Sequence record: MT427400.3
Reading direction: 5' to 3' (one strand)
Origin: Escherichia phage phi2013
Length of the DNA stretch: 49,833 bases
Part shown: positions 1 to 49,833 of the stretch, piece by piece
Layout: each line of letters begins with the position of its first letter
Position numbering within the stretch: the stretch's first letter is position 1
Program-made: the position numbers and the translations under genes
The notes under the pieces: model-generated
Database searches by the model: none
The model's input: the letters and a program-made list of their open reading frames with translations, nothing else
What the model was told of the DNA's origin: nothing

Positions 1-35
1 GGATCTAGTGTGGACTGTAAGCACTGAGCGGTAAA

Positions 36-78
36 TAGCACTTTTTGTTAAAACCGGATCGGGATAACGCGGTATAGT
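36..78 (+). promoter_or_regulatory. early promoter cassette: TAGCAC-N5-TTGTTA palindrome-like box, 22-bp spacer with GC hairpin, -10 TATAGT
   Basis: tagcactttttgttaaaac at 36-54; gggataac/gttatccc dyad; TATAGT at 73-78; ATG at 110. Confidence 0.5.
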
Positions 79-109
79 TATCCCATCAACAACGAATGAG
101 AAAACGAAG

Positions 110-304
110 ATGGAAACGCAAATTGACGTAGTGGTTGTTCAGCGAGACTCAACTCATGAAAAGGGTCTGTTTAAGAAGGGAACGGAAATCACGATCGACC
201 TTGAGGATATGGTTGCTTATCACTCTGGACTTACCTGGAACGTGGTGCGCGTAGGCAGCGACTATAAACTCAAAGGCTTTAACACTTACTTTGCAGAGGC
301 TTAA
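110..304 (+). CDS. hypothetical early protein
   Basis: 64-aa ORF directly downstream of promoter cassette; stop abuts next gene. Confidence 0.5.
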   Translation: METQIDVVVVQRDSTHEKGLFKKGTEITIDLEDMVAYHSGLTWNVVRVGSDYKLKGFNTYFAEA

Positions 305-306
305 TC

Positions 307-777
307 ATGACAACCATTACCGTATTTCTGGCTAAAGATGAGATTGATGGCGAAATGTCATTCTTCGCATTTGAGCACAAAACCGGATCGCACTGGCATA
401 TGTATAGCCGCTACACGGTTATCGATATCAACTCATACCGCGCAGGCTCACTTACTGAAAAGCTGGGTTGCTTCATTGGAGCTATCAAGGTGAACAATGG
501 CTGCGAGTGGGCAGATGAGCACGAAGAGCGCCGCATGTGCAATATGATTAACCCGGTCTATCTTGAGTCGTTCGAGCTTGATGCTGATGTGAACATTAAG
601 GTGAGAAAGTCTGGTGAGTTATTGCCAGGGATGCGTGTGCTGACTGGTTACTCGGGCCGTAAGGTGTGGCGCACCGTATCGAAGATTCGCCAGCGTTCTG
701 CAACATGCTACAGCGTATTCTTTGAAGATGGCTGGAATATGATGTCCGGTAGTGAGGTGAAGTATCTCACCAAATAG
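307..777 (+). CDS. hypothetical early protein
   Basis: 156-aa ORF, tightly packed after preceding gene. Confidence 0.55.
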   Translation: MTTITVFLAKDEIDGEMSFFAFEHKTGSHWHMYSRYTVIDINSYRAGSLTEKLGCFIGAIKVNNGCEWADEHEERRMCNMINPVYLESFELDADVNIKVRKSGELLPGMRVLTGYSGRKVWRTVSKIRQRSATCYSVFFEDGWNMMSGSEVKYLTK

Positions 778-817
778 CACGAATTGTTAAAACCGGATCG
801 GGGTATCTTGCTATAGT
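775..817 (+). promoter_or_regulatory. early promoter cassette (TAGCAC-N5-TTGTTA, 22 bp, TGc-TATAGT extended -10)
   Basis: tagcacgaattgttaaaac 775-793; ggggta/tacccc dyad; TATAGT 812-817. Confidence 0.5.
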
Positions 818-855
818 TACCCCATCGAAACGAGATACCAATCAGAGGAATAACC

Positions 856-1086
856 ATGTCAATCGTCAAGAACCAGCAAGCCATCGATTAAACCAATAAC
901 AACCGCTTTGCTATTTTCATCACATCGATAGGTCGCCGATTTGCAGTCAAAGCCGTTCCGGGTGGATACAAAACCTACATGGAAGATAAAGGAAAGTGGG
1001 TGTGGTGCGAAAACCTTGCAAACTTCCTAGTCTGGAATGCAGACCTCCAGGGCTTTGATGATATCAGCACCTTAATTGAGGAATAA
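856..1086 (+). pseudogene. early ORF interrupted by in-frame TAA at 889-891 (nonsense mutation, readthrough or sequencing error)
   Basis: strong SD cagaggaa then ATG 856; 11 codons, TAA, then the same frame stays open 64 codons to 1086; no ATG to restart. Confidence 0.35.
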
Positions 1087-1092
1087 ATAATT

Positions 1093-1320
1093 ATGCCACG
1101 TTACAATAAACAGACTAAACTCACCCGCGTAAACGGGCACATGATTCCGGCTGAATCCACTCACTACGCAATGGGCGCAAAGCACGGAGTCTATTTCAAG
1201 TGGCGCGGTCAATGGAACTTCACGGCGGTTAGTAATTTCTACATGCGCGTCCCAGGTATTGACCCGCAGACGGTCGTAGAGGACTCAATCGGCAACAACA
1301 AGATCGAGGTGCTAAAATGA
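1093..1320 (+). CDS. hypothetical early protein
   Basis: 75-aa ORF. Confidence 0.5.
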   Translation: MPRYNKQTKLTRVNGHMIPAESTHYAMGAKHGVYFKWRGQWNFTAVSNFYMRVPGIDPQTVVEDSIGNNKIEVLK

Positions 1321-1423
1321 ACTTCAATACAATTGCTTTATGGTCTGCCGTCTGGTTCTTCTGTATGGGTCATGTCATGGTTGGAATCGTAGTTATGCTG
1401 CTACTGTGTGCGGGAGCGTTCGA

Positions 1424-1597
1424 ATGATGCGCATTCTGATTTGCATGATGGCGGCGGTCGCACTGGCTATCCTGGTAGTGTCCGGCTGCGGAGAGGCCAA
1501 AGAGCGATGCCATGAAACCGGAAACCAGGTTACTACTTTCGTGATGGTTGGCAACGTATTGCTACCAATCACATCAAATGAAATCACTTGCGAATAG
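1424..1597 (+). CDS. small putative lipoprotein
   Basis: SD gggag 7 nt before ATG 1424; N-terminus MMRILICMMAAVALAILVVSGC has a hydrophobic signal and lipobox-like VSGC. Confidence 0.5.
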   Translation: MMRILICMMAAVALAILVVSGCGEAKERCHETGNQVTTFVMVGNVLLPITSNEITCE

Positions 1598-1606
1598 GAT
1601 GTTAAA

Positions 1607-1798
1607 ATGGCTGATTTTATGCACCAAATGATTGCAGTATTCAAAGGTAGTGATGACCAGGAGGTGAAAGAGTGCTTTACTGTAGACAAGCCTTATAGCG
1701 CATCGCTAACCAGCTTCGGGAATATCTCATTGCTTGATGATAACGGCGACCCCTGGGTATTCGACGAAGACACTGATTGCTTCGAAATTAAAGAATAG
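1607..1798 (+). CDS. hypothetical acidic early protein
   Basis: 63-aa ORF, D/E-rich C-terminus. Confidence 0.45.
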   Translation: MADFMHQMIAVFKGSDDQEVKECFTVDKPYSASLTSFGNISLLDDNGDPWVFDEDTDCFEIKE

Positions 1799-1838
1799 CA
1801 CTTTTTGTTAAAACTCAATATCGGGGTTGCGCTATAGT
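1796..1838 (+). promoter_or_regulatory. early promoter cassette
   Basis: tagcactttttgttaaaac 1796-1814; 22-bp spacer with ggggtt/aacccc dyad; TATAGT 1833-1838. Confidence 0.5.
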
Positions 1839-1869
1839 AACCCCATCGACAACAAACGAGGACACTAAC

Positions 1870-2358
1870 ATGAAAATCAAATTGCTTTGCACTGGCGGTT
1901 ACAAGGGCTTTACTCGCGACCTGGAAGCGGATCCTATCGTGATTGATGCGGTGAAGTGTGATGATAGCCTCGGCGGCTACCGCGTGAAGGTTGACGACCT
2001 GGTGAAAGCTGGCGTGTACGATCTGGGCTATGGACTTTCGGTTAGCCCGGTAGTTGGTCCGGCAGACTTCAACGAGAAGGATGGAACGATGTTCTTCTTC
2101 GAATGGGAAGTCCAGGCAAATCCTAAGCCGCGCAAGGTTCGTCTTCTCAGTAATGGCGGCTACCCGATGCGTCCAGGTTATGAGAATCGCACATTCCCGG
2201 TTATCGTTGACTTTGAAGAAATCACCGCACACTTAGCTTATATCAACGGTGAACAGCTTCATGCTGTTGGATTCGTGGGATGTATGAATCAAGAGGCGCT
2301 ATGCTTCTTCCATTGTAAAGCCGAGCCGTTCGATATTGAGTGCGAGTTAGTATACTAA
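1870..2358 (+). CDS. hypothetical early protein
   Basis: 162-aa ORF with SD acgagg upstream. Confidence 0.55.
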   Translation: MKIKLLCTGGYKGFTRDLEADPIVIDAVKCDDSLGGYRVKVDDLVKAGVYDLGYGLSVSPVVGPADFNEKDGTMFFFEWEVQANPKPRKVRLLSNGGYPMRPGYENRTFPVIVDFEEITAHLAYINGEQLHAVGFVGCMNQEALCFFHCKAEPFDIECELVY

Positions 2359-2399
2359 GCACGAATTGTTAAAAGGGGATTTGGCCTGACTGGTATAAT
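2357..2399 (+). promoter_or_regulatory. early promoter cassette
   Basis: agcacgaattgttaaaa; 22-bp spacer; TGg-TATAAT at 2394-2399. Confidence 0.5.
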
Positions 2400-2429
2400 C
2401 CCCGCATAAACCACTAAGAGGAAAGCATC

Positions 2430-2936
2430 ATGTTAAAATTAGAAGACGTAAAATTCCCGATTAAATTTATCAGCCTAGGTTGCGGTGAAATTACATTCAC
2501 CAGTGAAGATAAAGGCAAGTGGGACAATGATAAAATGTCTCAGCTTAAGTTGGATTGGTTTATCAATCGGCACAATGAAGTAAATCCTGAAAACTCAGCC
2601 AAGAAGGATTACCATTACATTATTAGTGGTAGTCAGGATGCGTACGAAAAGTATGATGGTTGGAAAACTGTTCGATCAATCTTCCACCCCGCAAAGCCAG
2701 AAATTAAACCGATGTTACAATGCGCTCAGATCGAGAACATTCCATTGAGCGCGACGCTAAAAGGAGTGCAGCTTGATGATAAATCCTGGCTTGAAATAAC
2801 CGCCACGCCGAAAACTATTGAAGTGCACGACGATATCGTCACTCTTCTATTGCATTACGGCAGCTTTAAGCACAAAGCGGTATCAGGTGAAATCAGCATT
2901 AAGCGCGGAACACTTGTGCGCTATGAGGTGAAATAA
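2430..2936 (+). CDS. hypothetical early protein
   Basis: 168-aa ORF, SD aagagg. Confidence 0.55.
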   Translation: MLKLEDVKFPIKFISLGCGEITFTSEDKGKWDNDKMSQLKLDWFINRHNEVNPENSAKKDYHYIISGSQDAYEKYDGWKTVRSIFHPAKPEIKPMLQCAQIENIPLSATLKGVQLDDKSWLEITATPKTIEVHDDIVTLLLHYGSFKHKAVSGEISIKRGTLVRYEVK

Positions 2937-3082
2937 TGGCTGCATGGGTTTTGATTATCTTAATGAGTACCGGGCCGGATCACGTATACATGGAAAGTCA
3001 GCAATCATGAAACAAGGTACGGGAAGTAATTGCAGAGAATAAGCCGTTCGGATATGAAGTAAAAACGATGTGCGTTAAACGA

Positions 3083-3125
3083 TAGCACGAATTGCTAAAC
3101 CTTCCGCAAGGCCATTTGATATAGT
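3083..3125 (+). promoter_or_regulatory. early promoter cassette
   Basis: tagcacgaattgctaaac; TTGCTA 3092-3097; 22-bp spacer with aaggcca/tggcctt dyad; TGa-TATAGT 3120-3125. Confidence 0.5.
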
Positions 3126-3165
3126 GGCCTTATTGAAGCAAGGCAACCAATCAGAGGAATCAGCT

Positions 3166-3372
3166 ATGGCTACACGACTAACTCAGTGGCAGATTTACGA
3201 CAAGGCCTCACGCCTTCGTGAATCGCTTCGCGGACTGACGCCGAATGACCGAATGGAGATTATCGGGCACGCATTGCACGAACTAACATCTCAGGACGTA
3301 ATCTATCATTCATGCGGCAATAAATTCTGGAACGTGACATTCGAGGTAAAGAAAGATGAGCAAAACTCATAA
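3166..3372 (+). CDS. hypothetical protein
   Basis: start chosen at ATG 3166 after SD cagaggaa (track ORF begins 3124). Confidence 0.45.
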   Translation: MATRLTQWQIYDKASRLRESLRGLTPNDRMEIIGHALHELTSQDVIYHSCGNKFWNVTFEVKKDEQNS

Positions 3373-3643
3373 GTTAAAAATCGCCCCGATACATTTCATT
3401 GGTGTAATGAACGGAACCAAAACGGCAGAGTTCCGCATCAATGACCGCAACTTCCAGGTTGGTGATATCCTTGAGCTACGCGAGTTCGATCGTGACGACT
3501 TTACCGGGTGGGAAGTTCACGCCAGGGTGTCCGATGTTACAGACGTGACGCCATACATCAATCGCGGTTATGACGAGCAAGAATGCGACTTCACGCAATA
3601 CGTGATGTTATCAATCAAGCCTTACAGGAAGGTTAGACCATGA
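3356..3643 (+). CDS. ASCH/DUF3850-like (PUA-fold) protein
   Basis: 95 aa; pattern GxKTAEFRxNDRxFxVGDILxLxE recalled as typical of DUF3850/ASCH. Confidence 0.55.
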   Translation: MSKTHKLKIAPIHFIGVMNGTKTAEFRINDRNFQVGDILELREFDRDDFTGWEVHARVSDVTDVTPYINRGYDEQECDFTQYVMLSIKPYRKVRP

Positions 3644-4278
3644 AATTTGAGTGCGTATCAAGTAGCGGATCTGGTTTTAAGTGGGGAAAAACTTACAAAG
3701 GTGTTCGCGTAAATGATGACAGCTTCATCATTACTGATGAGAACGGTTGCAACGTGAACGTTGTACGGCGTCACGAATATCAGGAAATTTTCCTGCCTTA
3801 TGGCGGTAGCTCAAAATATATCTTCCATCGAATCGTGGATGGTGTTAAATTTAACGACGTAATCGAAGCAATCAACCAACTGCATAATAAAGAGGTAAAA
3901 TTTATGAAATTCGAATGTATCAGCGACAACACTAAAAAATTTACCGTTGGAAAAATTTACAACGTTCCTTCTGAGCACGCTAAGCACACTTTAGCGCTGA
4001 CCGACGACACAGGCTGCCAACGCATTGCAACCGTGACGCACAATGGCGAAGGTCTTCGCTGGAACAGCGGCGGCACTAAGTTCGCAACTTTCGGTAAGAA
4101 GCGCAAGCGCAATTTCCGCGTCAACGGCAAGATCAACACCAGCAAGATTAGCAACGTCAAGCCTATTAATGTTGACCACAAGCCAGAGCTTGATCTTAAA
4201 GGCAAGGTGGATATTCCTGATATGGCTTTAGCGATCCTTATTCTTGTTGCTCTAATTTCTATCATGCTCATCATGTAA
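3640..4278 (+). CDS. hypothetical protein with internal tandem duplication and C-terminal transmembrane anchor
   Basis: two copies of MKFEC(V/I)S...GK(T/I)Y(K/N) about 85 aa apart; C-terminus MALAILILVALISIMLIM hydrophobic. Confidence 0.55.
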   Translation: MKFECVSSSGSGFKWGKTYKGVRVNDDSFIITDENGCNVNVVRRHEYQEIFLPYGGSSKYIFHRIVDGVKFNDVIEAINQLHNKEVKFMKFECISDNTKKFTVGKIYNVPSEHAKHTLALTDDTGCQRIATVTHNGEGLRWNSGGTKFATFGKKRKRNFRVNGKINTSKISNVKPINVDHKPELDLKGKVDIPDMALAILILVALISIMLIM

Positions 4279-4285
4279 TTTTAAC

Positions 4286-4319
4286 GGGGAATTGGCTCTG
4301 AGCGGTTCCCCTTTCTTTT
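4286..4319 (+). terminator. rho-independent terminator
   Basis: gggga...tcccc stem followed by TTTCTTTT. Confidence 0.5.
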
Positions 4320-4426
4320 GGAGAAAACACTATGCCAGACTTTTCTAACTGGAATAACGAGCCGCCATCATTTCAGGAGTTGCTATTCTGCCTCCTGGTC
4401 CTGACATTATCTCTTAAGGGTGTTTT

Positions 4427-4645
4427 ATGGCTACTATCATAACAGCAGAAGATGCAGCACGCGACGCAGTGGAAGGAATGCGCCCAAATACCTCCAGAAT
4501 AGCACACTACTACAAATCTGAGGTGTCGGCAGTGCAATTGGTCAACGAAATTTTAAGGCTACCACAAGTCGATTCAGCGCGCGTGGTGACGTGCTTAAAA
4601 AATTATTTTTGCATCGCTATTAAAACGAATAGCACGAATTGCTAA
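4427..4645 (+). CDS. hypothetical protein
   Basis: 72-aa ORF. Confidence 0.4.
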   Translation: MATIITAEDAARDAVEGMRPNTSRIAHYYKSEVSAVQLVNEILRLPQVDSARVVTCLKNYFCIAIKTNSTNC

Positions 4646-4672
4646 AACCTATCAAGGGGAATGCGCTATGAT
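4630..4672 (+). promoter_or_regulatory. early promoter cassette
   Basis: tagcacgaattgctaaaac; 22-bp spacer with gggaat/attccc dyad; TATGAT 4667-4672. Confidence 0.5.
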
Positions 4673-4702
4673 TCCCATGCACCAACAAACGAGGAAGCAC
4701 TC

Positions 4703-5149
4703 ATGAAACACTTAATTTGCATTGAAACGCCTAACGACCAGCACACCCTGCACGGCATTGGAATGTTCAAAGGTCACTACATGACAGCAAGTATTCATGA
4801 TTCGCGTTGCGTCAATGGCGATCTGATGATTACGTCAAAAGAAGTAACTCCGTACATTATGCAGAATCTTGGCAATAACGAATATATGGCCTACGGATGC
4901 AATGCGGTGTACAAGCATATCAAGATCAGAAAACGCGTTGTTCGCGCATTCAAGAAAATTGCAATGAAACAATGGAAGATGAGCAAGAAAGATGCTGGAC
5001 GCTGGGCGCGTAACGTTGCAGATTCATACTTCTACCGTAACGGTGAGTCCTGCCACTTCCTTATCGATGAACTTATGGAAAACTACGGCGGCGACTTCAG
5101 TCAGGGTGGCTTTGACGCTTGGGCTGACTACGAGGTCGATTACTGGTAA
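4703..5149 (+). CDS. hypothetical protein
   Basis: start at ATG 4703 after SD acgagga; 148 aa. Confidence 0.5.
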   Translation: MKHLICIETPNDQHTLHGIGMFKGHYMTASIHDSRCVNGDLMITSKEVTPYIMQNLGNNEYMAYGCNAVYKHIKIRKRVVRAFKKIAMKQWKMSKKDAGRWARNVADSYFYRNGESCHFLIDELMENYGGDFSQGGFDAWADYEVDYW

Positions 5150-5192
5150 TAGCACGAATTGCTAAAACTTGCTCAAGGGCATTTGATAGAAT
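5150..5192 (+). promoter_or_regulatory. early promoter cassette
   Basis: tagcacgaattgctaaaac; 22-bp spacer with agggcat/atgccct dyad; TGa-TAGAAT 5187-5192. Confidence 0.5.
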
Positions 5193-5232
5193 GCCCTTCG
5201 TTGAGTTAAGCAACCAATCAGAGGAATAAATC

Positions 5233-5844
5233 ATGGATAAAATTACCATTTGGGGCCAGACAATCAACCTGTTTCTCGGCACGCGCCGCGTAGCAATCTT
5301 TGACTTTGATGGAACACTTAGCGATGGATCTGGTCGACTTCACCTGCTACCTACAAAGGATTTGCACTTAACTGAAAGCTGGTCCGAGTTTAACCGCGCG
5401 GCAATATTTGACAACCCTATCCAAAGCACGATCGATGTGATGAACTCTATGTATGCCGCTGGTCATCATGTGATCATTTTAACCGGGCGAAGTGATGAGG
5501 TGCGTTACGCATCTGAGTTGTGGCTTAAGCATCACGGCGCTCGATATGATTACCTGATTATGCGACCATACACCGATAACCGGAAAGACACAGTAATGAA
5601 AGAAGAGGCGGTGCGCGCGATCGGCATTGATAACATTCTGGCGGCCTGGGATGACTCACCGCAAATTATTCCATTATTCCGCTCACTTGGAATAACCACT
5701 TACGCTGTAGTTGACTATGGCGATAAAGTTCACGATCATTTAAAATCTCACGGGGTAGATGAGGTTTGCAATCATGAACCATCTGAGCCGCTACCGCCAT
5801 TTGGTGAGAAAATTTGCATTAAGTGCAAGGAGTTATTGAAGTGA
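5233..5844 (+). CDS. HAD-superfamily phosphatase, polynucleotide 3'-phosphatase-like
   Basis: DxDGT motif (FDFDGTLSDG), ILTGRS, RKDTVMKEE; recalled as resembling the T4 Pnk phosphatase domain; C-terminal CxxC...CIKC. Confidence 0.6.
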   Translation: MDKITIWGQTINLFLGTRRVAIFDFDGTLSDGSGRLHLLPTKDLHLTESWSEFNRAAIFDNPIQSTIDVMNSMYAAGHHVIILTGRSDEVRYASELWLKHHGARYDYLIMRPYTDNRKDTVMKEEAVRAIGIDNILAAWDDSPQIIPLFRSLGITTYAVVDYGDKVHDHLKSHGVDEVCNHEPSEPLPPFGEKICIKCKELLK

Positions 5845-5952
5845 ACCTATACGAATTTATTGCAGCACATCCGGTACTAACAGTTATCATTCTGTTAATC
5901 ATAAACTCCACCATCATCAATGTGGCGAAATTATTTTTAGGGAGATACTGAC

Positions 5953-6525
5953 ATGAAAACAGCTATCATTTTAAACGGTGCGCCTGGCGCGGGAAAAGAC
6001 ACTATAGGGTGCATCCTGGCTGACACTTACGATCATGTAGCGCTACGCAGCTTTAAAGCTCCAATGTTTGAGATTGCCCGAGCAATCCTGGGTGAGACTA
6101 ATTTTGAGTATTTCATGTTCTTGTATGAGGACCGTCGCTATAAAGAAGAGCCAGCATCAATCCTGAACGGTAAAAGCCCGCGCCAGTTTATGATCTGGAT
6201 TAGCGAGGAGGTTATCAAGCCGCAGTTCGGAAATCGCTTCTTCGGTATGCGAGCGGAAAGCAAGGTGAAAGAGTCTCACTCCCTTTCGGTATTTACTGAC
6301 GGTGGATTCAAAGACGAAATCTTGCAGATGATTGAAGGTGAAATCCAGGTCAAGCTATGTCGAATCCATCGCAACGGTTGCAACTTTGACAACGACAGTC
6401 GCGACTACATCTATCTTGACGATATGATCGGGGTCAACGGTTATCAGGAATGTGACTTCTTCTCTGTCGAAGGTCATCCAGAAATTACCGCTCAGCACAT
6501 AGCCGCCACGTTCATCAACAAATAG
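5953..6525 (+). CDS. P-loop nucleotide kinase, dNMP kinase-like
   Basis: Walker A GAPGAGKDT at N-terminus; LNGKSP motif recalled from T4 gp1-type dNMP kinase. Confidence 0.6.
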   Translation: MKTAIILNGAPGAGKDTIGCILADTYDHVALRSFKAPMFEIARAILGETNFEYFMFLYEDRRYKEEPASILNGKSPRQFMIWISEEVIKPQFGNRFFGMRAESKVKESHSLSVFTDGGFKDEILQMIEGEIQVKLCRIHRNGCNFDNDSRDYIYLDDMIGVNGYQECDFFSVEGHPEITAQHIAATFINK

Positions 6526-6565
6526 CACGAATTGCTAAAACGTCGGTGGGGTGACTTGATATAGT
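6523..6565 (+). promoter_or_regulatory. early promoter cassette
   Basis: tagcacgaattgctaaaac; 22-bp spacer; TGa-TATAGT 6560-6565. Confidence 0.5.
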
Positions 6566-6597
6566 TACCTCATCGACAACGAAGAGAGAAAATCGAA

Positions 6598-6807
6598 ATG
6601 ATGGTATCAACTGATAAGTTTTTCACTTGCACTAAAACTTCTGAAGTATTCGAACTGGTTCATACTGATAATGGTGACTTCATGCATGACGGTTGCGACG
6701 TTTTCATTGAAGTGAAAGAAAGCGACTATGACTATGGGGTTTATTATAACCCGGCAGTGAACACTCAGTTTTTTACACCGATCGAAGAGGAAGGAGAAGA
6801 AGCATGA
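6598..6807 (+). CDS. hypothetical protein
   Basis: 69-aa ORF; stop overlaps next start (ATGA). Confidence 0.45.
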   Translation: MMVSTDKFFTCTKTSEVFELVHTDNGDFMHDGCDVFIEVKESDYDYGVYYNPAVNTQFFTPIEEEGEEA

Positions 6808-7148
6808 TCACGATTAACCTGTCAGATAAACAAGCGCGTGAAATCCTCGATACTATCGGCGAACAGCTTCACGTAAAAGGCGCTACCGCTGAGATTCTTA
6901 ACCAGATCGAAAGACAGCTAACCCCGGTGTCGACGAATCAGGCTGAGTTCTCAATCTGGAAAAGCGAGCGAATCCTGCCAAATATCATCAAGGCATGGAA
7001 GCGCAAGAATAAAAAAGAAATCAATGTTGATGACTTATTTTCTGATGAATTAAGTCCTTCAAAGGTTGCTCAATATCAGTTGCGATACATGGAATCAGTT
7101 TGCAATCAGGTTTTAAATGTCAACTTTTCATTCGGGAGTGGTAAATAA
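6804..7148 (+). CDS. hypothetical protein
   Basis: 114-aa ORF, translationally coupled. Confidence 0.5.
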   Translation: MITINLSDKQAREILDTIGEQLHVKGATAEILNQIERQLTPVSTNQAEFSIWKSERILPNIIKAWKRKNKKEINVDDLFSDELSPSKVAQYQLRYMESVCNQVLNVNFSFGSGK

Positions 7149-7378
7149 TGTTTGGTTTAAGTGAAGCGGAATGGAACGTGGTAAAGCGCGCGGCGAAGGA
7201 ATTGAATAAATTCGTTAGCGGAATGAAGAAAGAAGATCGCAAAAACGAAAAGATTATGATTGATGTGATCTCAACTCATCACAAAAAGGTTGAGCTACTC
7301 ATCGACCGCTACAAGTTTGTATGGACCGCCGGATATATTGCAGGGCGCGTAGGTAACAAAGAGGGTGATTACGAATAA
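7148..7378 (+). CDS. hypothetical protein
   Basis: 76-aa ORF, overlapping start/stop. Confidence 0.5.
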   Translation: MFGLSEAEWNVVKRAAKELNKFVSGMKKEDRKNEKIMIDVISTHHKKVELLIDRYKFVWTAGYIAGRVGNKEGDYE

Positions 7379-7581
7379 TGGCTAACTTACCGAAGAAAGG
7401 CGATCAGGTTCGATGTGTTACATCACGCAATGGTGATGCTTTCTCAGCGGGATGCTTGTATGACGTTGAAAAAGTAAGTAAAGCAAAGAGACTCGTATTT
7501 GTATACGGAGACGATGGAAATATTCATGAGATTGACTACCCGCAGGATATTACTAAGGGCCAATTTGAAATTAATGATTGA
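7378..7581 (+). CDS. hypothetical protein
   Basis: 67-aa ORF, overlapping start/stop. Confidence 0.5.
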   Translation: MANLPKKGDQVRCVTSRNGDAFSAGCLYDVEKVSKAKRLVFVYGDDGNIHEIDYPQDITKGQFEIND

Positions 7582-7745
7582 CCTGAATCTCTGAGCGGTG
7601 ATAGTATTAATCCCGTAGACAGACGAGGCGCAAATAAGCGCAACGCGTGAGACGATTCTCACACTTCCAGCTAACAAGCTCGGTTGCATAGTGGTTAAGC
7701 AACGCCGCAGACCCGTAAGCGGCAACAATTCAAGAGGATTGCATA

Positions 7746-7907
7746 ATGCAAAAAACTAAAGACGAATCAGTCAAAATTGAAATTAAAGTAACTCGCAACG
7801 GTGAAACCACTAGTTATAAAAAACGATTAAATCCTGGCGAGGCTGTTATTGGTCGCATTGCTGGCGTTATGATTAAGGCGCAGGAAGATGAAGCGATTCA
7901 AAGTTAA
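7746..7907 (+). CDS. small hypothetical protein (53 aa, below track cutoff)
   Basis: SD aagagga 6 nt before ATG 7746; open to TAA 7905-7907. Confidence 0.3.
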   Translation: MQKTKDESVKIEIKVTRNGETTSYKKRLNPGEAVIGRIAGVMIKAQEDEAIQS

Positions 7908-8073
7908 ATTAATTATTCGAAAGATGGGAATGTTTTGCCAGTCGTGCAAGCAATCTTTCGAAACTGAATTATCAGCAACCAGTCAGGATGAAGCCATCAC
8001 GAAAGCAAAAAAACTTTCCGGCGCTAACCTTGACACTCACAAAATAAATATTGAATTAATCAAGGAGATTTAA
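7888..8073 (+). CDS. hypothetical protein
   Basis: 61-aa ORF, Cys pair CQSC. Confidence 0.4.
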   Translation: MKRFKVKLIIRKMGMFCQSCKQSFETELSATSQDEAITKAKKLSGANLDTHKINIELIKEI

Positions 8074-8074
8074 C

Positions 8075-8302
8075 ATGACAATTTTTTTATTGATTATCGC
8101 TGGTGTCATTATTTTTGGTGCTGGTTTGTTTGCTGGCTTCGCACTTGTGGCGGCAGCAATTGCGATGGACGCGAAGGATAAAACTGGTGTATGGCTGACC
8201 TACTCGCCTAAGAAGGATCAATGGGAAATGACTGGCGACCTTGCTCACTGCTACTCTAAAGCTCAGACCCACCCTAAAGGCATTAAACGACGATTATCGT
8301 GA
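8075..8302 (+). CDS. small membrane protein
   Basis: N-terminal 30 residues strongly hydrophobic (IFLLIIAGVIIFGAGLFAGFALVAAAIA). Confidence 0.5.
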   Translation: MTIFLLIIAGVIIFGAGLFAGFALVAAAIAMDAKDKTGVWLTYSPKKDQWEMTGDLAHCYSKAQTHPKGIKRRLS

Positions 8303-8310
8303 TAAATACT

Positions 8311-8334
8311 AACCCGCTTCGGCGGGTTTTTTTA
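8311..8334 (+). terminator. rho-independent terminator closing the early region
   Basis: cccgc ttcg gcggg then T7. Confidence 0.6.
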
Positions 8335-8386
8335 TGCCTGCAATATGGTAAAATAGCACTAAATGTTAAACAAAGAGGATGGATTT

Positions 8387-8911
8387 ATGAGTGAACCTAA
8401 GAACGCCCCCGTAGTCCAGGGAGGTAATTTCAAGGAGCTATACAAGAAAAAGTTCGGCACTGTTCTTGCTAAAAACCGGGCAATGACGCCTGAGCAACTA
8501 TTCGATCTGTCAGTTAAGTATTTCGAATGGGCTGAGGACAACGCAATCAAGGCGTCAGAATCAGCCAGCTTTCAGGGTGGCGTTTATGAATCGCTAGTTC
8601 ATAAGCCGCGAGTCTTCACCTGGACCGGATACCGACTATTCATCGGTGCAAGCGAGGCAGCAATCATTAAGTGGAAGCGAGAGGAAGAATACAGTGAGGT
8701 TATGGAGTTTGTGGAATCGGTAATCAACGAGCAAAAATTCCAGCTTGCCGCCAACGGTGTTATTAATGCCTCCTTTATCGGTAAGGATCTCGGAATCGAT
8801 AAGCCAGCCTCAATCAATATCGAAAACTCGTCAGCTTCCGCATCGACAGTAGTCGCCACCACTGAGGATGCAATGAAAGAGGCAGTAAATAGCATTCTTG
8901 ACATGCTTTAA
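8387..8911 (+). CDS. terS: terminase small subunit
   Basis: SD aaagagga before ATG 8387; 174 aa; directly upstream of large terminase. Confidence 0.55.
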   Translation: MSEPKNAPVVQGGNFKELYKKKFGTVLAKNRAMTPEQLFDLSVKYFEWAEDNAIKASESASFQGGVYESLVHKPRVFTWTGYRLFIGASEAAIIKWKREEEYSEVMEFVESVINEQKFQLAANGVINASFIGKDLGIDKPASINIENSSASASTVVATTEDAMKEAVNSILDML

Positions 8912-8950
8912 CGTTACGGGCGCGCGAGCGCCCACATGGGAGACTTAATC

Positions 8951-10519
8951 ATGATTCAATGGGAAGACCTTAACGCAACGCAGAAGTTAGCGATCAAGAA
9001 AATGAGCGAGGCCAATTTCGAAAAAATGATTCGGATCTGGTTCCAGCTTATGCAGGCGCAGCAGTTCCAGCCTAACTGGCATCACCTTTACCTATGTCAC
9101 GAAGTGGAGGAAATAATTGCAGGCCGACGCGGCAACACTATCTTTAACGTCACGCCTGGTTCCGGTAAAACTGAAGTGTTCTCAATTCACCTTCCGGTAT
9201 ACGCAATGCTCAAGTGTAAAAAGGTGCGAAACCTTAACGTGTCGTTTGCCGACAGCTTGGTTAAGCGTAACAGTAAGCGTGTCCGTGAGATTATCAGCAG
9301 CAACGAATTTCAAGAGCTATGGCCTTGCAAGTTCGGCACATCGAAAGACGAGGAGATGCAGGTTCTTAACGAAGATGGAAAGGTTTGGTTTGAGTTGATA
9401 TCCGCAGCGGCTGGAGGTCGTATTACAGGTTCGCGTGGTGGCTACATGACGCCGGGATTCTCCGGTATGGTAATGCTCGACGATATCGACAAGCCTGATG
9501 ATATGTTCTCAAAGGTTAAGCGTGAGCGTACGCATATGCTACTGAAGAACACCATTCGCTCGCGCCGTATGCACAACGAAACGCCAATCATCGCAATTCA
9601 GCAGCGACTACACGCACAGGATTCAACATGGTTCATGATGAATGGCGGGATGGGGATCGAGTTTGATCAAATCTCAATTCCGGCACTGGTGACTGAAGAA
9701 TACGGAAAGACGCTTCCTGACTGGTTACAACCATACTTCGAGCGCGACGTTTTGTCGTCTGAGTATGTAGAATTGGATGGAGTTAAGCATTACTCATTCT
9801 GGCCCAGCAAGGAAAGCGTTCACGACCTGTTAGCTCTTCGAGAAGCGGACCAGTATACCTTTGACTCTCAGTATCAGCAGAAGCCGATCGCGCTTGGTGG
9901 CTCCGTGTTCAATTCGGAGTGGTGGACTTATTACGGCAGCAGCCTTGACGCTGATGAGCCGGATCCTGGTAAATATGATTACCGTTTTATCACCGCTGAT
10001 ACCGCTCAGAAGACAGGTGAGCTAAACGACTACACAGTCTTTTGTTTATGGGGTAAGAAAAACGATAAGGTTTACTTTATCGACGGCATTCGCGGAAAGT
10101 GGGAAGCGCCGGATATGGAGAAGCAATTTACCGCTTTCGTCAACCAAGCATGGAGGCACAATAAATCAATGGGGGTGCTTCGTAAAATCTATGTGGAAGA
10201 TAAGGCGAGTGGTACGGGCTTAATCCAGAATCTAAGGAAAAAGACTCCGATATCCATCACTCCATTGCAGCGTAACAAAGACAAAGTTACCCGAGCTATG
10301 GATGCCCAGCCAGTTATTAAAGCCGGGCGCGTGGTTCTGCCAGAAGAGCACCCCATGCTTGCGGAAATTATCGCGGAACATAGCGCGTTCACTTACGATG
10401 ACACGCATCCGCACGACGATATTGTCGATAACTTCATGGACGCTGCAAACATTGAACTACTGACAATTGACGATCCTATCGAGAGAATGAAGCGACTCGC
10501 CGGGATGGTTAAGCGGTAA
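8951..10519 (+). CDS. terL: terminase large subunit
   Basis: 522 aa; P-loop-like TPGSGKTE near N-terminus; position before portal. Confidence 0.8.
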   Translation: MIQWEDLNATQKLAIKKMSEANFEKMIRIWFQLMQAQQFQPNWHHLYLCHEVEEIIAGRRGNTIFNVTPGSGKTEVFSIHLPVYAMLKCKKVRNLNVSFADSLVKRNSKRVREIISSNEFQELWPCKFGTSKDEEMQVLNEDGKVWFELISAAAGGRITGSRGGYMTPGFSGMVMLDDIDKPDDMFSKVKRERTHMLLKNTIRSRRMHNETPIIAIQQRLHAQDSTWFMMNGGMGIEFDQISIPALVTEEYGKTLPDWLQPYFERDVLSSEYVELDGVKHYSFWPSKESVHDLLALREADQYTFDSQYQQKPIALGGSVFNSEWWTYYGSSLDADEPDPGKYDYRFITADTAQKTGELNDYTVFCLWGKKNDKVYFIDGIRGKWEAPDMEKQFTAFVNQAWRHNKSMGVLRKIYVEDKASGTGLIQNLRKKTPISITPLQRNKDKVTRAMDAQPVIKAGRVVLPEEHPMLAEIIAEHSAFTYDDTHPHDDIVDNFMDAANIELLTIDDPIERMKRLAGMVKR

Positions 10520-10573
10520 TAAATGAGATATAATCAGGGCTGTCAATTGACGGCCCTTTTTATTGGAGGAAAC

Positions 10574-11857
10574 ATGAAAATTGTTAAGCATGATGGATAT
10601 AACGATATTTTTAACGGCGGTGCAGACGGATCGCCTAAGCCATTCTTTATGTCTGATGCATCATATCACGTCGGTTCTTTCTACAACGACAACGCAACCG
10701 CGAAGCGAATTGTGGATGTTATCCCGGAAGAGATGGTGACGGCTGGTTTTAAAATGTCAGGCGTTAAGGATGAAAAAGAGTTCAAGTCTTTATGGGATAG
10801 CTACAAACTTGATTCAAGTCTGGTGGATCTTCTTTGTTGGGCGCGACTTTACGGTGGCGCGGCGATGGTGGCAATCATCAACGACAACCGGATGTTAACC
10901 AGTCAGGCAAAGCCTGGAGCCAAACTTGAAGGCGTCCGAGTTTACGATCGATTTGCTATCACTGTTGAAAAGCGAGTCACCAATGCAAGATCCCCTCGCT
11001 ATGGTGAGCCTGAAATCTACAAGGTATCCCCTGGCGACAATATGCAGCCGTATCTGATTCATCACTCAAGAGTCTTTATTGCTGATGGTGAGCGAGTAAC
11101 GCAACAGGCAAGAAAACAGAATCAAGGATGGGGAGCATCGGTATTGAACAAGTCACTGATTGATGCAATCTGTGACTATGATTACTGTGAATCTCTGGCT
11201 ACTCAGATCTTGAGACGTAAGCAACAGGCTGTATGGAAGGTCAAAGGTCTTGCCGAAATGTGTGATGATGATGATGCTCAGTACGCCGCGCGCCTGCGAC
11301 TTGCTCAGGTTGATGATAACTCCGGCGTGGGCCGTGCGATCGGTATCGATGCTGAGACTGAGGAATATGACGTTCTCAACTCTGATATCAGCGGAGTTCC
11401 TGAGTTCTTATCAAGCAAGATGGACCGCATCGTCTCCCTATCCGGGATCCATGAGATTATCATCAAGAATAAGAACGTAGGCGGCGTATCAGCGAGCCAA
11501 AACACAGCGCTTGAGACTTTCTATAAGCTAGTCGATCGCAAGCGCGAGGAAGATTACAGGCCGCTTCTTGAGTTCTTGTTGCCGTTCATTGTTGATGAGG
11601 AAGAGTGGTCGATCGAGTTTGAGCCTTTGTCTGTTCCGAGTAAGAAAGAGGAATCAGAGATCACGAAGAATAACGTTGAGTCAGTCACGAAGGCTATCAC
11701 TGAGCAAATCATCGATCTGGAAGAAGCTCGCGACACGTTGCGATCCATTGCCCCTGAGTTCAAACTCAAGGATGGTAATAACATCAACATTCGCGAACCG
11801 GAAGAAACAACCGAACCGGAGCCGGGATTAGGGGAGAAGTTAGAAGATGAAAATTAA
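10574..11857 (+). CDS. portal protein
   Basis: SD ggagga before ATG 10574; 427 aa; acidic C-terminus; follows TerL. Confidence 0.7.
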   Translation: MKIVKHDGYNDIFNGGADGSPKPFFMSDASYHVGSFYNDNATAKRIVDVIPEEMVTAGFKMSGVKDEKEFKSLWDSYKLDSSLVDLLCWARLYGGAAMVAIINDNRMLTSQAKPGAKLEGVRVYDRFAITVEKRVTNARSPRYGEPEIYKVSPGDNMQPYLIHHSRVFIADGERVTQQARKQNQGWGASVLNKSLIDAICDYDYCESLATQILRRKQQAVWKVKGLAEMCDDDDAQYAARLRLAQVDDNSGVGRAIGIDAETEEYDVLNSDISGVPEFLSSKMDRIVSLSGIHEIIIKNKNVGGVSASQNTALETFYKLVDRKREEDYRPLLEFLLPFIVDEEEWSIEFEPLSVPSKKEESEITKNNVESVTKAITEQIIDLEEARDTLRSIAPEFKLKDGNNINIREPEETTEPEPGLGEKLEDEN

Positions 11858-12608
11858 TGGCGTTGCAACACAGTGGCGCTATCCTGAAATGAGCGAGCGC
11901 GCAATGTCGCGCTCCCTACAGGATGTTGCAGCCAAACTAACTGAAAAAATGCGTGACGAATTAAAGCCGATGAAATTTGACGCTACTGACGAAGAGATAG
12001 ATCAGACAGAAAGGTCATTGCTTGATTACGTCGAATCACTCATCGCTCCGATTATTGGTTCTCTATCATCCGTTGCGCTCGCGATCTATAAATTCAACTC
12101 TAAGCAGTGGCTGCGCATCGCTCGCAATGCTGGAGGTAAGAAGAATCAAGCCGTGATGCTACTAGCCCTGATTGGTCCTACCGCTGCCGAAAGCTGGTAC
12201 TCAGGACAATATAATCTGTGGCGATCGCAGGTGACTACTTCTATCAGGAAATTTGCCGCCAACATGGTTACTGATTTCACTGATAAACTTCGTGCGGCAT
12301 CCGGTCAGGGTAAAAGCAAGGATTTTGTTGTTGAACTTGCTAAGGAGCGATTTGGTATTTACCGTAGCTGGGCCAAAAATAGAGCGTCGGGAATTGTCGG
12401 AACCTGGAACAGTAGACTGATGCGGCAGCGCATAAAAGACGCTGGTGTATCTTACTATTTCTGGCGCGGGGTGATGGATTTACGCGAACGTGAAAAACAT
12501 GTAAGATGGGAAGGTAAGCGCATAGCGGTAGATTCCGATCACGTATTCCCGGGTGAAGAATACAACTGCCGCTGTTGGGCTGTTCCAGACTTTTCTACAG
12601 GAGATTAA
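11847..12608 (+). CDS. head morphogenesis protein (Mu F / SPP1 gp7-like)
   Basis: 253 aa after portal; C-terminal H..W.G...DHVFPGEEYNCRCW motif. Confidence 0.6.
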   Translation: MKINGVATQWRYPEMSERAMSRSLQDVAAKLTEKMRDELKPMKFDATDEEIDQTERSLLDYVESLIAPIIGSLSSVALAIYKFNSKQWLRIARNAGGKKNQAVMLLALIGPTAAESWYSGQYNLWRSQVTTSIRKFAANMVTDFTDKLRAASGQGKSKDFVVELAKERFGIYRSWAKNRASGIVGTWNSRLMRQRIKDAGVSYYFWRGVMDLREREKHVRWEGKRIAVDSDHVFPGEEYNCRCWAVPDFSTGD

Positions 12609-12610
12609 AA

Positions 12611-13723
12611 ATGAAGGCAAAGCAAAGATTCGATTCAGTAAAAATCAAGGCTCACTTTGATGATAACGGTTTTTTAGTTGACCGCCCAATCGTGGCGCGA
12701 ATCGGCGCTCAGGTTTACAAAACGCCGCACGGCGATCGAGTTGAGTTCCGTCCGGCGTCCGAAGTTTTCAAGCAAGATTCCTTGCAAAGTTTTGCAGGCA
12801 AGCCGATAACAGTCGGTCACGTAACGGTGACACCCCAAAATGCTAAGGACGTTGTTGTCGGATCGTGTGCTGGCGCTGGTATTGCTTCAGGGGTTGGCGT
12901 TGAAGTTCCTTTGAGTATTTACAGCGACTACGCGATCAGCAAAGCTAAAGCGAAGGAGGCCGGGGAATTATCTGTAGGGTATACGTCGGTAGATATTGAT
13001 AAGCCCGGCTGGGGTTCAAATGAGACTGGAGAATATATCTTCGAAGAGGATATGAAACAGGACGAAGCGCCGCCTGAAGGTTGGGTGAAATTCGACGCGG
13101 TACAAACTAATATCAAGGTCAACCATATTGCCCTAGTTTTTAAAGGTCGTGCGGGAATTGCTAAATTAAATCTTGATGCCGAACAGGAGTTCCCGTATGA
13201 TAATAACGTTCAATTAACTAACGAGGACAAGCAAATGAAAAAAATTAAGATCGACTCAGTTGATGTGGAAGTAACCGAAGACGTTGCGAACCATATCGAA
13301 AAATTAACCGCGCAGATTGCCACCATTCAGGGGAAAGCTGATGGCTTCGAAGCTGAGCGCGATGCGCTGAAGGTTAAGGTTGACTCTCTGCCGGAACTTG
13401 TGAAGGCCGAGGTAGAGAAGCAAAAAGCCGATGCCGCCGCACGCGCAGAAGTTACCGCAGTAGCAGAAACCGCAGGCGTCAAACATGATGGTCTTGATAT
13501 CAAAGACGTCAAGATTGCCGTAGTTAAAGCCATGCTTGATAAAGATGTTAGTGAAAAATCAGACGCATATATCGACGCTATGTTTGATGTTGCTAAAGAT
13601 TCTGATATCATGGCTATTCAGCGTAAAGCAGTAAAAGGCGACTCTATCGAAGGCGGTAAGCCGGAAGAGAAAAACGACGCCGCGCCTGTTACGCCAAATT
13701 CACGTTTAAGCAAAGTAATGTAA
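12611..13723 (+). CDS. scaffolding / prohead-associated protein
   Basis: SD aggaga before ATG 12611; C-terminal half coiled-coil-like (KxE/A-rich); between head protein and capsid genes. Confidence 0.5.
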   Translation: MKAKQRFDSVKIKAHFDDNGFLVDRPIVARIGAQVYKTPHGDRVEFRPASEVFKQDSLQSFAGKPITVGHVTVTPQNAKDVVVGSCAGAGIASGVGVEVPLSIYSDYAISKAKAKEAGELSVGYTSVDIDKPGWGSNETGEYIFEEDMKQDEAPPEGWVKFDAVQTNIKVNHIALVFKGRAGIAKLNLDAEQEFPYDNNVQLTNEDKQMKKIKIDSVDVEVTEDVANHIEKLTAQIATIQGKADGFEAERDALKVKVDSLPELVKAEVEKQKADAAARAEVTAVAETAGVKHDGLDIKDVKIAVVKAMLDKDVSEKSDAYIDAMFDVAKDSDIMAIQRKAVKGDSIEGGKPEEKNDAAPVTPNSRLSKVM

Positions 13724-13734
13724 GGGGAAATGTC

Positions 13735-14211
13735 ATGGCACAAATTAATGCATCTTATCAGCGAGATATGGCGATTGCGCTTCCGGGTATGGTTGCGGAT
13801 ACTTCAAAGTACAATATTGACGGCGCTTGTGTCGTTAATGAAGGTGATGTTCTTGTTGGCGCTGCCGTACAAGTTGTTCAAGCTCAGGCGGTTGATGGTC
13901 ATAAGTTGGTTAAGGCTCTTACTACCGGAACCACTCCTTACGGCGTGGCAATCCGATCTCACTGGCAGACTGTTAACGCTCAAAATCAGATGATTTACGA
14001 AGATGGCGGCGCTATCAACGTGATGACTTCAGGCCGAGTATGGATGCTTTCCAAATCCACCGAAGCACCAACTTTCGGCTCTGCCGTTAAACTTGATGTT
14101 GATGGTCAGGAAAAATCTGATGGCACGATCGAAACAACCTGGACCTACGCTGGCGGTTGGACTAAATACAAAGATATTCAGCTTGTTGAGGTTCAGTTGC
14201 ATCAACTGTAA
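13735..14211 (+). CDS. head decoration-like structural protein (paralog A)
   Basis: N-terminus shares TSKYNIDGACV...G.AVQVV...GTTPYG with next gene. Confidence 0.45.
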   Translation: MAQINASYQRDMAIALPGMVADTSKYNIDGACVVNEGDVLVGAAVQVVQAQAVDGHKLVKALTTGTTPYGVAIRSHWQTVNAQNQMIYEDGGAINVMTSGRVWMLSKSTEAPTFGSAVKLDVDGQEKSDGTIETTWTYAGGWTKYKDIQLVEVQLHQL

Positions 14212-14225
14212 TTAGCGTTTAATAT

Positions 14226-14260
14226 GGGGACTATCTTTTTTTTGGATAGTCCTTTTTTTA
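14226..14260 (+). terminator. stem-loop with T-runs
   Basis: ggactatc T8 gatagtcc then T7. Confidence 0.45.
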
Positions 14261-14273
14261 TGGAGAAATCATT

Positions 14274-15041
14274 ATGGCTTACGAAAATTTGTTCTTGCGC
14301 CCCGCGTGTCCGGGAAATATTTCTGATACTTCAACCTACAATATTGATGGAGCTTGTGTGGCTCAAGGTGACATTGGGTTCGGCTCAGCGGTTCAGGTTG
14401 TAGGCATCGTTGACGGTGTAAAAGTTGTGGCGGCGCTTCCTGATGGTGGAACTCCTTACGGTATCGCTTTCCGTTCCCAATATGAACACCTGAGCGGTAA
14501 AATCCTTGACGGTGAAGTGTGCAACGTCGTTTCTCACGGTCGCGTATGGACTCTTACTTCTCTTGGTGAGGCTCCCAGCTTGTTCTCAAAGTTACAGTTT
14601 GGGTCTGGTGGAGTTGTTACTGGTGGATCTGGTTCCGCAGGTTGGACATTTGCGGGTGGCTTTGTTAAGCATGAAGATGGCTACATCATTGAGGTTCAGG
14701 TGAAACAAAATGCTTTCATCGCTCCACCGCCACCGCCCCCTGTCGTTCTTGTTGAATCTGCTACAATCGCCACTGACAAGGAAAGCCCTCAACCAAACAA
14801 TGTTACGATCCAGTGTGTAGCTAATGCTCTTCCGGATAATGCAACCGATAAGACTGGTAAATGGTCAATCGACGCTACCAATATCGCCACTGTCGATCCG
14901 GACTCAGGTCTTGTAACTCCTGTTGGTGGAGAGGTAGTCGGTGATTTCAATATTACCTGGACGGCTAACGATGCCAGCAAGACGACGGCAACTATTGCTT
15001 ATCGCGTAGAAGCAGTGCCAACGCCAGAGGTTGATGCATAA
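14274..15041 (+). CDS. structural protein with poly-Pro linker and C-terminal Ig-like domain (paralog B)
   Basis: N-terminal domain paralogous to 13735-14211; APPPPPPVV linker; C-terminal region resembles a bacterial Ig-like fold. Confidence 0.5.
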   Translation: MAYENLFLRPACPGNISDTSTYNIDGACVAQGDIGFGSAVQVVGIVDGVKVVAALPDGGTPYGIAFRSQYEHLSGKILDGEVCNVVSHGRVWTLTSLGEAPSLFSKLQFGSGGVVTGGSGSAGWTFAGGFVKHEDGYIIEVQVKQNAFIAPPPPPPVVLVESATIATDKESPQPNNVTIQCVANALPDNATDKTGKWSIDATNIATVDPDSGLVTPVGGEVVGDFNITWTANDASKTTATIAYRVEAVPTPEVDA

Positions 15042-15084
15042 CATAAAAACACTTTGACGCTTTAACAAAAAGTGCTATTATTGA

Positions 15085-15112
15085 AGCCGTGAACATAATC
15101 ACGGCTTTTTTA
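15085..15112 (+). terminator. rho-independent terminator
   Basis: agccgtg...cacggct stem then T6. Confidence 0.5.
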
Positions 15113-15132
15113 TTAACTACGGAGAAGTAATC

Positions 15133-16092
15133 ATGACTACTAAAAAATTTGATGAAGCAGATAAAAGCAATGTTGAAATGTATCTGATCCAGGCTGGCGT
15201 AAAACAGGATGCAGCCGCAACGATGGGTATCTGGACCGCTCAGGAACTACACCGCATCAAGAGTCAGTCCTATGAAGAAGACTACCCGGTCGGCTCCGCT
15301 CTACGAGTATTCCCGGTTACAACCGAACTCTCTCCGACCGACAAGACGTTTGAGTACATGACCTTTGATAAGGTTGGTACTGCTCAGATTATCGCTGACT
15401 ATACCGATGACCTGCCTCTGGTTGATGCACTTGGTACTTCTGAATTTGGTAAGGTGTTCCGTTTGGGTAACGCGTATCTGATCTCAATCGACGAAATCAA
15501 AGCAGGTCAGGCAACTGGTCGCCCACTGTCAACCCGTAAGGCGAGCGCGTGCCAGTTGGCGCATGATCAGCTTGTTAACCGCCTGGTGTTCAAAGGTTCC
15601 GCACCGCACAAGATTGTGTCCGTGTTTAACCATCCGAACATCACTAAAATTACCTCCGGTAAGTGGATTGATGCATCTACTATGAAGCCGGAAACTGCGG
15701 AAGCTGAGCTAACTCAAGCGATCGAAACCATCGAGACGATTACTCGGGGTCAGCACCGCGCAACCAACATCCTGATCCCGCCTTCCATGCGTAAGGTTTT
15801 GGCGATTCGTATGCCTGAGACAACCATGTCTTATCTGGACTATTTTAAGTCTCAGAACTCCGGTATCGAAATCGACTCTATCGCAGAGCTTGAGGATATT
15901 GACGGCGCAGGCACCAAAGGCGTACTGGTGTACGAAAAGAATCCGATGAACATGTCCATCGAGATCCCGGAAGCATTTAATATGCTGCCAGCACAACCGA
16001 AAGACTTGCACTTTAAAGTGCCTTGCACTTCTAAGTGTACTGGTCTTACAATTTATCGCCCGATGACTATTGTCTTAATCACTGGCGTGTAA
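15133..16092 (+). CDS. major capsid protein
   Basis: 319 aa; strong SD ggagaag; flanked by terminators; position in head module. Confidence 0.65.
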   Translation: MTTKKFDEADKSNVEMYLIQAGVKQDAAATMGIWTAQELHRIKSQSYEEDYPVGSALRVFPVTTELSPTDKTFEYMTFDKVGTAQIIADYTDDLPLVDALGTSEFGKVFRLGNAYLISIDEIKAGQATGRPLSTRKASACQLAHDQLVNRLVFKGSAPHKIVSVFNHPNITKITSGKWIDASTMKPETAEAELTQAIETIETITRGQHRATNILIPPSMRKVLAIRMPETTMSYLDYFKSQNSGIEIDSIAELEDIDGAGTKGVLVYEKNPMNMSIEIPEAFNMLPAQPKDLHFKVPCTSKCTGLTIYRPMTIVLITGV

Positions 16093-16099
16093 TATTATA

Positions 16100-16127
16100 G
16101 GGGCTAACTTAGTTAGTCCCTTTTTTA
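16100..16127 (+). terminator. rho-independent terminator after capsid gene
   Basis: ggggctaac...gttagtccc then T6. Confidence 0.5.
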
Positions 16128-16141
16128 TTGGAGAAATCAAA

Positions 16142-16429
16142 ATGGCTAAAGAAAAAACTGTTGTTATCGTAAACGTTGGTGTAGCTCTTCAGATGTTCCG
16201 TCTTGAAGATGGTTCCTTTGCTAAAGTTCTTCCAGATGAAGAGGTCACGCTTCCGGCGTCCGTTCTTGATTTGCCTGGCCTGCGTTGCTTAATTGCTCGC
16301 GAAGAAATCGAAGTTAAAGACGACAGTGCAACCAACCGCAAAATCCGCGCTGAAATGGCAAAGATCACTAAGCCAGATCCGTGGGATAGCAAAAGCGTTA
16401 AAGAGCTTGAGGACGGCGGCGAATATTAA
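16142..16429 (+). CDS. hypothetical structural protein
   Basis: 95 aa, SD ggagaa. Confidence 0.45.
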   Translation: MAKEKTVVIVNVGVALQMFRLEDGSFAKVLPDEEVTLPASVLDLPGLRCLIAREEIEVKDDSATNRKIRAEMAKITKPDPWDSKSVKELEDGGEY

Positions 16430-16435
16430 TCATCA

Positions 16436-16460
16436 AGGCGCTCATGTAGCGCCTTTTTTT
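16436..16460 (+). terminator. rho-independent terminator
   Basis: aggcgct catgt agcgcct then T7. Confidence 0.55.
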
Positions 16461-16472
16461 ATGGGGGTAATT

Positions 16473-16883
16473 ATGAATCAAGAAACTTTAATTGCAGCTG
16501 TTGAGCAAATGCGAAAGCTGGTTCCGGCACTTCGTAAGGTTCCAGACGAAACGCTTTATGCGTGGGTAGAAATGGCTGAGCTTTTTGTATGCCAGAAGAC
16601 CTTTAAAGACGCATACGTCAAAGCGATCGCTCTTTATGCATTACACCTTGCTTTCCTTGATGGGGCGCTAAAAGGTGAAGATGAGGATCTGGAATCGTAC
16701 TCACGCCGCGTTACGTCATTCTCACTGAGCGGTGAATTTAGCCAGACTTTCGGAGAGGTTACGAAGAACCAGTCAGGGAACATGATGCTTTCTACGCCGT
16801 GGGGTAAGATGTTCGAACAGCTTAAAGCGAGACGCCGTGGTAGATTCGCATTAATGACAGGACTCCGTGGAGGATGCCACTAA
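16473..16883 (+). CDS. head-tail connector/completion protein (by position)
   Basis: start at ATG 16473 after gggggt; 136 aa. Confidence 0.45.
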   Translation: MNQETLIAAVEQMRKLVPALRKVPDETLYAWVEMAELFVCQKTFKDAYVKAIALYALHLAFLDGALKGEDEDLESYSRRVTSFSLSGEFSQTFGEVTKNQSGNMMLSTPWGKMFEQLKARRRGRFALMTGLRGGCH

Positions 16884-17254
16884 TGAACTACTCACAGATT
16901 GAAAGAATGGCTCGCAAAGGCGTGGCTTTCTTCACCGATCCGTCAAGACCTATGAACCTGATAAAACAAGGTGAATACGGATATGATGAAAACGGATTCG
17001 AGATCCCACCGATGGAACAGGTTATTCCAATATCCGGCGCGACGAGAAGACCGAACGCGCGTGAGATTGACGGGGAAACTATCCGCGCCTCAGATATTTT
17101 GGGGATCTTCAATAATGATCATGAAATAAACGAAGGTGACTATATAGAGATTGATGGCATTCGTCATGTTGTCGTTGATGCTCGCCCGGTTCAGGCGTCA
17201 CTGGAACCAGTTGCCTATCGTCCAGTGTTGCGGAGGGTATCAGTCGGTGGCTAA
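16883..17254 (+). CDS. head-tail adaptor protein (by position)
   Basis: SD ggagga 8 nt before ATG 16883; 123 aa. Confidence 0.45.
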   Translation: MNYSQIERMARKGVAFFTDPSRPMNLIKQGEYGYDENGFEIPPMEQVIPISGATRRPNAREIDGETIRASDILGIFNNDHEINEGDYIEIDGIRHVVVDARPVQASLEPVAYRPVLRRVSVGG

Positions 17255-17690
17255 TTATCAGATTCGTAGATTTCAAGGCGAGATTGATGCGTGGATTAAG
17301 GCAGCTGAAAGCACGTTAGAACATGCCATTGAGATATTCGTAAGGGATGTTCACGACGCTCTTGTTAGCCGCTCCCCTGTTGATACAGGTCGATTCAAGG
17401 GTAACTGGCAGATAACTTTTAACGAAATCCCTAACCACGCATTAAACCGATACGATAAAACTGGCAGTGTCGTAAGAGGTGAGGAGCAGGCCAAAACTTA
17501 TGGCATGTTCAGCCGTGGCGGCGCGATAACATCAGTTCACTTTTCAAACATGTTGATTTATGCAAACGCTCTTGAGTACGGTCATTCACAGCAAGCACCG
17601 AGCGGAGTTGTCGGTCTTGTGGCATTAAGGCTGAGATCATATATGGCTGACGCAATCAAGCAGGCAAGGAGACAGCAAAATGCACTATGA
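17247..17690 (+). CDS. neck/tail completion protein (by position)
   Basis: start uncertain: GTG 17247 after ggaggg; track ORF 17151-17690 overlaps upstream gene. Confidence 0.4.
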   Translation: MANYQIRRFQGEIDAWIKAAESTLEHAIEIFVRDVHDALVSRSPVDTGRFKGNWQITFNEIPNHALNRYDKTGSVVRGEEQAKTYGMFSRGGAITSVHFSNMLIYANALEYGHSQQAPSGVVGLVALRLRSYMADAIKQARRQQNAL

Positions 17691-18078
17691 GTTATCAGCG
17701 GCGGCGCGAGCCGCTTTTCTATCAAAGTACAGAGACTTTCCTCACTACATGGAAAACAGAAATTTCACACCTCCTAAGGATGGCGGCATGTGGCTGAGGT
17801 TCAACTACATTGAGGGGGATACGCTTTATCTATCCATTGACAGAAAGTGTAAATCTTACATCGCAATCGTTCAGATCGGCGTAGTGTTCCCTCCAGGCTC
17901 CGGCGTTGACGAAGCAAGATTGAAGGCAAAAGAGATTGCTGATTTTTTCAAAGATGGTAAAATGCTTAACGTTGGTTATATTTTCGAGGGTGCAATCGTG
18001 CATCAAATTGTTAAACATGAAAGCGGGTGGATGATTCCGGTTCGCTTTACAGTACGAGTAGACACAAAGGAGACTTAA
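17680..18078 (+). CDS. tail terminator-like protein (by position)
   Basis: 132 aa, SD aaggaga. Confidence 0.45.
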   Translation: MHYELSAAARAAFLSKYRDFPHYMENRNFTPPKDGGMWLRFNYIEGDTLYLSIDRKCKSYIAIVQIGVVFPPGSGVDEARLKAKEIADFFKDGKMLNVGYIFEGAIVHQIVKHESGWMIPVRFTVRVDTKET

Positions 18079-18079
18079 T

Positions 18080-18748
18080 ATGCACTTACCAAATGGCGCG
18101 CAAATTTTCGTGGAAACCTCTCGCGGAGAAGAGATAGAGGCGACCGCTGTCACTAACGAAAAAAATCCTGTTGCTACAGTTGCATCTAAAGGTGACTTAG
18201 TAAAAGGTGATTACGTTATTGTAACTCAGTCAACTTGGGCTAAGATGGTTAGTCGAGTACTAATTGTTACTGACGCTCAGGAAACAAGTATTACTCTTGC
18301 TGGAATTGACACTACTGATACTCTTGTTTTCCCGGCTGGCGGTACAATGAGCTTTGCAAAAGTTACTGGTTGGACTGAGATCCCTTGCGTACAGGAGATT
18401 GGTCAGGACGGCGGCGAGCAGCAGTATTACACTTATCAGTGTTTGTCCGACGATAAAGAACAGCAGATCCCTACGTTTAAATCTGCAATCTCGCTAACGT
18501 ACACCTTCGCGCACGAATTTGATAACCCTATCTATCCTATTCTGCGTAAGCTGGATTCTTCTGGTCAGGTAACTGCGGTTCGGATGTATGTTCCAAAAGC
18601 GAACGAGATGCGCATGTGGGCTGGTATCTTGTCTTTTAACGACATTCCGTCTACGCAAGTAAACGAAATGGAAACGGTACAACTAGCCGTATCCCTGAAA
18701 GGTGACTTTACTTTCATCTCATCCACTCTGGCATCGCCTGGTGCTTAA
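18080..18748 (+). CDS. major tail (tube) protein
   Basis: 222 aa; SD aaggaga; immediately upstream of chaperone and tape measure genes. Confidence 0.6.
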   Translation: MHLPNGAQIFVETSRGEEIEATAVTNEKNPVATVASKGDLVKGDYVIVTQSTWAKMVSRVLIVTDAQETSITLAGIDTTDTLVFPAGGTMSFAKVTGWTEIPCVQEIGQDGGEQQYYTYQCLSDDKEQQIPTFKSAISLTYTFAHEFDNPIYPILRKLDSSGQVTAVRMYVPKANEMRMWAGILSFNDIPSTQVNEMETVQLAVSLKGDFTFISSTLASPGA

Positions 18749-18760
18749 ATACCATCCATA

Positions 18761-18785
18761 GGGGGCTTGCGCCCCCTTATTCATT
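18761..18785 (+). terminator. rho-independent terminator
   Basis: gggggc ttgc gccccc then T-rich. Confidence 0.5.
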
Positions 18786-18861
18786 TCTGTAAAATCATCC
18801 TATCAACTCTATTCACTTAACTTTTAACAAAAAGTGCTATCAACCAATCAGGAGAAACATC

Positions 18862-19179
18862 ATGGCTAAATTCAATTTCGTGTTGGGCCAGCTTCCAGAC
18901 TTCAAACTTCCGGTGACGTTCACCATGCCAAACGGCGAGGATGCAACTATTATTTTTACAGTGCGCCACCTTTCCAGTAAAGAAGTGCAAGATATGTATG
19001 CGAAGCAGGGCGAAATGAATGATAGCGATTTCATCACTAAGATCGCGTCAGGCTGGAATCTGGAAGAAGAATTTAACGAAGAGAATACGCGTAAACTGGT
19101 ACAGTATTATCCTTCCGCAGCGTACAACCTGACGGCAACTTACATCAAGGCGCTTGCCGGACACCGCGCAAAAAACTAA
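18862..19179 (+). CDS. tail assembly chaperone (G-like, short form)
   Basis: 105 aa directly upstream of tape measure gene; ends at slippery site. Confidence 0.6.
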   Translation: MAKFNFVLGQLPDFKLPVTFTMPNGEDATIIFTVRHLSSKEVQDMYAKQGEMNDSDFITKIASGWNLEEEFNEENTRKLVQYYPSAAYNLTATYIKALAGHRAKN

Positions 19180-19496
19180 AAAGGGCGGTTTATCTGTTAT
19201 ATCAGAAACCGCCGACAGAAGAGCAATTACGATCGGTTGGCCTCAGTCTTTCTGACTATGAAGACGAGGAACCGGAAACGATAATCGGCGATACTGAAAT
19301 GGTGAAGGCGTGGAATGTTTTTACGTCAATGCTCACTCAGTGGAGAAGTTCAGGCGCTGGAGCTTATGGTCTTGACTATAATGTTTTGCCTATGTTGTTC
19401 AAAATCTATAAAATAGAAGATGAAGAACTGGCATTGCAGGACGTTAGAATCATGGAAGCGAAAGCGCTTGAAATGGTTGCTAAGCAAAACAACTAA
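18862..19496 (+). CDS. tail assembly chaperone, -1 frameshift-extended form (GT-like)
   Basis: slippery A_AAA_AAC 19170-19176; -1 frame open with no stop from 19176 to TAA 19494-19496, in frame with track ORF 19299-19496. Confidence 0.5.
19170..19213 (+). promoter_or_regulatory. -1 programmed ribosomal frameshift signal (slippery heptamer plus stem-loop)
   Basis: A_AAA_AAC at 19170-19176; 7-nt spacer; 8-bp stem GGCGGTTT(19184-19191)/AAACCGCC(19206-19213). Confidence 0.55.
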
Positions 19497-19518
19497 GCCG
19501 CCGTTTGGCGGTTTTTTC
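19497..19518 (+). terminator. hairpin with T-run between chaperone and tape measure genes
   Basis: ccgcc gttt ggcgg then T6. Confidence 0.45.
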
Positions 19519-19534
19519 GTATATAGGGGGTTAT

Positions 19535-22408
19535 ATGGTTGATAAGGTAGCAGGTCTGTCGCTTGACGTTGATGTGTCAACAGTGCAGCGCGCCGTCAAG
19601 TCACTGAAAGAGTTTTCAAAGGCCAACGACCAGGCCGCTGATTCTATGGGTTCTTTAATCAATGAGTCAGAGGTTGCAAAACAGAAGGCCAAAGAACACG
19701 CTGAACAACTAAGGCGCCAGAGAAAAGAGTATGAGGCCGTGGAGAAGGCAATCGATCCTACAGTATCAAAAATGGAAAGGTTGAAGATTGCATCTCAGCA
19801 GCTTGATAAACTCTGGCAGCAGGGAGTCGTTCCAGATGAGACGTTTTTCCGTTTGGGTGAAATGCTGGATCTGCAAAACGCAAAACTTGCTCGCAGCCGG
19901 GCTATGCTTACGGAAGAAGGTCAGGCGGCATTGCAGGAAGCGAAAGCAAAAGAGCAGGCGGCAGCACGAAGCAAGGCGTTCATGGATGCCCTGAATGGTC
20001 AAGTTAACGCGATCGGCAAGACTCATGCTGAATTGATGGAACTGAAAGCGGCTGAGCTTGGTTTATCGAAAGAAGCAGCACCACTAATCGCAAAACTTAA
20101 AGATCAAGGCCGAGCTATGAATGCAGCAGGTATTAGCGCCGGGGAATACAGGCAAGCAATGCGAATGCTTCCTGCACAGATTACCGACGTCGTTACATCT
20201 CTTGCGTCCGGCATGCCAGTTTGGATGGTTGCCATCCAGCAAGGCGGTCAAATCAAGGACTCGTTCGGCGGGATTGGTAATACGTTTAAAGTGTTGCTGA
20301 GTTATATTAATCCAGTCACAGCAGGTATTGGCGTTCTTGTTGGTTCGTTAGGTCTTCTGGCGAAAGCTGGTTATGACTCTTACAAGTCAATAACTGATAT
20401 TCAGAATGCGCTTATTGAGACTGGCGGTTATGCAGGTGTTACGGCTGAAGATCTTGATTCAGTGTCTAAAAAGATCGCGCAGACAAGTAACTCAACCATT
20501 GGGAGTATTCGCGAGATTGTAACGGAGTTGGCAAGTTCTGGTAAGTACACCCGCGAGCAGATCCAGAACATCACTAAGGCTACCGCAGAGTGGTCAGCGT
20601 CAACAGGAAAATCAGCAAGTCAAATTATTTCTGAGTTCGACAAAATCGCAAGCGATCCGGTAAAAGGTCTGAAGAAGTTAAATGAGCAATATAATTTCCT
20701 TGAAAAAGGGCAGCTTACCTATATCGATACATTAAGCCGGACGAAAGGAGAAACTGAGGCAGTATCTGAAGCAACGAAATTATTCGCCGACGTAATGGAA
20801 AAGCGAATGAAGTCAATAGCGGATAATGCTACCCCTCTGGAAAAAATGTGGAACGATATTAAACAATGGGCTTCGGACGCGTGGGGATGGGTGGGTGATC
20901 ATACACTTGGGGCGCTAAACCTGATTATTGATGTGGTTCAGGGTACAGTGATTCAGGTAAAAATGATTCTTGCGAAAGGTGACGAATACATCTCAAACTT
21001 TATTGCCTCTGCGATTAAGGCTACACAGTCTCTTCCTGGTATGAGTGATTTCGGCGCTGATGTACTGAAGGAGCAGGAGAATATTGTAAAAAGTTCTCGC
21101 GACAACTACGATCAGTTATCTTCAGAGCTTGACGCTATTAACGCTCGTGTAGAAAAAGGAGAGATGGGATACATTGAAGCAATGAGGCAGCGTCGCACTC
21201 TTGAAAAGCAGTACAGCGAGGAAACTAAGGAGGCAATAAGGAAAGAAGCAGAAGAGATCGAGAAGCGAAACCGAGAACGAAATAAGCAGTCGAAAATTGT
21301 ACGCTCACCGACAGAGCAATTCGACAAGGAGTTAATTTCACTCAAGGCTCAACTTAAGGTATTGCAGGAGCACAAGGAGATCGGGCAAAAACTTTCCGCA
21401 CAGAGAAAGGCGTTGTTTACAACTGAGGCTACGATCGCTGTTCTTCGCGAAGCCAGCTCTAAGCGTCAGTTGTCTGCGGAAGAAAAAGCGTTGCTGGCAA
21501 GTCAGGAGAGAGTTATTGAGCTTGCAAAACAGAAGGCCGAGATTGGCGATCAGATTGTTAAGCAACAACAGTTGAATGATCTTACCGATAAATCTCTGAA
21601 GTTTGTCAATGAGATGACGGCGGCGACAGAACAGCTTAACGCGTCACGCGGTCTTAGCACGCGCGAAATGGAACGACAAGCGGAACTGGCTAAAATAACC
21701 ACTGATTACATCAACTCTGGAGGTAGTGAGGGAGACGAAAAACTCCAGAACATGATTAAGGCGCAAAATGATTACTACGCTGCGGAAGATGCCAAGCGTG
21801 CTGACTGGTTAGCTGGTGCTGAAAGTGCTTTTGCTGATTACGGTGATGCAGCAATGGATATGTACGGCAATGTTAACGATATCGCGTCAAGTGCACTTAA
21901 CGGAATGTCAGATATGATGGTTCAATTTCTGACCACAGGAAAAGCGAACTTTGAGGACTTTGCGAAAAATATCATCGGCATGATTATAAAGATGATTGCT
22001 CAGATGGTAATCTTCAATACGATCTCAGGCATGATGGGCGGTAAGACGTGGAGCTTTGCTGGAGGGGCGTCGTCTGGTGCTTCTGCGGCATCACAGGCAA
22101 CCCCTACACCTGCCGCTTCTGTTTTTAGATCTGCATCATCCGGCGGGGCCGCTGTATCACTTGCTGCCGCAGCGGGTAGCGTGGCAACCTCTGGATTCAA
22201 CGCATCAAACTCGGCGCCAAAGGCGATAAACCATTCAGGAGGTGGAACGGTAGTTGATGTTAGTGGAATGGAGGTGAGAGTTGACAACGGCTCAGATCCG
22301 AGGGGGATTTCTCAGGGTGTAGAAATGATGTTCAAAAAGATGATTCGCGAGTCTTGTTCGCAGGGCGGCGAGGTTTATAATTACATTCAGGAAAAAACAG
22401 GAGGCTAA
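19535..22408 (+). CDS. tail tape measure protein
   Basis: 957 aa, the longest helical/coiled-coil-rich ORF; SD aggggg; position after chaperone. Confidence 0.85.
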
Positions 22409-22410
22409 TA

Positions 22411-22764
22411 ATGGCTGCACTTGACACTTTCGGTTGGTGTACGCAGGTTCAAGGGGGCGGCGGCTCCCTTACCACTACCAATAACGACCGCTCCATCCAG
22501 TTTGGTAACGGCTACATGCAGCTTGCATCGTCTGGATTTAACACCACTCGACGCGAGTATTCAGTCGTCTATGCCGGGGAAGATTTCATGGCTGTTTACG
22601 ACTTCTGCAACTCTCACCGCATAAAGCCGTTCGCATGGACGCCGCCGGACGGGAAGATCGGAATATGGGTTGTAAAGCCTAACAGCTTGGGAGCTAAGCC
22701 AGTATCACGCGACGTGATGGAAATTAACGTAACGTTTATGGAGCAGTTTACATCTATGGAATAG
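22411..22764 (+). CDS. minor tail protein (lambda M-like, by position)
   Basis: 117 aa directly after tape measure, before L/K/I/J-like genes. Confidence 0.6.
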   Translation: MAALDTFGWCTQVQGGGGSLTTTNNDRSIQFGNGYMQLASSGFNTTRREYSVVYAGEDFMAVYDFCNSHRIKPFAWTPPDGKIGIWVVKPNSLGAKPVSRDVMEINVTFMEQFTSME

Positions 22765-22777
22765 CACCTCATGACAA

Positions 22778-22802
22778 AAGCCCGCCTTGCGCGGGTTTTT
22801 TT
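22778..22802 (+). terminator. rho-independent terminator
   Basis: cccgc cttgc gcggg then T7; same hairpin as 24958-24982. Confidence 0.55.
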
Positions 22803-22843
22803 GTAGCTGTAGAATGGTTGCAACTAAACAAGAGGAAAAGACA

Positions 22844-23626
22844 ATGAGCGAAAACAAAAAACTTTATGATGAAGAAAGCGGAAAGAGCCTGTTTCACAAC
22901 TGCCTTCAGTCACTGTATCCAGGGGAGATAATCACACTGATTGAAGTTGATGGTAGCAAGTTCGGCGCTCAGGTTTACAGATTTCACGGAGAGAATATCC
23001 AGTACACTCCAGAAGAAATAATGCAGGCCCAGCAAACCGGAACACTACCGCCGAAAGAAATTACATTCCGTGGTGAGCAATACGGAGCGCGCCCGTTCGG
23101 TATATCCGGGATCTCGTTTGATAGTTCCGGCAAGGCAACAAAACCACAATTAACAGTGGCAAATATTGATAGCAGAGTGTCGGCAATGATTCGCGCATAT
23201 AACGGATTGATGCAGGCGAAGGTGACAATCTGGATCACTCAAAAGGACTTAATTCAACCTGACGGCTCAATCGCTGATGGAGCTTACCGTAAACTGGTAT
23301 ACTATATCGAACGCCCGAGCTATGTCGATAAGAGTGTTGCGTGGTTCGATCTCACATCACCGTATGATATGGATGGCATCATGATCCCATCTCGACTCAC
23401 ACAAAGCGTATGCTATTGGGCGCAGCGTGGATGGTATAAAACCGGGAAGGGCTGCGGATATAACGGGCAAAACGGTTACTTTGATAAAGACAATAACCCG
23501 GTAGATGATCCTTCACTGGACTTTTGCCCAGGAACGGTAACGGCCTGCCGCCTGCGATTCGGCGCAAACAATGAATTGGATTTTGGCGGTTGCGCTGTCG
23601 CTTCACTACAGAGGAAAAATCAATGA
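22844..23626 (+). CDS. minor tail protein (lambda L-like)
   Basis: SD aagagga before ATG 22844; C-terminal Cys cluster (C..C...C...C) as recalled for Fe-S-binding gpL. Confidence 0.65.
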   Translation: MSENKKLYDEESGKSLFHNCLQSLYPGEIITLIEVDGSKFGAQVYRFHGENIQYTPEEIMQAQQTGTLPPKEITFRGEQYGARPFGISGISFDSSGKATKPQLTVANIDSRVSAMIRAYNGLMQAKVTIWITQKDLIQPDGSIADGAYRKLVYYIERPSYVDKSVAWFDLTSPYDMDGIMIPSRLTQSVCYWAQRGWYKTGKGCGYNGQNGYFDKDNNPVDDPSLDFCPGTVTACRLRFGANNELDFGGCAVASLQRKNQ

Positions 23627-24357
23627 TTAGTGCAAAAATTAAACTTGAAATTATGACTCACGCTCAAGAAGAATACCCACGCGAATGCTGCGGGGTAGTC
23701 ACCCAAAAGGGCCGATTGCAAAAATACCATCGCGTTGATAATGTACATCGCGATCCTGAGAATCACTTCATGATGGACGCAGTGCAATACGCATGTATTG
23801 AGGACGACGCAGACTCAACCACGATCGCAATTGTCCACAGCCACACCGGTGACGGAGCTACAACTCTTCCCAGCGCTCACGATACGTGCATGTGTAATGA
23901 GATGGAAGTGACCTGGATTATTGTTAGCGTGCCGGAAGGAGATATGCGCTTTGTGAAGCCTGAGAAATTGCCCCTGATTGGTCGCCCGTGGTCGTTAGGC
24001 TCCTTTGATTGTTACGGCCTTGTGATGGCGTGGCATAAAGAGCATGGCGTAGAGTTGCGCGATCGCCGATTGAATTTTGAATGGTGGAAGCCTGAGCACG
24101 GACTTAATCTCTATCAGGATTATTACAAGCAAGATGGATTCGTAGAGATTCCAGATCAGAATAACCCGTCATTCGGTGATATGGTAATCATGCAGATAGG
24201 GCAAAACGTTCCGGTATGGAACCATGCAGGGATTTACCTGGGAGATAATCAGATCTTGCATCATGCCTTCGGCAAGCTATCTCGTCGTGATATTTATTCC
24301 GGATGGTATCAGGATCACACTGTTTTAATTGTTCGCCATAAGGATCTCAAATTATGA
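23623..24357 (+). CDS. tail tip assembly protein (lambda K-like; JAB/MPN plus NlpC/P60-like)
   Basis: HSHTGDGATTLPSAHD fits JAMM motif HxH...S..D; C-terminal Cys/His-containing half. Confidence 0.7.
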   Translation: MISAKIKLEIMTHAQEEYPRECCGVVTQKGRLQKYHRVDNVHRDPENHFMMDAVQYACIEDDADSTTIAIVHSHTGDGATTLPSAHDTCMCNEMEVTWIIVSVPEGDMRFVKPEKLPLIGRPWSLGSFDCYGLVMAWHKEHGVELRDRRLNFEWWKPEHGLNLYQDYYKQDGFVEIPDQNNPSFGDMVIMQIGQNVPVWNHAGIYLGDNQILHHAFGKLSRRDIYSGWYQDHTVLIVRHKDLKL

Positions 24358-24953
24358 ATGATGTAAAAGTAATCAAATTATCAGGTTCACTTGGAAGGCG
24401 CTTTGGCGTCTTTCACCGATTTGCTGTTGACTCTTACCCGGAAGCTATCCGGGCGCTATCTAGTCAGGTAGACGGATTTAAAGAATACATGCAAAGTGAG
24501 GTAGGTTCGCGTAGCAAGTTTGCAATATTTGTGGACGGCGTTAACGTAGGCCACCATGAAGAGGAGAAATTCAAGTGCGCAAAAGAGATAAGAATTGTGC
24601 CGATCCCAACTGGTTCTAAGTCCGGCGGTCTATTCCAGGTGGTATTGGGAGCGGCAATAATGGTTGCGGCATTCTATACTGGAGGCGCATCTCTGGCGTT
24701 AATGGGTACAATGTCCTCATCACTGTTTATGATGGGCGGCGCTATGGTGTTGGGTGGAGTGATGCAGATGATTTCACCGCAGCCGGGAGGCGCAAACTTT
24801 GAAGTTCAATCAAGCAAGAATAAACCTTCTTACGCGTTCGGCGGTGCTGTCAATACGACGGCGGCTGGATACCCTCTCCCGGTCCCGTATGGATATCGCG
24901 CCGGAGGTGGCGCAACTTTCTCAGCAGGTTCTTATGCCGAGGATATGAGTTAA
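24354..24953 (+). CDS. tail tip assembly protein (lambda I-like)
   Basis: 199 aa; Gly/Ala-rich hydrophobic C-terminal half; overlaps K stop. Confidence 0.55.
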   Translation: MNDVKVIKLSGSLGRRFGVFHRFAVDSYPEAIRALSSQVDGFKEYMQSEVGSRSKFAIFVDGVNVGHHEEEKFKCAKEIRIVPIPTGSKSGGLFQVVLGAAIMVAAFYTGGASLALMGTMSSSLFMMGGAMVLGGVMQMISPQPGGANFEVQSSKNKPSYAFGGAVNTTAAGYPLPVPYGYRAGGGATFSAGSYAEDMS

Positions 24954-24957
24954 AATT

Positions 24958-24982
24958 AACCCGCCTTGCGCGGGTTTTTTTT
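24958..24982 (+). terminator. rho-independent terminator
   Basis: cccgc cttgc gcggg then T8. Confidence 0.55.
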
Positions 24983-25030
24983 CGCCTGTATAATGAGTCC
25001 ACCGATAAATAGCACAAAAAGGTAAACATC

Positions 25031-28000
25031 ATGATTCAAAAAGTGATAAGTGGATCTAAAGGCGGCTCGCCTAAGCCTCATAATCCAGTTGAGATGGAAG
25101 ACAATCTAATCTCAATCAACAAAATCAAGATCCTGTTAGCTGTATCTGATGGTGAAATTGACGAAACATTCAGCCTGAAGCAGTTGATGTTTAACTCAGT
25201 CCCGGTGCAAAACGAGGATGGATCGTTCAACTTCGAAGGGGTAAAGGCTGAGTTCAGGCCGGGAACTCAGACGCAGGAATACATCAAGGGCATGGAGGAT
25301 AGTTCCAGCGAGGTAACTGTAAATCGTGAGGTTACTACCGATAACCCATACACGATCTCAGTGACCAATAAAACACTATCGGCAATACGCATCAAAATGT
25401 TCATGCCTCGCGGCGTACGAATTGAAAGTAACGGTGATAAAAATGGCGTAAGAGTTGAGTATGAGGTGCAACAAGCTGTTGATGGCGGTTCGTTTGAGAC
25501 TGTTCTTACTGACGTAATTGAAGGCAAAACAATGTCAGGTTACGACAGAAGTCGACGTGTAAACCTGCCTAGCTTTAACAACCAGGTAATATTCAGAGTT
25601 GTTCGAAAGACTCCAGACTCTAACGACTCTAACGTTGTTGATGCGATCCAGGTAAAGAGCTATGCCGAGGTGATTGATGCCAAATTCCGTTACCCTCTGA
25701 CAGGTCTTCTTTTCGTCGAGTTCGACTCGAAGATGTTCCCAAACCAGTTACCTACGATCTCAATTCGTAAGCGCTGGAAGATTGTAAACGTTCCATCAAA
25801 CTACGATCCGGAATCACGAACCTACAACGGCAATTGGGATGGGACTTTCAAGAAGGCGTGGACTAACAACCCGGCATGGGTTCTATACGATCTGATGATT
25901 AATCAGCGCTACGGTCTGGATCAGAAGGAGCTTGGAATCTCCGTCGATAAATGGGCGCTCTACGAGGCCGCGCAATATTGCGATCAGATGGTTCCTGATG
26001 GGAAGGGCGGGACGGAGCCTAGATACCTTTGCGACGTGATAATTCAGTCACAGACTGATGCGTACAAGGTGATTCGAGATATTTGCTCAATATTCCGTGG
26101 CATGAGCTTCTGGAATGGTGAAAGCATCTCGGTAATCATCGACAGACCGCGTGAGCCTGCGTACATCTTCACTAACGACAACGTTGTTAATGGTGACTTC
26201 TCCTATACGTTCGCAAGCGAAAAGAGTATGTACACGACGTGTAACGTGATGTTTGACGATGAACAAAACATGTATCAACAGGACGTTGAGCCAGTATTCG
26301 ATCGTGAGGCGACTCTGCGGTTCGGTAATAACGTAACCAGCATTACAGCGATAGGTTGCACGCGTCGAAGCGAGGCTAACCGACGAGGGCGATGGATTCT
26401 GAAGACCAACCTTCGCAGCACTACGGTAAACTTCGCGACCGGACTGGAAGGGATGATCCCGACAATCGGAGATGTTGTGGCAATAGCTGATAACTTCTGG
26501 TCAAGTAACTTGACGATGAACCTATCAGGGCGCTTGCTCGAAGTGTCTGGAAGTCAGATTTTCTTGCCGTTCCGTGTGGATGCACGAGCGGGTGACTTTA
26601 TTATCGTAAATAAGCCAGATGGCAAGCCCGTGAAGCGCACAATCTCAAGCGTTAGTGCGGATGGCAAGACTATAGAGATTAACATCGGCTTTGGCTTTCC
26701 TGTAAAGCCTAACACGGTATTCGCTATCGACAGAACCGACATTGCGTTACAGCAGTACGTCGTGACAAAAATCGATAAGGGCGATGATGACGAGGAATTT
26801 ACCTACAAAATCACGGCGGTGGAGTACGATCCTAACAAGTACGATGAGATTGATTACGGAGTTAACATCGACGACAGGCCGACGAGCATCGTTGAACCAG
26901 ATCAGATCCCTAGACCGGAAAACGTGCAAGTGTCCTCAGAGTCGAGAATCGTCCAGGGGATGAGCGTAGAAACGATGATTGTTAGCTGGGATAAAGTGCC
27001 GTACGCAGTTTTCTATGACGTACAGTGGAGAAAGGATAACGGCAACTGGCAAAACGTTCCGCAGACAGCAAACAAAGAGGTTTATGTTGAAGGGATTTAC
27101 GCTGGCAACTATCAGGTTCGCGTTCGCTCCGTAGCTGGTTCCGGTACGACTTCAGGATGGTCAAATGTCGTAGCTGCGACGCTGACGGGCAAACAAGGTG
27201 AGCCGGGTGGACCGATTAACCTTACAGCTACGGATGATGTTGTTTTTGGTATCCGTACAAAATGGGGGTTCTCTGATGGTTCTGGAGATACGGCCTATAC
27301 AGAGTTGCAACAGTCACCAGATGGAACAGTGGATAACGCAAGTTTGCTTTCTTTGATTCCGTACCCGCAGCATGAGTATTATCACTCACCGATGCCTGGA
27401 GGGAATATTGTTTGGTATCGTGTAAGGACGGTTGATAGGATCGGTAACGTGTCTCAGTGGACTGATTTTGTCAGAGGTATGGCATCAACAAACGTTGACG
27501 ATATCATTGGGGAGATTTCTGTCGATATCGAAAACTCGCCGGGTTACGAGTGGCTTGTTGATAACGCAACCGACAACGCGGCGCAGAACGCAGCTAACGC
27601 AGAGGCAGCAATAGAAAACGCGCTCGCCAATGACAAAGACGCGATCTACATGAAGAAGGAGAACGGAAAACGAAAAGCTGAGTACACGAAATCACTGAAA
27701 CTTATTGCTGATGAGACGCAGGCGCGAGTGACGGCGATCGAGCAATTGAAGGCAAGTTTTGGCGATCAGATTAGCGCTAGCAACAGCGAATTGCGTGAAG
27801 TTATCGCAACTGAGACTGGAGCGCTATCGCGTGAAATTGACCAACTCAGGGCAGAGATTGGTGATGATATCCAGGCAAGTTTGACCGATATCAGAGAGGC
27901 TATAGCAAACGAGACTGAGGCGAGAACGCAAGCTGACTTGTCGTTAAGCGCGAGGCTTGGGAATAATGAGGCAGCACTTTCTCAAAAACTTGATTCGTGG

Positions 28001-28450
28001 AGCAATGCAGATTCGACTGGTGCAATGTACGGCGTCAAGCTCGGTCTGAAGTATAACGGCCAAGAATACAGTGCAGGCATGGCTATGTCTCTGATTGGTT
28101 CCGGAGCTGCGGTTAAGGCGCAGATTTTGTTTGAGGCATCACGATTTGCCATCATGAATGGAATGAATGGTCAGACTCAGTACCCATTCGTTGTTGAGAA
28201 TGGCCAGGTTATTTTAAGTAGCGCGATTATCAAGAACGGATTCATCACTAACGCAATGATTGGAAACTTCATCCAGTCGAATAACTATGTATTTAACCAG
28301 TCCGGATGGAGTCTTGACAAGGGTGGAACATTCGAAAACTACGGAAGTGACGGTGAGGGTGCAATGAAGCAAACTAATACCACAATATCTGTTATGGATG
28401 CGAGTGGTCGCCTGAGGGTTCAGATTGGCAGGTTGACTGGTTCATGGTAA
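25031..28450 (+). CDS. tail tip / host specificity protein (lambda J-like)
   Basis: 1139 aa immediately after M-L-K-I-like genes. Confidence 0.8.
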   Translation: MIQKVISGSKGGSPKPHNPVEMEDNLISINKIKILLAVSDGEIDETFSLKQLMFNSVPVQNEDGSFNFEGVKAEFRPGTQTQEYIKGMEDSSSEVTVNREVTTDNPYTISVTNKTLSAIRIKMFMPRGVRIESNGDKNGVRVEYEVQQAVDGGSFETVLTDVIEGKTMSGYDRSRRVNLPSFNNQVIFRVVRKTPDSNDSNVVDAIQVKSYAEVIDAKFRYPLTGLLFVEFDSKMFPNQLPTISIRKRWKIVNVPSNYDPESRTYNGNWDGTFKKAWTNNPAWVLYDLMINQRYGLDQKELGISVDKWALYEAAQYCDQMVPDGKGGTEPRYLCDVIIQSQTDAYKVIRDICSIFRGMSFWNGESISVIIDRPREPAYIFTNDNVVNGDFSYTFASEKSMYTTCNVMFDDEQNMYQQDVEPVFDREATLRFGNNVTSITAIGCTRRSEANRRGRWILKTNLRSTTVNFATGLEGMIPTIGDVVAIADNFWSSNLTMNLSGRLLEVSGSQIFLPFRVDARAGDFIIVNKPDGKPVKRTISSVSADGKTIEINIGFGFPVKPNTVFAIDRTDIALQQYVVTKIDKGDDDEEFTYKITAVEYDPNKYDEIDYGVNIDDRPTSIVEPDQIPRPENVQVSSESRIVQGMSVETMIVSWDKVPYAVFYDVQWRKDNGNWQNVPQTANKEVYVEGIYAGNYQVRVRSVAGSGTTSGWSNVVAATLTGKQGEPGGPINLTATDDVVFGIRTKWGFSDGSGDTAYTELQQSPDGTVDNASLLSLIPYPQHEYYHSPMPGGNIVWYRVRTVDRIGNVSQWTDFVRGMASTNVDDIIGEISVDIENSPGYEWLVDNATDNAAQNAANAEAAIENALANDKDAIYMKKENGKRKAEYTKSLKLIADETQARVTAIEQLKASFGDQISASNSELREVIATETGALSREIDQLRAEIGDDIQASLTDIREAIANETEARTQADLSLSARLGNNEAALSQKLDSWSNADSTGAMYGVKLGLKYNGQEYSAGMAMSLIGSGAAVKAQILFEASRFAIMNGMNGQTQYPFVVENGQVILSSAIIKNGFITNAMIGNFIQSNNYVFNQSGWSLDKGGTFENYGSDGEGAMKQTNTTISVMDASGRLRVQIGRLTGSW

Positions 28451-28495
28451 TATCAAGGGCATCGAGAGATGCCATTTTCTTTTGGAGGATTTATT

Positions 28496-28801
28496 ATGGC
28501 GTACGGTATATCAACTTGGGACGCAAATGGCGTTTATAATAACTATGGAATTAAGCCTGTTACGGTTGTTGGTTGGAACTTTTTGTCAGCAGGACAGAAT
28601 TCAGCATCGTTCAGCTATCAAGTTCCTCCTGGTATGCATGTGAACTACGTTATAAGCCTTGACGATGGCGCCATTAGTGGGCCTGGCAGGAAAATTATTG
28701 CTAGCGGTAATACGATAACAGTAACGCCAACAAACTCACCTGGGCCAAACGTGTACCCATCATCAAACTGTTACTTAATAGCATATCTGGAGAATGATTA
28801 A
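28496..28801 (+). CDS. hypothetical tail-associated protein
   Basis: SD ggagg before ATG 28496; 101 aa. Confidence 0.45.
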   Translation: MAYGISTWDANGVYNNYGIKPVTVVGWNFLSAGQNSASFSYQVPPGMHVNYVISLDDGAISGPGRKIIASGNTITVTPTNSPGPNVYPSSNCYLIAYLEND

Positions 28802-29490
28802 TGTCATACGGTGCTTTTATAGATGTAAACGGAAACCCATTCATAACCCCGTTATCCACGCCATTCGCCTTATATGAGAGAGGGGAAATTCAATCAGTAA
28901 ATGTTAGTGGTTCACAGGTTGCGGAGAGATATGTTCGGATACCTACAGGTGTTCCGGTTATAGCTTTTTGCAAAACAACAAACACGCAGCAGGGGACCGC
29001 GCTTTCAGCCTTTACTTTCAGAAGCGGACCCAATGTTGGAACTGTTTATATAAGGGGGACAAATCCAGCAAACCAATCATACACGCTAACATACTACATA
29101 TTTGCCATATTTGAGCAGTCACTACCGAGCTGGGGTATGGCAATATGGGATTCGTCAGGAAAGCTAGTGCTGACAAATGAGACAAAAGTCCTTAGTGATT
29201 TGGTTACAATCGGCACTCCTGGATACGCTGGAGGTGGATTAAACATAGACACAACACTCAGCGGAAGCTACGCAGTTGTTCCAACTATACTTGGCAACTA
29301 TCAAATTGTTATTGGCAGGCTGCCAACTGGGCAACCCATAATAGGAAACTCAACAGCAGGCAGCTCATGCAGGTACAACGGGAGCGCAACTAGGATAAAT
29401 GCAGCAGCAACCACAGCGGCAGGTCAGATAATGAACACCACGAATAATGGAAATATCATAACAGCAATCAACACAGCAGCGTATGACTAA
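28801..29490 (+). CDS. hypothetical tail-associated protein
   Basis: 229 aa, overlapping start/stop. Confidence 0.5.
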   Translation: MSYGAFIDVNGNPFITPLSTPFALYERGEIQSVNVSGSQVAERYVRIPTGVPVIAFCKTTNTQQGTALSAFTFRSGPNVGTVYIRGTNPANQSYTLTYYIFAIFEQSLPSWGMAIWDSSGKLVLTNETKVLSDLVTIGTPGYAGGGLNIDTTLSGSYAVVPTILGNYQIVIGRLPTGQPIIGNSTAGSSCRYNGSATRINAAATTAAGQIMNTTNNGNIITAINTAAYD

Positions 29491-29514
29491 GCCCCTTGCG
29501 GGGCTTTTCTTTTA
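29490..29514. terminator. bidirectional rho-independent terminator
   Basis: gcccc ttgc ggggc then T-rich; separates convergent genes. Confidence 0.55.
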
Positions 29515-29739
29515 TATCGAGCAATCGTGAGACTTGAAGTTTTTCTCTGATACGTAGTTGAATGAGAATGGGTATCCAGCACGCAATAGCATCTCCTCTC
29601 CGCGCATCTTAGATCCAAAAACGTAAACCGAGTACTCTGCGCCTCCTGATTCATAAATTGCCGTACAAGTGCGCTCAGGCATCGATGAGCAACCAGTCAG
29701 GATGAATGCCGCAGCGATAATGGTGATTAACTTTTTCAT
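29512..29739 (-). CDS. outer-membrane lipoprotein, possible Cor/Llp-type superinfection exclusion factor
   Basis: N-terminus MKKLITIIAAAFILTGC has signal peptide and lipobox LTGC; 75 aa; SD gagga; next to tail genes. Confidence 0.5.
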   Translation of the reverse strand: MKKLITIIAAAFILTGCSSMPERTCTAIYESGGAEYSVYVFGSKMRGEEMLLRAGYPFSFNYVSEKNFKSHDCSI

Positions 29740-29819
29740 TTGTATGTCCTCGTCGTTAGTGTGATTGCATTGTATGTCGCATTTACTTTTATTGCAATAG
29801 CACTATTACAATTTTTTCG

Positions 29820-29835
29820 TGTAACAGGTGTCTAT
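29820..29835. repeat. iteron-like direct repeat copy 1 (TGTAACAGGTGTCTAT)
   Basis: second copy at 29961-29976, inverted related copy at 30168-30184. Confidence 0.6.
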
Positions 29836-29901
29836 TTTTGTAACCGGAGCGGGTGTTACAAAATCCACCCCATCCGACCGCAGAGGGATATGATAAAAAC
29901 T

Positions 29902-29918
29902 CTATATAATATATATAG
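29902..29918. repeat. 17-bp AT-rich repeat CTATATAATATATATAG (copy 1)
   Basis: exact second copy at 49001-49017. Confidence 0.65.
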
Positions 29919-29960
29919 ATAGATAATATTTAATTTTAGCTTTATATATAATTATTGTTG

Positions 29961-29976
29961 TGTAACAGTTGTCTAT
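29961..29976. repeat. iteron-like direct repeat copy 2 (TGTAACAGTTGTCTAT)
   Basis: 15/16 identical to 29820-29835. Confidence 0.6.
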
Positions 29977-30263
29977 TGTGTAACTGGTGATTTGATTGAT
30001 TCGTCAAATTTCTATCATATATGTTCAAAATTTAATCAATATGGATTCTACTTGTAGCTATCTCTGTATTTCTAAGAAAAAGCGGTTACAAGTATTACAC
30101 AGTAGACATCACATAAAAATAGACTTAAGCCATTGATTCCGTTAATGCTGGTTGTAACTTGAGCGATATAGACACGCTATTACACACCAATTACATGTAT
30201 CCGATTGACTAAACGCTGTTAATGGCTATAATGGATTCATCGTAAACGAAGGAGATAAACGCA

Positions 30264-31328
30264 ATGTTCCAAGTATTCACATCAAGTCAGCTTTCTAATG
30301 ACGAGTATCATAGCAACGAAGGTTGGGCGGCAGAGTATGTAAGCGGTTCGAGCCTTGCAGAAATTTATCAGACTTGCCCGGCTAACTGGCGATTCAAGAA
30401 GAACGAGACGACTAAAGCGCTGGAGTTTGGCACTCAGTCGCACACCAACTTTGAGAGCCGAGATCTGTTTACTGCATCGTATGCGCGTTGTCCGGCTCCG
30501 GCAGAGTTTAAAGATCTCATTACTTCGCAGGCGGCGCTGGCAGCAAAATTAAAATCTTTTGGCCTGAAAGGCACATCCGGTAAGCAGTACCCGGACCTCA
30601 TCAAAATGATGGTTGATTGTGGCGAAGACCTTAACGTTCAATACCTGATTGAACTGATCGCAGAGGCTGAGGCGCGCGCTGAAGGAAAGAAACTCGTCGA
30701 CGCTGATAAATACGACGCCTGCATGAAGATGAGAGCTATACTTGAACAGAACCCCGATCATGAAGCGTGCATCAACAGCGAAACAGCGCAGCGTGAAATC
30801 TCAATATTCGGTGAAATATCCGGCGTCAAGGTTAAGGTTCGACTAGATCATCTTGACTACAAAGAGAATGTACCAGGTCGTGTACTGACTGGTTATGATG
30901 AGAATGGTGATCCGGTATTTGAAGGCGTAATTTTCCCGGAAGCACTGATTATCACAGATTTCAAAACTACGATGAGCGCCAACCCGTTAGAGTTCCCGAG
31001 ACTGGCATACAATCACGGTTATTACCTGAAGATGGCATTGCAGCATGACCTGCTACGTCGCGCAATCCAGGCTGGCGCTTTTGAAGGAAACTTCCCGGAA
31101 GATATTCCGATCGTAGTTCGATTGCTTGCGCAGGAGAAAAAAGAGCCTTATATCGCACTGGCTTACCGTATGACTATGGAGCAAATCAGGATCGGTCGTA
31201 ACCAGTACATTAGCGTAGTCCACACTTACAAGGCTTGCTCTGAAATGGATGTTTGGCCTGGGTACGCTGGCGACGCAAGCGAGATCGAACTTGAAACGCC
31301 ATCATGGGTGCGTTACCAAAATAAGTAA
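30264..31328 (+). CDS. recombination exonuclease, PD-(D/E)XK RecE/YqaJ-like
   Basis: 354 aa directly upstream of Erf and SSB; IITDFKTT resembles the D-x-K core of PD-(D/E)XK nucleases. Confidence 0.5.
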   Translation: MFQVFTSSQLSNDEYHSNEGWAAEYVSGSSLAEIYQTCPANWRFKKNETTKALEFGTQSHTNFESRDLFTASYARCPAPAEFKDLITSQAALAAKLKSFGLKGTSGKQYPDLIKMMVDCGEDLNVQYLIELIAEAEARAEGKKLVDADKYDACMKMRAILEQNPDHEACINSETAQREISIFGEISGVKVKVRLDHLDYKENVPGRVLTGYDENGDPVFEGVIFPEALIITDFKTTMSANPLEFPRLAYNHGYYLKMALQHDLLRRAIQAGAFEGNFPEDIPIVVRLLAQEKKEPYIALAYRMTMEQIRIGRNQYISVVHTYKACSEMDVWPGYAGDASEIELETPSWVRYQNK

Positions 31329-31402
31329 ACGGCACAAATAGCTAAACAAATAATTAATGAGGTGTTATAATGCACCTCATACACCAATCAGGAGAAGTTA
31401 AG

Positions 31403-32050
31403 ATGCAATTATCACCAGAAACAAACGAAATCCTTCCTGCACTGTTCAATGCTCGCAACAAATTCGCGAAAGCAAAGAAGGACGCTAAAAACAATCACCT
31501 GAAAAACTCATACGCAACTCTTGATGCAATGATGGCGGCAGTAAGCCCAGCACTAACCGATAACGATATTATGATCCTGCAATCAATGCTGGATACCAGC
31601 ACTGAAACAACTTTCCATCTTGAAACTATGCTTATTCACAAATCCGGGCAGTGGGCCAAATTCTTCATGATGATGCCGATTGCAAAGCGCGATCCGCAAG
31701 GCGTAGGTTCCGCAATGACGTATGCTCGACGTTACTCATTAGCCGCAGCGCTGGGGATTAGCCAGAGTGATGACGATGCTCAGCTTGCAGTGAAATCTGT
31801 CAAGGACTGGAAAAAAGAACTTGATGCGTGTGAAGATATCGAATCACTGAAAGAGGCATGGGCTAACGCTTACCGCCAGACGGACACGGCAAGCAAGTCA
31901 ATCATTCAGGATCACTACAACGCACTTAAGGCTAAGTTTGAGATCGGTAAAGCTCGTGGCATTCGCCCGGCGCAACCGGAACAGAAAAAACAGGTTGAAG
32001 CAACGAGCGCGAAGCCTGTACAATCTCAATCAATCACCAACTTCGAATAA
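31403..32050 (+). CDS. ERF-family single-strand annealing protein
   Basis: SD aggaga before ATG 31403; GSAMTYARRYSLAAALGI recalled as ERF signature. Confidence 0.6.
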   Translation: MQLSPETNEILPALFNARNKFAKAKKDAKNNHLKNSYATLDAMMAAVSPALTDNDIMILQSMLDTSTETTFHLETMLIHKSGQWAKFFMMMPIAKRDPQGVGSAMTYARRYSLAAALGISQSDDDAQLAVKSVKDWKKELDACEDIESLKEAWANAYRQTDTASKSIIQDHYNALKAKFEIGKARGIRPAQPEQKKQVEATSAKPVQSQSITNFE

Positions 32051-32095
32051 CCATCAGGGCGGCTTCGGTCGCCCATAAATTTTAGGAGAGAAATA

Positions 32096-32512
32096 ATGCA
32101 TATTATCACTGGCGAGATCCGCAAAGAACCTAAGATTCTTGAACGTAACGGCGGCAATACTTATATCATCGAACTGGCAGAAAGCTATAAGCCTCGCGAT
32201 GGCGATCGTGAATACACCAACTACACATTCTTTTTTAGCGATGGTGGAAAGCCTGGCCTTGCTGACTGGTATCGTGAAGCGTTCCAGGTTGGTCGCGTAG
32301 TATCAGTGTCGTGCGAAACTCTGAAAATCTCATCCCGTGAGCACAACGGAACTGTTTACAATTCATTGCAGGCCGCTGATTTTCCTAAGCTGGTATTCAG
32401 TCAGCGAGGACAAAGCAATCAACAACAGCGATCGCCTCAGCAACAACAGCGAACTCAACAACAACCACAACCGAACCATCAGTCAACATTTGACGATGAT
32501 ATCCCATTCTAA
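32096..32512 (+). CDS. ssb: single-stranded DNA-binding protein
   Basis: ends with canonical SSB tail FDDDIPF after a Q-rich linker. Confidence 0.75.
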   Translation: MHIITGEIRKEPKILERNGGNTYIIELAESYKPRDGDREYTNYTFFFSDGGKPGLADWYREAFQVGRVVSVSCETLKISSREHNGTVYNSLQAADFPKLVFSQRGQSNQQQRSPQQQQRTQQQPQPNHQSTFDDDIPF

Positions 32513-32515
32513 TAA

Positions 32516-32544
32516 GAAAGCCCCGCATTGCGGGGCTTTTCTTT
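32516..32544. terminator. bidirectional rho-independent terminator
   Basis: agccccgc att gcggggct then T-rich; between convergent ssb and tail fibre genes. Confidence 0.6.
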
Positions 32545-34390
32545 ATGATTGTTTAAGTGATTTTATTTCTTCTTTTAGAGAAGATACTTGCTTTGAAAGC
32601 TCCTGTATCGCAGCTATAGCGTCAAGCAAAAGAACGTTCTCATCCAGTGATAGCGTGTAATCTTCTCCATTCATATTTCCGTACTTTCTAACGTACTGAC
32701 TATCTATGCTCATAAGTTGTTGAGCTATGAACCCTCTCCTTACAGTTTTCTCCTTGTCATAATTGTATGTGAATGATCGGTATTTCATTTTCATCAAATT
32801 ATCAAGCGCCAATCTTGTTTCAATATCATTTATGTCGCTTTTAAGTCTCTCATCTGACACTGGAGACTTTGAAAATATATAGTTGACAGTACCTGAGTTA
32901 TTCCCAAACGTTATGTCGTAACTCTCAGCGTTGAACGATGTATTCCTTACAATGTTACCGTTTGGCTGATTACCTGAAGCTATATCATAATCGTACACCT
33001 GAGATATTACCGCGTGGGGGTGAGAACCATTTGGAAAAATAAGCGAACCAAGAGAGATAAAATTCCTCCAACCGCCGTTGGATACACCAACGCCGCCACC
33101 AACTAAACCAATATAACCGCTGTACTGAGAACTCATCCATGTGTTAGCCAATGTCAAATAGGTATTACCTGGAGCATATCCAGTTCCATTTGGTACTAGA
33201 CCCTTGTTAAAAATCAACTTTCCGTCCAGTTTGAAATCCCACGTTGCCGCGCCCTGCTTATATCTGTCATTGATTGTTGTTATCCTTGTCCATATATCTA
33301 TTTCATTACCTCCCTGCAATTCGAAAGAGGATCTGTACTTATCAACTTCACCAACCTTGAATTTTGAATCAATCCTGCCGCCTGAAGAATCGGAACCGCT
33401 TGGCGGCTCAGAGTCTACATTTTTATAAATAGACCAGTCGTTTACTTTTAGGCCTTTCTCAACCCAACCCTTAGTAGTTGCGTCCATATTGCCTTCAGGA
33501 TCTTTAAGTAACTCTAATGGGGCGTCTGGCCTCAAGTTTTTCCATGATTCTAATTTATCCTCAAGACCAGCTAAATTACCGTCCTTAGTTAAAAGATTGT
33601 CAGCATTAACGCTATTTGCTGCGTCTTTCGCTTCCTGAGCACTTACTGCCGCCGCGTCTTTTGAACTAACCGCATCATCACGCGCCGATTGAGCATCGTT
33701 CTTTGCAGAGGTTGCAGTTTGTGCTGCCGTTTGAGCGTCATTAACGTAACCTGATAAATCACCTTTCGCCTCATTAATGGCCTGAATCGCTGCCGCCTCT
33801 TCAGTGTCAATGTGAGTGATGACAGATGATTCCTTAGATCCGATATCAGTAATAGCCTGTTCCTTTGCTGCATTAATACTACCTACAGCACCGTCAACAA
33901 TTTGTTGAGTCTGGTTCTTGATTGAGTTAGTTTCATCGCGTGCAGCGTTGGCTGCGTCACGCGCTAATTCAGCCTGATTTTGCGCAGCTTGAGAATCAGG
34001 TTTCGCCTTATTCACCTCAGTAACTATTTGCTCAAGTTTATCCATATCAAGCTGATTGATGATATCAAGAGCCGCAGCAATCTCAGTTTCTTTGCTCTGG
34101 TAGTATCGCAGCGTTTCAGCAACGTTTTGAGCTAAGCCGTTTACAGTCAGTGAATCGTTAAGCAGGATCACATACTTACCGTCAGCGGCAGTCTGACCAT
34201 CCGTAGAGATAGCCTTTAACTCAGTGTCGCTCACGATATCGCTGATTACAGCCAGCTTAATTGGTTGCTCCAGGAATACGATAGTTGCACCTACTCGAAT
34301 CAGAGCAAGCTGATCCTTCCATTTTGTATCGGTTCCGCGAACCGTTCCATCTGCATCCATTGATGCTGTACCGCGTCTATATAAAGCCAT
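32543..34390 (-). CDS. tail fibre protein with C-terminal intramolecular chaperone (peptidase S74-like)
   Basis: 615 aa; SDERLK motif about 104 aa from C-terminus (32546-32857); SD aaggag. Confidence 0.8.
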   Translation of the reverse strand: MALYRRGTASMDADGTVRGTDTKWKDQLALIRVGATIVFLEQPIKLAVISDIVSDTELKAISTDGQTAADGKYVILLNDSLTVNGLAQNVAETLRYYQSKETEIAAALDIINQLDMDKLEQIVTEVNKAKPDSQAAQNQAELARDAANAARDETNSIKNQTQQIVDGAVGSINAAKEQAITDIGSKESSVITHIDTEEAAAIQAINEAKGDLSGYVNDAQTAAQTATSAKNDAQSARDDAVSSKDAAAVSAQEAKDAANSVNADNLLTKDGNLAGLEDKLESWKNLRPDAPLELLKDPEGNMDATTKGWVEKGLKVNDWSIYKNVDSEPPSGSDSSGGRIDSKFKVGEVDKYRSSFELQGGNEIDIWTRITTINDRYKQGAATWDFKLDGKLIFNKGLVPNGTGYAPGNTYLTLANTWMSSQYSGYIGLVGGGVGVSNGGWRNFISLGSLIFPNGSHPHAVISQVYDYDIASGNQPNGNIVRNTSFNAESYDITFGNNSGTVNYIFSKSPVSDERLKSDINDIETRLALDNLMKMKYRSFTYNYDKEKTVRRGFIAQQLMSIDSQYVRKYGNMNGEDYTLSLDENVLLLDAIAAIQELSKQVSSLKEEIKSLKQS

Positions 34391-34467
34391 AGTATAAACT
34401 CCTTAAGTAAATAGCACTAATTGCTAAACGCTGATTTTATCATTGTGCTATCCGACTTGCAATAGAC

Positions 34468-34490
34468 AATAAAAAACCGCCAGAAGGCGG
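34468..34490 (-). terminator. rho-independent terminator after primase gene
   Basis: ccgcc agaa ggcgg with T-run on minus strand. Confidence 0.5.
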
Positions 34491-35426
34491 TCAGAGTAGG
34501 TCACTTGCTGAGAATAACTTGGCTTGCATTCCTGAGCGGTATCCTCCAGGATTTGGGATGATTATTTTTAATTGTCGGTCGTCTGCCATGTATAAAGTCT
34601 CCTTGTCTGAAGGTTCGCACGCAACCCTTACTTCTCGATCCCCTTTATATCTGTATGCAACCATTTCCAGATTCTCAGGAGTGAAGCAGGCCCATACCTC
34701 TTGCTTTGTGTGAAATGCAATATGCTGAGCATCAATCCAATTAAGGCATAAGTAGATCGCTTTTTCTGTTTTACCAGTCACGGCAACCGAGCAACTTGTG
34801 TATTTCTTAGCGTAAAATGACTCCCTACCCTCCTCATCAATAATCAAAATATTACAAAACTCATCATCAAGACCGTCCTCGTGTACAAGTTGACATGGTA
34901 TGGTGTGAAATACGCTCTCGCCGCCATCCTCGCGACGTTTTACGCCAGCGTCGAATGATTCAGTAGGTAGAGATTCAAACATGCTTAGAGGTGTGTTTAC
35001 GCGCTTCTCTGTACGCTCCATGACTTTCATCACCGCTTCATGATCTGCCATCATGACATTGACACCAGATACCGGAGTTCGGCGCGCTTTCTTGTTTGCC
35101 TTGACGATGTATTCCTGCGGAACTTTTCCGAGAAATCTTCCCAGGATATTTATGCATTCGCTATACGGCATACCAGTTAATTTCATTAGCCACCCGATCC
35201 CGGAGTCGTTACCGCATGAGTTGCAGATCGCACCTCCGTCGCCCGGAGTGTTCAGGTTATCAGTCCAGCGAAAGCGGTCTTTACCTCCGCAGTTAGGGCA
35301 AGGTTGGTGCTTCTTATTAAAAACATCATTCGGCAATCCGCAGATTGATTGGAAAGCCTCGCGCCATAACCCCTTCATGTACGGCAAAACGTCCTCTTTC
35401 TGAAACATCATAAATTCTTCGTTCAC
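34491..35426 (-). CDS. DNA primase (zinc-ribbon plus TOPRIM-like)
   Basis: CPNCGGKDRFRW...CNSCG zinc ribbon; probable GTG start 35426 after SD ggaga. Confidence 0.55.
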   Translation of the reverse strand: MNEEFMMFQKEDVLPYMKGLWREAFQSICGLPNDVFNKKHQPCPNCGGKDRFRWTDNLNTPGDGGAICNSCGNDSGIGWLMKLTGMPYSECINILGRFLGKVPQEYIVKANKKARRTPVSGVNVMMADHEAVMKVMERTEKRVNTPLSMFESLPTESFDAGVKRREDGGESVFHTIPCQLVHEDGLDDEFCNILIIDEEGRESFYAKKYTSCSVAVTGKTEKAIYLCLNWIDAQHIAFHTKQEVWACFTPENLEMVAYRYKGDREVRVACEPSDKETLYMADDRQLKIIIPNPGGYRSGMQAKLFSASDLL

Positions 35427-35440
35427 TTCCAGATCTCCAA

Positions 35441-35487
35441 AATAAAAAACGCGTAGAAGGATGTTAACCCGCTACGCGTCGTTTGTT
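35441..35487 (-). terminator. hairpin terminator after HTH gene
   Basis: acgcgtag/ctacgcgt 8-bp stem with T-run on minus strand. Confidence 0.45.
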
Positions 35488-35940
35488 TTAACTAAAAATG
35501 CTATTGGTCGTTCCGATATCTTCCTTCTTCACGACGCGCATAAATTTCTTGTTCTTGCATCGCTTCTCAAGGCACTTGCCGTTACCGTCAAACTTCAGGT
35601 CGAATCGCAACCATGCGGCACGAAATCCTTTGCACCCCTGTCGGCGGTAAGCGCGATGCGCAGCTTCAGCGCCTTGCCATGAAATCATATTTCGATCTTT
35701 CCAGCCTTGCACCGTCTGATTGCTAACTTTTAGAGCCTTTGCGCAGGCCGCAGGGCCGCCGTAATATTCGATAAGAGCATCAAGTCGCGCTCGCAGTCCG
35801 GCGCGTGTTTCTTCTTTATGAATATAGAACCCGCAACGCTGTCGAGGCTTTTTATCTTTACCGCGCCGTGTTCCGTTGTTACCATTGATGTGACGTTTAT
35901 CGATTTTACCAGTTGATTCTGCGATACGTTGAATACTCAT
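35488..35940 (-). CDS. HTH DNA-binding protein (Cro/YdaS-like), candidate transcriptional regulator
   Basis: GGPAACAKALKVSNQTVQGWKDRNMISWQGA helix-turn-helix pattern; SD aggaga; divergent from helicase. Confidence 0.5.
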   Translation of the reverse strand: MSIQRIAESTGKIDKRHINGNNGTRRGKDKKPRQRCGFYIHKEETRAGLRARLDALIEYYGGPAACAKALKVSNQTVQGWKDRNMISWQGAEAAHRAYRRQGCKGFRAAWLRFDLKFDGNGKCLEKRCKNKKFMRVVKKEDIGTTNSIFS

Positions 35941-35953
35941 CTTGATTCTCCTA

Positions 35954-35996
35954 TAGCACTTTTTGCTAAAAACGTTTACTTTATGCCGTGTATTAT
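35954..35996 (+). promoter_or_regulatory. helicase promoter cassette (TAGCAC-N5-TTGCTA, 22 bp, TATTAT)
   Basis: tagcactttttgctaaaa; TTGCTA 35963-35968; TATTAT 35991-35996; the palindrome also covers the SD region of the divergent HTH gene. Confidence 0.5.
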
Positions 35997-36033
35997 AGCG
36001 TAAACGTTACAACGATTCAAAGGATTAATAGCC

Positions 36034-38052
36034 GTGACAATGAACATTAAAAAACAGATTGCGTTACTTGGAGAGGACTACATAAAGCGAACTCAGGAGC
36101 GATTCACTGTAGGTGAGGTAGTTCCTTATCCGTATCAGGTTGTTGCTTACGCCGAGATCGCGAAGCGCTTGTCAAATTATGAGCACCCATTCTTCGTTAA
36201 AGCGTCTGTATCCGCAGGCAAGACAATTATTTTCGCTATGGTGGCAAAGCAGTGTCAGAAAATGGGCTTAAAAATGCTTGTCCTGGCTCGACAGGGTGAG
36301 ATTGTCGATCAGGATAGCGAAGAGATCGACAACTTCGGGGTAACGAACTCCATCTTCTCAGCATCGCTTGGAATCAAGTCCTGCTACTTCCCGATCGTGG
36401 TTGGCTCTGAGGGTACGGTTGCAAATGGCCTCGACAATGAGTTGGCTGATTTTGTCCCGCATGTAATTGGGATCGACGAATGTCACCAGGTGGATTGGGA
36501 AGACCTTGCGCAAGCCATCGAGGGTAAGGAAACAATGGAACAGATGAGGGGCGAGAAAGGGAAAATTATCATGGACGGAGATATTCCCCTGATTGGTAAT
36601 GATGGAAAACCTTTGCTTGGAACTAAGCGTAGTCAGTACACGATCGTAATCATGGAAATGATGCGGCGCTGTAAAAAGGTTCACGGGCACGATCTTAGAA
36701 TATTCGGCATGACGGGATCTGAATTTCGTGGCGTAGTTCCTATTCTGGTAGAGAATCCGAAAGCATTGGGATTCTGGCGTGAGCGAGTAACTGATATCGA
36801 CACAAACTATCTGATTGAGTTCGGCTCTGTCGTTCCGACTATATTCGGATCAACAGACGGAGTTCATTACGATCTGGATAAGTTCAAGGCGTCTAGCGAG
36901 GACGGAGTGCAGGACTTTACAGAGAAAGACATGAAGGCTATGGAAGATGAGATCCTTCATGATAAATCTCTGACTCAGCGAATCATGCAAATGGTCGCCA
37001 AAAAGGCAGAAGAACGCAATGCGGTCTTGATTACATGTGCTGGTGTGCGCCACTGCAAAGAGGCAGCGGCAGCACTTCCTCCGGGAAGCACCTATGCAAT
37101 TATTACTGGCGACACAGACAACAAATCGCGCAAGAAGATTCTGGACGATGTAAGGGCTGGGAAAATTAAATACACCTTTCAGGTTATGGCGCTCACTACT
37201 GGCGTTAACGTTCCAAATTGGGATTTCAGTGTCATACTCCGCAAGATAGGGTCGCTCACACTATTGATTCAACTTTTGGGTAGGGGTATGCGTCTGCTTA
37301 AATCCTGGCAGGTTGCTGAGGGAATGGTTAAGCAGGACCATCTGGTATGGGATTTCGCAGGTACGATGGATGAGTTGGGTCAGCTTTATTTCGATCCGAT
37401 ACTTGAGCAGGCGCAATTCCAAAATCGTTTTGAAAACGGCAAAGATCCGAAAACATGTCCGAAATGCGGTTGCGTAAATAGCTTCTATGCTCGACGATGC
37501 GTTAATGTCATTGATGGTGAACGTTGCGATCATTTCTGGACTTCTCAAATTTGTGAGGACCAGGTTGACGAGCGCACCGGAAAAATCCTTGTTAAAGGAT
37601 GCGGTGCAGAGAATGACGTTGTGGCCCGAGTCTGTCGCTGTTGCGATGTTTCTCTTGTTGATCCTAACCTTAAGTTATCCGGTAAGGCGTACACTAAGAA
37701 TGACTGGTACGAGGTCAAGAATTTTGAAGTTACGTTAACCAAAAACCAAAAGGGTGTGATATACAAATACACACTTATTAATGATGAGGGTGACGAGTTC
37801 AAGGCGTATGAAAAATTCTTCCCTGAGTCAGACTCTAAGATTTGCGGTACGCTATGGAAAACGAAAGGAGTATTACCTCACGTATCAGATCCTAAAATGC
37901 GCCGCTACTTTATCGGAATGAAGAACGCCATCAAGATCGTGCAGTACGCACATCATATTGCTCACCCGGTGCGCGTAACTCATCGTCGCAACCAGAAGAA
38001 AGAAGATATTATCTCACGCAAAGACTTCGGTATGGAGGATATCCCGGAATGA
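36034..38052 (+). CDS. SF2 DEAD/DEAH-box helicase with C-terminal zinc ribbons
   Basis: motif I SAGKT, motif II DECH; CPKCGC...C..H and CRCCD clusters; start GTG 36034 or ATG 36040. Confidence 0.7.
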   Translation: MTMNIKKQIALLGEDYIKRTQERFTVGEVVPYPYQVVAYAEIAKRLSNYEHPFFVKASVSAGKTIIFAMVAKQCQKMGLKMLVLARQGEIVDQDSEEIDNFGVTNSIFSASLGIKSCYFPIVVGSEGTVANGLDNELADFVPHVIGIDECHQVDWEDLAQAIEGKETMEQMRGEKGKIIMDGDIPLIGNDGKPLLGTKRSQYTIVIMEMMRRCKKVHGHDLRIFGMTGSEFRGVVPILVENPKALGFWRERVTDIDTNYLIEFGSVVPTIFGSTDGVHYDLDKFKASSEDGVQDFTEKDMKAMEDEILHDKSLTQRIMQMVAKKAEERNAVLITCAGVRHCKEAAAALPPGSTYAIITGDTDNKSRKKILDDVRAGKIKYTFQVMALTTGVNVPNWDFSVILRKIGSLTLLIQLLGRGMRLLKSWQVAEGMVKQDHLVWDFAGTMDELGQLYFDPILEQAQFQNRFENGKDPKTCPKCGCVNSFYARRCVNVIDGERCDHFWTSQICEDQVDERTGKILVKGCGAENDVVARVCRCCDVSLVDPNLKLSGKAYTKNDWYEVKNFEVTLTKNQKGVIYKYTLINDEGDEFKAYEKFFPESDSKICGTLWKTKGVLPHVSDPKMRRYFIGMKNAIKIVQYAHHIAHPVRVTHRRNQKKEDIISRKDFGMEDIPE

Positions 38053-38465
38053 TTACAGACAAAGGTGATTATTTAGAGTTTTACGAGCGAGATCCCAGCG
38101 ACACTCGAAAGGAGGACGCTCATCAGGTGGATTGTGTGTCCTGGCTGAAATACAATTTCCCTCACCTTCTATTTTGGCACACTGTCAATGAAGGTGAAAA
38201 AACAATCACATCAGCGCTCAGGGATGAGCAGGCCGGATTACTTAAAGGAGTGTCGGACTTCGTTATCCTGATTGGTGTTAACTCAAGATACCCGTTTGCA
38301 GCAATCGAACTTAAGCGGGTTAATAAGTCAGGCAAAGGAAAGGCGTCACCAGTCAGCGACAAGCAAAGGGAATTTCTCAGAAAGGTCATGGAGCGTGGCG
38401 GCTTCTCTGCCGTCGCATACGGATTTGAGCAATTCAAGATCGCAATTTACGAAATGATGAAATAG
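38049..38465 (+). CDS. VRR-NUC domain nuclease (PD-(D/E)XK)
   Basis: GVSDFVILIG...AAIELKR (D...ExK) and SDKQREFLRKV...GG pattern. Confidence 0.6.
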   Translation: MITDKGDYLEFYERDPSDTRKEDAHQVDCVSWLKYNFPHLLFWHTVNEGEKTITSALRDEQAGLLKGVSDFVILIGVNSRYPFAAIELKRVNKSGKGKASPVSDKQREFLRKVMERGGFSAVAYGFEQFKIAIYEMMK

Positions 38466-38508
38466 CACTTTTTGTTAAAACTGCCGGAATGGAATCTGGC
38501 ATTATTAT
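38463..38508 (+). promoter_or_regulatory. promoter cassette
   Basis: tagcactttttgttaaaac followed about 22 bp later by TATTAT-like hexamer. Confidence 0.4.
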
Positions 38509-38532
38509 CTCACCAACACTAGAGGACTAAAA

Positions 38533-39246
38533 ATGAAAGACTTTAATGATATCGAAACTATCGACTTTGCTGAAACTGGTTGCTCATTCACTCGCGAAGC
38601 AATAGCGTTTGGCGGTTATTATCAGGCACTAAAAACTCCAACATGCAAAGAGATTTCAGGCCGTCGATATAAGGGAACCAATACGCCGGATGTTGTTCGT
38701 GATTTATGGTCAACCCCGCGCGAGGTTATTGCGTACCTTGAGGGGCGTTATGGAAAATACGATCTCGACGCTGCGGCAAGCGAAGAAAATAAAGTTTGCG
38801 AGAAGTTTTATTCTCAGGAAACAAACTGCTTAAAACGTTGGTGGGGTAAAAACAAGCATGTATGGTTAAACCCTCCTTATAGTCGACCTGATATATTCGT
38901 CAAGAAGGCGATCGAGCAAATGGAGCACAATAATCAGATTGATATTCTGTTGCCTGCCGATAATTCTACAGCGTGGTTTACTGAGGCGCGACAGCACGCG
39001 GCTGAAATCATCTGGATTGAAGCTGACTTGACTGAGGATATTGACGGCAACGAGTATGCTCGATCCGGACGACTGGCGTTTATATCCGGTGAAACCGGAA
39101 AGGCCGTAGATGGTAATAACAAAGGTTCGGTAATTTTTATCATGCGCGAACTTAAAGATGGTGAGACGCAGCAAACTCACTATATCCCAATCACAAGCAT
39201 TTGCCCTTCGGTGAAAAACAAGCGCGCAAAAGTGAGGAAAGTATGA
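38533..39246 (+). CDS. DNA N6-adenine methyltransferase (phage Dam family)
   Basis: NPPY motif (WLNPPYS); 237 aa. Confidence 0.7.
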   Translation: MKDFNDIETIDFAETGCSFTREAIAFGGYYQALKTPTCKEISGRRYKGTNTPDVVRDLWSTPREVIAYLEGRYGKYDLDAAASEENKVCEKFYSQETNCLKRWWGKNKHVWLNPPYSRPDIFVKKAIEQMEHNNQIDILLPADNSTAWFTEARQHAAEIIWIEADLTEDIDGNEYARSGRLAFISGETGKAVDGNNKGSVIFIMRELKDGETQQTHYIPITSICPSVKNKRAKVRKV

Positions 39247-39494
39247 TGAACGAGAAAATGATTCCGGTTAAGTTAACTGATCAAGGTTTATGGCTGCTTT
39301 ATCGAGCTACCTGCTGCGAAATTATGGAGCGAAACGGATTGACTCAGGATGTTATTGGTTGCGATCTGTGGGAGTTCACTAGTTCTCTTGATATGTCTTT
39401 CGATGAGATAAAAAATGAATACATAGAGAATTGGCCTTCAATCATACAGAAAGACGTGGAAGAACTTAAAGCTGATACAATCGTACAGCACTAA
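39243..39494 (+). CDS. hypothetical protein
   Basis: ATG overlaps Dam stop (ATGA); SD gtgagga. Confidence 0.45.
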   Translation: MMNEKMIPVKLTDQGLWLLYRATCCEIMERNGLTQDVIGCDLWEFTSSLDMSFDEIKNEYIENWPSIIQKDVEELKADTIVQH

Positions 39495-39528
39495 TTGCTA
39501 AAAATACCCGACGAAAGTCGGGTATAGT
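39487..39528 (+). promoter_or_regulatory. promoter cassette
   Basis: agcactaattgctaaaa; 22-bp spacer with acccgac/gtcgggt hairpin; TATAGT 39523-39528. Confidence 0.5.
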
Positions 39529-39560
39529 TATTTCATAGAAACGAAATGAGGAATCAGAAG

Positions 39561-39770
39561 ATGGCACGCATTAATGCAAACTTTTTCAATATCGCTCAAC
39601 AGTCCGCAAAAATGGCTGTTCATATCACTGACAAGAAAGGCGGCAACTTTGATTGGGATATTTCTATGAACTTCCTAAAAATGGCTTATTACCTCTGCTC
39701 AGTCAAAGAGGTTGAGTGTTTTATTGAAAGCGTGGAGAAACTAACTAATGCTGATAAAAAAACAAGGTAA
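39561..39770 (+). CDS. hypothetical protein
   Basis: ATG 39561 after SD gagga; 69 aa. Confidence 0.4.
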   Translation: MARINANFFNIAQQSAKMAVHITDKKGGNFDWDISMNFLKMAYYLCSVKEVECFIESVEKLTNADKKTR

Positions 39771-40020
39771 ACGCGAGGTTTGGGAACACGCGAAGGAATG
39801 TGGGATCTCAGACGATATAGCGCTAATAGCGAAATATTTCGATATAAAGGATGTTAGCATTATCTCAAACGGCAAGATTTCATTTATGGAAGATATGCCG
39901 AGAAAAATGCATAGAGTTCCAGCAACTCCATCACTTGAGTTTTACCGCGAAGAGGGAAAGAGAATTGAGCGAGAAAGAAAATCCACAAAAAACGGCAAGT
40001 CTTCCCGGCTTAAATATTAA
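39748..40020 (+). CDS. hypothetical protein (uncertain, overlaps alternative frame)
   Basis: 90-aa ORF overlapping the previous gene and the 39851-40252 frame. Confidence 0.25.
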   Translation: MLIKKQGKREVWEHAKECGISDDIALIAKYFDIKDVSIISNGKISFMEDMPRKMHRVPATPSLEFYREEGKRIERERKSTKNGKSSRLKY

Positions 40021-40252
40021 TGCGGACGAATACCAGGCAATATGGATCGGTAAAAAGCAGGTTAAGCAAATTCCTTTCTCTGACTGGTTGCCACCTGACT
40101 TTGTTAACGTGCTTTGCACTATCGGTATTGAGCAGGAGTTGCATATAGGTTACTACTCACCTGGCCGAAACAGTATGATGCTTGAGGTTGACGGAAAACT
40201 CGTTGAGTTTAAATCTTCAGATCTAGGATTCTGGTTGAAGGCTGTGGCATGA
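39964..40252 (+). CDS. hypothetical protein (uncertain start, possibly TTG)
   Basis: track ORF 39851-40252 has no ATG until near its end; TTG 39964 follows a purine-rich stretch. Confidence 0.25.
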
Positions 40253-40330
40253 AACTTTATTTTGCTGTAGTATTAACACCGCTAATTTCATTTTCAGTAA
40301 TGTATTTCATTATCATGTAAGGATTAAAAT

Positions 40331-41482
40331 ATGTCACAAGCTAAAATCACTACCGAGCAACTTGTCGAAGAGCGCATGAACGGCCTTACACTTCGCGAGA
40401 TCGCGGAAAAGTACGGTATGCATATTCGAACTGTTGAGGCTCGACACGCAAAATTGGCAAAAGAAGGCCACTTTCACGGCAATGAGCATGTTGCTAAAAA
40501 CGTTCCTGAAGGCTTCATGGTAAAAGGCACATCAACAATGATTCGCGGTGATGGGACTGAGGTCGTGCGATGGGTTAAGACCGATCAGGACCGTGAGAAG
40601 ATTGCAGCTATGATGGAAGCTGCACGCATTGCATTTTGTGAAGACTTGCCGCGAGCAAAGCCAACTGAGCTGCTCACATCGCAAGGTCTTACAACCTCTA
40701 TTGGAAAGCTGGCACTATACCCGGTGTTCGATCTTCACATTGGCGCGCTTGCTCATAAGCATGAATGTGGAGAGAACTACTCTACCGACGTAGCGGAAAA
40801 AGTGCTTAGCGACTTCTTTAATTACGCGATCGATATTGCTCCGAACGCAGAGAAGGCCGTTCTTTTAATCGGCGGTGACTTCCTTCACTCGGACGGTCTT
40901 GATGCTGTTACCCCGGCAAGTGGTCACGTTCTGGATCAGGATTCACGATATGCAAAATTGGTGCATGTAGCTATTAGATCTGTTCGTCGCGCTATCGACA
41001 AAATGCTACTGAAACACAAAGAAGTCGAGGTCCAGGTTATCGAAGGGAACCACGATCAGTCTGGGATGATTTGGCTGCGCGCTGCAATGTCGGCATATTA
41101 TGAAGACGAGCCGCGAGTATTCGTTGACGTTAGTCCTATGATTCTGCATAAGACTCGTTGGGGAAATACCTTGTTGGGATACACTCACGGGCACACTATG
41201 AAAAAGGCAGAGACTCGACTCGCAGCTATGGCAGCAGATTTCCGCGCAGATTTTGGTGAAAGCAAATACGTGTACACGCATAGCGGTCACTGGCATCACC
41301 AGACAATCACTGAGCACTCACTCGGTATTGATGAGGTTCACGGCCAGTTAGGCGCGAAAGACGCATACGCAGCACGAGGAGGGTGGCGCTCGTATCGCCA
41401 GGCGGCTGTAATTGTTTACGATAAGCAATTTGGGGAAATCGGTCGTTTCATCTATCGTCCAGAAATGACAGGATCGCACTAA
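40331..41482 (+). CDS. calcineurin-like metallophosphoesterase with N-terminal HTH
   Basis: GDFLH, GNHD, GH and GHWHH metallophosphatase motifs; N-terminal LTLREIAEKYGMHIRTV helix-turn-helix. Confidence 0.65.
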   Translation: MSQAKITTEQLVEERMNGLTLREIAEKYGMHIRTVEARHAKLAKEGHFHGNEHVAKNVPEGFMVKGTSTMIRGDGTEVVRWVKTDQDREKIAAMMEAARIAFCEDLPRAKPTELLTSQGLTTSIGKLALYPVFDLHIGALAHKHECGENYSTDVAEKVLSDFFNYAIDIAPNAEKAVLLIGGDFLHSDGLDAVTPASGHVLDQDSRYAKLVHVAIRSVRRAIDKMLLKHKEVEVQVIEGNHDQSGMIWLRAAMSAYYEDEPRVFVDVSPMILHKTRWGNTLLGYTHGHTMKKAETRLAAMAADFRADFGESKYVYTHSGHWHHQTITEHSLGIDEVHGQLGAKDAYAARGGWRSYRQAAVIVYDKQFGEIGRFIYRPEMTGSH

Positions 41483-41516
41483 TTGATAAAAACTCCCGAA
41501 GGGATTCGGGCATAGT
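41476..41516 (+). promoter_or_regulatory. promoter cassette
   Basis: gcactaattgataaaaac; 22-bp spacer with cccgaa/ttcggg hairpin; CATAGT. Confidence 0.4.
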
Positions 41517-41546
41517 AACCACATCGAAAACAAAGAGGCTATATCA

Positions 41547-41723
41547 TGAAGCTAGTTAAGTGCATCCGAAATGATTCCAAAACGCTTCCATTCCGCGTAA
41601 ATCAGATCTATAGTGTTGGTTATGATTTCGGTGGTGGATTATTTGAGGTTTACGACGGGAGAGGCTCGGCAATCCATGTTCCTCTGAACGGTCACTACCT
41701 GGAATTTATTGAGATAGATTAAC
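41547..41723 (+). CDS. small hypothetical protein (58 aa, below track cutoff)
   Basis: SD aaagagg before ATG 41547. Confidence 0.3.
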
Positions 41724-41840
41724 AATAGCATTCATCACCTTACAGGCTGGCATGATTTAGATGCTGGCCTTTTTGCGTTGTGTCAAATAAATTTGAAGGT
41801 TAAAATCAACTCACTTGTTCAAAAAATATATGGTGAGATT

Positions 41841-42056
41841 ATGAAAGAATTTTTAACCGCAGCTACGTCTAGCACGGGCGGGGCTTCATTAGTGGGGGCG
41901 GCGACCGGGCAGCTTTATATTGCTGGCGCTACATTCATTTGCTTTCTGCTTTTTGGTGCTTGGGGCGCATACTGGAAGTATCGTGATAGCAAGGCGATTC
42001 AGGAAGCGTTAAACGATGGCGATCTAAATAAGGCACTTAAGATCAGGGGGAGATAA
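41841..42056 (+). CDS. putative holin
   Basis: 71 aa with hydrophobic segment [19 protein letters not shown] and charged C-terminus; immediately upstream of endolysin. Confidence 0.5.
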
Positions 42057-42544
42057 TGAGCTTAAAAAATAACGTTATAGGCGCATCGATCGGGGCTGCT
42101 TTGACGTTGACGCCTACCCTGCTGGAACGAATCGAAGGGATAGAATACGAGGTGTATTACGATATAGCCGGAGTCCCTACCGTATGCAGCGGAATAACCG
42201 GGCCGGACGTCATACCTGGTAAGAAATACACTAAGCGAGAATGCGATGCATTGCTGATAAAACATATCGGCGTCGCTCAGCGATACGTTGACAAAAAGGT
42301 GAATGTTGATATTCCGGTAACGATGCGCGCGTCACTGTACAGCTTCACTTTCAACGTCGGTACTGGCGCGTTCGGATCTTCTACAATGCTTAAGCTAATA
42401 AATCAGAGTAAGCACAAGGAAGCGTGCAATCAGTTATGGCGATGGGTATACTACTACAACCCAAAAACCAAAAAGCGCGAAGTGTCTAGAGGACTAAAGA
42501 ACCGACGCGCTGAAGAATACGCGTATTGCGTTAAGGAATTATGA
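42056..42544 (+). CDS. endolysin (GH24 T4-lysozyme-like)
   Basis: EG...Y.D..G..T..G catalytic pattern ([23 protein letters not shown]). Confidence 0.8.
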
Positions 42545-42945
42545 TGAAACTGAAGAAAACGTGCATTGCGATTGCAGTGGCTGTTGGCGTTATTTCCCTA
42601 TCCGGTTGTTCGACGGCATCTGCCCTGAGCGGTTTAATCGGATCTAAACCGGAAGTTACAGCACAAATCGGAGAGGAGAACACAAAGCAATTAGCAGGAG
42701 TAACCGCAAAATCCGAAGATAAGCGAGATGTTAAAGTTGAGAAGTCCAATGTAGGAAAGATTGACTCTTCCTTGAAGAAGTCAATTGAAGTGTCAACCAT
42801 TAAGGCTAACACGGTTAACGCTGAAAGCATCACAGTAACAAAACCGGAAAACTGGTACGATGCTATCGTTGGCTGGATTCTCGTTTTTATCGGTCTATTG
42901 CTGGTTTATTTTTCACTTCGTAAGGACGAAAAAAAGGAGGCTTAG
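42541..42945 (+). CDS. unimolecular spanin (lipoprotein signal plus C-terminal TM)
   Basis: N-terminus [23 protein letters not shown] (lipobox LSGC); C-terminus [13 protein letters not shown] transmembrane; follows endolysin. Confidence 0.7.
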
Positions 42946-42960
42946 CCTCCTTTGTTATTT
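42930..42960. terminator. bidirectional rho-independent terminator
   Basis: A6 ggaggc tta gcctcc then T-rich. Confidence 0.55.
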
Positions 42961-43066
42961 GTACCTTTTTACGTTAAGTAGTAACTCCCCATCCTGGTCG
43001 CAAAGATTATGCTCGCTTTCGTTACTGGCCCTCATTGAAGTGAGCAACAGACTCAACAACCCTTGC

Positions 43067-43474
43067 TCAAATTCTTCTTTCGTAAGCTGGAGCCTTGCGC
43101 ACAATTCGACGTTCCGATCTATCAATGTTTCTACGTTCTCCAAACAAATCCTCATCACTCATCTCTCCAATGTGCATCATTTCCCACGTATACCGATTGT
43201 TGTAGCCATCAATACACATCAGCTTCATCATTACCGGGCGCTTAATCTTTCCCTTGCACCAGTAAAACCCATCCCTGCAATCAAGATAACCCTCAGTTAC
43301 ACAGCGTGAGCAAAACTCCTTAGATAGCGCGCTTGTAAATTCACGGCGAGTCATTCCTGCGGCCTTAGCAAATCGCTCACTTTCCTTGTGGGCGTATATA
43401 AATTTCGCTATGTGCTGTCGAGTGTATTTGTCGTAACCTTCGCAGAACCTGAACAGATCTAAAAGAAGAAGCAT
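43067..43474 (-). CDS. hypothetical Cys-rich protein
   Basis: 135 aa with 7 Cys; overlaps stop of upstream gene. Confidence 0.5.
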   Translation of the reverse strand: MLLLLDLFRFCEGYDKYTRQHIAKFIYAHKESERFAKAAGMTRREFTSALSKEFCSRCVTEGYLDCRDGFYWCKGKIKRPVMMKLMCIDGYNNRYTWEMMHIGEMSDEDLFGERRNIDRSERRIVRKAPAYERRI

Positions 43475-43478
43475 ATTA

Positions 43479-45047
43479 TTAACCCATCAGTCGAGGGTTG
43501 ATGAAAACAATATCATCAATCCGGCAAGTGTAGTTCATCTCTTCGAGCGTGATCAGCAGGCTGTCGATTCGCTCAGATACTTTCTGTTGACCGTTGAACG
43601 GCGTAACGTTCCGGCACTTTGCAACGATGCTATGAATAGGTGCGCGGCCTTTGTTCTTCTTCGCGATCTCAGTGATAACATCAATCAGCTTACGAGATTC
43701 AGCCTCATCACCTGCATACCCGGCAGCGCTGGCAGATGACAGGTAAGTCCTGGAAAGCTCATTGAAGATCATGATCGCTTCCTGCATTGTTTCAAGGTCA
43801 ATCTCACGATTAGATCGGTTCGGTGATTCACCCTCCCAATTCTTGATCGTGTGAAGAACTGAAGCAATGCGCAAAGCGTGCTTATCGAACTTACCGAGAT
43901 GACCGCGTAGCATTGAGTGAGAGTATTTGCCCCCGGCGGCGAAATCAGGCTCCATCGCCTGGCGAGCAAGGTTTAATTCACGCATAGCGTTACGGCTTAC
44001 AGAGAGAACGACGTTGTCCTCCTTCATAATGTTGTGCACGAGTCTGTAATATTTGCTAACCAGTCCGCGATCTACTTCCTTATACAGCGCATCACCATTT
44101 TCATCGCAAAGAATACGAGTACCTAAAAGCGGTTCCTCTCGAACCAGGAGGAAACGCTCAGATACACCGATACCGCGCTGGCCTGCGTCCATGATACCCT
44201 TGATTGTTTCATCCTGCGCAATGACGCAGATCGAACCGACCGGGCAAAGAGATAAGTTGTTGTCCTGATTTGAACGCGCGACCTCCATATGGTTTTTATC
44301 CCACGCCTTAAGAATAAGCTCGCTGTTTGATTTCTTATCAGAACCGCCATAAGTCAGACCAAGCAATGTATTGATTGCCGTTGCTTCATCAGATATTACG
44401 GAAAAGTGGCCTTGAACAGCCGCAACTTTCGCAAGACCTTCAGGTGTAGGATCTGATACCGCGAAAACAATATCAGCCATCTTCTTGATCTTTTCTTCCA
44501 GTTTTTCCTTGTCTTCGTACAGAGCCGCCGTCGTGTTACCCTTTGGATCGTTTTTTATTTCTTTCTCGACCTGACGTAGCTGACTGGTTAAACGTATGCG
44601 CTCCTTTTTGCGCTCTTCATTCAGTCGCTGAATCTCCGCACGCATAGGTGTAATCGCCGCTGAGTTAATAGCGGACTTACCTGTTGATGGTGGCTGGCTG
44701 ATTACCATGTAAAGCGCGGTCGGCTGTTCTTCGCCGTGATATTGCACCCAAAACTTCCCGAGCATAGCGGCTGAGATGCACCCAATGAAATGAGCGTACG
44801 CAGACGAAACAGGGAACTGTACAGACTCAGCCTTTGCCTTTGCATATTCGAATACCAGGTTATCGCCACCTAACGAAATCAGCGGGAACTTATCGTTTCC
44901 ACTGTTGATATCGATCGGATCTTGCCAAAACGAAACTGAATCCCCATAGCTGTTTTCACGAATTGCGATCGACACCGGATTAACTCCAGTGCTATTTGCG
45001 ATCTCAATAATCTGTTGGTAATTCAATTTTGGCTTAATATTAAACAT
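43479..45047 (-). CDS. P-loop NTPase with SF3-helicase-like Walker A (PPSTGKS)
   Basis: start at ATG 45047 after SD aaggag; Walker A ISQPPSTGKSAI; 522 aa. Confidence 0.55.
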   Translation of the reverse strand: MFNIKPKLNYQQIIEIANSTGVNPVSIAIRENSYGDSVSFWQDPIDINSGNDKFPLISLGGDNLVFEYAKAKAESVQFPVSSAYAHFIGCISAAMLGKFWVQYHGEEQPTALYMVISQPPSTGKSAINSAAITPMRAEIQRLNEERKKERIRLTSQLRQVEKEIKNDPKGNTTAALYEDKEKLEEKIKKMADIVFAVSDPTPEGLAKVAAVQGHFSVISDEATAINTLLGLTYGGSDKKSNSELILKAWDKNHMEVARSNQDNNLSLCPVGSICVIAQDETIKGIMDAGQRGIGVSERFLLVREEPLLGTRILCDENGDALYKEVDRGLVSKYYRLVHNIMKEDNVVLSVSRNAMRELNLARQAMEPDFAAGGKYSHSMLRGHLGKFDKHALRIASVLHTIKNWEGESPNRSNREIDLETMQEAIMIFNELSRTYLSSASAAGYAGDEAESRKLIDVITEIAKKNKGRAPIHSIVAKCRNVTPFNGQQKVSERIDSLLITLEEMNYTCRIDDIVFINPRLMG

Positions 45048-45076
45048 CACAATAAACTCCTTAGTTGACGGTGTGA

Positions 45077-45120
45077 ATGATACACCGCCAATGGTACACG
45101 CGTTTTGCAAAAAGTGCTAT
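45077..45120 (-). promoter_or_regulatory. promoter cassette (minus strand)
   Basis: minus-strand tagcactttttgcaaaa, 22-bp spacer, TATCAT, upstream of ATPase gene. Confidence 0.45.
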
Positions 45121-45123
45121 TGG

Positions 45124-45540
45124 TTATAAGTATTTGGCCTCAAAGGTTGTGCCATCTGCGATACTAAAACCGATCTCTTCGCGAAATAATGTCCAACGGC
45201 ATCCGTCCTCATCAAAGATGTAACCAGCTACGCCGCCGAGAGCGCGACCGCTTTCTACCTGGTAACGCTTTCCAACTTTGAATGATTTTTTCATCGGGTT
45301 GCGATGGTCAAGTCCGGTGCACTTTAGCGTCTTTGTTTTCAACTCGGTGAATTTCGCGAAGAAGATTTCATCAGTTCCGTGAATCTGTAATTCATCATGC
45401 TTTTCAAGTTTTAAATACTTCCCGCATTTTAGTTTTACTTCGCGAGTACCATCATAGCGCTCACGACCTTTATACAAATTGTTTACTTCGAATCCTGTGA
45501 TCTTGTCTGCGGAAGTGCATTTCAGTTTGATGGATTTCAT
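45124..45540 (-). CDS. hypothetical protein
   Basis: 138 aa, SD aggag. Confidence 0.5.
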   Translation of the reverse strand: MKSIKLKCTSADKITGFEVNNLYKGRERYDGTREVKLKCGKYLKLEKHDELQIHGTDEIFFAKFTELKTKTLKCTGLDHRNPMKKSFKVGKRYQVESGRALGGVAGYIFDEDGCRWTLFREEIGFSIADGTTFEAKYL

Positions 45541-45577
45541 GGCGCTAGCTCCTGATTGGTTATCTTGAATAAGGCCA

Positions 45578-45620
45578 CTTTATCAAATGACCTTACGGCA
45601 ATATTAACAAATCGTGCTAT
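45578..45620 (-). promoter_or_regulatory. promoter cassette (minus strand, approximate)
   Basis: minus-strand tagcacgatttgttaa then about 21 bp then TGa-TAAAGT. Confidence 0.4.
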
Positions 45621-45830
45621 TTACCAGGGAATATAATTGTCGTCGTCCTCATCAATATCATCACCAGGTAACTCGAAGTCTGGATTATATTCGCTTTCTG
45701 CGTCCATATCCATATTCCCTAGAGCGTCATCAAGCGTAATTTCTTTATACGCAACCTTTATACACCATTCCGCACTAAGCCCAGCATCAAGAGCGGCAAA
45801 ATAACGAGTCCAGAAATTATCCTGCTCCAT
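45621..45830 (-). CDS. small acidic protein with SSB-tail-like C-terminus
   Basis: about 30% Asp/Glu; ends DDIDEDDDNYIPW, compared with SSB tail DDDIPF. Confidence 0.5.
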   Translation of the reverse strand: MEQDNFWTRYFAALDAGLSAEWCIKVAYKEITLDDALGNMDMDAESEYNPDFELPGDDIDEDDDNYIPW

Positions 45831-45833
45831 CAA

Positions 45834-46058
45834 TCAACCCCATGAATTAATGTAAATTGAGTTAGCCTCAAGCGTAGCGCGCACATCCGCATCTGTTGCA
45901 TTTACTAAGCGCGAGCCTGGCGTGCTGCCGATAACGTTATTACCGTTACGAGCCTTAGTTACCGTCATTGAAATAAAACCGGAAGACTTATCCATTTTGA
46001 TAACTACACGGCCTTTAGCGTTCAGGTGCGTGATGATATTCTCAACTTTAATGCTCAT
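45834..46058 (-). CDS. hypothetical protein
   Basis: 74 aa, SD aagga. Confidence 0.5.
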   Translation of the reverse strand: MSIKVENIITHLNAKGRVVIKMDKSSGFISMTVTKARNGNNVIGSTPGSRLVNATDADVRATLEANSIYINSWG

Positions 46059-46091
46059 TTTTAATTCCTTTGTTTCGTTTGGTGTGGGAGT

Positions 46092-46136
46092 AATATACCT
46101 TACCCCCTATTGTATGTCTTTAGCAATTCGTGCTAT
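46092..46136 (-). promoter_or_regulatory. promoter cassette (minus strand, approximate)
   Basis: minus-strand tagcacgaattgctaaa then about 22 bp then TATATT. Confidence 0.4.
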
Positions 46137-46275
46137 CAGTACTCAGAAATTACTTTGCACTCTTTGATTGTTCCACCCAAAACTACTTTCTGCATCATTG
46201 CTTTTTGTTGGCTATCGTAAACGCGAACATTTTTTACTCTGTTAAATTTGCCAGTATAGAAGGTGTGAATATAAA

Positions 46276-46596
46276 TCATTTTTTACCGTCCCACGTTTGA
46301 TATGCCGTAACCAGGTTAATGCTGTGGTCGAACTCGTCAACGCTAAGCGATCCGATTCTAACAAGCTCTTTGTCGTGCTTAATATCAATCATCCGGCTAT
46401 ATGGATGGCCTGGCACATACTTGAACAGTCGTTTGCTGTCGGCAATGTCTGCGTTGATTCCGTAGAATCGGCCTACCGCCGCCTTAACGCGCTCCATGAT
46501 GTTTTTTTCGTGGATTGCCGCCGCGTTATTTAGTGCCGCAACCGTGCTTCCGTTAATCTTCGGTGACTTCGTTGTGATTTTGTAAGTGTGGTTCAT
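46276..46596 (-). CDS. hypothetical protein
   Basis: start moved to ATG 46596 after SD aggggg (track ORF extends to 46662). Confidence 0.45.
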   Translation of the reverse strand: MNHTYKITTKSPKINGSTVAALNNAAAIHEKNIMERVKAAVGRFYGINADIADSKRLFKYVPGHPYSRMIDIKHDKELVRIGSLSVDEFDHSINLVTAYQTWDGKK

Positions 46597-46612
46597 CATT
46601 CCCCCTAACCAG

Positions 46613-46813
46613 TCAGGATAGCTTTCGCGCTTCATCAATGATAACAGGCTCAAGGCGTTCAAGTCGAACGCGGAACGAGTTCATAAATCCTTCGTTGTTC
46701 TTCAGTAGTTCGAATGCGTCTGTAGCTTCAATGGCGCTATTCCCCATGTAGGCAATTACTTTTTTCTGAGTCTTACGTGAGATCGCCACTACGCGGTAAA
46801 TATTATCACTCAT
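46613..46813 (-). CDS. hypothetical protein
   Basis: ATG 46813 after SD aagagg; 66 aa. Confidence 0.4.
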   Translation of the reverse strand: MSDNIYRVVAISRKTQKKVIAYMGNSAIEATDAFELLKNNEGFMNSFRVRLERLEPVIIDEARKLS

Positions 46814-47177
46814 ACAATGCCTCTTTAACACGATCCGCTACACATGAGTTAACGGTGATTGAATAGTTAGCCACGCCCCATAATGCAATATTGCCAAGCT
46901 CGGTACGCATTGATGGATTGTTTAGCTGAATGATTGTCTCGCCAGTATCTTTATCGACGAAGCGAGACACGCCAGAATGGTCCACCACGCGCGTTACTCG
47001 GTTCACGCACTCCATTGCATCACTTACACCATAATAGGCGGTTAGGGCGGCTCTCACGGCCTTCTCTTGCTTGTTGTAAATCTTGCGAGCGATGTTCTCG
47101 ATCGCTACGCTTTCTTTCTCGTCAGTCTGGATTGCCGTGCTGGCTGAGAAGTCCAGATCTGTGAACTGCTTAAACAT
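46806..47177 (-). CDS. hypothetical protein
   Basis: ATG 47177 after SD acgagga; promoter cassette immediately upstream. Confidence 0.5.
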   Translation of the reverse strand: MFKQFTDLDFSASTAIQTDEKESVAIENIARKIYNKQEKAVRAALTAYYGVSDAMECVNRVTRVVDHSGVSRFVDKDTGETIIQLNNPSMRTELGNIALWGVANYSITVNSCVADRVKEALYE

Positions 47178-47208
47178 GATTATTTCCTCGTTTGCTGCTG
47201 ATGGGATG

Positions 47209-47252
47209 ACTATACCAGCCATCCCGGATGCGCGTTTAGCAAAAAGTGCTAT
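47209..47252 (-). promoter_or_regulatory. promoter cassette (minus strand)
   Basis: minus-strand tagcactttttgctaaa, 22-bp spacer with gggatg/catccc dyad, TATAGT. Confidence 0.5.
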
Positions 47253-47438
47253 TTAGAATTTTACTTCCTCAACAAGCTCAACCATTTTATAACCCAGGCG
47301 ATATGAGTCGCCGAACAACAACAGACCCATAAATTCATCGTTGGTTATCGACTCCTTACCAACAGTTTTAAGTTCTCCGTTGTGAATCACAGTATCGCCG
47401 ATCTTGATTTCTGATTTATGCACTAATTTCGTTTTCAT
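47253..47438 (-). CDS. hypothetical protein
   Basis: 61-aa ORF. Confidence 0.4.
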   Translation of the reverse strand: MKTKLVHKSEIKIGDTVIHNGELKTVGKESITNDEFMGLLLFGDSYRLGYKMVELVEEVKF

Positions 47439-47453
47439 TTGTTAGCCTGTTAA

Positions 47454-47639
47454 TTAAAAGAACGCTACATAGTTTGCAATACCTTTTGCATCGTCGTTAG
47501 GCATCGCCTTGACAGCCAGGTCATAACCAGCCTCTACCTTCTGCTTTGCTGATTCTTCGTTGTATCCCCAAATAACCAGGATTTTAACTACGTTTTCTTT
47601 GTTCAGAACTTTAAGGTATTTAGTGATGCGACGTGCCAT
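47454..47639 (-). CDS. hypothetical protein
   Basis: ATG 47639 after SD gagga; track start 47654 is TTG. Confidence 0.45.
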   Translation of the reverse strand: MARRITKYLKVLNKENVVKILVIWGYNEESAKQKVEAGYDLAVKAMPNDDAKGIANYVAFF

Positions 47640-47672
47640 TTTGTTTTTCCTCAATCTCGTTTCGATGAGGTA

Positions 47673-47717
47673 ATTATGCCAAATCGCACCGATCGAGTTT
47701 TAACAAAAAGTGCTATT
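47673..47717 (-). promoter_or_regulatory. promoter cassette (minus strand)
   Basis: minus-strand tagcactttttgttaaa, 22-bp spacer, CATAAT. Confidence 0.45.
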
Positions 47718-48404
47718 TGCGATCGCTTTGAAAAATCCACGAGGAGATAAGGAACGTATCAGCTTCGTTTTGGCAGACTTGCCGCCCAGCTTGTTTTGCT
47801 GTGCAGAGTACCCGTCAGGCAGGTTTACAGGCTTCCTTTCTGGCATGACAAAGTCGTCCGAAGTCCAAAGACAAGTTTTCTTCGGGTAAGCATCGCGCGG
47901 CGCAATATACATCGGGAACCAGGGGTGTGCGTCATTCTCAGGAAGATAGCCGCCATACTCCCAGGGATTGAAAGTGTGGTCAGCCTTTCGCCAGGCTGAT
48001 GACAGGACGCTAACCGGATTCTCAATGATGTAAGTCACACCCAGGCTATCACCGATGTTCGCGGCAATCCGGGCGGTGGCAACAGCTTTCTCCTGGAATA
48101 GCGGATCACGTTTACGCTTGCTGGCAAAGTGTCGAGCACCACTAACGGCCAGGTCAGTGCACGGCGGGAAGGCCATAATGAAATCCGGCTTGCCATACAC
48201 ACCCGCGATCGCATCACGTTCGAACGTTTCATCAATGAACACGTTCACATACTCAATGTTGGGATGCTCTACCCGGGCATTGTACTTTGCATAATCTCCG
48301 TGATCGGCTCCGTCAAAGTTGAAGCACATCACTTTATGACCTTGCTTTGCCAGTTCATGACCAGCCAGGCCCGAGCCGTCGAATAGTGACCAGATTAATT
48401 TCAT
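47700..48404 (-). CDS. compact DNA (cytosine-5)-methyltransferase-like protein
   Basis: motif I-like LFDGSG, motif IV-like FPPC, motif VI-like IIENP; SD aggagg; only 234 aa. Confidence 0.5.
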   Translation of the reverse strand: MKLIWSLFDGSGLAGHELAKQGHKVMCFNFDGADHGDYAKYNARVEHPNIEYVNVFIDETFERDAIAGVYGKPDFIMAFPPCTDLAVSGARHFASKRKRDPLFQEKAVATARIAANIGDSLGVTYIIENPVSVLSSAWRKADHTFNPWEYGGYLPENDAHPWFPMYIAPRDAYPKKTCLWTSDDFVMPERKPVNLPDGYSAQQNKLGGKSAKTKLIRSLSPRGFFKAIANSTFC

Positions 48405-48613
48405 TTCGTTACCTCCTGGAAAACAGTTTGTCCGCTATTGGTCAGGAAGCGCCCGATCTTATTCATTGACCGGAACACGCCGATCTGATTCTGATGATTG
48501 TCAGTCGCGAAGTAACCGCCATCAATAAGGTAGATTTCATACACTGATTGATTCGTGAAGCTGTCAGTGCTGACGCTAACACATCGTACGGTACATTCAA
48601 ATTCTGGTTCCAT
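48401..48613 (-). CDS. hypothetical protein
   Basis: 70 aa; stop overlaps methyltransferase start. Confidence 0.45.
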   Translation of the reverse strand: MEPEFECTVRCVSVSTDSFTNQSVYEIYLIDGGYFATDNHQNQIGVFRSMNKIGRFLTNSGQTVFQEVTK

Positions 48614-48645
48614 TGCCTGAGTCCTCTGATTGGTTGATGTGATGA

Positions 48646-48690
48646 ATCATACCCTGCCGACCTGGCTGAGTCGTTAGCAAAAAATGCTAT
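48646..48690 (-). promoter_or_regulatory. promoter cassette (minus strand, approximate)
   Basis: minus-strand tagcattttttgctaa then about 22-23 bp then TATGAT. Confidence 0.4.
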
Positions 48691-48740
48691 TCCAATAATT
48701 GCTCATTATTCCATCAATAGCGGAATAGGTGGAATAATTC

Positions 48741-48830
48741 TGATTGCGATTGATTGCAAATGATGAAACGTGATTATTGCATGGTTTGCAACAGTTGGTT
48801 GATTTGTTGCTTAGATTGCAATGATTGTGA
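48741..48830. repeat. imperfect tandem array with 10-bp period (TGATTGCnAT-like units)
   Basis: tgattgcgat / tgattgcaaa / tgatgaaacg / tgattattgc at 48741-48780, further gattgcaatgattg copies to 48830. Confidence 0.55.
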
Positions 48831-48832
48831 GA

Positions 48833-48839
48833 GGGGGGG
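48833..48839. repeat. G7 homopolymer tract
   Basis: ggggggg in an otherwise AT-rich noncoding region. Confidence 0.7.
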
Positions 48840-49000
48840 ATCTAGTGTTGCCCGGTTCGCCTGGTAGTCATCTCCATTTTTAGCAAAAAGTGCTATCGAT
48901 TACACTTTACCTTGTCACAGATGTAATATTTGTCTAGAATCGCACTTGTGACAAAATTACACACTGTGACGCCTCTAAATATACATATAGATATATGTAT

Positions 49001-49017
49001 CTATATAATATATATAG
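49001..49017. repeat. 17-bp AT-rich repeat CTATATAATATATATAG (copy 2)
   Basis: exact match to 29902-29918. Confidence 0.65.
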
Positions 49018-49240
49018 TGTTTTCTTTATTTATATATATAGATAATTATATTGTAATAGTTGTGTATAGTTGTCTTACATTGTCTAGCGTACTGTTGGCA
49101 TATTTCTATCTGCATGTTTATATATACAGTACTTTTTTGAGAGCTATATATTTCTATAGTGACTCTAGACAGCTAGACAAATGTTACACAGCTTAATATC
49201 GGCTCGCAGTCATTGACAGCTCTGTATCGCACTGTCACAA

Positions 49241-49255
49241 TGTCAATTGTTGACA
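49241..49255. repeat. perfect palindrome TGTCAA-TTG-TTGACA
   Basis: 6-bp arms; nearby related half-sites tgtcaca, tgtgaca, ctagaca, tgtctag. Confidence 0.6.
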
Positions 49256-49299
49256 CATTATGACGCCATTTACACACGAATAGACAAAGAGGATATATT

Positions 49300-49815
49300 A
49301 TGAGCAATACCAATCAGGAATTAAAAATCACCGATATGATTCGACTAACCTGCGATGCAATGTATCGCGACAAAGGCATGAATGAGTTCTCTTTCGTGGC
49401 TGATGATATGGCCCTCGAGGCCGCGCGATTCTACTTCCGTGACCAGGAGGTAAGTGATAGCGATCTTGAATCTGCCGCTGCCGGATGGGTGGACCAGAAC
49501 CAGGGTGAGGTGGAGAAGCGATTCAAGTCTGCTTTCATTACGCCAATCATTACCCGGCACTTTTGCAAGTATGGCAAGGTGGCAAAGGTGAAGGTAGGCC
49601 GGAATGACGCTGCAATCACAATGATAACGGTTATCGTTACCGACGAAGAGATTCCCGTGAAGAAGCGCCGCAGTCGGAAGAAAGTTAGCCTGGCCGATTG
49701 CCTGGATTCGTTTGTGGTTGATGTGGGTAAACTGGCTGATAGCGAATTGATGACTCGTGACGTAAACGAGATCGTTCGCCAGATGAAGGCGCATATCGAA
49801 AAGTGTGGACTGTAA
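49300..49815 (+). CDS. hypothetical protein (first rightward gene after the noncoding hub)
   Basis: 171 aa; SD aaagagga; stop lies inside the terminal 26-bp repeat. Confidence 0.55.
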   Translation: MSNTNQELKITDMIRLTCDAMYRDKGMNEFSFVADDMALEAARFYFRDQEVSDSDLESAAAGWVDQNQGEVEKRFKSAFITPIITRHFCKYGKVAKVKVGRNDAAITMITVIVTDEEIPVKKRRSRKKVSLADCLDSFVVDVGKLADSELMTRDVNEIVRQMKAHIEKCGL

Positions 49816-49827
49816 GCACTGAGCGGT
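49802..49827. repeat. terminal direct repeat, identical to 7-32
   Basis: agtgtggactgtaagcactgagcggt at both window ends. Confidence 0.8.
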
Positions 49828-49833
49828 TTAATC

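Follow-up and report, generated by a model that had tools for sequence, protein, structure and literature searches.

The window analyzed here, the whole stretch of 49,833 nucleotides in MT427400.3, is a Tunavirus (T1-like) genome with 100% identity to phage IME167, and it raises the question of what is served by a module of ∼75 bp that recurs at about 20 gene boundaries of this T1-like coliphage. The module comprises the stop of a gene, a conserved 21-bp protein-type site (the box), a host-type −10 promoter 22 bp on, and an RNA hairpin. Eight intergenic copies, placed by an earlier note at 36, 775, 1796, 2357, 3083, 4630, 5150, and 6523, were found at exactly these starts. The box had been described as TAGCAC-N5-TTG(C/T)TAAAAC, which has no match in the window; the true gap is N3, although the core TAGCA-N5-TGCTA was given correctly. 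Enumeration against the shuffled genome showed an excess of the motif. The box TAGCAC-N3-TTGYTAAAAC, searched with the corrected pattern TAGCACNNNTTGYTAAAAC and up to three mismatches, gives 23 matches against 0.80 expected, and none of 100 shuffles attained this count. The stop codon of the upstream ORF lies inside or adjoins the box in 92 of 105 cassettes. Box symmetry is partial (C−44 versus T−40, A−50 versus A−34, and Y−37, with 57 C and 45 T, versus the invariant G−47), which seems odd for a site bound by a simple symmetric dimer.

All eight left-arm cassettes lie on the plus strand. Cassette 1 (34–109) has its box at 34–54, the −10 TATAGT at 73–78, a predicted start at A85, the hairpin GGGATAAC/GTTATCCC at 61–68/77–84, and an ATG at 110. 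Cassette 2 (773–855, ATG at 856) carries TATAGT at 812–817 with TGc, a predicted start at A824, and a hairpin at 800–808/815–823; the TAG of its box (775–777) is the stop codon of ORF 307–777. The box TAG likewise ends ORF 1607–1798 in cassette 3 (1794–1869; TATAGT 1833–1838, predicted start A1845, hairpin 1823–1828/1839–1844) and ORF 5953–6525 in cassette 8 (6521–6597; TATAGT 6560–6565 with TGa, predicted start A6572), where the hairpin (6542–6556/6563–6577) contains G·U wobbles and is paired on the sense strand only. In cassette 4 (2355–2429; TATAAT 2394–2399 with TGg, predicted start A2406, hairpin 2375–2381/2397–2403), the box variant AAGCAC supplies a TAA that is the stop of ORF 1870–2358. 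Cassette 5 (3081–3165) has TATAGT at 3120–3125 with TGa, a predicted start at ∼3132, and the hairpin AAGGCCA/TGGCCTT (3108–3114/3125–3131); a three-gene block of ∼820 bp, missing in T1, starts within its leader. The hairpin of cassette 6 (4628–4702; TATGAT 4667–4672, predicted start ∼4679), GGGAAT/ATTCCC at 4657–4662/4671–4676, is weaker than those of the other seven (z = −1.2) and has 7 bp in T1. Cassette 7 (5148–5232) combines TAGAAT at 5187–5192 with TGa, a predicted start at ∼5199, and the hairpin AAGGGCATT/AATGCCCTT at 5175–5183/5190–5198.

The spacing of 22 bp between the TTGYTA box and the −10 hexamer, claimed earlier, is exact in all eight copies. The hexamers are TATAGT, TATAAT, TATGAT, or TAGAAT, as had been listed, and the frequent extended −10 is also present, with TG at −15/−14 in five of eight copies and G at −14 in all of them. 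Among 151 boxes from seven genomes of four Drexlerviridae lineages, the best −10 lies exactly 22 bp from the box in 101, and a −10 scoring at least 4 bits is found at that distance in 105, against a background of 1.4%. The exact spacing recurs in 338 of 532 unique copies from 87 sources. Several positions that played no part in picking the copies are also conserved: A−50 (103/108), G−14 (87/108, 80%), C−1 (74/108), and A+1 (92/108), the last two forming a C|A step 7 nt 3′ of the −10. The spacer itself is nearly random (0.03–0.4 bit per position), and the leader to the SD (∼25 nt, median 25 nt) is conserved across the Drexlerviridae lineages together with the fixed-spacing −10, G−14, and C(−1)/A(+1), in keeping with the reused promoter module that had been proposed. 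The conserved −10 and C|A geometry therefore places the box at −52 to −31 with its dyad center at −42, which, as read from the sequence, is how a class II activator site is placed. A canonical −35 is absent, and a standard sigma-70 scan detects none of the eight cassettes, its count being that of chance. These results, and the recurrence of the box at operator positions, uphold the earlier reading of the palindrome as a regulator site or unusual promoter element rather than a −35. Transcript-start, 3′-end, or binding data were not found in the literature on T1-like phages.

Further copies, claimed on both strands, are present at 35954, 38463, 39486, and 41474 on the plus strand and at 45119, 45619, 46135, 47251, 47715, and 48689 on the minus strand; the minus-strand numbers in the earlier note were the low coordinates of the −10 hexamers. 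The helicase cassette (35952–36033, plus; box 35954–35972) has a −10, TATTAT at 35991–35996, that overlaps the −10 of a regulator gene's own promoter, back to back. On the minus strand, the primase cassette (35454–35505) has the box variant TAGCAT..TAGTTA and a −10, TAACAT, that falls within the loop of a true terminator (ACGCGTAG/CTACGCGT, then T7), with the predicted start within the 3′ arm. Three plus-strand cassettes have the hairpin in the spacer. The one 5′ of the methylase gene (38461–38532) has its hairpin wholly in the spacer (38482–38501), then CATTAT at 22 bp; that at 39484–39545 has ATACCCGAC/GTCGGGTAT at 39504–39525, then TATAGT. Both of these hairpins were called terminator-like by a scan tool. 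The third (41472–41545) has a degenerate box, TCGCAC..TTGATA, the spacer hairpin CCCGAA/TTCGGG, and CATAGT at 22 bp. The right-arm cassettes are on the minus strand, the first at 48639–48691 with a spacer of 23 bp (TATGAT), followed by 47666–47717 (CATAAT 47673–47678), 47202–47253 (TATAGT 47209–47214; hairpin GGGATGGCT/AGTCATCCC), 46085–46137 (again 23 bp, TATATT), 45570–45621 (TAAAGT 45577–45582; hairpin TAAGGTCA/TGGCCTTA with sense-strand G·T), and 45070–45121 (TATCAT 45077–45082), which precedes a helicase gene.

The dyad had been placed inside the spacer, but in the eight copies it straddles the −10, with a 5′ arm at about −24 to −17 and a 3′ arm that takes in the last part of the −10 together with the discriminator. 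This 3′ arm stops at −1 in five copies, and in the remaining three it stops at −3 or +6. The earlier proposal that the structure is selected was nevertheless supported by three lines of evidence. Sense-RNA folds of all eight cassettes range from −8.4 to −18.7 kcal/mol (z-scores −1.2 to −5.7), and native cassettes have a mean fold energy of −11.1 kcal/mol, against −6.6 for chimeras (p = 2e-20). Comparison of orthologues revealed a compensatory pair in cassette 3, where GGGGTT/AACCCC is replaced by GTGGTT/AACCAC, and one cassette has switched from one hairpin layout to the other with box, spacing, and gene all retained. Stem mismatches comprise 27 G·T and 2 A·C, and 51 and 2 in a larger set, although many of the hairpin counts rest on related, non-independent cassettes. 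The asymmetry of 51 to 2 indicates that pairing is selected on the sense RNA; selection thus appears to act on the sense single strand, and hence on RNA made by read-through, not on the DNA of the promoter. Lacking a U-tract, the eight left-arm hairpins are not canonical terminators.

Not every box is part of such a promoter. Ahead of late genes the palindrome was said to sit between the −10 and the SD. This holds for two degenerate plus-strand boxes, each preceded by a post-terminator hexamer: that at 8354–8372 lies after TATGGT and ahead of the terS SD, and that at 25010–25026 lies after TATAAT and ahead of the start codon of the large tail-tip gene. It does not hold at 15059–15077 (minus), where a reversed box fills the 16-bp spacer of the capsid-gene promoter TTGACG-N16-TATTAT, and the layout is ambiguous at 18821–18839 (minus), where a reversed, nearly perfect box separates the major-tail terminator from the SD of the next gene. 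T1, TLS, SECphi27, and PKP126 have conserved the capsid layout; Rtp and 12210I lack it. A plus-strand box at 34412–34430 occupies about +4 to +22 of the minus-strand tail-fiber promoter TTGCAA-N17-TAAAAT (34462–34434) and is conserved in T1, Rtp, SECphi27, and 12210I. At the junction of the two arms, a minus-strand box without a −10 (48877–48895) lies between divergent canonical promoters (48912–48940 plus; 48954–48925 minus). Judged by layout, the copies at the capsid, tail-fiber, terS, and Cro-like regulator promoters occupy operator-like positions conserved across lineages.

The best explanation, to which we give somewhat better than an even chance, is a gene-boundary module with three functions: gene end, activated promoter, and RNA hairpin. 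How the cassettes are built, spaced, and conserved, which strand pairs, and how the operator copies are laid out can be read directly from the DNA; from this we infer where transcripts start, that the promoter is activated, what binds the box, and what the hairpin does. The 21-bp box usually provides or adjoins the stop codon of the upstream gene and would stand at −52 to −31 of a host sigma-70 promoter with no −35 but with an extended −10 (G−14, TAnnnT). A sequence-specific dimeric protein on the box would touch RNA polymerase and substitute for −35 recognition in class II-type activation. At canonical promoters that the box overlaps or that lie just 5′ of it, namely those of the protein's own gene, capsid, tail-fiber, and terS, this protein would act as a block to transcription. 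The GC-rich hairpin between box and +1 forms in sense RNA. As transcripts from the cassette's own +1 lack it, it would act only on read-through transcripts of the upstream gene, as a leaky terminator or 3′-end protector insulating each unit.

Identification of the binder is the weakest step. The likeliest candidate, put forward tentatively and with somewhat less than even confidence, is a phage Cro-like regulator of 150 aa (35488–35940, minus), a homologue of T1 gp23, in which a disordered basic N-terminal arm precedes an all-alpha Cro-type HTH core matching Xfaso 1 and N15 Cro (TM 0.71–0.73). It would be expressed from its own canonical sigma-70 promoter, TTGAAT-N17-TATAAT (35992–36020, minus), and a reversed box immediately 5′ of the SD in its leader is kept in seven of seven genomes. 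Its homologues were found in 824 phage records, and each of the 87 sources checked has one together with boxes. Against this candidate, its predicted recognition helix differs between lineages while the box is invariant. Repression of late promoters by the protein, if it occurs, would call for an extra step to turn them on later; titration by replicated DNA is our speculation.

An extended −10 with G−14 could function without an activator, and extended −10 promoters are able to work without a −35. The box might be a factor-independent element read by the α C-terminal domains and/or sigma region 4 of host polymerase, making the cassettes constitutive early promoters. Fixed spacing and single orientation at the cassettes are expected of a core promoter element, TTGCTA is −35-like, A-tracts lie on either side of the box, and UP-like elements were proposed for phage TLS (PMC11447400). 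However, sigma region 4 cannot span a 22-bp spacer, the invariant G/C core differs from UP elements, and the conserved boxes that lie in either orientation in or just 3′ of canonical promoters, with no −10 at 22 bp, are left unexplained, so that we regard this reading as unlikely. Those operator-like positions would instead suit a pure repressor operator, as in phage L5 stoperators, an idea also raised by the TLS authors (PMC11447400): extended −10 promoters would fire by themselves until a bound phage protein, occluding polymerase from the −35 region, shut early genes and delayed others. Exact 22-bp phasing, kept over lineages with a nearly random spacer, is needless for a repressor, the phages are virulent, and one protein would need to repress early and late genes together; this is more doubtful still.

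A host protein on the box is very improbable. Lrp is one candidate: the arms of its SELEX consensus yAGhAwATTwTdCTr (PMC5554404) are likewise 5-N5-5, TAGCA/TGCTA fits yAGhA/TdCTr, and box-like sequences occur on enterobacterial plasmids and an E. coli island with no phage-regulator homologue nearby. The center, however, is a misfit (invariant C−44 opposite a W position), the information content of the box far exceeds that of typical Lrp sites, and a Keio screen of the T1-like phage LL5, which carries the cassettes, yielded envelope and chaperone genes only and no required host transcription factor (PMC7229145). Equally slight is the chance that the box loads a Q-like processive antiterminator, so that polymerase starting beside it resists hairpins and terminators. 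The box in the capsid-promoter spacer is placed like the lambda Q-binding element, boxes fall within +4 to +40 of several canonical promoters, terminators are dense in this genome, and a plasmid AbiD gene has the order box, −10, terminator, gene; but the regulator fold is Cro rather than Q, a pause-inducing element was not identified, and antitermination is unneeded because the predicted cassette starts leave the hairpin out of their own transcripts. That the repeats are, like PeSL cassettes of T4-like phages, mainly recombination substrates shuffling small genes, with regulatory features secondary, is compatible with the other readings and accords with the small, variable genes flanked by cassettes, the 820-bp block that begins in the leader of cassette 3083, and the exchange of the cassette 36 hairpin module between close relatives, but that indel has just one of its ends in a cassette and the exact spacing, G−14/+1 conservation, and operator copies are unexplained, leaving it a scant prospect.

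The three-function module probably explains a repeat of phage TLS, aaATAGCACnnnTTGnTAAAA (21 nt, direct), that phage biologists described in 2024 while leaving its function open (PMC11447400). The box is the same sequence element as this repeat, which also appears in the record of Citrobacter phage Stevie (KM236241) as repeat_region features given no explanation. In TLS, 18 intergenic copies are oriented as transcription, ∼76 nt 5′ of start codons; the repeat was also found in T1, Rtp, and Rogue1, only three sigma-70 promoters were found, and a stoperator, enhancer, or UP element was suggested (PMC11447400). That paper does not describe the fixed 22-bp distance to an extended −10, a hairpin paired on the sense strand, the use of the box as a stop codon, or the operator-type copies (PMC11447400). 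What is new here is thus the promoter linkage, RNA hairpin, and operator copies, the 21-nt repeat itself being already published. PeSLs of T4-like phages are, like the cassettes, short repeated intergenic stem-loop/early-promoter modules between small variable genes, proposed to insulate and shuffle genes, with the stem-loop 5′ of a canonical TTGACA-N17-TATAAT promoter (PMC2839356, PMC4122927). Unlike PeSLs, the cassettes have no −35, their 21-bp box lies 22 bp 5′ of the −10, and they hold the hairpin within the promoter itself, where its loop contains or adjoins the −10.

At class II promoters, CRP or FNR binds at −41.5, and lambda cI at OR2, centered near −42, activates PRM. The cassettes resemble these systems in that a dyad site at −42 takes the place of the −35 or overlaps it, one protein is proposed to repress as well where its site overlaps the core promoter, and the regulator would be autoregulated at a divergent promoter pair. 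The cassettes differ in that the candidate binder and activation are deduced, the site is only partly symmetric, and each 50-kb genome uses it ∼17 times. Like the boxes, the stoperators of mycobacteriophage L5 (cited by PMC11447400) are many copies of an asymmetric site in short intergenic spaces, oriented as transcription. In contrast to the boxes, they are not phased to a −10, they block elongation, and they belong to the immunity repressor of a temperate phage, whereas the phages with boxes are virulent.

The phi2013 genome is collinear with that of coliphage T1 (Drexlerviridae, Tunavirus), and its first 7 kb match Enterobacteria phage vB_EcoS_IME167 at 100% identity and phage JMPW1 at 99.9%. 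Small genes occupy the plus strand at 1–8.3 kb, structural genes extend up to ∼29.5 kb and are followed by recombination, replication, and lysis genes, and the minus strand holds a second arm of small genes (43.5–48.7 kb). T1 belongs to the seven classic T phages, and the Drexlerviridae are abundant and used in therapy; to our knowledge, their transcription program is essentially unmapped. Only three to ten promoters are annotated per genome in the family, and literature searches found neither a transcript-start or RNA-seq map for any T1-like phage nor the literal sequence of the repeated box analyzed here. An Rfam search of the window gave no family matches.

Eight intergenic repeats in the left arm had been described in an earlier note as TAGCAC-N5-TTGYTAAAAC followed by a −10 hexamer. 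That literal pattern has no match in the window, the true gap being N3, and the core dyad TAGCA-N5-TGCTA was correct. With the corrected pattern, TAGCAC-N3-TTGYTAAAAC (≤3 mismatches), motif enumeration gave 23 matches compared with 0.80 expected from shuffles, none of which reached 23. Eight matches begin exactly at the positions first proposed (36, 775, 1796, 2357, 3083, 4630, 5150, and 6523), and in all eight TTGYTA is separated from the −10 hexamer (TATAGT, TATAAT, TATGAT, or TAGAAT) by exactly 22 bp. The window contains 19 full cassettes in total, including two with a 23-bp spacer, and seven boxes with no −10 at that distance. The initial observation is real and its reading as a regulator site or unusual promoter element holds, although its description contained three errors.

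The fixed distance is not peculiar to this phage. In seven genomes representing four lineages (phi2013, T1, TLS, Rtp, Klebsiella phage PKP126, SECphi27, and vB_EcoS-12210I), the best −10-like hexamer was sought over spacers of 10–40 bp and was found exactly at 22 bp in 101 of 151 boxes; a hexamer of ≥4 bits was present at the fixed position in 105 of the 151, against a background of 1.4%. Among 532 unique copies from 87 sources, the spacing was 22 bp in 338, 21 bp in 62, and 23 bp in 27. In promoter coordinates, the box covers −52 to −31 and TTGYTA −40 to −35, with the dyad center at −42. Positions outside those used for selection are also conserved (A−50 in 103, G−14 in 87, C−1 in 74, and A+1 in 92 of 108 cassettes), and the spacer holds just 0.03–0.4 bit per position. 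A length that is kept while the sequence drifts is the signature of a stereospecific constraint. The cassette build is a family trait across four Drexlerviridae lineages; an IMG/VR motif scan for the box returned mostly single chance matches. Dam sites are not enriched in the spacer: GATC occurs in 17 of 109 cassettes, which is not above genome density, and a small GATC peak at −28 is a mere extension of the stem onto ATCG.

The −10 region is of the extended type (TAnnnT with TG or G at −15/−14), the complete TG being present in 47 of 105 cassettes in addition to the frequent G−14. The conserved A, preceded by C and placed 7 nt past the hexamer, is the predicted start, C(−1)/A(+1). A canonical sigma-70 −35 (TTGACA-like, 16–18 bp from the −10) is lacking, since TTGYTA lies at 22 bp, and a standard −35/−10 scan found none of the eight cassettes, its overall count being that of chance. 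The position of the dyad center and the invariant spacing agree with a class II site, which is centered near −41.5 on a fixed face. Class II activation is thus suggested by the sequence, with a Cro-like phage regulator as the candidate activator. In its working, the module would resemble an extended −10 promoter that depends on a class II activator and is joined to a gene-end hairpin, a mechanism drawn entirely from sequence and comparative evidence.

Other promoter types were considered. The box departs from the sigma-54 consensus (TGGCAC-N5-TTGCW): TAGCAC-N3-TTGCT has AG for GG and is 2 bp short. An UP element, A/T-rich and contacted by the alpha C-terminal domains at −59 to −38, is at odds with invariant G−47, C−46, C−44, and G−38 and with a box that reaches −31. 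MerR-type promoters have a 19–20-bp spacer and a conserved dyad; here the spacer is 22 bp and the dyad varies in sequence and position. Action of the box as RNA through a boxB-like 5-bp stem was rejected, since its loop varies, its spacing to the −10 is fixed, and reversed copies with T at −37 would contain an A·C mismatch. Hairpin promoters of the N4 type, read by a virion RNA polymerase, have a 5–7-bp stem and a 3-nt loop, whereas the loops here range from 3 to 27 nt, and just 2 of 80 stems have one of 3 nt; no RNA polymerase gene is annotated in six relatives. Sigma-32 (CCCCAT after the −10), IHF, and Fis readings, like those of the sigma-54 and MerR types, were ruled out by inspection against the position matrix.

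The hairpin had been placed inside the spacer, which is incorrect: the 5′ arm lies at about −24 to −17, and the 3′ arm extends over the last bases of the −10 as well as the discriminator. The accompanying proposal that its structure is selected is borne out by a chimera control, by the asymmetry of stem mismatches, and by compensatory change in orthologs. Sense-strand folds of the eight cassettes range from −8.4 to −18.7 kcal/mol, with z ≤ −2.6 in seven. Native cassettes have a mean fold of −11.1 kcal/mol, compared with −6.6 for chimeras made from one cassette's spacer and another's −10 and discriminator (Mann-Whitney p = 2e-20). An inverted-repeat search of the top strand, in which every mismatch was penalized equally, gave 27 G·T/T·G against 2 A·C/C·A mismatches, and 51 against 2 in a larger set; both counts take in related cassettes and are not fully independent. 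The asymmetry is nonetheless large and indicates that pairing is selected in the sense single strand, the simplest case being RNA; at the variable dyad, neither a DNA cruciform nor a symmetric protein site would give such a bias. Among orthologous cassettes, GGGGTT/AACCCC in phi2013 and T1 corresponds to GTGGTT/AACCAC in XJA18, ISF001, and AV106, and several switches between wobble and Watson-Crick pairs are seen. Cassette 36 has a quite different hairpin in close relatives, one confined to the spacer, while the box, 22-bp distance, and downstream gene are unchanged.

Two layouts are evident among 86 good stems. In 54, the arms flank the −10, and the dyad center peaks at −12.5; in 26, the hairpin lies upstream and is followed by the T-rich −10 as by a weak U-tract. 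The 8 nt after the stem contain a mean of 1.3 T for the −10-flanking stems versus 3.2 for the spacer stems. Two cassettes of the second layout were scored terminator-like by a scan tool, several cassette hairpins were marked as terminators by the annotators of T1 and TLS, and the primase cassette stem is followed by a T7 tract (seven T). The 3′ arm ends at −1 in five of the eight copies in the window and in 22 of the 86 good stems. As the predicted start is at or past the 3′ arm, the cassette's own transcript would be without the hairpin, which only read-through RNA from upstream would have. The stop codon of the upstream ORF is in or adjoining the box in 92 of 105 cassettes (in 44 it is the TAG of TAGCAC), so that the hairpin is placed where a gene-end hairpin would be. 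We infer that it insulates as a leaky terminator and/or a barrier to 3′-exonucleases.

Two further features adjoin left-arm cassettes. The gene after cassette 2 (856–1086) has TAA at codon 12 where T1 gene 75 has TCA; the frame is otherwise open and conserved, which indicates a nonsense allele or pseudogene in phi2013. A block of ∼820 bp with three small genes (3132–3903) is missing in T1. Its left junction is in the leader of cassette 3083 and its right junction at the SD of the following gene, consistent with cassette-associated gene shuffling.

Boxes are also found in operator positions. A reversed box takes up the whole 16-bp spacer of TTGACG-N16-TATTAT at the capsid gene, as it does in T1, TLS, SECphi27, and PKP126; this layout is absent in Rtp and 12210I. 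At the tail-fiber gene, a reversed box lies at about +4 to +22 past TTGCAA-N17-TAAAAT and is kept in four other genomes, and degenerate boxes are present between a post-terminator −10 and the SD at terS and the large tail-tip gene. A single box at the arm junction (48877–48895) is located between divergent canonical promoters, on the minus-strand side. The occurrence of the box in either orientation at canonical promoters speaks for recognition of its palindromic core by a DNA-binding protein, and its exact phasing at the cassettes speaks for contact of that protein with RNA polymerase there. The promoter pair at the junction (48900–48960) is built on an inverted repeat, TTGTCACA...TGTGACAA. 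Late units begin with a −10 a few bases past a strong terminator (8311–8345, 22781–22812, and 24962–24996). These −10s are TATGGT, TAGAAT, or TATAAT, often preceded by TG and without a box at −42; the terminator-then-promoter logic is the same as in the spacer-hairpin cassettes.

Six annotated relatives have one named transcriptional regulator in common, the T1 gp23 homolog, a 150-aa protein encoded at 35488–35940 (minus strand). It gives weak matches to P22_Cro and YdaS and belongs to PHROG 2856. Homologs occur in 824 phage records, all Drexlerviridae-like; a search for distant relatives returned matches that were all at least 49% identical and of the same family, and a PDB sequence search gave no match. 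In the AlphaFold model (pLDDT 82), the N-terminal arm is basic and disordered and the core is helical; the core fits the Cro proteins of Xfaso 1 and N15, both all-alpha (TM 0.71–0.73), the N15 structure having operator DNA bound. The gene has a good canonical promoter, TTGAAT-N17-TATAAT, whose −10 overlaps back to back with the box-driven −10 of the helicase cassette (35952, plus strand), and the box of that cassette lies in the regulator leader in 7/7 genomes. From its sequence, this promoter pair appears to be an autoregulatory divergent switch. The points in favor of the regulator as box binder are circumstantial; against it, the predicted recognition helix varies by lineage while the box is constant, and the symmetry of the box is only partial.

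A second possible DNA-binding protein is TLS gp19, a putative GntR-family regulator of Tlsvirus left arms (in phage LL5, positions 5767–6237 of the piece L216), which is not obviously present in the window. Among host proteins, the E. coli Lrp consensus, yAGhAwATTwTdCTr (PMC5554404), fits the arms of the box but not its center. In a Keio-collection screen with the T1-like phage LL5, the required genes were limited to LPS genes, tolC, secB, and ppiB (PMC7229145), and the LL5 left arm has seven cassettes. Since no transcription factor emerged from this screen, a nonessential host factor of that kind is unlikely to be needed at the cassettes.

A scheme in which one Cro-like protein and one box run the whole program can be outlined, although we consider it improbable. 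The protein would be made at once from its canonical promoter and, acting from −42, would turn on ∼17 insulated cassette promoters. Where boxes lie in spacers or leaders, it would hold down transcription: at its own gene, at the arm-junction promoter, and at the late promoters (capsid, tail fiber, terS). Replication would multiply the ∼25 boxes per genome and titrate the autoregulated protein, so that early genes fade and late genes fire. The box may, in addition, have been taken over by bacterial mobile elements to sense infection.

Copies of the box do occur in bacterial DNA. At 3001–3130 of the piece L212, E. coli plasmid NZ_CP076708 (also NZ_CP022281 and NZ_JBUZKM010000003) contains a perfect 22-nt box, AAATAGCACTTTTTGTTAAAAC; TACTAT lies 21 bp beyond it and precedes a terminator hairpin with T9, all just 5′ of an AbiD/Abi_2 abortive-infection gene. 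This might be a defense gene that is set to respond to T1-like infection; should a phage protein read the box, it would be wired to the phage's own promoter code. Plasmids of E. coli, Klebsiella, and Salmonella have two or three tandem box-like elements (L213, 2496–2552; L214, 2503–2566) 5′ of a conserved 163–170-aa gene (two copies 49% identical) that adjoins a DUF3800 gene. These tandem boxes have no −10 at 22 bp, and PADLOC gave no match for the 163–170-aa gene. Some box match is present in 289 plasmid records. In the E. coli ATCC 8739 chromosome, an exact, non-coding 20-nt copy (L211, 4001–4020) lies in an island between intZ and eutB with an integrase and an HNH gene, ∼175 bp 5′ of an unannotated 58-aa MerR/AlpA-like HTH ORF and with no −10 at 22 bp; ∼420 E. 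coli records have the island copy.

The repeat itself is known. The 2024 re-annotation of TLS reported a 21-nt direct repeat, aaATAGCACnnnTTGnTAAAA, in 18 intergenic copies, running the same way as transcription and ∼76 nt ahead of start codons, and found it also in T1, Rtp, and Rogue1 (PMC11447400). Only three sigma-70 promoters were identified, stoperators, enhancer sites, or UP elements were proposed for the repeat, and its function was listed among the open questions (PMC11447400). In the Stevie GenBank record, the same sites are unexplained repeat_region features. Neither the paper nor the record links the repeat to a fixed-distance −10 or a hairpin. The new elements are the promoter link, the sense-RNA hairpin, the stop-codon role, and the operator copies, and they give an outline answer to the stated question: the repeat would be the upstream half of ∼20 promoters that share a fixed geometry of 22 bp, each nested with a hairpin of the read-through RNA, which is directly testable. 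This reading gives a promoter-annotation rule for >800 related genomes and a compact, portable design for gene insulation.

L5-type stoperators share their orientation with the box. They are intergenic sites for a temperate phage's repressor without promoter phasing, whereas the boxes are strictly phased to the −10 in a genome like that of virulent T1, and the stoperator reading was rejected. The PeSL cassettes of T4-like phages are alike in placing a repeated intergenic stem-loop and an early promoter between small variable genes (PMC2839356, PMC4122927). In PeSLs, the stem-loop is upstream of a canonical −35/N17/−10; the cassettes described here have no −35 and instead combine a 21-bp box at a fixed 22 bp with a hairpin that straddles or abuts the −10 and is nested around it.

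Follow-up and report, generated by a model that had tools for sequence, protein, structure and literature searches.

Positions 856-1086 of the window, the whole 49,833-nucleotide stretch of Escherichia phage phi2013 DNA (MT427400.3) analyzed here, very probably hold a conserved T1-family early gene that was recently inactivated by one C-to-A change at position 890. The slot is an ordinary recent nonsense pseudogene and involves no new mechanism. The window is the complete genome of a T1-like phage, species Tunavirus JMPW1, and shares ~100% identity with vB_EcoS_IME167 (MH051912) and JMPW1 (KU194206). The broken reading frame is made up of two parts.

856-891, plus strand: residual 11-codon ORF encoding MSIVKNQQAID, with the start codon at 856-858 and the ochre stop TAA at 889-891.
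892-1086, plus strand: relic of the T1 ORF75 orthologue, codons 13-76 and the original stop, recognized from its sequence and the family profile and presumed untranslated.

A sequence-only reading had described an ATG at 856 that follows a Shine-Dalgarno (SD) sequence and a promoter cassette, a TAA at 889-891 that halts MSIVKNQQAID after 11 codons, and 64 further open codons running to 1086 with no ATG able to restart a protein of similar size. This description is borne out. The SD sequence AGAGGAA is found at 844-850 and a cassette copy at 772-792, and the coordinates of the stop are exact. Readout of the same frame behind TAA 889-891 gives 64 sense codons (892-1083) that end at TAA 1084-1086. 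The only in-frame ATG in this tail is at 979 and would open just 35 aa; an in-frame GTG is present at 1000. The open tail is not due to chance: hmmsearch with a profile of 44 intact homologue clusters recognizes the relic at 892-1083 with E = 5e-43.

By its sequence, the slot is orthologous to T1 ORF75 (ST75, YP_003869.1; phrog_11449), a protein of 76 aa. This family comprises an early protein of Tunavirinae and Tempevirinae, and the window copy resembles it over its full length. When Ser is restored at the stop, the window sequence matches phrog_11449 over residues 1-76 with E = 4.8e-50. An intact 76-codon frame is a feature of the family that the window copy lacks, with TAA at codon 12, and the copy is thus a pseudogene and not a functional member. 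The intact 231-nt gene occupies the same position in T1, ISF002, Shfl1, SH6, Chapo, FCWL1, S2_02, and others. The gene order of cassette, ORF75 orthologue, and DUF7274 gene (ST74 in T1) is common to T1, ISF002, Chapo, FCWL1, and atuna, and in T1 itself ORF75 sits within the 2.8-kb terminal repeat. The intact alleles (n = 12) have a median pairwise dN/dS of 0.10 at a mean dS of 0.60. Because they are under such strong purifying selection, the ancestral gene was real and functional. No paralogue able to buffer its loss was found in the window.

The 3' end of the gene is conserved well beyond the family's close relatives. The last ~65 nt (within 1018-1086) retain 81-83% DNA identity in far more distant Drexlerviridae, namely Enterobacter phage F20, Klebsiella phage RareGolfball, AV106, and IME18, where the remainder of the gene is not alignable. 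This conservation could come from a strongly conserved C-terminus, from the SD sequence of the next cistron that is embedded there, or from both.

By alignment, a single difference accounts for the break. Codon 12 is TCA (Ser12) in relatives and TAA in the window, a C-to-A change at 890. In an alignment that included 90 nt upstream, C is found at 890 in all 14 other distinct alleles; TCA is carried by T1, ISF002, Shfl1, SH6, Chapo, S2_02, FCWL1, IMG/VR contigs, and metagenome contigs. Since every one of these alleles reads C, the mutation is derived. Ser12 is conserved at 90% or more over 44 protein clusters. The nearest intact allele, that of ISF002, is only 4 nt apart in the ORF (98.3% DNA identity). 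Across 766-1096 the window allele has just three substitutions of its own, at 890, 957, and 990. The change at 957 is synonymous (A/G-to-T). The change at 990 is another C-to-A and results in Asn45Lys; C is present there in 14 of 14 other alleles, and the Asn is near-invariant across the 44 protein clusters. Two of the three specific changes are therefore C-to-A on the plus strand, numbers far too small to speak of mutational bias. Likewise, the relic itself holds one synonymous and one non-synonymous change (N45K), plus A33S in one further assembly (ERZ27292611), which are too few events for a test of relaxed constraint.

A recent nonsense mutation was among the causes put forward by the sequence-only reading, and it is supported by the 14 TCA alleles, the 4-nt distance to ISF002, and the three allele-specific substitutions. 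That reading had also proposed a comparison with the orthologous slots of related phages; this was run and gives the sense codon TCA in all 14 other distinct alleles. Classical ochre mutants and unitary pseudogenes of non-essential accessory genes in virulent phages likewise possess one derived nonsense change in an otherwise intact expression unit, and the window allele resembles classical ochre mutants in being viable on non-suppressing hosts. Those mutants are laboratory-selected and conditional, whereas the window allele circulates naturally in many isolates and metagenomes. A literature search found no paper that discusses TAA 889-891.

An independent second loss was considered for Shigella phage vB_SsoS_008 (MK335533.1), where codon 12 is likewise a stop (TGA), codon 41 is another, and the -10 element has been destroyed. 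That one codon would be hit twice has a chance of about 5-6.5%. In the region 2600-6000 of this record, tblastn with the window proteins reveals frameshifts in at least six neighboring genes; almost all of the early-left genes are broken by frameshifts or stops when set against those proteins, and the annotated CDSs are shortened. The left-end sequence is probably poor and riddled with errors, and the case was therefore not counted.

Exactly this TAA recurs in four GenBank genomes (JMPW1, JMPW2, IME167, and Henu5_2), which come from at least three groups. It is also present in seven further SRA/ENA assemblies, SRR3470630, SRR3470635, SRR3470642, SRR12157854, ERZ23486431, ERZ23486263, and ERZ27292611, each with a local identity to the window of 99.9% or more. 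A scan of bacterial genomes found no TAA allele, and a metagenome pattern scan returned two contigs only, both with TCA. A sequencing or assembly error, in which the true genome has TCA at 889-891, had been suggested as well. The codon is one base away from every other allele, as such an error would be, but its recurrence in four GenBank genomes and seven independent assemblies leads us to reject this explanation as almost certainly wrong. Ion Torrent errors are chiefly homopolymer indels and not C-to-A substitutions, which also counts against an error. JMPW1 and JMPW2, both from contaminated laboratory cultures, share an Ion Torrent facility, a point in favor of a common artefact, but they were sequenced at 1600-1900x (PMC4919409).

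At its two ends, the window has a 25-nt repeat, GTGTGGACTGTAAGCACTGAGCGGT, in common (8-32 and 49803-49827), with 7 and 6 unmatched bases next to it. These 38 nt are missing from related contigs, and the repeat looks like an assembly or circularization junction and not a biological terminus.

The TAA is confined to the JMPW1-type block and is fixed in the JMPW1-type lineage. ISF002, with an intact TCA, has 6 differences from the window in 771-1127, and its flanks are ~12% diverged; the ~98% island spans this gene only. Because ISF002 is close within the gene and diverged in the flanks, the mutation is recent and arose on an ISF002-like allele. Since then, a mosaic block has carried the TAA allele to other genomes. 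At the locus, about 8 kb of Henu5_2 is near-identical to the window, and elsewhere Henu5_2 is 2-4% diverged. JMPW2 shares only window positions 773-2911 (about 2.1 kb, with 7 differences); the gene ahead of the block is an unrelated one, and downstream of the block the divergence is ~7%. The left junction in JMPW2, where T1-like sequence gives way to JMPW1-like sequence, lies between 852 and 890, in the cassette and the gene's conserved 5' portion. The repeated cassettes may, together with such 5' portions, serve as recombination linkers between early-gene modules.

The expression signals ahead of the dead gene are composed of three elements.

772-792, plus strand: copy of the T1-family direct-repeat cassette aaATAGCACgaaTTGtTAAAA, identified by its sequence and by pattern enrichment.
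800-823, plus strand: inverted repeat GGGGTA (800-805)/TACCCC (818-823) around an extended -10-like TGC-TATAGT (809-817).
844-850, plus strand: Shine-Dalgarno sequence AGAGGAA, with seven nt separating G848 from ATG 856.

A 21-nt consensus, aaATAGCACnnnTTGnTAAAA, is reported for TLS, T1, and Rtp with its function left open, and a promoter role of the cassette is treated as unproven in the TLS paper (PMC11447400). The copy at 772-792 fits this consensus, belongs to the GAA subgroup, and is oriented with transcription. The stop codon TAG (775-777) of the upstream gene, which encodes 156 aa, falls within it. The T1-family consensus is expected ~76 nt before a start codon; here, ATG 856 is 84 nt from the start of the repeat and 64 nt from its end. 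The element at 800-823 is the presumed promoter core, which would place the transcription start near A824, and it is identical or near-identical in relatives with the intact gene. The spacing of TTGTTA to TATAGT is 22 nt, which is non-canonical for sigma-70, and a standard promoter scan of the window did not call the cassette promoter at this slot. No transcription-start mapping for Drexlerviridae was found in the literature.

The pattern TTGYTAAAA-N19-TATART has 17 matches in the window versus 0.38 expected. Fifteen copies were examined, leaving out two weaker matches at 33204 and 18797-18830. All the other examined copies precede a start codon with an ORF of at least 58 aa, mostly with an SD-like site, and the copy at 784 opens 11 codons only. 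The claim that this is the sole cassette slot without an intact ORF thus holds among the 15 copies examined.

Most T1-family cassettes also possess a perfect inverted repeat of 6-9 bp directly after TTGnTAAAA, which brackets or abuts the -10-like TATAGT. An inverted repeat of at least 6 bp is present in 11 of the 15 window copies versus 7% of random 41-nt windows, and in TLS in 8 of 16 cassettes versus 8.8% of random windows. The window copies are as follows.

45-85, 784-823, 1805-1845, 2366-2403, 3092-3132, 4639-4675, 5159-5199, 35963-36010, 39495-39525, and 41483-41512, plus strand: cassette copies with the inverted repeat.
47242-47200, minus strand: cassette copy with the inverted repeat.

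The arms of the repeat vary between copies while their complementarity is kept. At the orthologous slot of atuna, for example, TGCGCT/AGCGCA stands in place of GGGGTA/TACCCC. At T1-type promoters, the inverted repeat may form a hairpin or cruciform in the DNA, or it may be the site of a regulator. The TLS paper covers the 21-nt direct repeat only and not this inverted repeat (PMC11447400).

Four cistrons follow the dead gene.

1093-1320, plus strand: DUF7274 cistron.
1317-1427, plus strand: second downstream cistron.
1424-1597, plus strand: third downstream cistron.
1607-1798, plus strand: fourth downstream cistron.

These cistrons have no cassette of their own, the next copy being at 1805, and no terminator-like site was found on the plus strand between 784 and 1805. 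The cassette promoter would still fire, and ribosomes would load at the strong SD sequence. The 11-residue peptide would then be made and released at 891, and the remaining 195 nt would be an untranslated spacer ahead of the next cistron. The stretch expected to be free of ribosomes before the start at 1093 is 201 nt long (892-1092). The SD sequence of the first downstream cistron, GAGGAA (1078-1083), lies within the final codons of the dead ORF, and therefore any translational coupling is lost. In the 80 nt that follow the stop, C is only mildly in excess (C/G 1.31, near the 90th percentile for the early region). Rho polarity on the downstream cistrons is possible and evidently tolerated. The pristine state of the promoter and SD sequence would reflect both a young mutation and selection acting through the cistrons at 1093-1798. 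Both signals probably persist because the four cistrons also depend on them, and selection would preserve the promoter because this is the only cassette that serves them.

Stop-codon readthrough, also raised by the sequence-only reading, would mean that the UAA is read through at a useful rate, whether programmed or via a suppressor, and that full-length gp75 is made. The Q-beta A1 protein is an example of programmed readthrough, in which an in-frame stop precedes a long open frame, as it does here. The downstream frame is wholly open and nearly unchanged, and the base after the stop is A. Known readthrough stops, however, are conserved and leaky (UGA or UAG), whereas the window has a lineage-specific UAA for a conserved Ser and no stimulatory element. 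The stop is derived, with TCA in 14 of 14 other alleles, and of the three stop codons UAA is generally the least leaky in E. coli. No phage tRNA genes were found in the window and no Rfam match in 600-1400, and the RNA fold at 826-1130 is no better than that of shuffled controls (z = +0.54). Phages with the TAA allele have been isolated on JM109, JM110, BL21(DE3), and BW25113, none of which is known to possess an ochre suppressor. BL21(DE3) and BW25113 are sup0, and JM109 and JM110 have only the amber suppressor supE44, which reads UAG. Readthrough is thus unsupported and highly improbable, and the youth of the mutation is enough to explain why the frame behind the stop is open. Quite improbable, too, is a C-terminal mini-protein with retained function, made by restart within the following feature.

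979-1086, plus strand: 35-aa ORF, annotated as a CDS in the GenBank records of JMPW1, JMPW2, and Henu5_2 and the source of phrog_30837.

Such a protein would have 35 aa from ATG 979 or 28 aa from GTG 1000. The C-terminal 25 residues are the best-conserved part of the family, and AAGGA lies six nt upstream of GTG 1000, strengthened by the clade-specific C990A. ATG 979, in contrast, has no usable SD sequence, the sole SD-like stretch being an imperfect GGTGG 13 nt upstream, and Met42 is not conserved as a start, with Ile or Arg in some homologues. In an AF2 model (pLDDT 91.6), the N-terminal helix and three of five strands fall outside the fragment, which is therefore unlikely to fold. The family phrog_30837 matches restored residues 42-76 exactly (E = 5.2e-29) and is made up of truncated calls only. 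It is a fragment of phrog_11449 and not a separate family, and it appears to stem solely from the ATG 979 calls in JMPW1 and JMPW2. The CDS at 979-1086 most likely arose as an artefact when the truncated gene was annotated.

If the gene was recently inactivated by the change at 890, its loss may have been selected, with gp75 being costly, being harmful in certain hosts, or being sensed by, or triggering, host defense, and the knockout spread by recombination. Phage escape from abortive-infection systems typically proceeds through nonsense mutations in non-essential trigger genes. The block with the allele is found in at least two other backgrounds, JMPW2 and Henu5_2, and the lineage is common in public data, with the adjacent protein in 33 index blocks. 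If this were true, the TAA would have made a sweep among JMPW1-type phages, both laboratory-associated and environmental, and JMPW2 and Henu5_2 would have gained it when they recombined at the cassette and the conserved 5' end. However, the T1-like phages SH2, FCWL1, and LeonhardEuler, which were isolated on K-12 or B, keep the gene intact, and the apparent second loss in vB_SsoS_008 is unreliable given its frameshifts. Hitch-hiking with neighboring genes accounts for the spread equally well, and a selected loss is rather unlikely.

The 35-aa CDSs in the JMPW1, JMPW2, and Henu5_2 records, as well as phrog_30837, should be treated as pseudogene fragments. T1-like phages are notorious laboratory contaminants, and A890 provides a clean marker for following the JMPW1-type contaminant lineage. 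Because TAA phages were isolated on JM109, JM110, BL21(DE3), and BW25113, lytic growth on common laboratory E. coli probably does not require the ORF75 family. The allele amounts to a natural ORF75 knockout that is useful for dissecting the early region of T1-like phages, though its practical value is modest.

What the first reader, a model, noticed from the sequence alone, without database searches (positions are those of the whole stretch)
1424..1597. Two small predicted lipoproteins, one early and one beside the tail genes
The early 57-aa product at 1424-1597 and the 75-aa leftward product at 29512-29739 both carry signal peptides with lipobox cysteines (VVSGC, LTGC). Phages using outer-membrane receptors often encode small lipoproteins that block their own receptor (Cor of phi80/N15, Llp of T5). 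The 29512-29739 gene sits in the typical place for such a factor, next to the receptor-binding genes. Two candidates in one genome is notable.
Basis: partly seen in the sequence, partly recalled or inferred. Interest (0 to 1): 0.45.

Follow-up and report, generated by a model that had tools for sequence, protein, structure and literature searches.

The report
T1 Cor plus an orphan hairpin lipoprotein
This T1-like coliphage carries the already known receptor-blocking lipoprotein Cor, and a second tiny lipoprotein that is not a Cor relative but a stripped-down member of a widespread, unnamed phage family of membrane-tethered beta-hairpins of unknown function.

Summary
Both ORFs are real, and both have canonical lipoprotein signal peptides. 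The window is a T1-like phage (Tunavirus, 100% identical to JMPW1/IME167 over the stretches tested).

**29512-29739 (-)** is Cor of T1: 97% identical, above the NCBIfam Cor cut-off, and in the usual place after the J-like tail gene. It is already known.

**1424-1597 (+)** is T1 ORF72, annotated everywhere as hypothetical.
- It is under purifying selection (pN/pS 0.15).
- It has a good Shine-Dalgarno site and the lipobox VSGC.
- It shows no detectable relation to Cor, Llp, spanins or any Pfam, NCBIfam or PADLOC family.

Profile searches place ORF72 in a previously unnamed family of about 70 clusters, all found in phage-like contigs. Members share an N-terminal membrane anchor followed by a Cys-bracketed beta-hairpin.
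- About 80% of members outside Tunavirus have a plain transmembrane helix; the rest have a lipobox.
- The hairpin motif is TT[YF]VMVG[KN]V[ML]VP.
- The two cysteines are present together or absent together (45 both, 4 neither, 0 single).
- No neighbouring gene is conserved with it.
- Some Tunavirus phages lack the gene altogether.

This argues against a receptor-specific blocker. It fits a stand-alone periplasmic effector acting on a conserved envelope target. The function is unknown, and an exclusion-type role is my guess. The genome also has a third lipoprotein, the u-spanin.

The parts
1424..1597 (+). 57-aa prolipoprotein gene (T1 ORF72 orthologue; phrog_8628). The mature product is 36 aa, C22-E57.
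   Evidence: ORF. Annotated as a hypothetical protein in JMPW1 and T1. phrog_8628 E 2.5e-29. pN/pS 0.15.
1412..1416 (+). Shine-Dalgarno GGGAG, 7 nt upstream of the ATG at 1424
   Evidence: Sequence read. T1 annotates an RBS at the equivalent place.
1424..1489 (+). Signal peptide (residues 1-21) and lipobox VSG-C22. The Cys codon is 1487-1489 and the +2 residue is Gly.
   Evidence: PROSITE-like lipobox rule with h-region hydrophobicity 2.93. AF2 predicts a helix over residues 2-21. Conserved in 18 of 21 Tunavirus-type clusters.
1508..1591 (+). Cys29...Cys56-bracketed beta-hairpin (strands 31-42 and 45-56, turn G43-N44, invariant P48). This is the conserved functional core, motif TTFVMVGNVLLPIT.
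   Evidence: AF2 pLDDT 84-91 over the hairpin. pN/pS 0.03 for residues 36-57. G43 and P48 are invariant across the family. The Cys pair covaries.
1317..1427 (+). 36-aa single-TM ORF (T1 ORF73). ATGA overlaps join it to the genes on both sides. It is a neighbour specific to Tunavirus, not a conserved partner.
   Evidence: phrog_25570 E 3e-27. pN/pS 0.10. Absent next to relatives in L023 and in all other contexts.
1093..1320 (+). 75-aa upstream gene (T1 ORF74, DUF7274), translationally coupled. It is widespread in Drexlerviridae without the lipoprotein.
29512..29739 (-). Cor superinfection-exclusion lipoprotein (T1 ST30). Lipobox LTG-C17, with Cys25 and Cys73.
   Evidence: NF047972 at 52.6 bits, above the cut-off of 31. 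phrog_1119. 97% identical to T1 Cor. Annotation in T1 and JMPW1.
25031..29490 (+). J-like tail tip gene (25031-28450) and the two small genes that accompany Cor: the ST32-like gene (about 28496-28801) and the ST31-like gene (28801-29490).
   Evidence: phrog_557 and phrog_425. The Cor cassette is described in PMC13164509.
42541..42945 (+). Third lipoprotein: the T1-type unimolecular spanin (lipobox LSG-C23, C-terminal TM helix).
   Evidence: phrog_1804 'Rz-like spanin' E 9e-48.

Best explanation
**Cor (shown).** 29512-29739 is Cor, the known outer-membrane lipoprotein of T1, phi80 and N15. [quoted passage not shown]

**The 57-aa product (shown).**
- 1424-1597 encodes a real exported protein.
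- Its N-terminus is a canonical SPase II signal.
- Its 36-aa mature part is a single hydrophobic beta-hairpin bracketed by two cysteines.
- It is a minimal, lipid-anchored member of a widespread, unnamed, phage-restricted family.
- In that family the anchor is interchangeable between a transmembrane helix and a lipid, and only the hairpin is conserved.

**How it works (inferred).**
- The two cysteines form a disulfide that closes the hairpin in the periplasm.
- The anchor merely holds the hairpin at a membrane surface facing the periplasm.
- The hairpin is hydrophobic on both faces and has no core of its own. It therefore works by docking onto, or beta-augmenting, a periplasm-exposed component that is conserved across very different hosts.
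- It acts alone, without a phage partner, during lytic growth.

**Role (my commitment, weakly supported).** It remodels the infected cell envelope, most likely to exclude other phages or block entry routes at a step other than the phage's own receptor. It is not a Cor/Llp-type receptor mask.

**Confidence.** The overall figure of 0.55 is a blend: about 0.9 for the identity and anatomy claims and about 0.35 for the proposed role.
For: **Cor.**. Mechanism from PMC9586334 and PMC13164509.

**ORF72 is a real gene.**
- pN/pS is 0.15 overall and 0.03 in the hairpin; the alternative frames give 1.0-2.0.
- Shine-Dalgarno site.
- Present in 54 GenBank T1-like records.

**Lipoprotein signal.**

**Hairpin structure.** AF2 with two alignments gives strands 31-42 and 45-56 at pLDDT 84-91.

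**Family membership.**
- An exhaustive profile search of 1.8e9 proteins finds remote small lipoproteins at E about 5e-4.
- Iterated searches reach about 70 clusters.
- An HMM built only from 42 non-Tunavirus members scores ORF72 at 21.4 bits and its mature part at 23.2 bits (P about 1e-8). Cor scores 0.7 bits.

**Disulfide.**
- Among 49 non-Tunavirus members, 45 have both Cys, 4 have neither and none has only one.
- The arm lengths change together: 15/13, 13/11, 16/14, 20/18.

**Anchor is interchangeable.**
- About 10 of 49 members have a lipobox; the rest have a TM helix.
- Within T1-like phages, P0020 and P0027 have a TM anchor, DELF2 has C22F and SH6 has G21V. All keep an intact hairpin.

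**Stand-alone gene.** No homologous neighbours across 11 contexts.

**Phage contexts in early, replication or nin-like regions.**

**Accessory gene.** Eco_BIFF lacks it but has Cor and plates on K-12.
Against: **No functional data.** There are none for any family member, and no paper mentions the family.

**Localisation is unresolved.** Under the +2 rule (general knowledge), +2 Gly sends the protein to the outer membrane. The TM-anchored relatives must sit in the inner membrane. A single membrane-proximal target is therefore hard to reconcile unless the target is soluble, spans the envelope, or the lipoprotein is retained in the inner membrane.

**Disulfide geometry is imperfect.** In the AF2 model Cys29 lies two residues outside the strand that pairs with Cys56.

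**Hosts of most relatives are unknown.** The 'Bacillota' assignment of L041 rests on 67-71% blastn matches and Pfam context.

**One possible lysis link.** One relative sits directly upstream of an M15 endolysin-like gene.

**The exclusion role is a guess by analogy.**
Confidence: 0.55

Rival explanations
1. One reading: the 57-aa lipoprotein is a second Cor/Llp/Rtp45-type factor. It would sit in the inner leaflet of the outer membrane and allosterically mask an outer-membrane receptor (FhuA or another).
For: - It is a small lipoprotein with no Asp at +2.
- Like Cor and Llp, it has an intramolecular Cys pair tying the region just after the lipid anchor to the C-terminus: Cor C25/C73, ORF72 C29/C56. 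The Llp-Cor disulfide is noted in PMC9586334.
- hhalign aligns the lipobox-Cys-strand region of the two at 31% probability.
- Rtp45 binds LptD by beta-sheet addition (PMC12685063).
Against: - No significant sequence or fold similarity.
- It is not next to the receptor-binding genes.
- The family is mostly TM-anchored, which cannot reach the outer membrane.
- The hairpin is conserved across phages of unrelated hosts, including a probable Gram-positive one. Receptor masks co-vary with the receptor.
- In GenBank phages it is confined to Tunavirus, whereas Cor accompanies FhuA use in several other groups (PMC13164509).
- Eco_BIFF has Cor without it.
Confidence: 0.12
2. A membrane-active peptide. 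The doubly hydrophobic hairpin tip dips into, or oligomerises in, the membrane it is tethered to. This would alter permeability or membrane potential, as a host-takeover or toxin-like small protein, with no specific protein target.
For: - The tip FVMVG-NVLLPI is hydrophobic on both faces (sequence).
- In lipoprotein members the tether is only 3-8 residues long.
- This works with any anchor and in any host, which fits the interchangeable anchors and the broad distribution.
- No partner genes.
Against: - Motif conservation is very strict: invariant G and P, near-invariant GKVMVP, and pN/pS 0.03. That is more typical of a specific protein interface than of lipid insertion.
- Only about 5 residues per strand are hydrophobic, too few to span a bilayer.
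Confidence: 0.12
3. A lysis accessory. The hairpin would modulate the holin, endolysin or spanin step or its timing, comparable in logic to the periplasmic antiholin RI of T4.
For: - One relative (P0053, L044) lies between a 40-aa TM protein plus a 96-aa protein and an M15_3 peptidase.
- In a P22-portal phage the gene lies in the nin-like stretch about 1.6 kb upstream of the holin and lysozyme.
Against: - In T1-like phages the gene is far from the holin-endolysin-u-spanin cassette (42.5 kb against 1.4 kb).
- In most other contexts it sits among replication or early genes.
- No lysis gene is a conserved neighbour.
- Eco_BIFF lyses without it.
Confidence: 0.1
4. A TonB-box mimic. The first strand, (E)xVTT[YF]VMVG, resembles TonB boxes of the (D/E)T[ILM][VT]V[TS]A type as I recall them. 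It would occupy the TonB C-terminal domain by strand addition and shut off TonB-dependent entry by T1, phi80 and colicins. TonB could be reached from either membrane.
For: - The resemblance is recalled from memory, not tested.
- T1 infection needs TonB (general knowledge).
- A target that spans the periplasm would reconcile lipid-anchored and TM-anchored forms.
Against:
- A family member occurs in a probable Bacillota phage, where there is no TonB.
- A seven-residue resemblance is easily chance.
Confidence: 0.07
5. The 57-aa ORF is a chance ORF or a decaying gene with no function.
For: - Frameshifted or truncated versions exist in some assemblies (P0019, P0021, P0022, tv008).
- The gene is missing in Eco_BIFF.
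Against: - Strong frame-specific purifying selection.
- Family-wide motif and Cys covariation.
Confidence: 0.02

Closest known systems
Cor (phage exclusion lipoprotein of T1, phi80, N15, HK022, mEp167; NCBIfam NF047972, phrog_1119)
   Same: The 75-aa gene at 29512-29739 is a member: it scores above the curated cut-off, is 97% identical to T1 Cor, and has the same position and orientation after the J/ST32/ST31 genes. The 57-aa product shares only the general design: a small lipoprotein whose Cys pair ties the N-proximal region to the C-terminus.
   Different: The 57-aa product has no significant sequence relation to Cor (0.7 bits reciprocal; hhalign 31%). Its mature part is 36 aa, against 58 aa for Cor. 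It lies elsewhere in the genome, and it belongs to a family that is mostly TM-anchored.
Llp of T5/BF23 and Rtp45 of Rtp (structurally characterised exclusion lipoproteins acting on FhuA and LptD from the periplasmic side; PMC9586334, PMC12685063)
   Same: These are small phage lipoproteins made during lytic infection. Llp has an intramolecular disulfide, and Rtp45 binds its target partly by beta-sheet addition. The hairpin could do the same.
   Different: There is no sequence hit in the PDB chain set and no Foldseek hit. Llp and Rtp45 are encoded next to the receptor-binding protein and co-vary with the receptor. The hairpin family does neither.
Inner-membrane or cytoplasmic-membrane exclusion proteins (T4 Imm/Sp, HK97 gp15, P22 SieA, lactococcal Sie2009, S. 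thermophilus Ltp)
   Same: These are small, membrane-anchored, extracytoplasm-facing, stand-alone phage proteins that act after adsorption. They occur in phages of both Gram-negative and Gram-positive hosts. This is the closest functional analogy for the family as a whole.
   Different: There is no sequence relation (PHROGs, Pfam and PADLOC gave nothing). Those proteins are larger and mostly helical. The analogy is from general knowledge and was not tested.
Spanins (o-spanin Rz1; T1 gp11 u-spanin) and colicin lysis lipoproteins
   Same: They are of similar size (30-40 aa mature lipoproteins), and Rz1 uses Cys for disulfides.
   Different: The gene is not in a lysis cassette and has no i-spanin partner. 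It is not proline-rich. There is no PF02402 hit and no significant spanin HMM hit. The window has its own u-spanin at 42541-42945.

Membership tests
Bacterial lipoprotein precursor (SPase II substrate), tested on the 57-aa product | Positively charged n-region, hydrophobic h-region, and lipobox [LVI][ASTVI][GAS]C within residues 15-35 | tested here: met
   R3, h-region I4-V19 with mean Kyte-Doolittle 2.93, and V-S-G-C22. SignalP and LipoP were not available.
Bacterial lipoprotein precursor (SPase II substrate), tested on the 57-aa product | The lipobox Cys is conserved in orthologues | tested here: inconclusive
   18 of 21 Tunavirus-type clusters keep it. P0020 and P0027 have a plain TM anchor, DELF2 has C22F, SH6 has G21V and P0018 has G21C. 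About 80% of the wider family have no lipobox.
Bacterial lipoprotein precursor (SPase II substrate), tested on the 57-aa product | Diacylglyceryl modification and globomycin-sensitive cleavage | not testable with these tools
   Needs labelling or mass spectrometry.
Cor (NF047972 / phrog_1119), tested on the 75-aa product | Profile match above the curated cut-off | tested here: met
   52.6 bits against a cut-off of 31. phrog_1119 E 4.7e-30. 97% identity to T1 Cor.
Cor (NF047972 / phrog_1119), tested on the 75-aa product | Encoded just downstream of the J-like tail gene, with the two accompanying small genes | tested here: met
Cor (NF047972 / phrog_1119), tested on the 75-aa product | Blocks FhuA-dependent phages | not testable with these tools
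   Taken from the literature on homologues.
Cor / Llp / Rtp45 exclusion lipoproteins, tested on the 57-aa product | Sequence or fold relation to a known member | tested here: not met
   No Pfam, NCBIfam, PHROG or PADLOC hit to these families. The family HMM gives Cor 0.7 bits. hhalign probability 31%. PDB sequence and Foldseek searches were negative.
Cor / Llp / Rtp45 exclusion lipoproteins, tested on the 57-aa product | Genetic linkage to the receptor-binding locus and co-variation with the receptor | tested here: not met
   The gene is 28 kb from the J locus. Relatives lie in early or replication regions. Eco_BIFF has Cor but not this gene.
Spanins, tested on the 57-aa product | Located in the lysis cassette, with an i-spanin partner or a C-terminal TM helix | tested here: not met
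   The real u-spanin is at 42541-42945.
Unnamed phage 'anchored Cys-bracketed hairpin' family (defined here) | Significant score against a profile built without T1-like sequences | tested here: met
   21.4 bits for the full protein and 23.2 bits for the mature part, P about 1e-8. In the forward direction, E is about 5e-4 in 1.8e9 proteins.
Unnamed phage 'anchored Cys-bracketed hairpin' family (defined here) | N-terminal membrane anchor, Cys at G-14/15 and G+13, invariant turn Gly, and Pro five residues later | tested here: met
   C29, G43, P48 and C56.

The most novel reading that the evidence does not exclude
T1 ORF72 and its roughly 70 relatives define a new class of phage envelope effector. 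It would be a 30-residue, disulfide-closed, doubly hydrophobic beta-hairpin tethered to either membrane by a lipid or a TM helix. It would dock by strand addition onto a conserved periplasm-exposed machine and thereby block entry of competing phages, or otherwise reprogram the envelope. This would be an exclusion principle independent of the phage's own receptor, shared by phages of unrelated hosts.
Probability: 0.3. Interest if true: 0.7.

Novelty: new variant of a known kind. Interest (0 to 1): 0.42.

Why it matters
Cor needs no further attention.

The 57-aa gene matters modestly. About half of the genes of the classical phage T1 are still of unknown function. This one now has three things going for it:
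- a clear, testable anatomy: export signal, lipid anchor and a stapled hairpin with two invariant residues;
- a link to a sizeable phage-only family that no database names;
- small size, stand-alone organisation and occurrence in an easy model system (T1 or JMPW1 on E. coli K-12).

One expression plasmid and one deletion mutant could assign a function to the whole family.

If the target turns out to be a conserved envelope machine, the hairpin would also be a natural peptide ligand for it, in the way thanatin and darobactin are for Lpt and Bam. That analogy is from general knowledge.

Tried and rejected
**Family and structure searches on the 57-aa product.**
- Pfam, NCBIfam and PADLOC gave nothing significant.
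- PHROGs gave only its own unknown-function family.
- A PDB sequence profile search gave only an archaellin at E 0.08, which is noise.
- Foldseek of two AF2 models found no match with E < 0.07 in either the PDB or BFVD.

**ORF73 as a partner or a duplicate of the hairpin.** Rejected. It scores 4 bits against the family HMM and is absent from every non-Tunavirus context.

**A conserved neighbour gene across 11 contexts.** None found.

**Prophage copies in 185,579 species genomes.**
- Two degenerate-DNA scans for MVGKVMVP(Q) found 0 and 17 stretches. None was a small membrane protein.
- Three larger Planctomycetota and Gemmatimonas proteins carry the octapeptide but have no Pfam domain.

**GenBank phages.**
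- tblastn with remote members P0026 and P0035 gave no significant or no match.
- blastn of the 91-kb-contig locus gave no match.

**Other lines.**
- The promoter and terminator scan of 1-5000 showed nothing above shuffles.
- Literature searches for the family, the motif, or a second T1 lipoprotein found nothing.
- The TonB-box-mimic idea is kept only as a low-probability rival, because it rests on a remembered 7-residue resemblance and a member occurs in a probable Gram-positive phage.

Full report
**What the window is.** Megablast of 1000-3000 and 28400-30300 gives 100% identity to Escherichia phages JMPW1 (NC_041874) and IME167, and 86-97% identity to T1 and some 60-75 other E. coli and Shigella T1-like phages. 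The window is therefore essentially a complete Tunavirus genome (Drexlerviridae).

**Check of the observation.**
- Both ORFs are present as described.
- The 57-aa product has n-region R3, a 17-residue hydrophobic core and the lipobox V-S-G-C22, with Gly at +2.
- A GGGAG lies 7 nt upstream of its ATG.
- The 75-aa product has the lipobox L-T-G-C17.
- A PROSITE-style lipobox rule applied to all 1,638 start/ORF combinations of at least 30 aa picks both products. It also picks a third real gene, 42541-42945, which has a C-terminal TM helix and matches the spanin family phrog_1804 at E 9e-48. This is the T1-type unimolecular spanin.
- The motif by itself is weak evidence. Shuffled windows give 4.6 loose and 0.67 strict matches on average, against 8 and 4 in the real window.
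- The decisive evidence is evolutionary. Across 12 T1-like loci the 57-aa frame has pN/pS 0.15, falling to 0.03 in residues 36-57. The two other frames over the same DNA give 1.05 and 2.01.

**The gene beside the tail genes is Cor.**
- It scores 52.6 bits on NCBIfam NF047972 'phage exclusion lipoprotein Cor' (cut-off 31) and E 4.7e-30 on phrog_1119.
- It is 97% identical to T1 ST30.
- It has the same position and orientation as in T1, after the J-like gene and the two small genes ST32 and ST31.
- RefSeq already labels it 'Cor superinfection exclusion protein' in JMPW1 and its relatives.
- The mechanism is taken from the literature on relatives. [quoted passage not shown] Cor shares about 20% identity with Llp, including the disulfide, and is thought to act alike (PMC9586334). 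An AF3 model docks a T1-like Cor on the periplasmic side of FhuA (PMC13164509).
- This half of the finding is correct and already known.

**The 57-aa gene is T1 ORF72.**
- It is annotated 'hypothetical protein' in T1 (AAP49928) and JMPW1.
- UniRef's automatic name for the Shfl1 copy is 'Lipoprotein'.
- It has no Pfam, NCBIfam or PADLOC match. Its PHROG (8628) has no function assigned.
- tblastn finds it in 54 GenBank phage records, all E. coli or Shigella T1-like.
- It is accessory. Tunavirus Eco_BIFF, isolated on K-12, keeps Cor and the flanking genes ORF71 and ORF70 but lacks ORF74, ORF73 and ORF72.
- The Klebsiella T1-like phages keep ORF74 (DUF7274) but follow it with an unrelated soluble protein.
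- In the window the gene is linked by ATGA overlaps to a 36-aa single-TM ORF (1317-1427, T1 ORF73). ORF73 is unannotated in JMPW1 but is under purifying selection (pN/pS 0.10).

**Structure.**
- AlphaFold2 with a T1-like alignment, and again with a broader one, gives a signal-peptide helix (residues 2-21) followed by one long beta-hairpin.
- The strands are 31-42 and 45-56, the turn is G43-N44, and pLDDT over the hairpin is 84-91.
- Cys29 and Cys56 sit at the open end of the hairpin.
- The tip, FVMVG-NVLLPI, is hydrophobic on both faces.
- Foldseek finds nothing significant in the PDB, which contains Llp-FhuA, or in BFVD.

**A larger family.**
- An exhaustive profile search of 1.84 billion representatives with the T1-like alignment returned, beyond close relatives, three 58-65-aa lipoproteins. 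They have E about 5e-4 and the same C...TTYVMVGKVMVPI...C core.
- Iterating added more members.
- It also added a 75-aa TM-anchored protein from a 38%-GC IMG/VR contig.
- A final search gave about 70 clusters at E < 1e-3. They are 58-118 aa long, and none has a Pfam domain or a meaningful name.
- The family consensus is a short cytoplasmic N-terminus, a TM helix, and then SPTFSLKKSEWxCTxSHTETYTTYVMVGKVMVPQTTTSTVCDQYKR.
- As a reciprocal test, an HMM built only from 42 non-T1-like members scores the window's protein at 21.4 bits and its mature part at 23.2 bits (P about 1e-8). Cor scores 0.7 bits and ORF73 scores 4 bits.
- Two features give independent structural support. Of 49 non-T1-like members, 45 have both cysteines, 4 have neither and none has only one. 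When one arm of the hairpin changes length the other follows: 15/13, 13/11, 16/14, 20/18.
- G43 and P48 are invariant.

**The anchor is interchangeable.**
- Only about 10 of the 49 members have a lipobox. The rest have a plain TM helix.
- Even among T1-like sequences, P0020 and P0027 have a TM anchor, DELF2 has C22F and SH6 has G21V. All of these keep an intact hairpin.

**Contexts are all phage-like and unrelated to one another.**
- A 91-kb contig with a long array of overlapping small genes.
- A phage with a Mu-type portal and an SNF2 helicase.
- A P22-portal temperate phage, where the gene lies in the nin-like stretch after a NinI-type phosphatase.
- A PolA/integrase phage, where the gene directly precedes an M15_3 peptidase.
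- Three further contexts.
- A probable Bacillota phage, carrying DUF3954 and Phage_ABA_S, with blastn matches to Aeribacillus, Geobacillus and Bacillus phages.
- An all-against-all comparison of flanking proteins finds no conserved neighbour.
- Motif scans of one genome per bacterial species found no small membrane protein of this type.

**What this means for mechanism.**

Shown:
- The product is an exported, membrane-anchored protein, lipid-anchored in this phage.
- Its hairpin is under very strong constraint.
- It stands alone, is accessory, is restricted to phages and is widely distributed.

Inferred:
- The cysteines form a disulfide.
- The hairpin lacks a core and is hydrophobic on both faces, so it works by binding something, plausibly by strand addition as Rtp45 does on LptD (PMC12685063).
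- That target is conserved across hosts and is not a particular outer-membrane receptor.

There is no homology, no linkage to the receptor-binding locus and no co-variation with the receptor. Most relatives are anchored in the wrong membrane. It does share the design principle of a small lipoprotein closed by a disulfide.

I commit, at low confidence, to an envelope-remodelling or exclusion role exerted at a step other than the phage's own receptor. The rivals are a membrane-active peptide, a lysis accessory and a TonB-box mimic. The last rests only on a remembered resemblance and is weakened by the probable Gram-positive member.

One tension remains unresolved. The +2 rule (general knowledge) predicts outer-membrane sorting for the T1 form, whereas the TM-anchored relatives must be in the inner membrane.

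**Novelty and verdict.** Cor is already known. ORF72 as a lipoprotein is noted only by automatic annotation. Its family, its hairpin anatomy and the anchor swapping appear undescribed in the searchable literature. This is a modestly interesting, cleanly testable orphan rather than a surprise.

Noticed in passing
This is the T1 gp11-type unimolecular spanin, at the end of the lysis cassette.
   Followed up: partly
window 1317-1427 (+): A 36-aa single-TM ORF (T1 ORF73, phrog_25570). It is not annotated in the JMPW1 RefSeq record but is under purifying selection (pN/pS 0.10). It is joined to both neighbours by ATGA start/stop overlaps. It is unrelated to the hairpin family and absent beside relatives outside Tunavirus.
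   Followed up: yes
L016 (phage DELF2) and L013 (phage SH6), orthologues of window 1484-1489: Natural isolates with a broken lipobox (C22F in DELF2, G21V in SH6) but an intact hairpin. Logan and ENA clusters P0019, P0021 and P0022 are +1 frameshift or truncated forms. In phage vB_SsoS_008 (L005) the whole ORF74-72 stretch is frameshifted. Whether these are sequencing errors or real decay is unknown.
   Followed up: partly
P0029 (103 aa, on a 49,985-bp contig), compared with window 1424-1535 and about 4100-4278: A fusion protein joining the first 37 residues of ORF72 to the C-terminal TM tail of the 212-aa product of 3640-4278. This implies a natural deletion of about 2.6 kb that removes the hairpin and several early genes.
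   Followed up: no
L025 (Eco_BIFF) 40421-41748: This Tunavirus has a single 79-aa gene where the window has the block from 110 to 1798. It lacks ORF74, ORF73 and ORF72 and yet grows on K-12.
   Followed up: partly
window 1607-1798 (+): A 63-aa gene (phrog_11551) lying between ORF72 and ORF71. It has no counterpart in T1 itself. This is an indel between close relatives.
   Followed up: partly
L044 9595-10694: In a PolA/integrase phage contig, a 58-aa lipoprotein member of the hairpin family sits between a 40-aa TM protein plus a 96-aa protein and a Peptidase_M15_3 (endolysin-like) gene, with overlapping stop and start codons. This is the only context that hints at a link to lysis.
   Followed up: partly
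L049 4259-5047, L060 2239-3024, L054 4554-5150: Cellular proteins of about 200-260 aa from two Planctomycetota MAGs and one Gemmatimonas MAG contain the exact octapeptide MVGKVMVP after a beta-strand-like stretch. They have no Pfam domain. Whether they are related to the phage hairpin or match by chance is unknown.
   Followed up: partly
window 22769-22897 (-): A 42-aa antisense ORF inside the tail-gene region also passes the strict lipobox rule (LFSC). It is probably a chance match and illustrates the false-positive rate of the motif.
   Followed up: no
window 1093-1320 (+): The upstream 75-aa gene (T1 ORF74, Pfam DUF7274) is far more widespread than the lipoprotein: 358 phage records, including about 290 Klebsiella T1-like phages and one Yersinia phage. 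Its function is unknown.
   Followed up: partly

Follow-up and report, generated by a model that had tools for sequence, protein, structure and literature searches.

Polynucleotide kinases pair with phosphoesterases of three folds, namely HAD, calcineurin-like and HD, in T4 Pnkp, C. thermocellum Pnkp (CthPnkp) and phage RM378 Pnkp. CthPnkp is built of kinase, phosphoesterase and ligase domains, and in mammalian PNKP the phosphatase comes first and is followed by the kinase. The phosphatase of T4 Pnkp (pseT; PDB 1LTQ, 5UJ0) has a catalytic set composed of Asp165 as nucleophile, Asp167 as acid/base, Ser211 and Lys258 as phosphate contacts and Asp278 as metal ligand (PMC3592404). Another set of enzymes is found in phage T5, where Dmp is a characterised deoxynucleoside-5'-monophosphatase, Dnk is a biochemically characterised dNMP kinase and a member of Pfam DNMK, and the A1 metallophosphatase, whose gene shares an operon with dmp, is required for the breakdown of host DNA and suffices for it by itself (10.64898/2026.04.02.716235). 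T5 discards the host nucleotides, whereas T1 and TLS break down host DNA and use its nucleotides again, by genes that have not been identified (PMC11447400). The KanT1 paper has independently suggested that a HAD-kinase pair enhances the nucleotide supply (PMC13164509).

The DNA analysed here (the window) was the stretch of 49,833 nucleotides from Escherichia phage phi2013 (record MT427400.3), in which a sequence-only reading had noticed adjacent HAD phosphatase and P-loop kinase genes and interpreted them as an end-healing or a nucleotide-pool pair. The features of this locus, and a candidate third partner located elsewhere in the window, are as follows.

5221-5225, + strand: Shine-Dalgarno sequence GAGGA, 7 nt 5' of the ATG of the HAD gene, read from the sequence
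5233-5844, + strand: Pnkp-type HAD (DxDxT) phosphatase, stand-alone, 203 aa, Pfam HAD_PNKP
5764-5841, + strand: optional C-terminal CxH...CxxC tail of the HAD protein, 26 aa, VCNHEPSEPLPPFGEKICIKCKELLK, a putative small zinc-binding knuckle
5841-5951, + strand: predicted hydrophobic micro-ORF of 36 codons, occupying the spacer between the HAD and kinase genes
5940-5944, + strand: Shine-Dalgarno sequence GGGAG, 8 nt 5' of the kinase ATG, read from the sequence
5953-6525, + strand: P-loop nucleotide kinase, 190 aa, sister family of Pfam DNMK (T4 gp1, T5 Dnk)
40331-41482, + strand: phrog_704 'DNA repair exonuclease', 383 aa, candidate third partner, unlinked to the pair in phi2013

Both 5233-5844 and 5953-6525 are real genes, and their positions, strand and lengths were confirmed along with a Shine-Dalgarno sequence ahead of each. 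The GTG start of the micro-ORF overlaps the stop codon of the HAD gene (GTGA) and its stop ends 1 nt 5' of the kinase ATG, an arrangement through which the translation of HAD and kinase may be coupled. The peptide is kept with an ATG start in close Tunavirus relatives, and T1 carries a different insert in its place. By megablast, the region 4600-7200 showed 100% identity with Enterobacteria phage vB_EcoS_IME167, 99.9% with JMPW1 and ~90-94% with many further genomes of Tunavirus (T1-like, Drexlerviridae); 120 phage records matched, 58 of which covered at least 80% of the query. The pair is surrounded by small early genes with no assigned function and lies 5' of the terminase genes. The annotated relative EF3-1 encodes primase, helicases, RecE/Erf-type recombination genes, methylases and a 'DNA repair exonuclease', and its annotation holds no DNA polymerase, ligase or further nucleotide-metabolism enzyme; T1-like phages are without genes of these kinds. 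No ligase was found when five ligase types were searched against the window by tblastn (best E only 0.18), in agreement with the earlier remark that no RNA ligase was visible, and a scan of the whole window returned no tRNA genes.

The HAD protein contains the motifs FDFDGT, LTGRS, DNRKDTVMKEE and WDDS, so the DxDGT, TGRS and RKDTVMKEE motifs seen by the sequence-only reading, as well as the Walker A sequence GAPGAGKDT of the kinase, are all present. The likeness to the T4 Pnk 3'-phosphatase domain, which had been suggested from these motifs, was borne out by profile and structure comparison. Pfam HAD_PNKP (PF25109) matched with 60.2 bits against a gathering cut-off of 27.6 over profile positions 3-138 of 143; the identity with T4 Pnkp residues 157-296 was 27% over the whole domain; profile-profile alignment with T4 Pnkp by hhalign gave 97.4% probability over 138 columns; and the nearest HAD structures to the predicted fold were the Pnkp phosphatase domains. 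The residues D165, D167, S211, K258 and D278 of T4 align with D24, D26, T84, K123 and D141 of HAD, each of which either does not vary in the family alignment or is conserved there to at least 90%; the catalytic residues of HAD are D24 (nucleophile), D26 (acid/base), T84, K123 and D140/D141. HAD is thus alike in fold and Pfam family to T4 Pnkp and Capnocytophaga Pnkp1 (4XRP), and shares with T4 Pnkp the DxDxT nucleophile and acid/base, the Ser/Thr of motif II, the Lys of motif III and the Asp-Asp of motif IV. It differs from T4 Pnkp in being a phosphatase alone without the N-terminal AAA_33 kinase domain, in ~11 additional, conserved residues inserted behind motif I, in the optional Cys tail, and in having a partner kinase from another family and no accompanying ligase. 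Homologs of the HAD_PNKP family were found in 1,736 phage genome records by tblastn. Because no kinase domain was found in the HAD protein in Pfam and PHROG profile searches, the labels 'polynucleotide kinase' and '3'-phosphatase, 5'-polynucleotide kinase' given to the T1-type gene in databases are misnomers for what is a phosphatase only.

The kinase begins with MKTAIILNGAPGAGKDT, which includes the Walker A motif, and also contains ILNGKSPRQF. The residues N8, K15, D16, K35, R61, K64, R77, S84, E85, K89, D116, G118, F119, E122, R140, D148, S149 and R150 are invariant in its family. A relationship of this protein to the T4 gp1-type dNMP kinases was upheld at the superfamily level by its membership of phrog_139 'dNMP kinase' (2e-46, aligned to the part of the profile where T4 gp1 aligns too), by hhalign of the two family alignments (97.3% local over 146 columns and 98.3% global over 188 columns), and by a predicted fold of two domains with a helical NMP-binding domain, the best structural match of which was 1DEK. 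The gp1 family alignment was required for this result, since hhalign of the kinase family with the single sequence of gp1 or T4 Pnk aligned the P-loop only. The relationship did not extend to the Pfam model: DNMK (PF21448) had no match at E<=1 on the kinase or on four distant family members, although it scored T4 gp1 with 358 bits and T5 Dnk with 43 bits. Searches of the kinase against Pfam and NCBIfam gave only sub-threshold P-loop matches, and no significant match was found in the PDB by sequence. AAA_33 likewise had no match at E<=1, the alignment to T4 Pnk was confined to the P-loop, and T4 Pnk is assigned to the separate phrog_505. T5 Dnk was detected by the kinase-family profile and shares 38% identity with the kinase across the first 55 residues. 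On these profile and fold comparisons, the kinase is assigned to the gp1/Dnk superfamily as a separate clade outside the Pfam coverage. An exhaustive search at E<=1e-3 returned 4,294 cluster representatives (50% identity) of this clade, and by tblastn 1,424 phage genome records contain homologs, which go by many different names.

The motifs truly common to the kinase and gp1 are GKDT, S-x-R-x-x-M, D-x5-E and the lid R...D-S/T. The hexapeptide LNGKSP, on which the likeness to gp1 had been based, does occur at gp1 residues 90-95, but the coincidence is fortuitous; it was rejected as a family motif, being unconserved in the gp1 family and located in a T4-specific insertion that the profiles do not align with the LNGKSP of the kinase. 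Compared with T4 gp1 (1DEK/1DEL), the kinase is 50-60 residues shorter and is without the gp1 insertion at ~residues 70-125, and both are early genes of phages that degrade host DNA. The functional residue roles of gp1 (1DEK; Table 2 of PMC10653934) were mapped onto the kinase with the following outcome.

ATP site: the GKDT P-loop of gp1 is kept and R197 corresponds to R140; none changed
dNMP phosphate ligands: R68 and R132 kept as R61 and R77; K37 changed to F39 and R177 to G118 (an invariant G)
sugar contact: M135 kept as M80
aromatic pocket: W152 corresponds to F97, counted as kept
base contacts: D175 and E181 kept as D116 and E122; T140 changed to E85
lid: D204 kept as D148; H206 changed to Y152

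Against gp1, the family has K35, K64, E85, K89 and R150 as invariants of its own. Because two of the four dNMP-phosphate ligands of gp1 are replaced (K37 by F39 and R177 by G118) and these invariants are added, the acceptor of the kinase may be other than a 5'-dNMP.

The comparison with T5 raised an alternative for the function of the pair. Both T5 Dmp and T5 Dnk fall in the PHROGs of the phi2013 proteins (415, to which HAD was assigned by PHROG profile match, and 139, respectively), and HAD and Dmp have in common the insertion after motif I (DLxL...N.A) missing in T4 Pnkp, which could form a small cap favouring mononucleotides. The HAD might then be a Dmp-like 5'-deoxynucleotidase destroying particular dNMPs while the kinase advances others, so that dNTP pools are re-balanced in an antagonistic manner, possibly as a means of escaping host defences that sense or deplete nucleotides. 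Both virulence and dNTP pools are influenced by Dmp, which is also a Clover-escape target (10.64898/2026.04.02.716235; PMC12265719), and a YfbR-like 5'-deoxynucleotidase lies directly 5' of a stand-alone kinase of the family (locus L117). However, the direct similarity of Dmp to HAD was weak and limited to the motif I-II region (hhalign 26% over 68 columns, HMM 7.8 bits), Dmp had no Pfam HAD_PNKP match, and HAD is far nearer to T4 Pnkp. Furthermore, if a 5'-nucleotidase were fused to a kinase with the same nucleotides as substrates, ATP would be burnt in a futile cycle, so that the fusions and coupling are hard to explain, and T1 recycles the nucleotides that T5 discards. We regard this pool shaping as distinctly unlikely. 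As HAD is much nearer to T4 Pnkp and the coupling of a 5'-nucleotidase with a dNMP kinase would be futile, 3' regiospecificity of HAD is most likely and is preferred over a Dmp-like 5'-nucleotidase, even with Dmp in its PHROG.

The linkage of the two genes was examined in samples of at most 80 loci, the counts of which are skewed by the search patterns. Of 80 kinase-centred Drexlerviridae loci, 74 have the HAD gene 5' of the kinase gene and on its strand, with gaps ranging from overlapping frames up to ~2 kb. When diverse HADs of the subfamily were taken as centres, the kinase was found downstream in 78/78 loci and a T4-Pnk-type kinase in none of them; a gp1-family HMM matched an ORF, not necessarily the kinase, in many of these loci (E<=1e-3). 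The HAD-centred loci included Aeromonas phages and SP6/K1-like Autographiviridae of ~41-45 kb. The pair occurred in two arrangements, one with HAD...kinase a few kb 5' of the small terminase gene as in phi2013, and the other a compact cluster of 'DNA repair exonuclease', HAD and kinase in 25 loci. From these two genome positions it follows that the pair has moved as a unit, as was likewise remarked earlier (PMC13164509). In Aeromonas phage 25AhydR2PP (Autographiviridae), genes of exonuclease, endonuclease VII, metallophosphoesterase, HAD and kinase follow one another with overlapping stops and starts, and judged by these overlaps HAD and kinase are translationally coupled in the Aeromonas Autographiviridae. 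The dependence is asymmetric, as 67/78 loci of more distant kinases were without such a HAD within 8 kb and the kinase thus does not require it.

Natural HAD-linker-kinase fusions were found in P0217 (403 aa) and P0231 (461 aa), which are diverged and have a linker motif in common. P0217 was present on three contigs of the Logan assemblies, the longest being 60.7 kb, with a phage-like gene context, and directly 3' of it a homolog of the phi2013 exonuclease (40331-41482) was found with 44% identity. A search for the fusion protein in IMG/VR found nothing. These fusions bear on the possibility that HAD and kinase are independent early enzymes, functionally uncoupled and neighbours through inherited synteny in replication/early modules. 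The kinase stands alone in most lineages, and the pair is interrupted by 0.6-2 kb of intervening genes in many Drexlerviridae and by four genes in TLS. The scan of 4300-7300 for promoters and terminators gave no operon evidence, as its counts were at chance level (6 against 5.8 expected and 3 against 2.9 expected, respectively) and uninformative on this point. Against such independence, neither the gene order nor the strand varies, the kinase accompanies HAD in every HAD-centred locus, the pair moved jointly between two positions, it recurs in Autographiviridae with overlapping stop/start codons, and the fusion exists in at least two diverged proteins with a common linker motif. An absence of functional coupling therefore appears very improbable.

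The neighbours of the stand-alone kinases were of several kinds. Nucleotide-pool genes were represented by ThyX, SHMT and the YfbR-like HD 5'-deoxynucleotidase; a calcineurin-type phosphoesterase was directly upstream in 6/35 non-redundant loci, an ATP-dependent DNA ligase directly 3' in 4/35 and an Rnl2-type ligase within two genes in 2/35; others were FEN-like and RuvC-like nucleases and glycosyltransferases. Some loci have the order metallophosphoesterase-kinase-ligase, reminiscent of CthPnkp. The ligases and other phosphoesterases beside some kinases suit an end-repair context equally well.

Such a context leads to the possibility of a non-canonical split, sometimes fused, polynucleotide kinase-phosphatase, in which HAD would clear the 3'-phosphate or 2',3'-cyclic phosphate and the gp1-fold kinase would phosphorylate 5'-OH ends, healing DNA or RNA breaks made by host nucleases or defence for sealing by a host or phage ligase. 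The nearest relatives of HAD are true end-healing phosphatases (T4 Pnkp and the Pnkp1 of Pnkp1/Rnl/Hen1), the HAD-to-kinase order of the natural fusions matches that of mammalian PNKP, the kinase family adjoins phosphoesterases of the same three folds (HAD, calcineurin-like and HD) with which polynucleotide kinases pair, ligases are among its neighbours, and the invariant acidic E85 might act as a general base for a 5'-OH acceptor. On the other hand, the kinase keeps a mononucleotide pocket and is unrelated to the Pnk kinases, and the genome is without a ligase. An arrangement of the T4 bifunctional type was likewise not found, as neither HAD nor its partner carried an AAA_33/phrog_505 kinase. 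The resemblance to CthPnkp and mammalian PNKP, which also combine a P-loop kinase with a phosphoesterase, is an architectural analogy only, because the scaffold here is that of a dNMP kinase and not of the Pnk/Clp1 type, and end healing by this pair is putative. We hold this reading to be unlikely.

The product of 40331-41482 matched phrog_704 with 1.9e-156 and showed, by eye, calcineurin-type metallophosphoesterase motifs and an N-terminal HTH-like segment; it had no Pfam match and no PDB sequence match. Its orthologs are the proteins encoded directly 5' of HAD-kinase in the 25 compact Drexlerviridae clusters, and this metallophosphoesterase-type nuclease is the probable upstream supplier of HAD substrates. 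The T5 set of A1 metallophosphatase, Dmp and Dnk parallels the metallophosphoesterase-HAD-kinase clusters of T1-like and Aeromonas phages, with the difference that dmp and dnk are non-adjacent in T5. Neither the T1-type (phrog_704) nor the Aeromonas (phrog_221) metallophosphoesterases had significant similarity to T5 A1, and the A1 parallel is thus an analogy only, with the enzyme class in common. Homology between phrog_704 and phrog_221 was undetectable by BLASTP.

Since the phage reuses host nucleotides, replicates by host enzymes and encodes as nucleotide-handling proteins only the HAD-kinase pair and the metallophosphoesterase-type exonuclease, we lean, if only slightly, towards HAD and kinase being a nucleotide-recycling module for host-DNA breakdown products rather than for RNA repair. 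The analysis establishes the family membership of both proteins, their intact catalytic residues, their linkage across phage families and the natural fusions; which substrates are used, whether the phosphatase is specific for the 3' position, whether the nuclease takes part and whether the pair serves host-DNA reutilisation are matters of inference. The metallophosphoesterase-type nuclease would produce fragments and mononucleotides, from which HAD, as a predicted Mg2+-dependent aspartyl-phosphate phosphomonoesterase of the Pnkp type, would strip the 3'-phosphates (of 3'-dNMPs, pdNp or 3'-phosphorylated oligonucleotides). This removal would let the breakdown finish and give 5'-dNMPs for the kinase, which as a gp1/Dnk-like (deoxy)nucleoside monophosphate kinase would carry out the ATP-driven conversion of dNMPs from the degraded host chromosome to dNDPs. 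Host Ndk would then turn the dNDPs into dNTPs, from which the host polymerase would synthesise T1 DNA. The original choice between an end-healing and a nucleotide-pool pair is supported in part, recycling being preferred and end healing retained at the low probability given above. A further reading, to which we assign a rather low probability, is that the HAD_PNKP phosphatase and the DNMK-fold kinase, as a pair or as a fusion, constitute an unrecognised bifunctional 5'-kinase/3'-phosphatase class on a dNMP-kinase scaffold, which might act on polynucleotide ends (a third, independent Pnkp architecture) or in the conversion of 3'-nucleotides to 5'-nucleotides (Np -> pNp -> pN), and might form with the metallophosphoesterase the T1 pathway for degradation and reuse of host nucleic acid.

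Annotations of both genes exist in many genomes, and the pair with the guess of 'nucleotide supply' is known from a 2026 paper. Within reach of our literature searches, there appears to be no earlier description of the 'PNK' as a phosphatase only, of a linkage that is obligate in one direction, of the natural fusions, of the recurring three-gene cluster, or of the kinase as a distinct and large sister clade of DNMK that has no Pfam model and differs in its acceptor ligands. The actual kinase next door to the mislabelled phosphatase is often called "hypothetical", "ATPase" or even "phosphomevalonate kinase", although it represents a large phage family without a Pfam model. The metallophosphoesterase-HAD-kinase cluster offers three concrete candidate genes for the degradation and reuse of host DNA by T1 and TLS. 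Phage nucleotide-pool enzymes are sensed or countered by bacterial defences (e.g. Clover and dNTP-depleting systems), and the substrate specificity of HAD and kinase could influence the host range of a phage family common in therapy collections. In one paper from the anti-phage defence literature, the single mention of a dNMP kinase refers to T7 gp1.7 and not to the phi2013 kinase family.

The C-terminal Cys cluster of HAD pointed out by the sequence-only reading is present, but as an optional module. It was found in 8/74 Drexlerviridae HADs as a clean in-frame indel of 78 nt (26 codons), and is missing from the T1 HAD and doubled in P0129. The structure model has low confidence at this tail (pLDDT ~62-68), and the motif alone suggests that it is a putative zinc-binding element. 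An interruption of the HAD gene in phage phiL was considered and rejected, as the insertion sits just 5' of the start codon. In a T4-like Krischvirus, a stand-alone HAD that is nearer to the phi2013 HAD than pseT is was found translationally coupled to nrdB.

The borders of the HAD phosphatase-kinase pair are insertion hot spots, as observed in Shigella phage phiL, in T1 and at many loci of the Drexlerviridae. The elements found at or between the two genes in the window and in these two phages were as follows.

Window 5841-5951, + strand: hydrophobic micro-ORF of 36 codons, VNLYEFIAAHPVLTVIILLIINSTIINVAKLFLGRY
phiL (L002), about 3628-3837: insertion with a 204-bp ORF directly upstream of the HAD start
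T1 (L007), 5475-5926: insert of 451 nt between HAD and kinase

In the window, the micro-ORF fills the spacer between the two genes exactly, beginning with a GTG that overlaps the stop codon of the HAD gene and ending with a stop codon 1 nt short of the kinase ATG. The micro-ORF is kept in close Tunavirus relatives, where it starts with ATG instead of GTG, and in T1 it is replaced by the different insert, which contains an AP2-like ORF. The distance from HAD to kinase is 0.6-2 kb in other Drexlerviridae relatives. The HAD of phiL is annotated as a shortened gene of 408 bp, and the annotation at the HAD locus of phage Eco_BIFF is an HNH endonuclease.

The C-terminal end of the HAD protein was also found to be modular.

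Window 5764-5841, + strand: CxH...CxxC tail of HAD, 26 codons, a clean in-frame indel

This tail is present in 8 of the 74 related HADs and occurs twice in the homolog P0129, and in other HADs it is replaced by a different C-terminal domain of ~60 aa. Two ORFs farther upstream were also noted.

Window 3356-3643, + strand: ASCH-domain protein, assigned to phrog_986 ('RNA-binding protein'), ~1.6 kb before the pair and in its early gene block
Window 3640-4278, + strand: 212-aa ORF with an apparent tandem duplication

By eye, the 212-aa ORF appears to carry an ~85-aa unit (MKFEC...GKxY...D.G C) in tandem duplicate, followed by a C-terminal transmembrane segment, and the unit resembles an extra C-terminal domain on the HAD homologs P0188, P0191, P0196 and P0200.

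A HAD_PNKP-type phosphatase was also found as a stand-alone gene in a T4-like Krischvirus.

Escherichia phage Ec_Makalu_001 (L250), 3498-3974: stand-alone HAD_PNKP-type phosphatase

Its product is 35% identical to the window HAD, and the gene overlaps the nrdB stop at the end of the nrdA-nrdB unit. The HAD query matches the Ec_Makalu_001 record in two places, and the second match, away from nrdB, is presumably pseT.

In other phages, orthologs of a phrog_704 gene are located directly next to the HAD-kinase pair or its natural fusion.

Window 40331-41482, + strand: phrog_704 'DNA repair exonuclease'

Inspection of this protein by eye showed calcineurin-type motifs (DLHIG, GGDFLHSD, GNHD, HGH and GHWHH) and an HTH-like segment at the N-terminus; Pfam and PDB sequence searches with it returned no match.

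The kinase has other neighbours elsewhere. One lineage of metagenomic phage contigs (L098, L106, L143, L154, L155, L158 and L162) has a conserved cluster of a RuvC-like nuclease, a small ORF, the kinase, a WYL_2 protein, and GT25-like and GT4 glycosyltransferases. The setting may be one of DNA base hypermodification, which would call for a dedicated dNMP kinase. At another locus, a member of the kinase family stands alone, directly downstream of a different phosphohydrolase.

L117, 7362-7988: YfbR-like HD-domain 5'-deoxynucleotidase, PHROG label 'dATP triphosphohydrolase'

Here the kinase is paired with a phosphohydrolase that has a third phosphoesterase fold.

Follow-up and report, generated by a model that had tools for sequence, protein, structure and literature searches.

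The locus described here raises the question of whether translation of a phage tail assembly chaperone gene ends at its stop codon, or whether some ribosomes change frame immediately before this codon and thereby produce a second, longer protein from the same start. In the window (i.e. the whole 49,833-nt stretch of Escherichia phage phi2013 DNA that was analyzed, accession no. MT427400.3), which represents a Tunavirus (Drexlerviridae), the chaperone ORF terminates directly behind the heptamer A_AAA_AAC. The original prediction placed a programmed -1 frameshift at this site and considered both the heptamer and an 8-bp stem-loop located downstream to be unusually textbook. Comparative sequence analysis was used to establish how the locus is organized, which of its elements are conserved, and which explanations of the arrangement agree best with the data.

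Organization of the chaperone locus

The 2.5-kb region surrounding the putative frameshift site is 100% identical to the corresponding DNA of Escherichia phages JMPW1 and IME167 and 95% identical to that of T1; DNA-level matches to this region were found in 107 phage records. Pfam analysis revealed the gene order major tail protein – Phage_TAC_4 chaperone – DUF1799 in the -1 frame – tape measure protein, with two overlapping ORFs between the major tail and tape measure genes. The earlier assignment of the locus to the G/GT type, lying upstream of the tape measure gene, was borne out by this order.

All features of the locus are encoded by the + strand. The upstream neighbor (18080–18748) codes for the major tail (tube) protein (PF08813 Phage_tail_3, E 1.4e-70), annotated as such in T1 and JMPW1. 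A Shine-Dalgarno sequence, AGGAG (18850–18854), was recognized by direct reading and would serve both G and GT; the T1 record contains an annotated ribosome binding site at the homologous position for both CDSs. The zero-frame product G (18862–19179), a tail assembly (tape measure) chaperone of 105 aa, matches PF08748 (Phage_TAC_4) over its full length (E 2e-37; 128.6 bits, gathering threshold 21.1), as well as phrog_569 and phrog_17368. T, the -1-frame extension (19176–19496; 106 sense codons and TAA), matches PF08809 (DUF1799) within the fusion, at fusion residues 130–205 (E 2.4e-11; 44.1 bits, gathering threshold 26). The predicted frameshift fusion GT (18862–19496) would comprise 211 aa, and its T1 homolog is annotated as a two-piece join. 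The downstream neighbor (19535–22408; start position as in the RefSeq annotation of JMPW1) encodes a lambda-H-like tape measure protein (PF06791 TMP_2, E 7.7e-74; PF09718, E 9.5e-26).

The phrog_17368 family is a single 213-position profile, to which G aligns at positions 1–107 and T, contiguously, at positions 109–212. Fused versions of exactly this junction are therefore already present in phage protein databases. A PDB sequence search with GT returned only noise (E of at least 0.08), i.e. no solved homolog is detectable by sequence.

An intrinsic terminator-like hairpin with a U-tract (19495–19520) is located between T and the tape measure gene, ahead of the ribosome binding site of the latter, and a rho-independent terminator is annotated here in T1. 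The position of this hairpin and U-tract after the T stop is conserved across Drexlerviridae genera, with differing stem sequences. A second terminator-like hairpin (18758–18780) follows the major tail gene. With such hairpins on either side, the G/GT cistron appears to be bracketed by attenuating terminators.

The zero-frame codons of G end with GCA AAA AAC TAA. Both the coordinates and the phase originally proposed were confirmed by reading and translating the sequence: the heptamer A_AAA_AAC (19170–19176) lies in the X_XXY_YYZ phase, with the stop codon TAA (19177–19179) directly 3′ of it, and both elements are conserved in the family. The first codon read in the -1 frame, CTA (Leu), takes its second and third bases from the T and the first A of the stop codon, and this junction Leu is invariant in an alignment of 12 GT sequences. 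The -1 frame is open from position 19095 to a TAA at 19494–19496; from 19176 onward it comprises 106 sense codons and the stop, in agreement with the 107 codons predicted, and it includes the ORF 19299–19496, to which it had been linked.

Within window ORFs of at least 100 aa, 37 in-frame X_XXY_YYZ heptamers were identified. Only the A_AAA_AAC at 19170–19176 is associated with a -1 frame running far past the zero-frame stop (105 codons, compared to 10 for the runner-up), which indicates that the arrangement is more than a chance occurrence. The +1 frame was rejected as an alternative, as it closes after 25 codons. Inspection by eye of the 30 nt preceding the heptamer identified no GGAGG-like element, and a dnaX-like upstream Shine-Dalgarno stimulator was therefore discarded.

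The sequence AAAAAACTAA occurs only once more in the window, at 7750–7759, where the TAA is out of frame; this copy was considered a chance match. It is placed at the 5′ end of a small ORF, 7746–7907 (ATG CAA AAA ACT AAA).

Conservation of the slippery site and of the -1 frame

A tblastn search revealed the presence of a G homolog in 1022 phage records. Three sets of relatives were compiled: (i) 16 annotated GenBank/RefSeq examples, spanning Tunavirinae, Tempevirinae, Rogunavirinae, Braunvirinae, Webervirus, Kyungwonvirus, Nouzillyvirus, Dhillonvirus and a Pseudomonas phage, (ii) 95 IMG/VR loci and (iii) 49 loci from bacterial genomes, mostly prophages. Both G and T were located by local tblastn in 158 loci (phage genomes, IMG/VR contigs and prophages), and in 156 of them T is in the -1 frame relative to G.

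The two exceptions are a contig with indels in G and a Photorhabdus prophage with a longer A-run. In the T1-like contig (IMGVR_UViG_2974611450_000001, positions 1500–1820) the indels break the G frame, and the heptamer, stop and T frame are intact; the broken G is probably the result of an assembly or sequencing error. The prophage of Photorhabdus australis DSM 17609 (locus positions 770–790) carries eight A residues, one base extra, which places G and T in one frame with a K-K-L junction. The N-terminus of its G appears truncated, and the fusion is explained either by decay of the prophage or by a sequencing error in the homopolymer.

A heptamer of the form X_XXA_AAC abuts the G stop codon (TAA, TGA or TAG) in 94 of the 109 unique junctions, represented by A_AAA_AAC (85 junctions), G_GGA_AAC (7) and T_TTA_AAC (2). 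Although the first heptamer position falls on the wobble base of an upstream codon that specifies different amino acids in different relatives (E, V, A, T, Q, R, L), it matches X without exception (A in 85/85, G in 7/7 and T in 2/2). Such a match is not predicted by protein coding, and is explained if the tRNA reading XXA has to re-pair. The codon AAT, which is synonymous in both frames (Asn in one, TTA for Leu in the other), was never seen at the end of the heptamer among the 109 unique junctions. The slippery site, situated in the overlap of the two ORFs, is conserved among relatives beyond protein-coding needs, and the heptamer–stop core is kept across proteins whose identity falls to under 30%. 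The -1 frame of HK578 is closed until 7 nt ahead of the stop, i.e. until the heptamer itself, so that a shift would be possible nowhere else in this phage.

The -1 T frame is also kept in a few phages without a canonical X_XXY_YYZ heptamer, namely Webervirus FairDinkum and Shelby (GCA AAA GTY TAA; locus positions 1216–1227 in each) and Rogunavirus phiKP26 (GCA AAG GTC TAA; locus positions 1204–1215). At these sites (A_AAA_GTY and A_AAG_GTC, respectively) only the tetramer A_AAA or A_AAG is left for a single-tRNA slip. The canonical heptamer is therefore not the only workable solution.

The coding character of the two frames was assessed using 62 unique Drexlerviridae-like sequences. Upstream of the heptamer, column entropies at codon positions 1, 2 and 3 of the G frame are 0.93, 0.68 and 1.67, respectively; the corresponding values for the -1 frame in the 30 codons right after the stop are 0.60, 0.52 and 1.43. 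The codon-phase signature thus switches frame exactly at the stop codon, and sequence conservation of the -1-frame product (LKRAVYLxYQxxPTDxELxAxGLxRxDYE) starts with the junction codon.

The gene order, the pattern seen in approximately 158 relatives, the -1 coding signature beginning at the stop and the joins annotated in T1 and Shelby support the programmed -1 frameshift proposed for the tail chaperone. On the basis of these comparisons, we estimate at roughly 90% the probability that GT is made by -1 ribosomal frameshifting of the lambda G/GT type at positions 19170–19176.

The frameshift product itself is already known, as it is annotated in T1 and in Klebsiella phage Shelby. In the T1 record (accession no. 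AY216660.1), CPTT1_039 is described as a two-piece CDS, “tape measure chaperone, frameshift product”, at homologous coordinates (locus positions 2364–2998), and an exact-sequence look-up identified its product as the 211-aa protein AAP50000.2. This protein differs from the GT of the window by 2 residues, and the T1 chaperone pair (AAP49960.1 and AAP50000.2) has a heptamer, stop, hairpin and spacer identical to those of the window. The same type of look-up did not find the window's own GT, in either junction version, in the protein collection. The RefSeq record of JMPW1 has no join and lists gp38 and a shortened gp39 as separate genes; in this record, as in the majority of the 16 related GenBank/RefSeq entries sampled, T is given as a separate short ORF or a hypothetical protein, or is absent. 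Since the join is known in T1 and missing in JMPW1, this is an annotation gap and no discovery. The practical value of the analysis lies in correcting it, i.e. in annotating the 211-aa GT as in T1 and Shelby. The results leave the current understanding of such systems unchanged and add a well-populated G/GT example, comprising about 1000 phage records.

The downstream hairpin

A stem-loop that is a candidate frameshift stimulator begins 7 nt after the heptamer (19184–19213, + strand). The arms proposed originally, GGCGGTTT (19184–19191) and AAACCGCC (19206–19213), are present at the expected spacing, but RNAfold prefers a slightly different pairing to the simple 8-bp stem: 7 bp (19184–19190 with 19207–19213), a 2-nt bulge, 4 bp (19193–19196 with 19203–19206) and a 6-nt loop, which extends the structure into the supposed 14-nt loop. 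It has a folding energy of -16.1 kcal/mol (z = -4.88), a stability not reached by any of 200 dinucleotide-shuffled sequences, and the hairpin persists in a 161-nt fold. The site consequently displays the elements of a stimulated -1 frameshift, i.e. an in-frame X_XXY_YYZ heptamer and a stable 11-bp bulged hairpin behind a 7-nt spacer (the range being 5–9 nt).

Other roles and forms of this structure were considered and rejected. It is not a transcription terminator, as no U-tract follows it and it received no call in a terminator scan; the real terminator is found after the T stop. A pseudoknot was dismissed because the loop UUAUAU has no downstream complement and the 161-nt fold remains a simple hairpin. 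The arms GGCGGTTT and CCGCC are shared by the frameshift hairpin and the T1 terminator; since the terminator stem is of unrelated sequence in relatives retaining the hairpin, the resemblance was judged coincidental.

The distribution of the hairpin in the family was examined by folding 45 nt starting 4 nt after the heptamer, with z below -2 taken as significant. Significant structure was detected in approximately 30% of the 109 unique junctions, essentially those of the Tunavirinae/Tempevirinae-like clade, and the hairpin is missing in about 70% of the unique family junctions that keep the heptamer. It is absent in Braunvirinae, Rogunavirinae, Kyungwonvirus and KMI8, all of which retain the heptamer and stop. 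The description of the site as textbook applies to the form of the heptamer; it does not extend to its strength in E. coli (0.16–0.74%), nor to the hairpin, which is clade-specific and lies outside the conserved core.

In an alignment of 37 sequences (36 Drexlerviridae-like and HK578), 78% of the stem cells are paired, compared to 31–50% when the partner is slid by 1–3 columns. Most double changes in the stem come from clades in which its remainder does not form, genuine compensatory substitutions are scarce and the sequences share phylogenetic history; hence, the support from covariation is weak.

Both arms of the hairpin are coding, and the structure vanishes where the KPP motif is replaced (by REP in Rogunavirinae and SDP in Braunvirinae). 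Since GCG, CTG and CCG are common E. coli codons, the hairpin could simply result from the conserved residues R-A-V-Y...K-P-P together with the codon bias of the host, having no role in frameshifting, and its significance in only ~30% of the unique junctions points in the same direction. Codon usage in the hairpin clade (34 sequences encoding AV...KPP) argues against this explanation. The stem Pro is encoded by CCG in 33 of the 34 sequences, whereas the third base of the next Pro codon, just outside the stem, varies freely (A in 9, G in 12, C in 10 and T in 3). Similarly, the stem Leu is CTG in all 34 (entropy 0.0), compared to third-position entropies of 0.6–1.8 for other invariant Leu residues, and mean third-position entropy is 0.50 in the stem versus 0.94 for the same amino acids elsewhere. 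The stem Lys alternates between AAA and AAG (17:17), both of which pair with U, and variation is concentrated in the loop and bulge. The low energy z-score and the formation of GGCGGCG/CGCCGCC at the same place in HK578 are also difficult to reconcile with a mere coding by-product, which we regard as a possible but doubtful origin of the structure. We read the codon pattern as reflecting real, although lineage-restricted, selection on the RNA structure, the hairpin being probably a candidate accessory stimulator rather than a family-wide requirement.

Proposed mechanism and competing explanations

According to the frameshift model, most ribosomes translating G would terminate at the TAA at 19177, releasing the 105-aa G, and a small fraction would slip back by 1 nt on A_AAA_AAC. 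In this slip, tRNA-Lys would move from AAA to AAA and tRNA-Asn from AAC to AAA, after which CTA AAA AGG... would be read in the -1 frame as far as 19496 to give the 211-aa GT with C-terminal DUF1799. Two-tRNA slippage would yield the junction ...RAKN-LKRAVY.... Judging from lambda, the tape measure protein may be coated by G together with the G portion of GT, the scarce T domain may recruit the major tail protein, and the slip frequency would set a fixed, low GT:G ratio. The hairpin 7 nt downstream probably boosts an intrinsically weak heptamer in the T1-like clade, and the adjacent stop codon may also contribute to the shift. We infer the ribosomal, two-tRNA nature of the slip, its efficiency, its stimulation by the hairpin and the functions of the proteins. 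The literature searched contained no protein detection or genetics showing that G and GT are both made and needed in T1-like phages.

The junction in the T1 record is written K-K-L (...HRAKK-LKRA...), whereas simultaneous slippage after decoding of AAC predicts K-N-L. The K-K-L residue in AAP50000.2 is an annotation choice and no measurement.

In E. coli reporters, A_AAA_AAC directs 0.163% frameshifting without a stimulator, 0.189% with the IS911 stimulators and 0.739% with the IS3 pseudoknot; the respective values for A_AAA_AAG are 0.29%, 4.26% and 39% (PMC4066793 supplement). Re-pairing from AAC to AAA is poorly tolerated by bacterial ribosomes (PMC4066793). The weakness of A_AAA_AAC in reporters suggests that the efficiency of GT synthesis may be well below the ratio of about 1:30 known from lambda, unless the stop or hairpin adds more than the reporter stimulators do. 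In lambda, where G:GT is approximately 30:1, the purpose of the system is to keep this ratio low for GT (PMC5009743), which makes a weak heptamer plausible for chaperone function.

The locus resembles lambda gpG/gpGT (G_GGA_AAG) in its place between the tail tube and tape measure genes and in the combination of an abundant short chaperone with a rare -1 fusion carrying a T domain (PMC5009743). The proteins belong to other Pfam families than those of lambda, TAC_4 and DUF1799 being the ones found in the window. The lambda heptamer ends in the highly shift-prone AAG, that of the window in AAC, which is weak in E. coli; moreover, the window, in contrast to lambda, has a stop directly adjoining the heptamer and a hairpin behind it. 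Lambda G/GT is not known to need a downstream structure.

A parallel as regards the heptamer is insA-insB′ of IS1 (A6C motif), in which A_AAA_AAC, placed close to the 3′ end of the first ORF, is functional on E. coli ribosomes and leads to a rare fusion. A_AAA_AAC is a proven -1 site in IS1 in E. coli, with a reported efficiency of ~2% or less (PMC4066793, PMC12428005). The IS1 product is a transposase, that of the window a virion assembly factor, and Sharma et al. list no established stimulator for IS1 (PMC4066793), whereas the window site has a significant hairpin. A likeness in heptamer use also exists with the G-T system of archaeal hosts, in which the same heptamers serve G-T expression (PMC5009743).

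The weakness of the heptamer in the standard A/P-site assay is compatible with a different, termination-coupled course of events (a “shifty stop”). Here, AAC would occupy the P site and UAA would await release factor in the A site; tRNA-Asn (P site) and tRNA-Lys (E site) would re-pair, and the stop, not the hairpin, would be the main stimulator. Consistent with this, the stop abuts the heptamer in those 94 of 109 unique junctions across very deep divergence, involving all three stop codons and including the clades without a hairpin. The adjacency may, however, also reflect coding economy, as it avoids a dual-coding overlap and without the stop G would gain ~33 codons. The 7-nt spacer is as expected for tandem slippage in the A and P sites, and the hairpin is only 4 nt from a stop located in the A site. 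Both models give the same K-N-L product, so that sequence data do not separate them; on balance, we consider termination coupling rather unlikely.

A broader, speculative form of this idea, which we think unlikely, is that the invariant core of the family is X_XXA_AAC fused to a zero-frame stop, rather than heptamer plus hairpin, with slow decoding by release factor rescuing a nearly inert heptamer in a termination-coupled -1 shift. If this were true, lineage-specific additions (the T1-clade hairpin) or replacements (Webervirus A_AAA_GTY) would tune the GT:G ratio. A heptamer weak in E. coli and flush with the stop provides a natural series (sites with a hairpin, without a hairpin, and non-canonical), well suited to studying the means by which bacterial ribosomes are set to a low and constant level of frameshifting.

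It was also considered whether T could be an independent gene with its own start, requiring no recoding. Most GenBank/RefSeq records annotate it in this way, and ATG-GTG is found at codons +41/+42 in many relatives. The candidate starts are ATG 19299, ATG 19329 (gp39 in RefSeq JMPW1) and upstream non-ATG codons (annotated in SH2, DTL and KMI8). These starts vary by genus; the +41 start is absent in ESCO41, two Webervirus phages, HK578 and PS-1, and no ATG, GTG or TTG start for T is conserved among the genera compared, candidates elsewhere being likewise not conserved. No Shine-Dalgarno sequence precedes 19299. The 40 codons ahead of this ATG (19177–19298) display the -1 coding signature and encode conserved protein, yet the -1 frame contains no ATG, GTG or TTG before codon +41 in the window, T1, BananaBelafonte and tinuso. 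Independent initiation cannot explain the conservation of these 40 codons, and it leaves unaccounted for the conserved heptamer with its matching first base. Independent initiation was therefore rejected as highly improbable. The arrangement agrees with that defining the tailed-phage G/GT class (Xu, Hendrix and Duda type), in which the downstream ORF in the alternative frame has no initiation signal of its own, and on the sequences compared T (DUF1799) appears to be reached only via the frameshift, being otherwise untranslatable.

Transcriptional slippage on the A6 run, adding one A to some mRNAs and giving a K-K-L junction, is scarcely credible: although an A6 run is present here and A7 in many prophage relatives (GAA AAA AAC), an extra genomic A fuses G and T in frame in the one Photorhabdus prophage, and the T1 record joins its product as K-K-L, efficient slippage of this kind in E. 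coli needs runs of ~9 or more, the runs in G_GGA_AAC and T_TTA_AAC (only 3 nt) are too short for useful polymerase slippage and fit tandem tRNA re-pairing exactly, and the requirement for C after the run, with the stop right behind it, ties the pattern to codon phase.

A further heptamer was noted elsewhere in the window. In ORF 42541–42945 (134 aa), two codons ahead of the stop, A_AAA_AAG occurs in frame at 42930–42936; this heptamer is very prone to frameshifting in E. coli. The encoded protein has a lipoprotein signal and a C-terminal TM segment and resembles a unimolecular spanin; the gene is preceded by a lysozyme-like ORF. GGAGG and a terminator hairpin are located downstream of this heptamer, and the -1 frame is open for only 13 codons.
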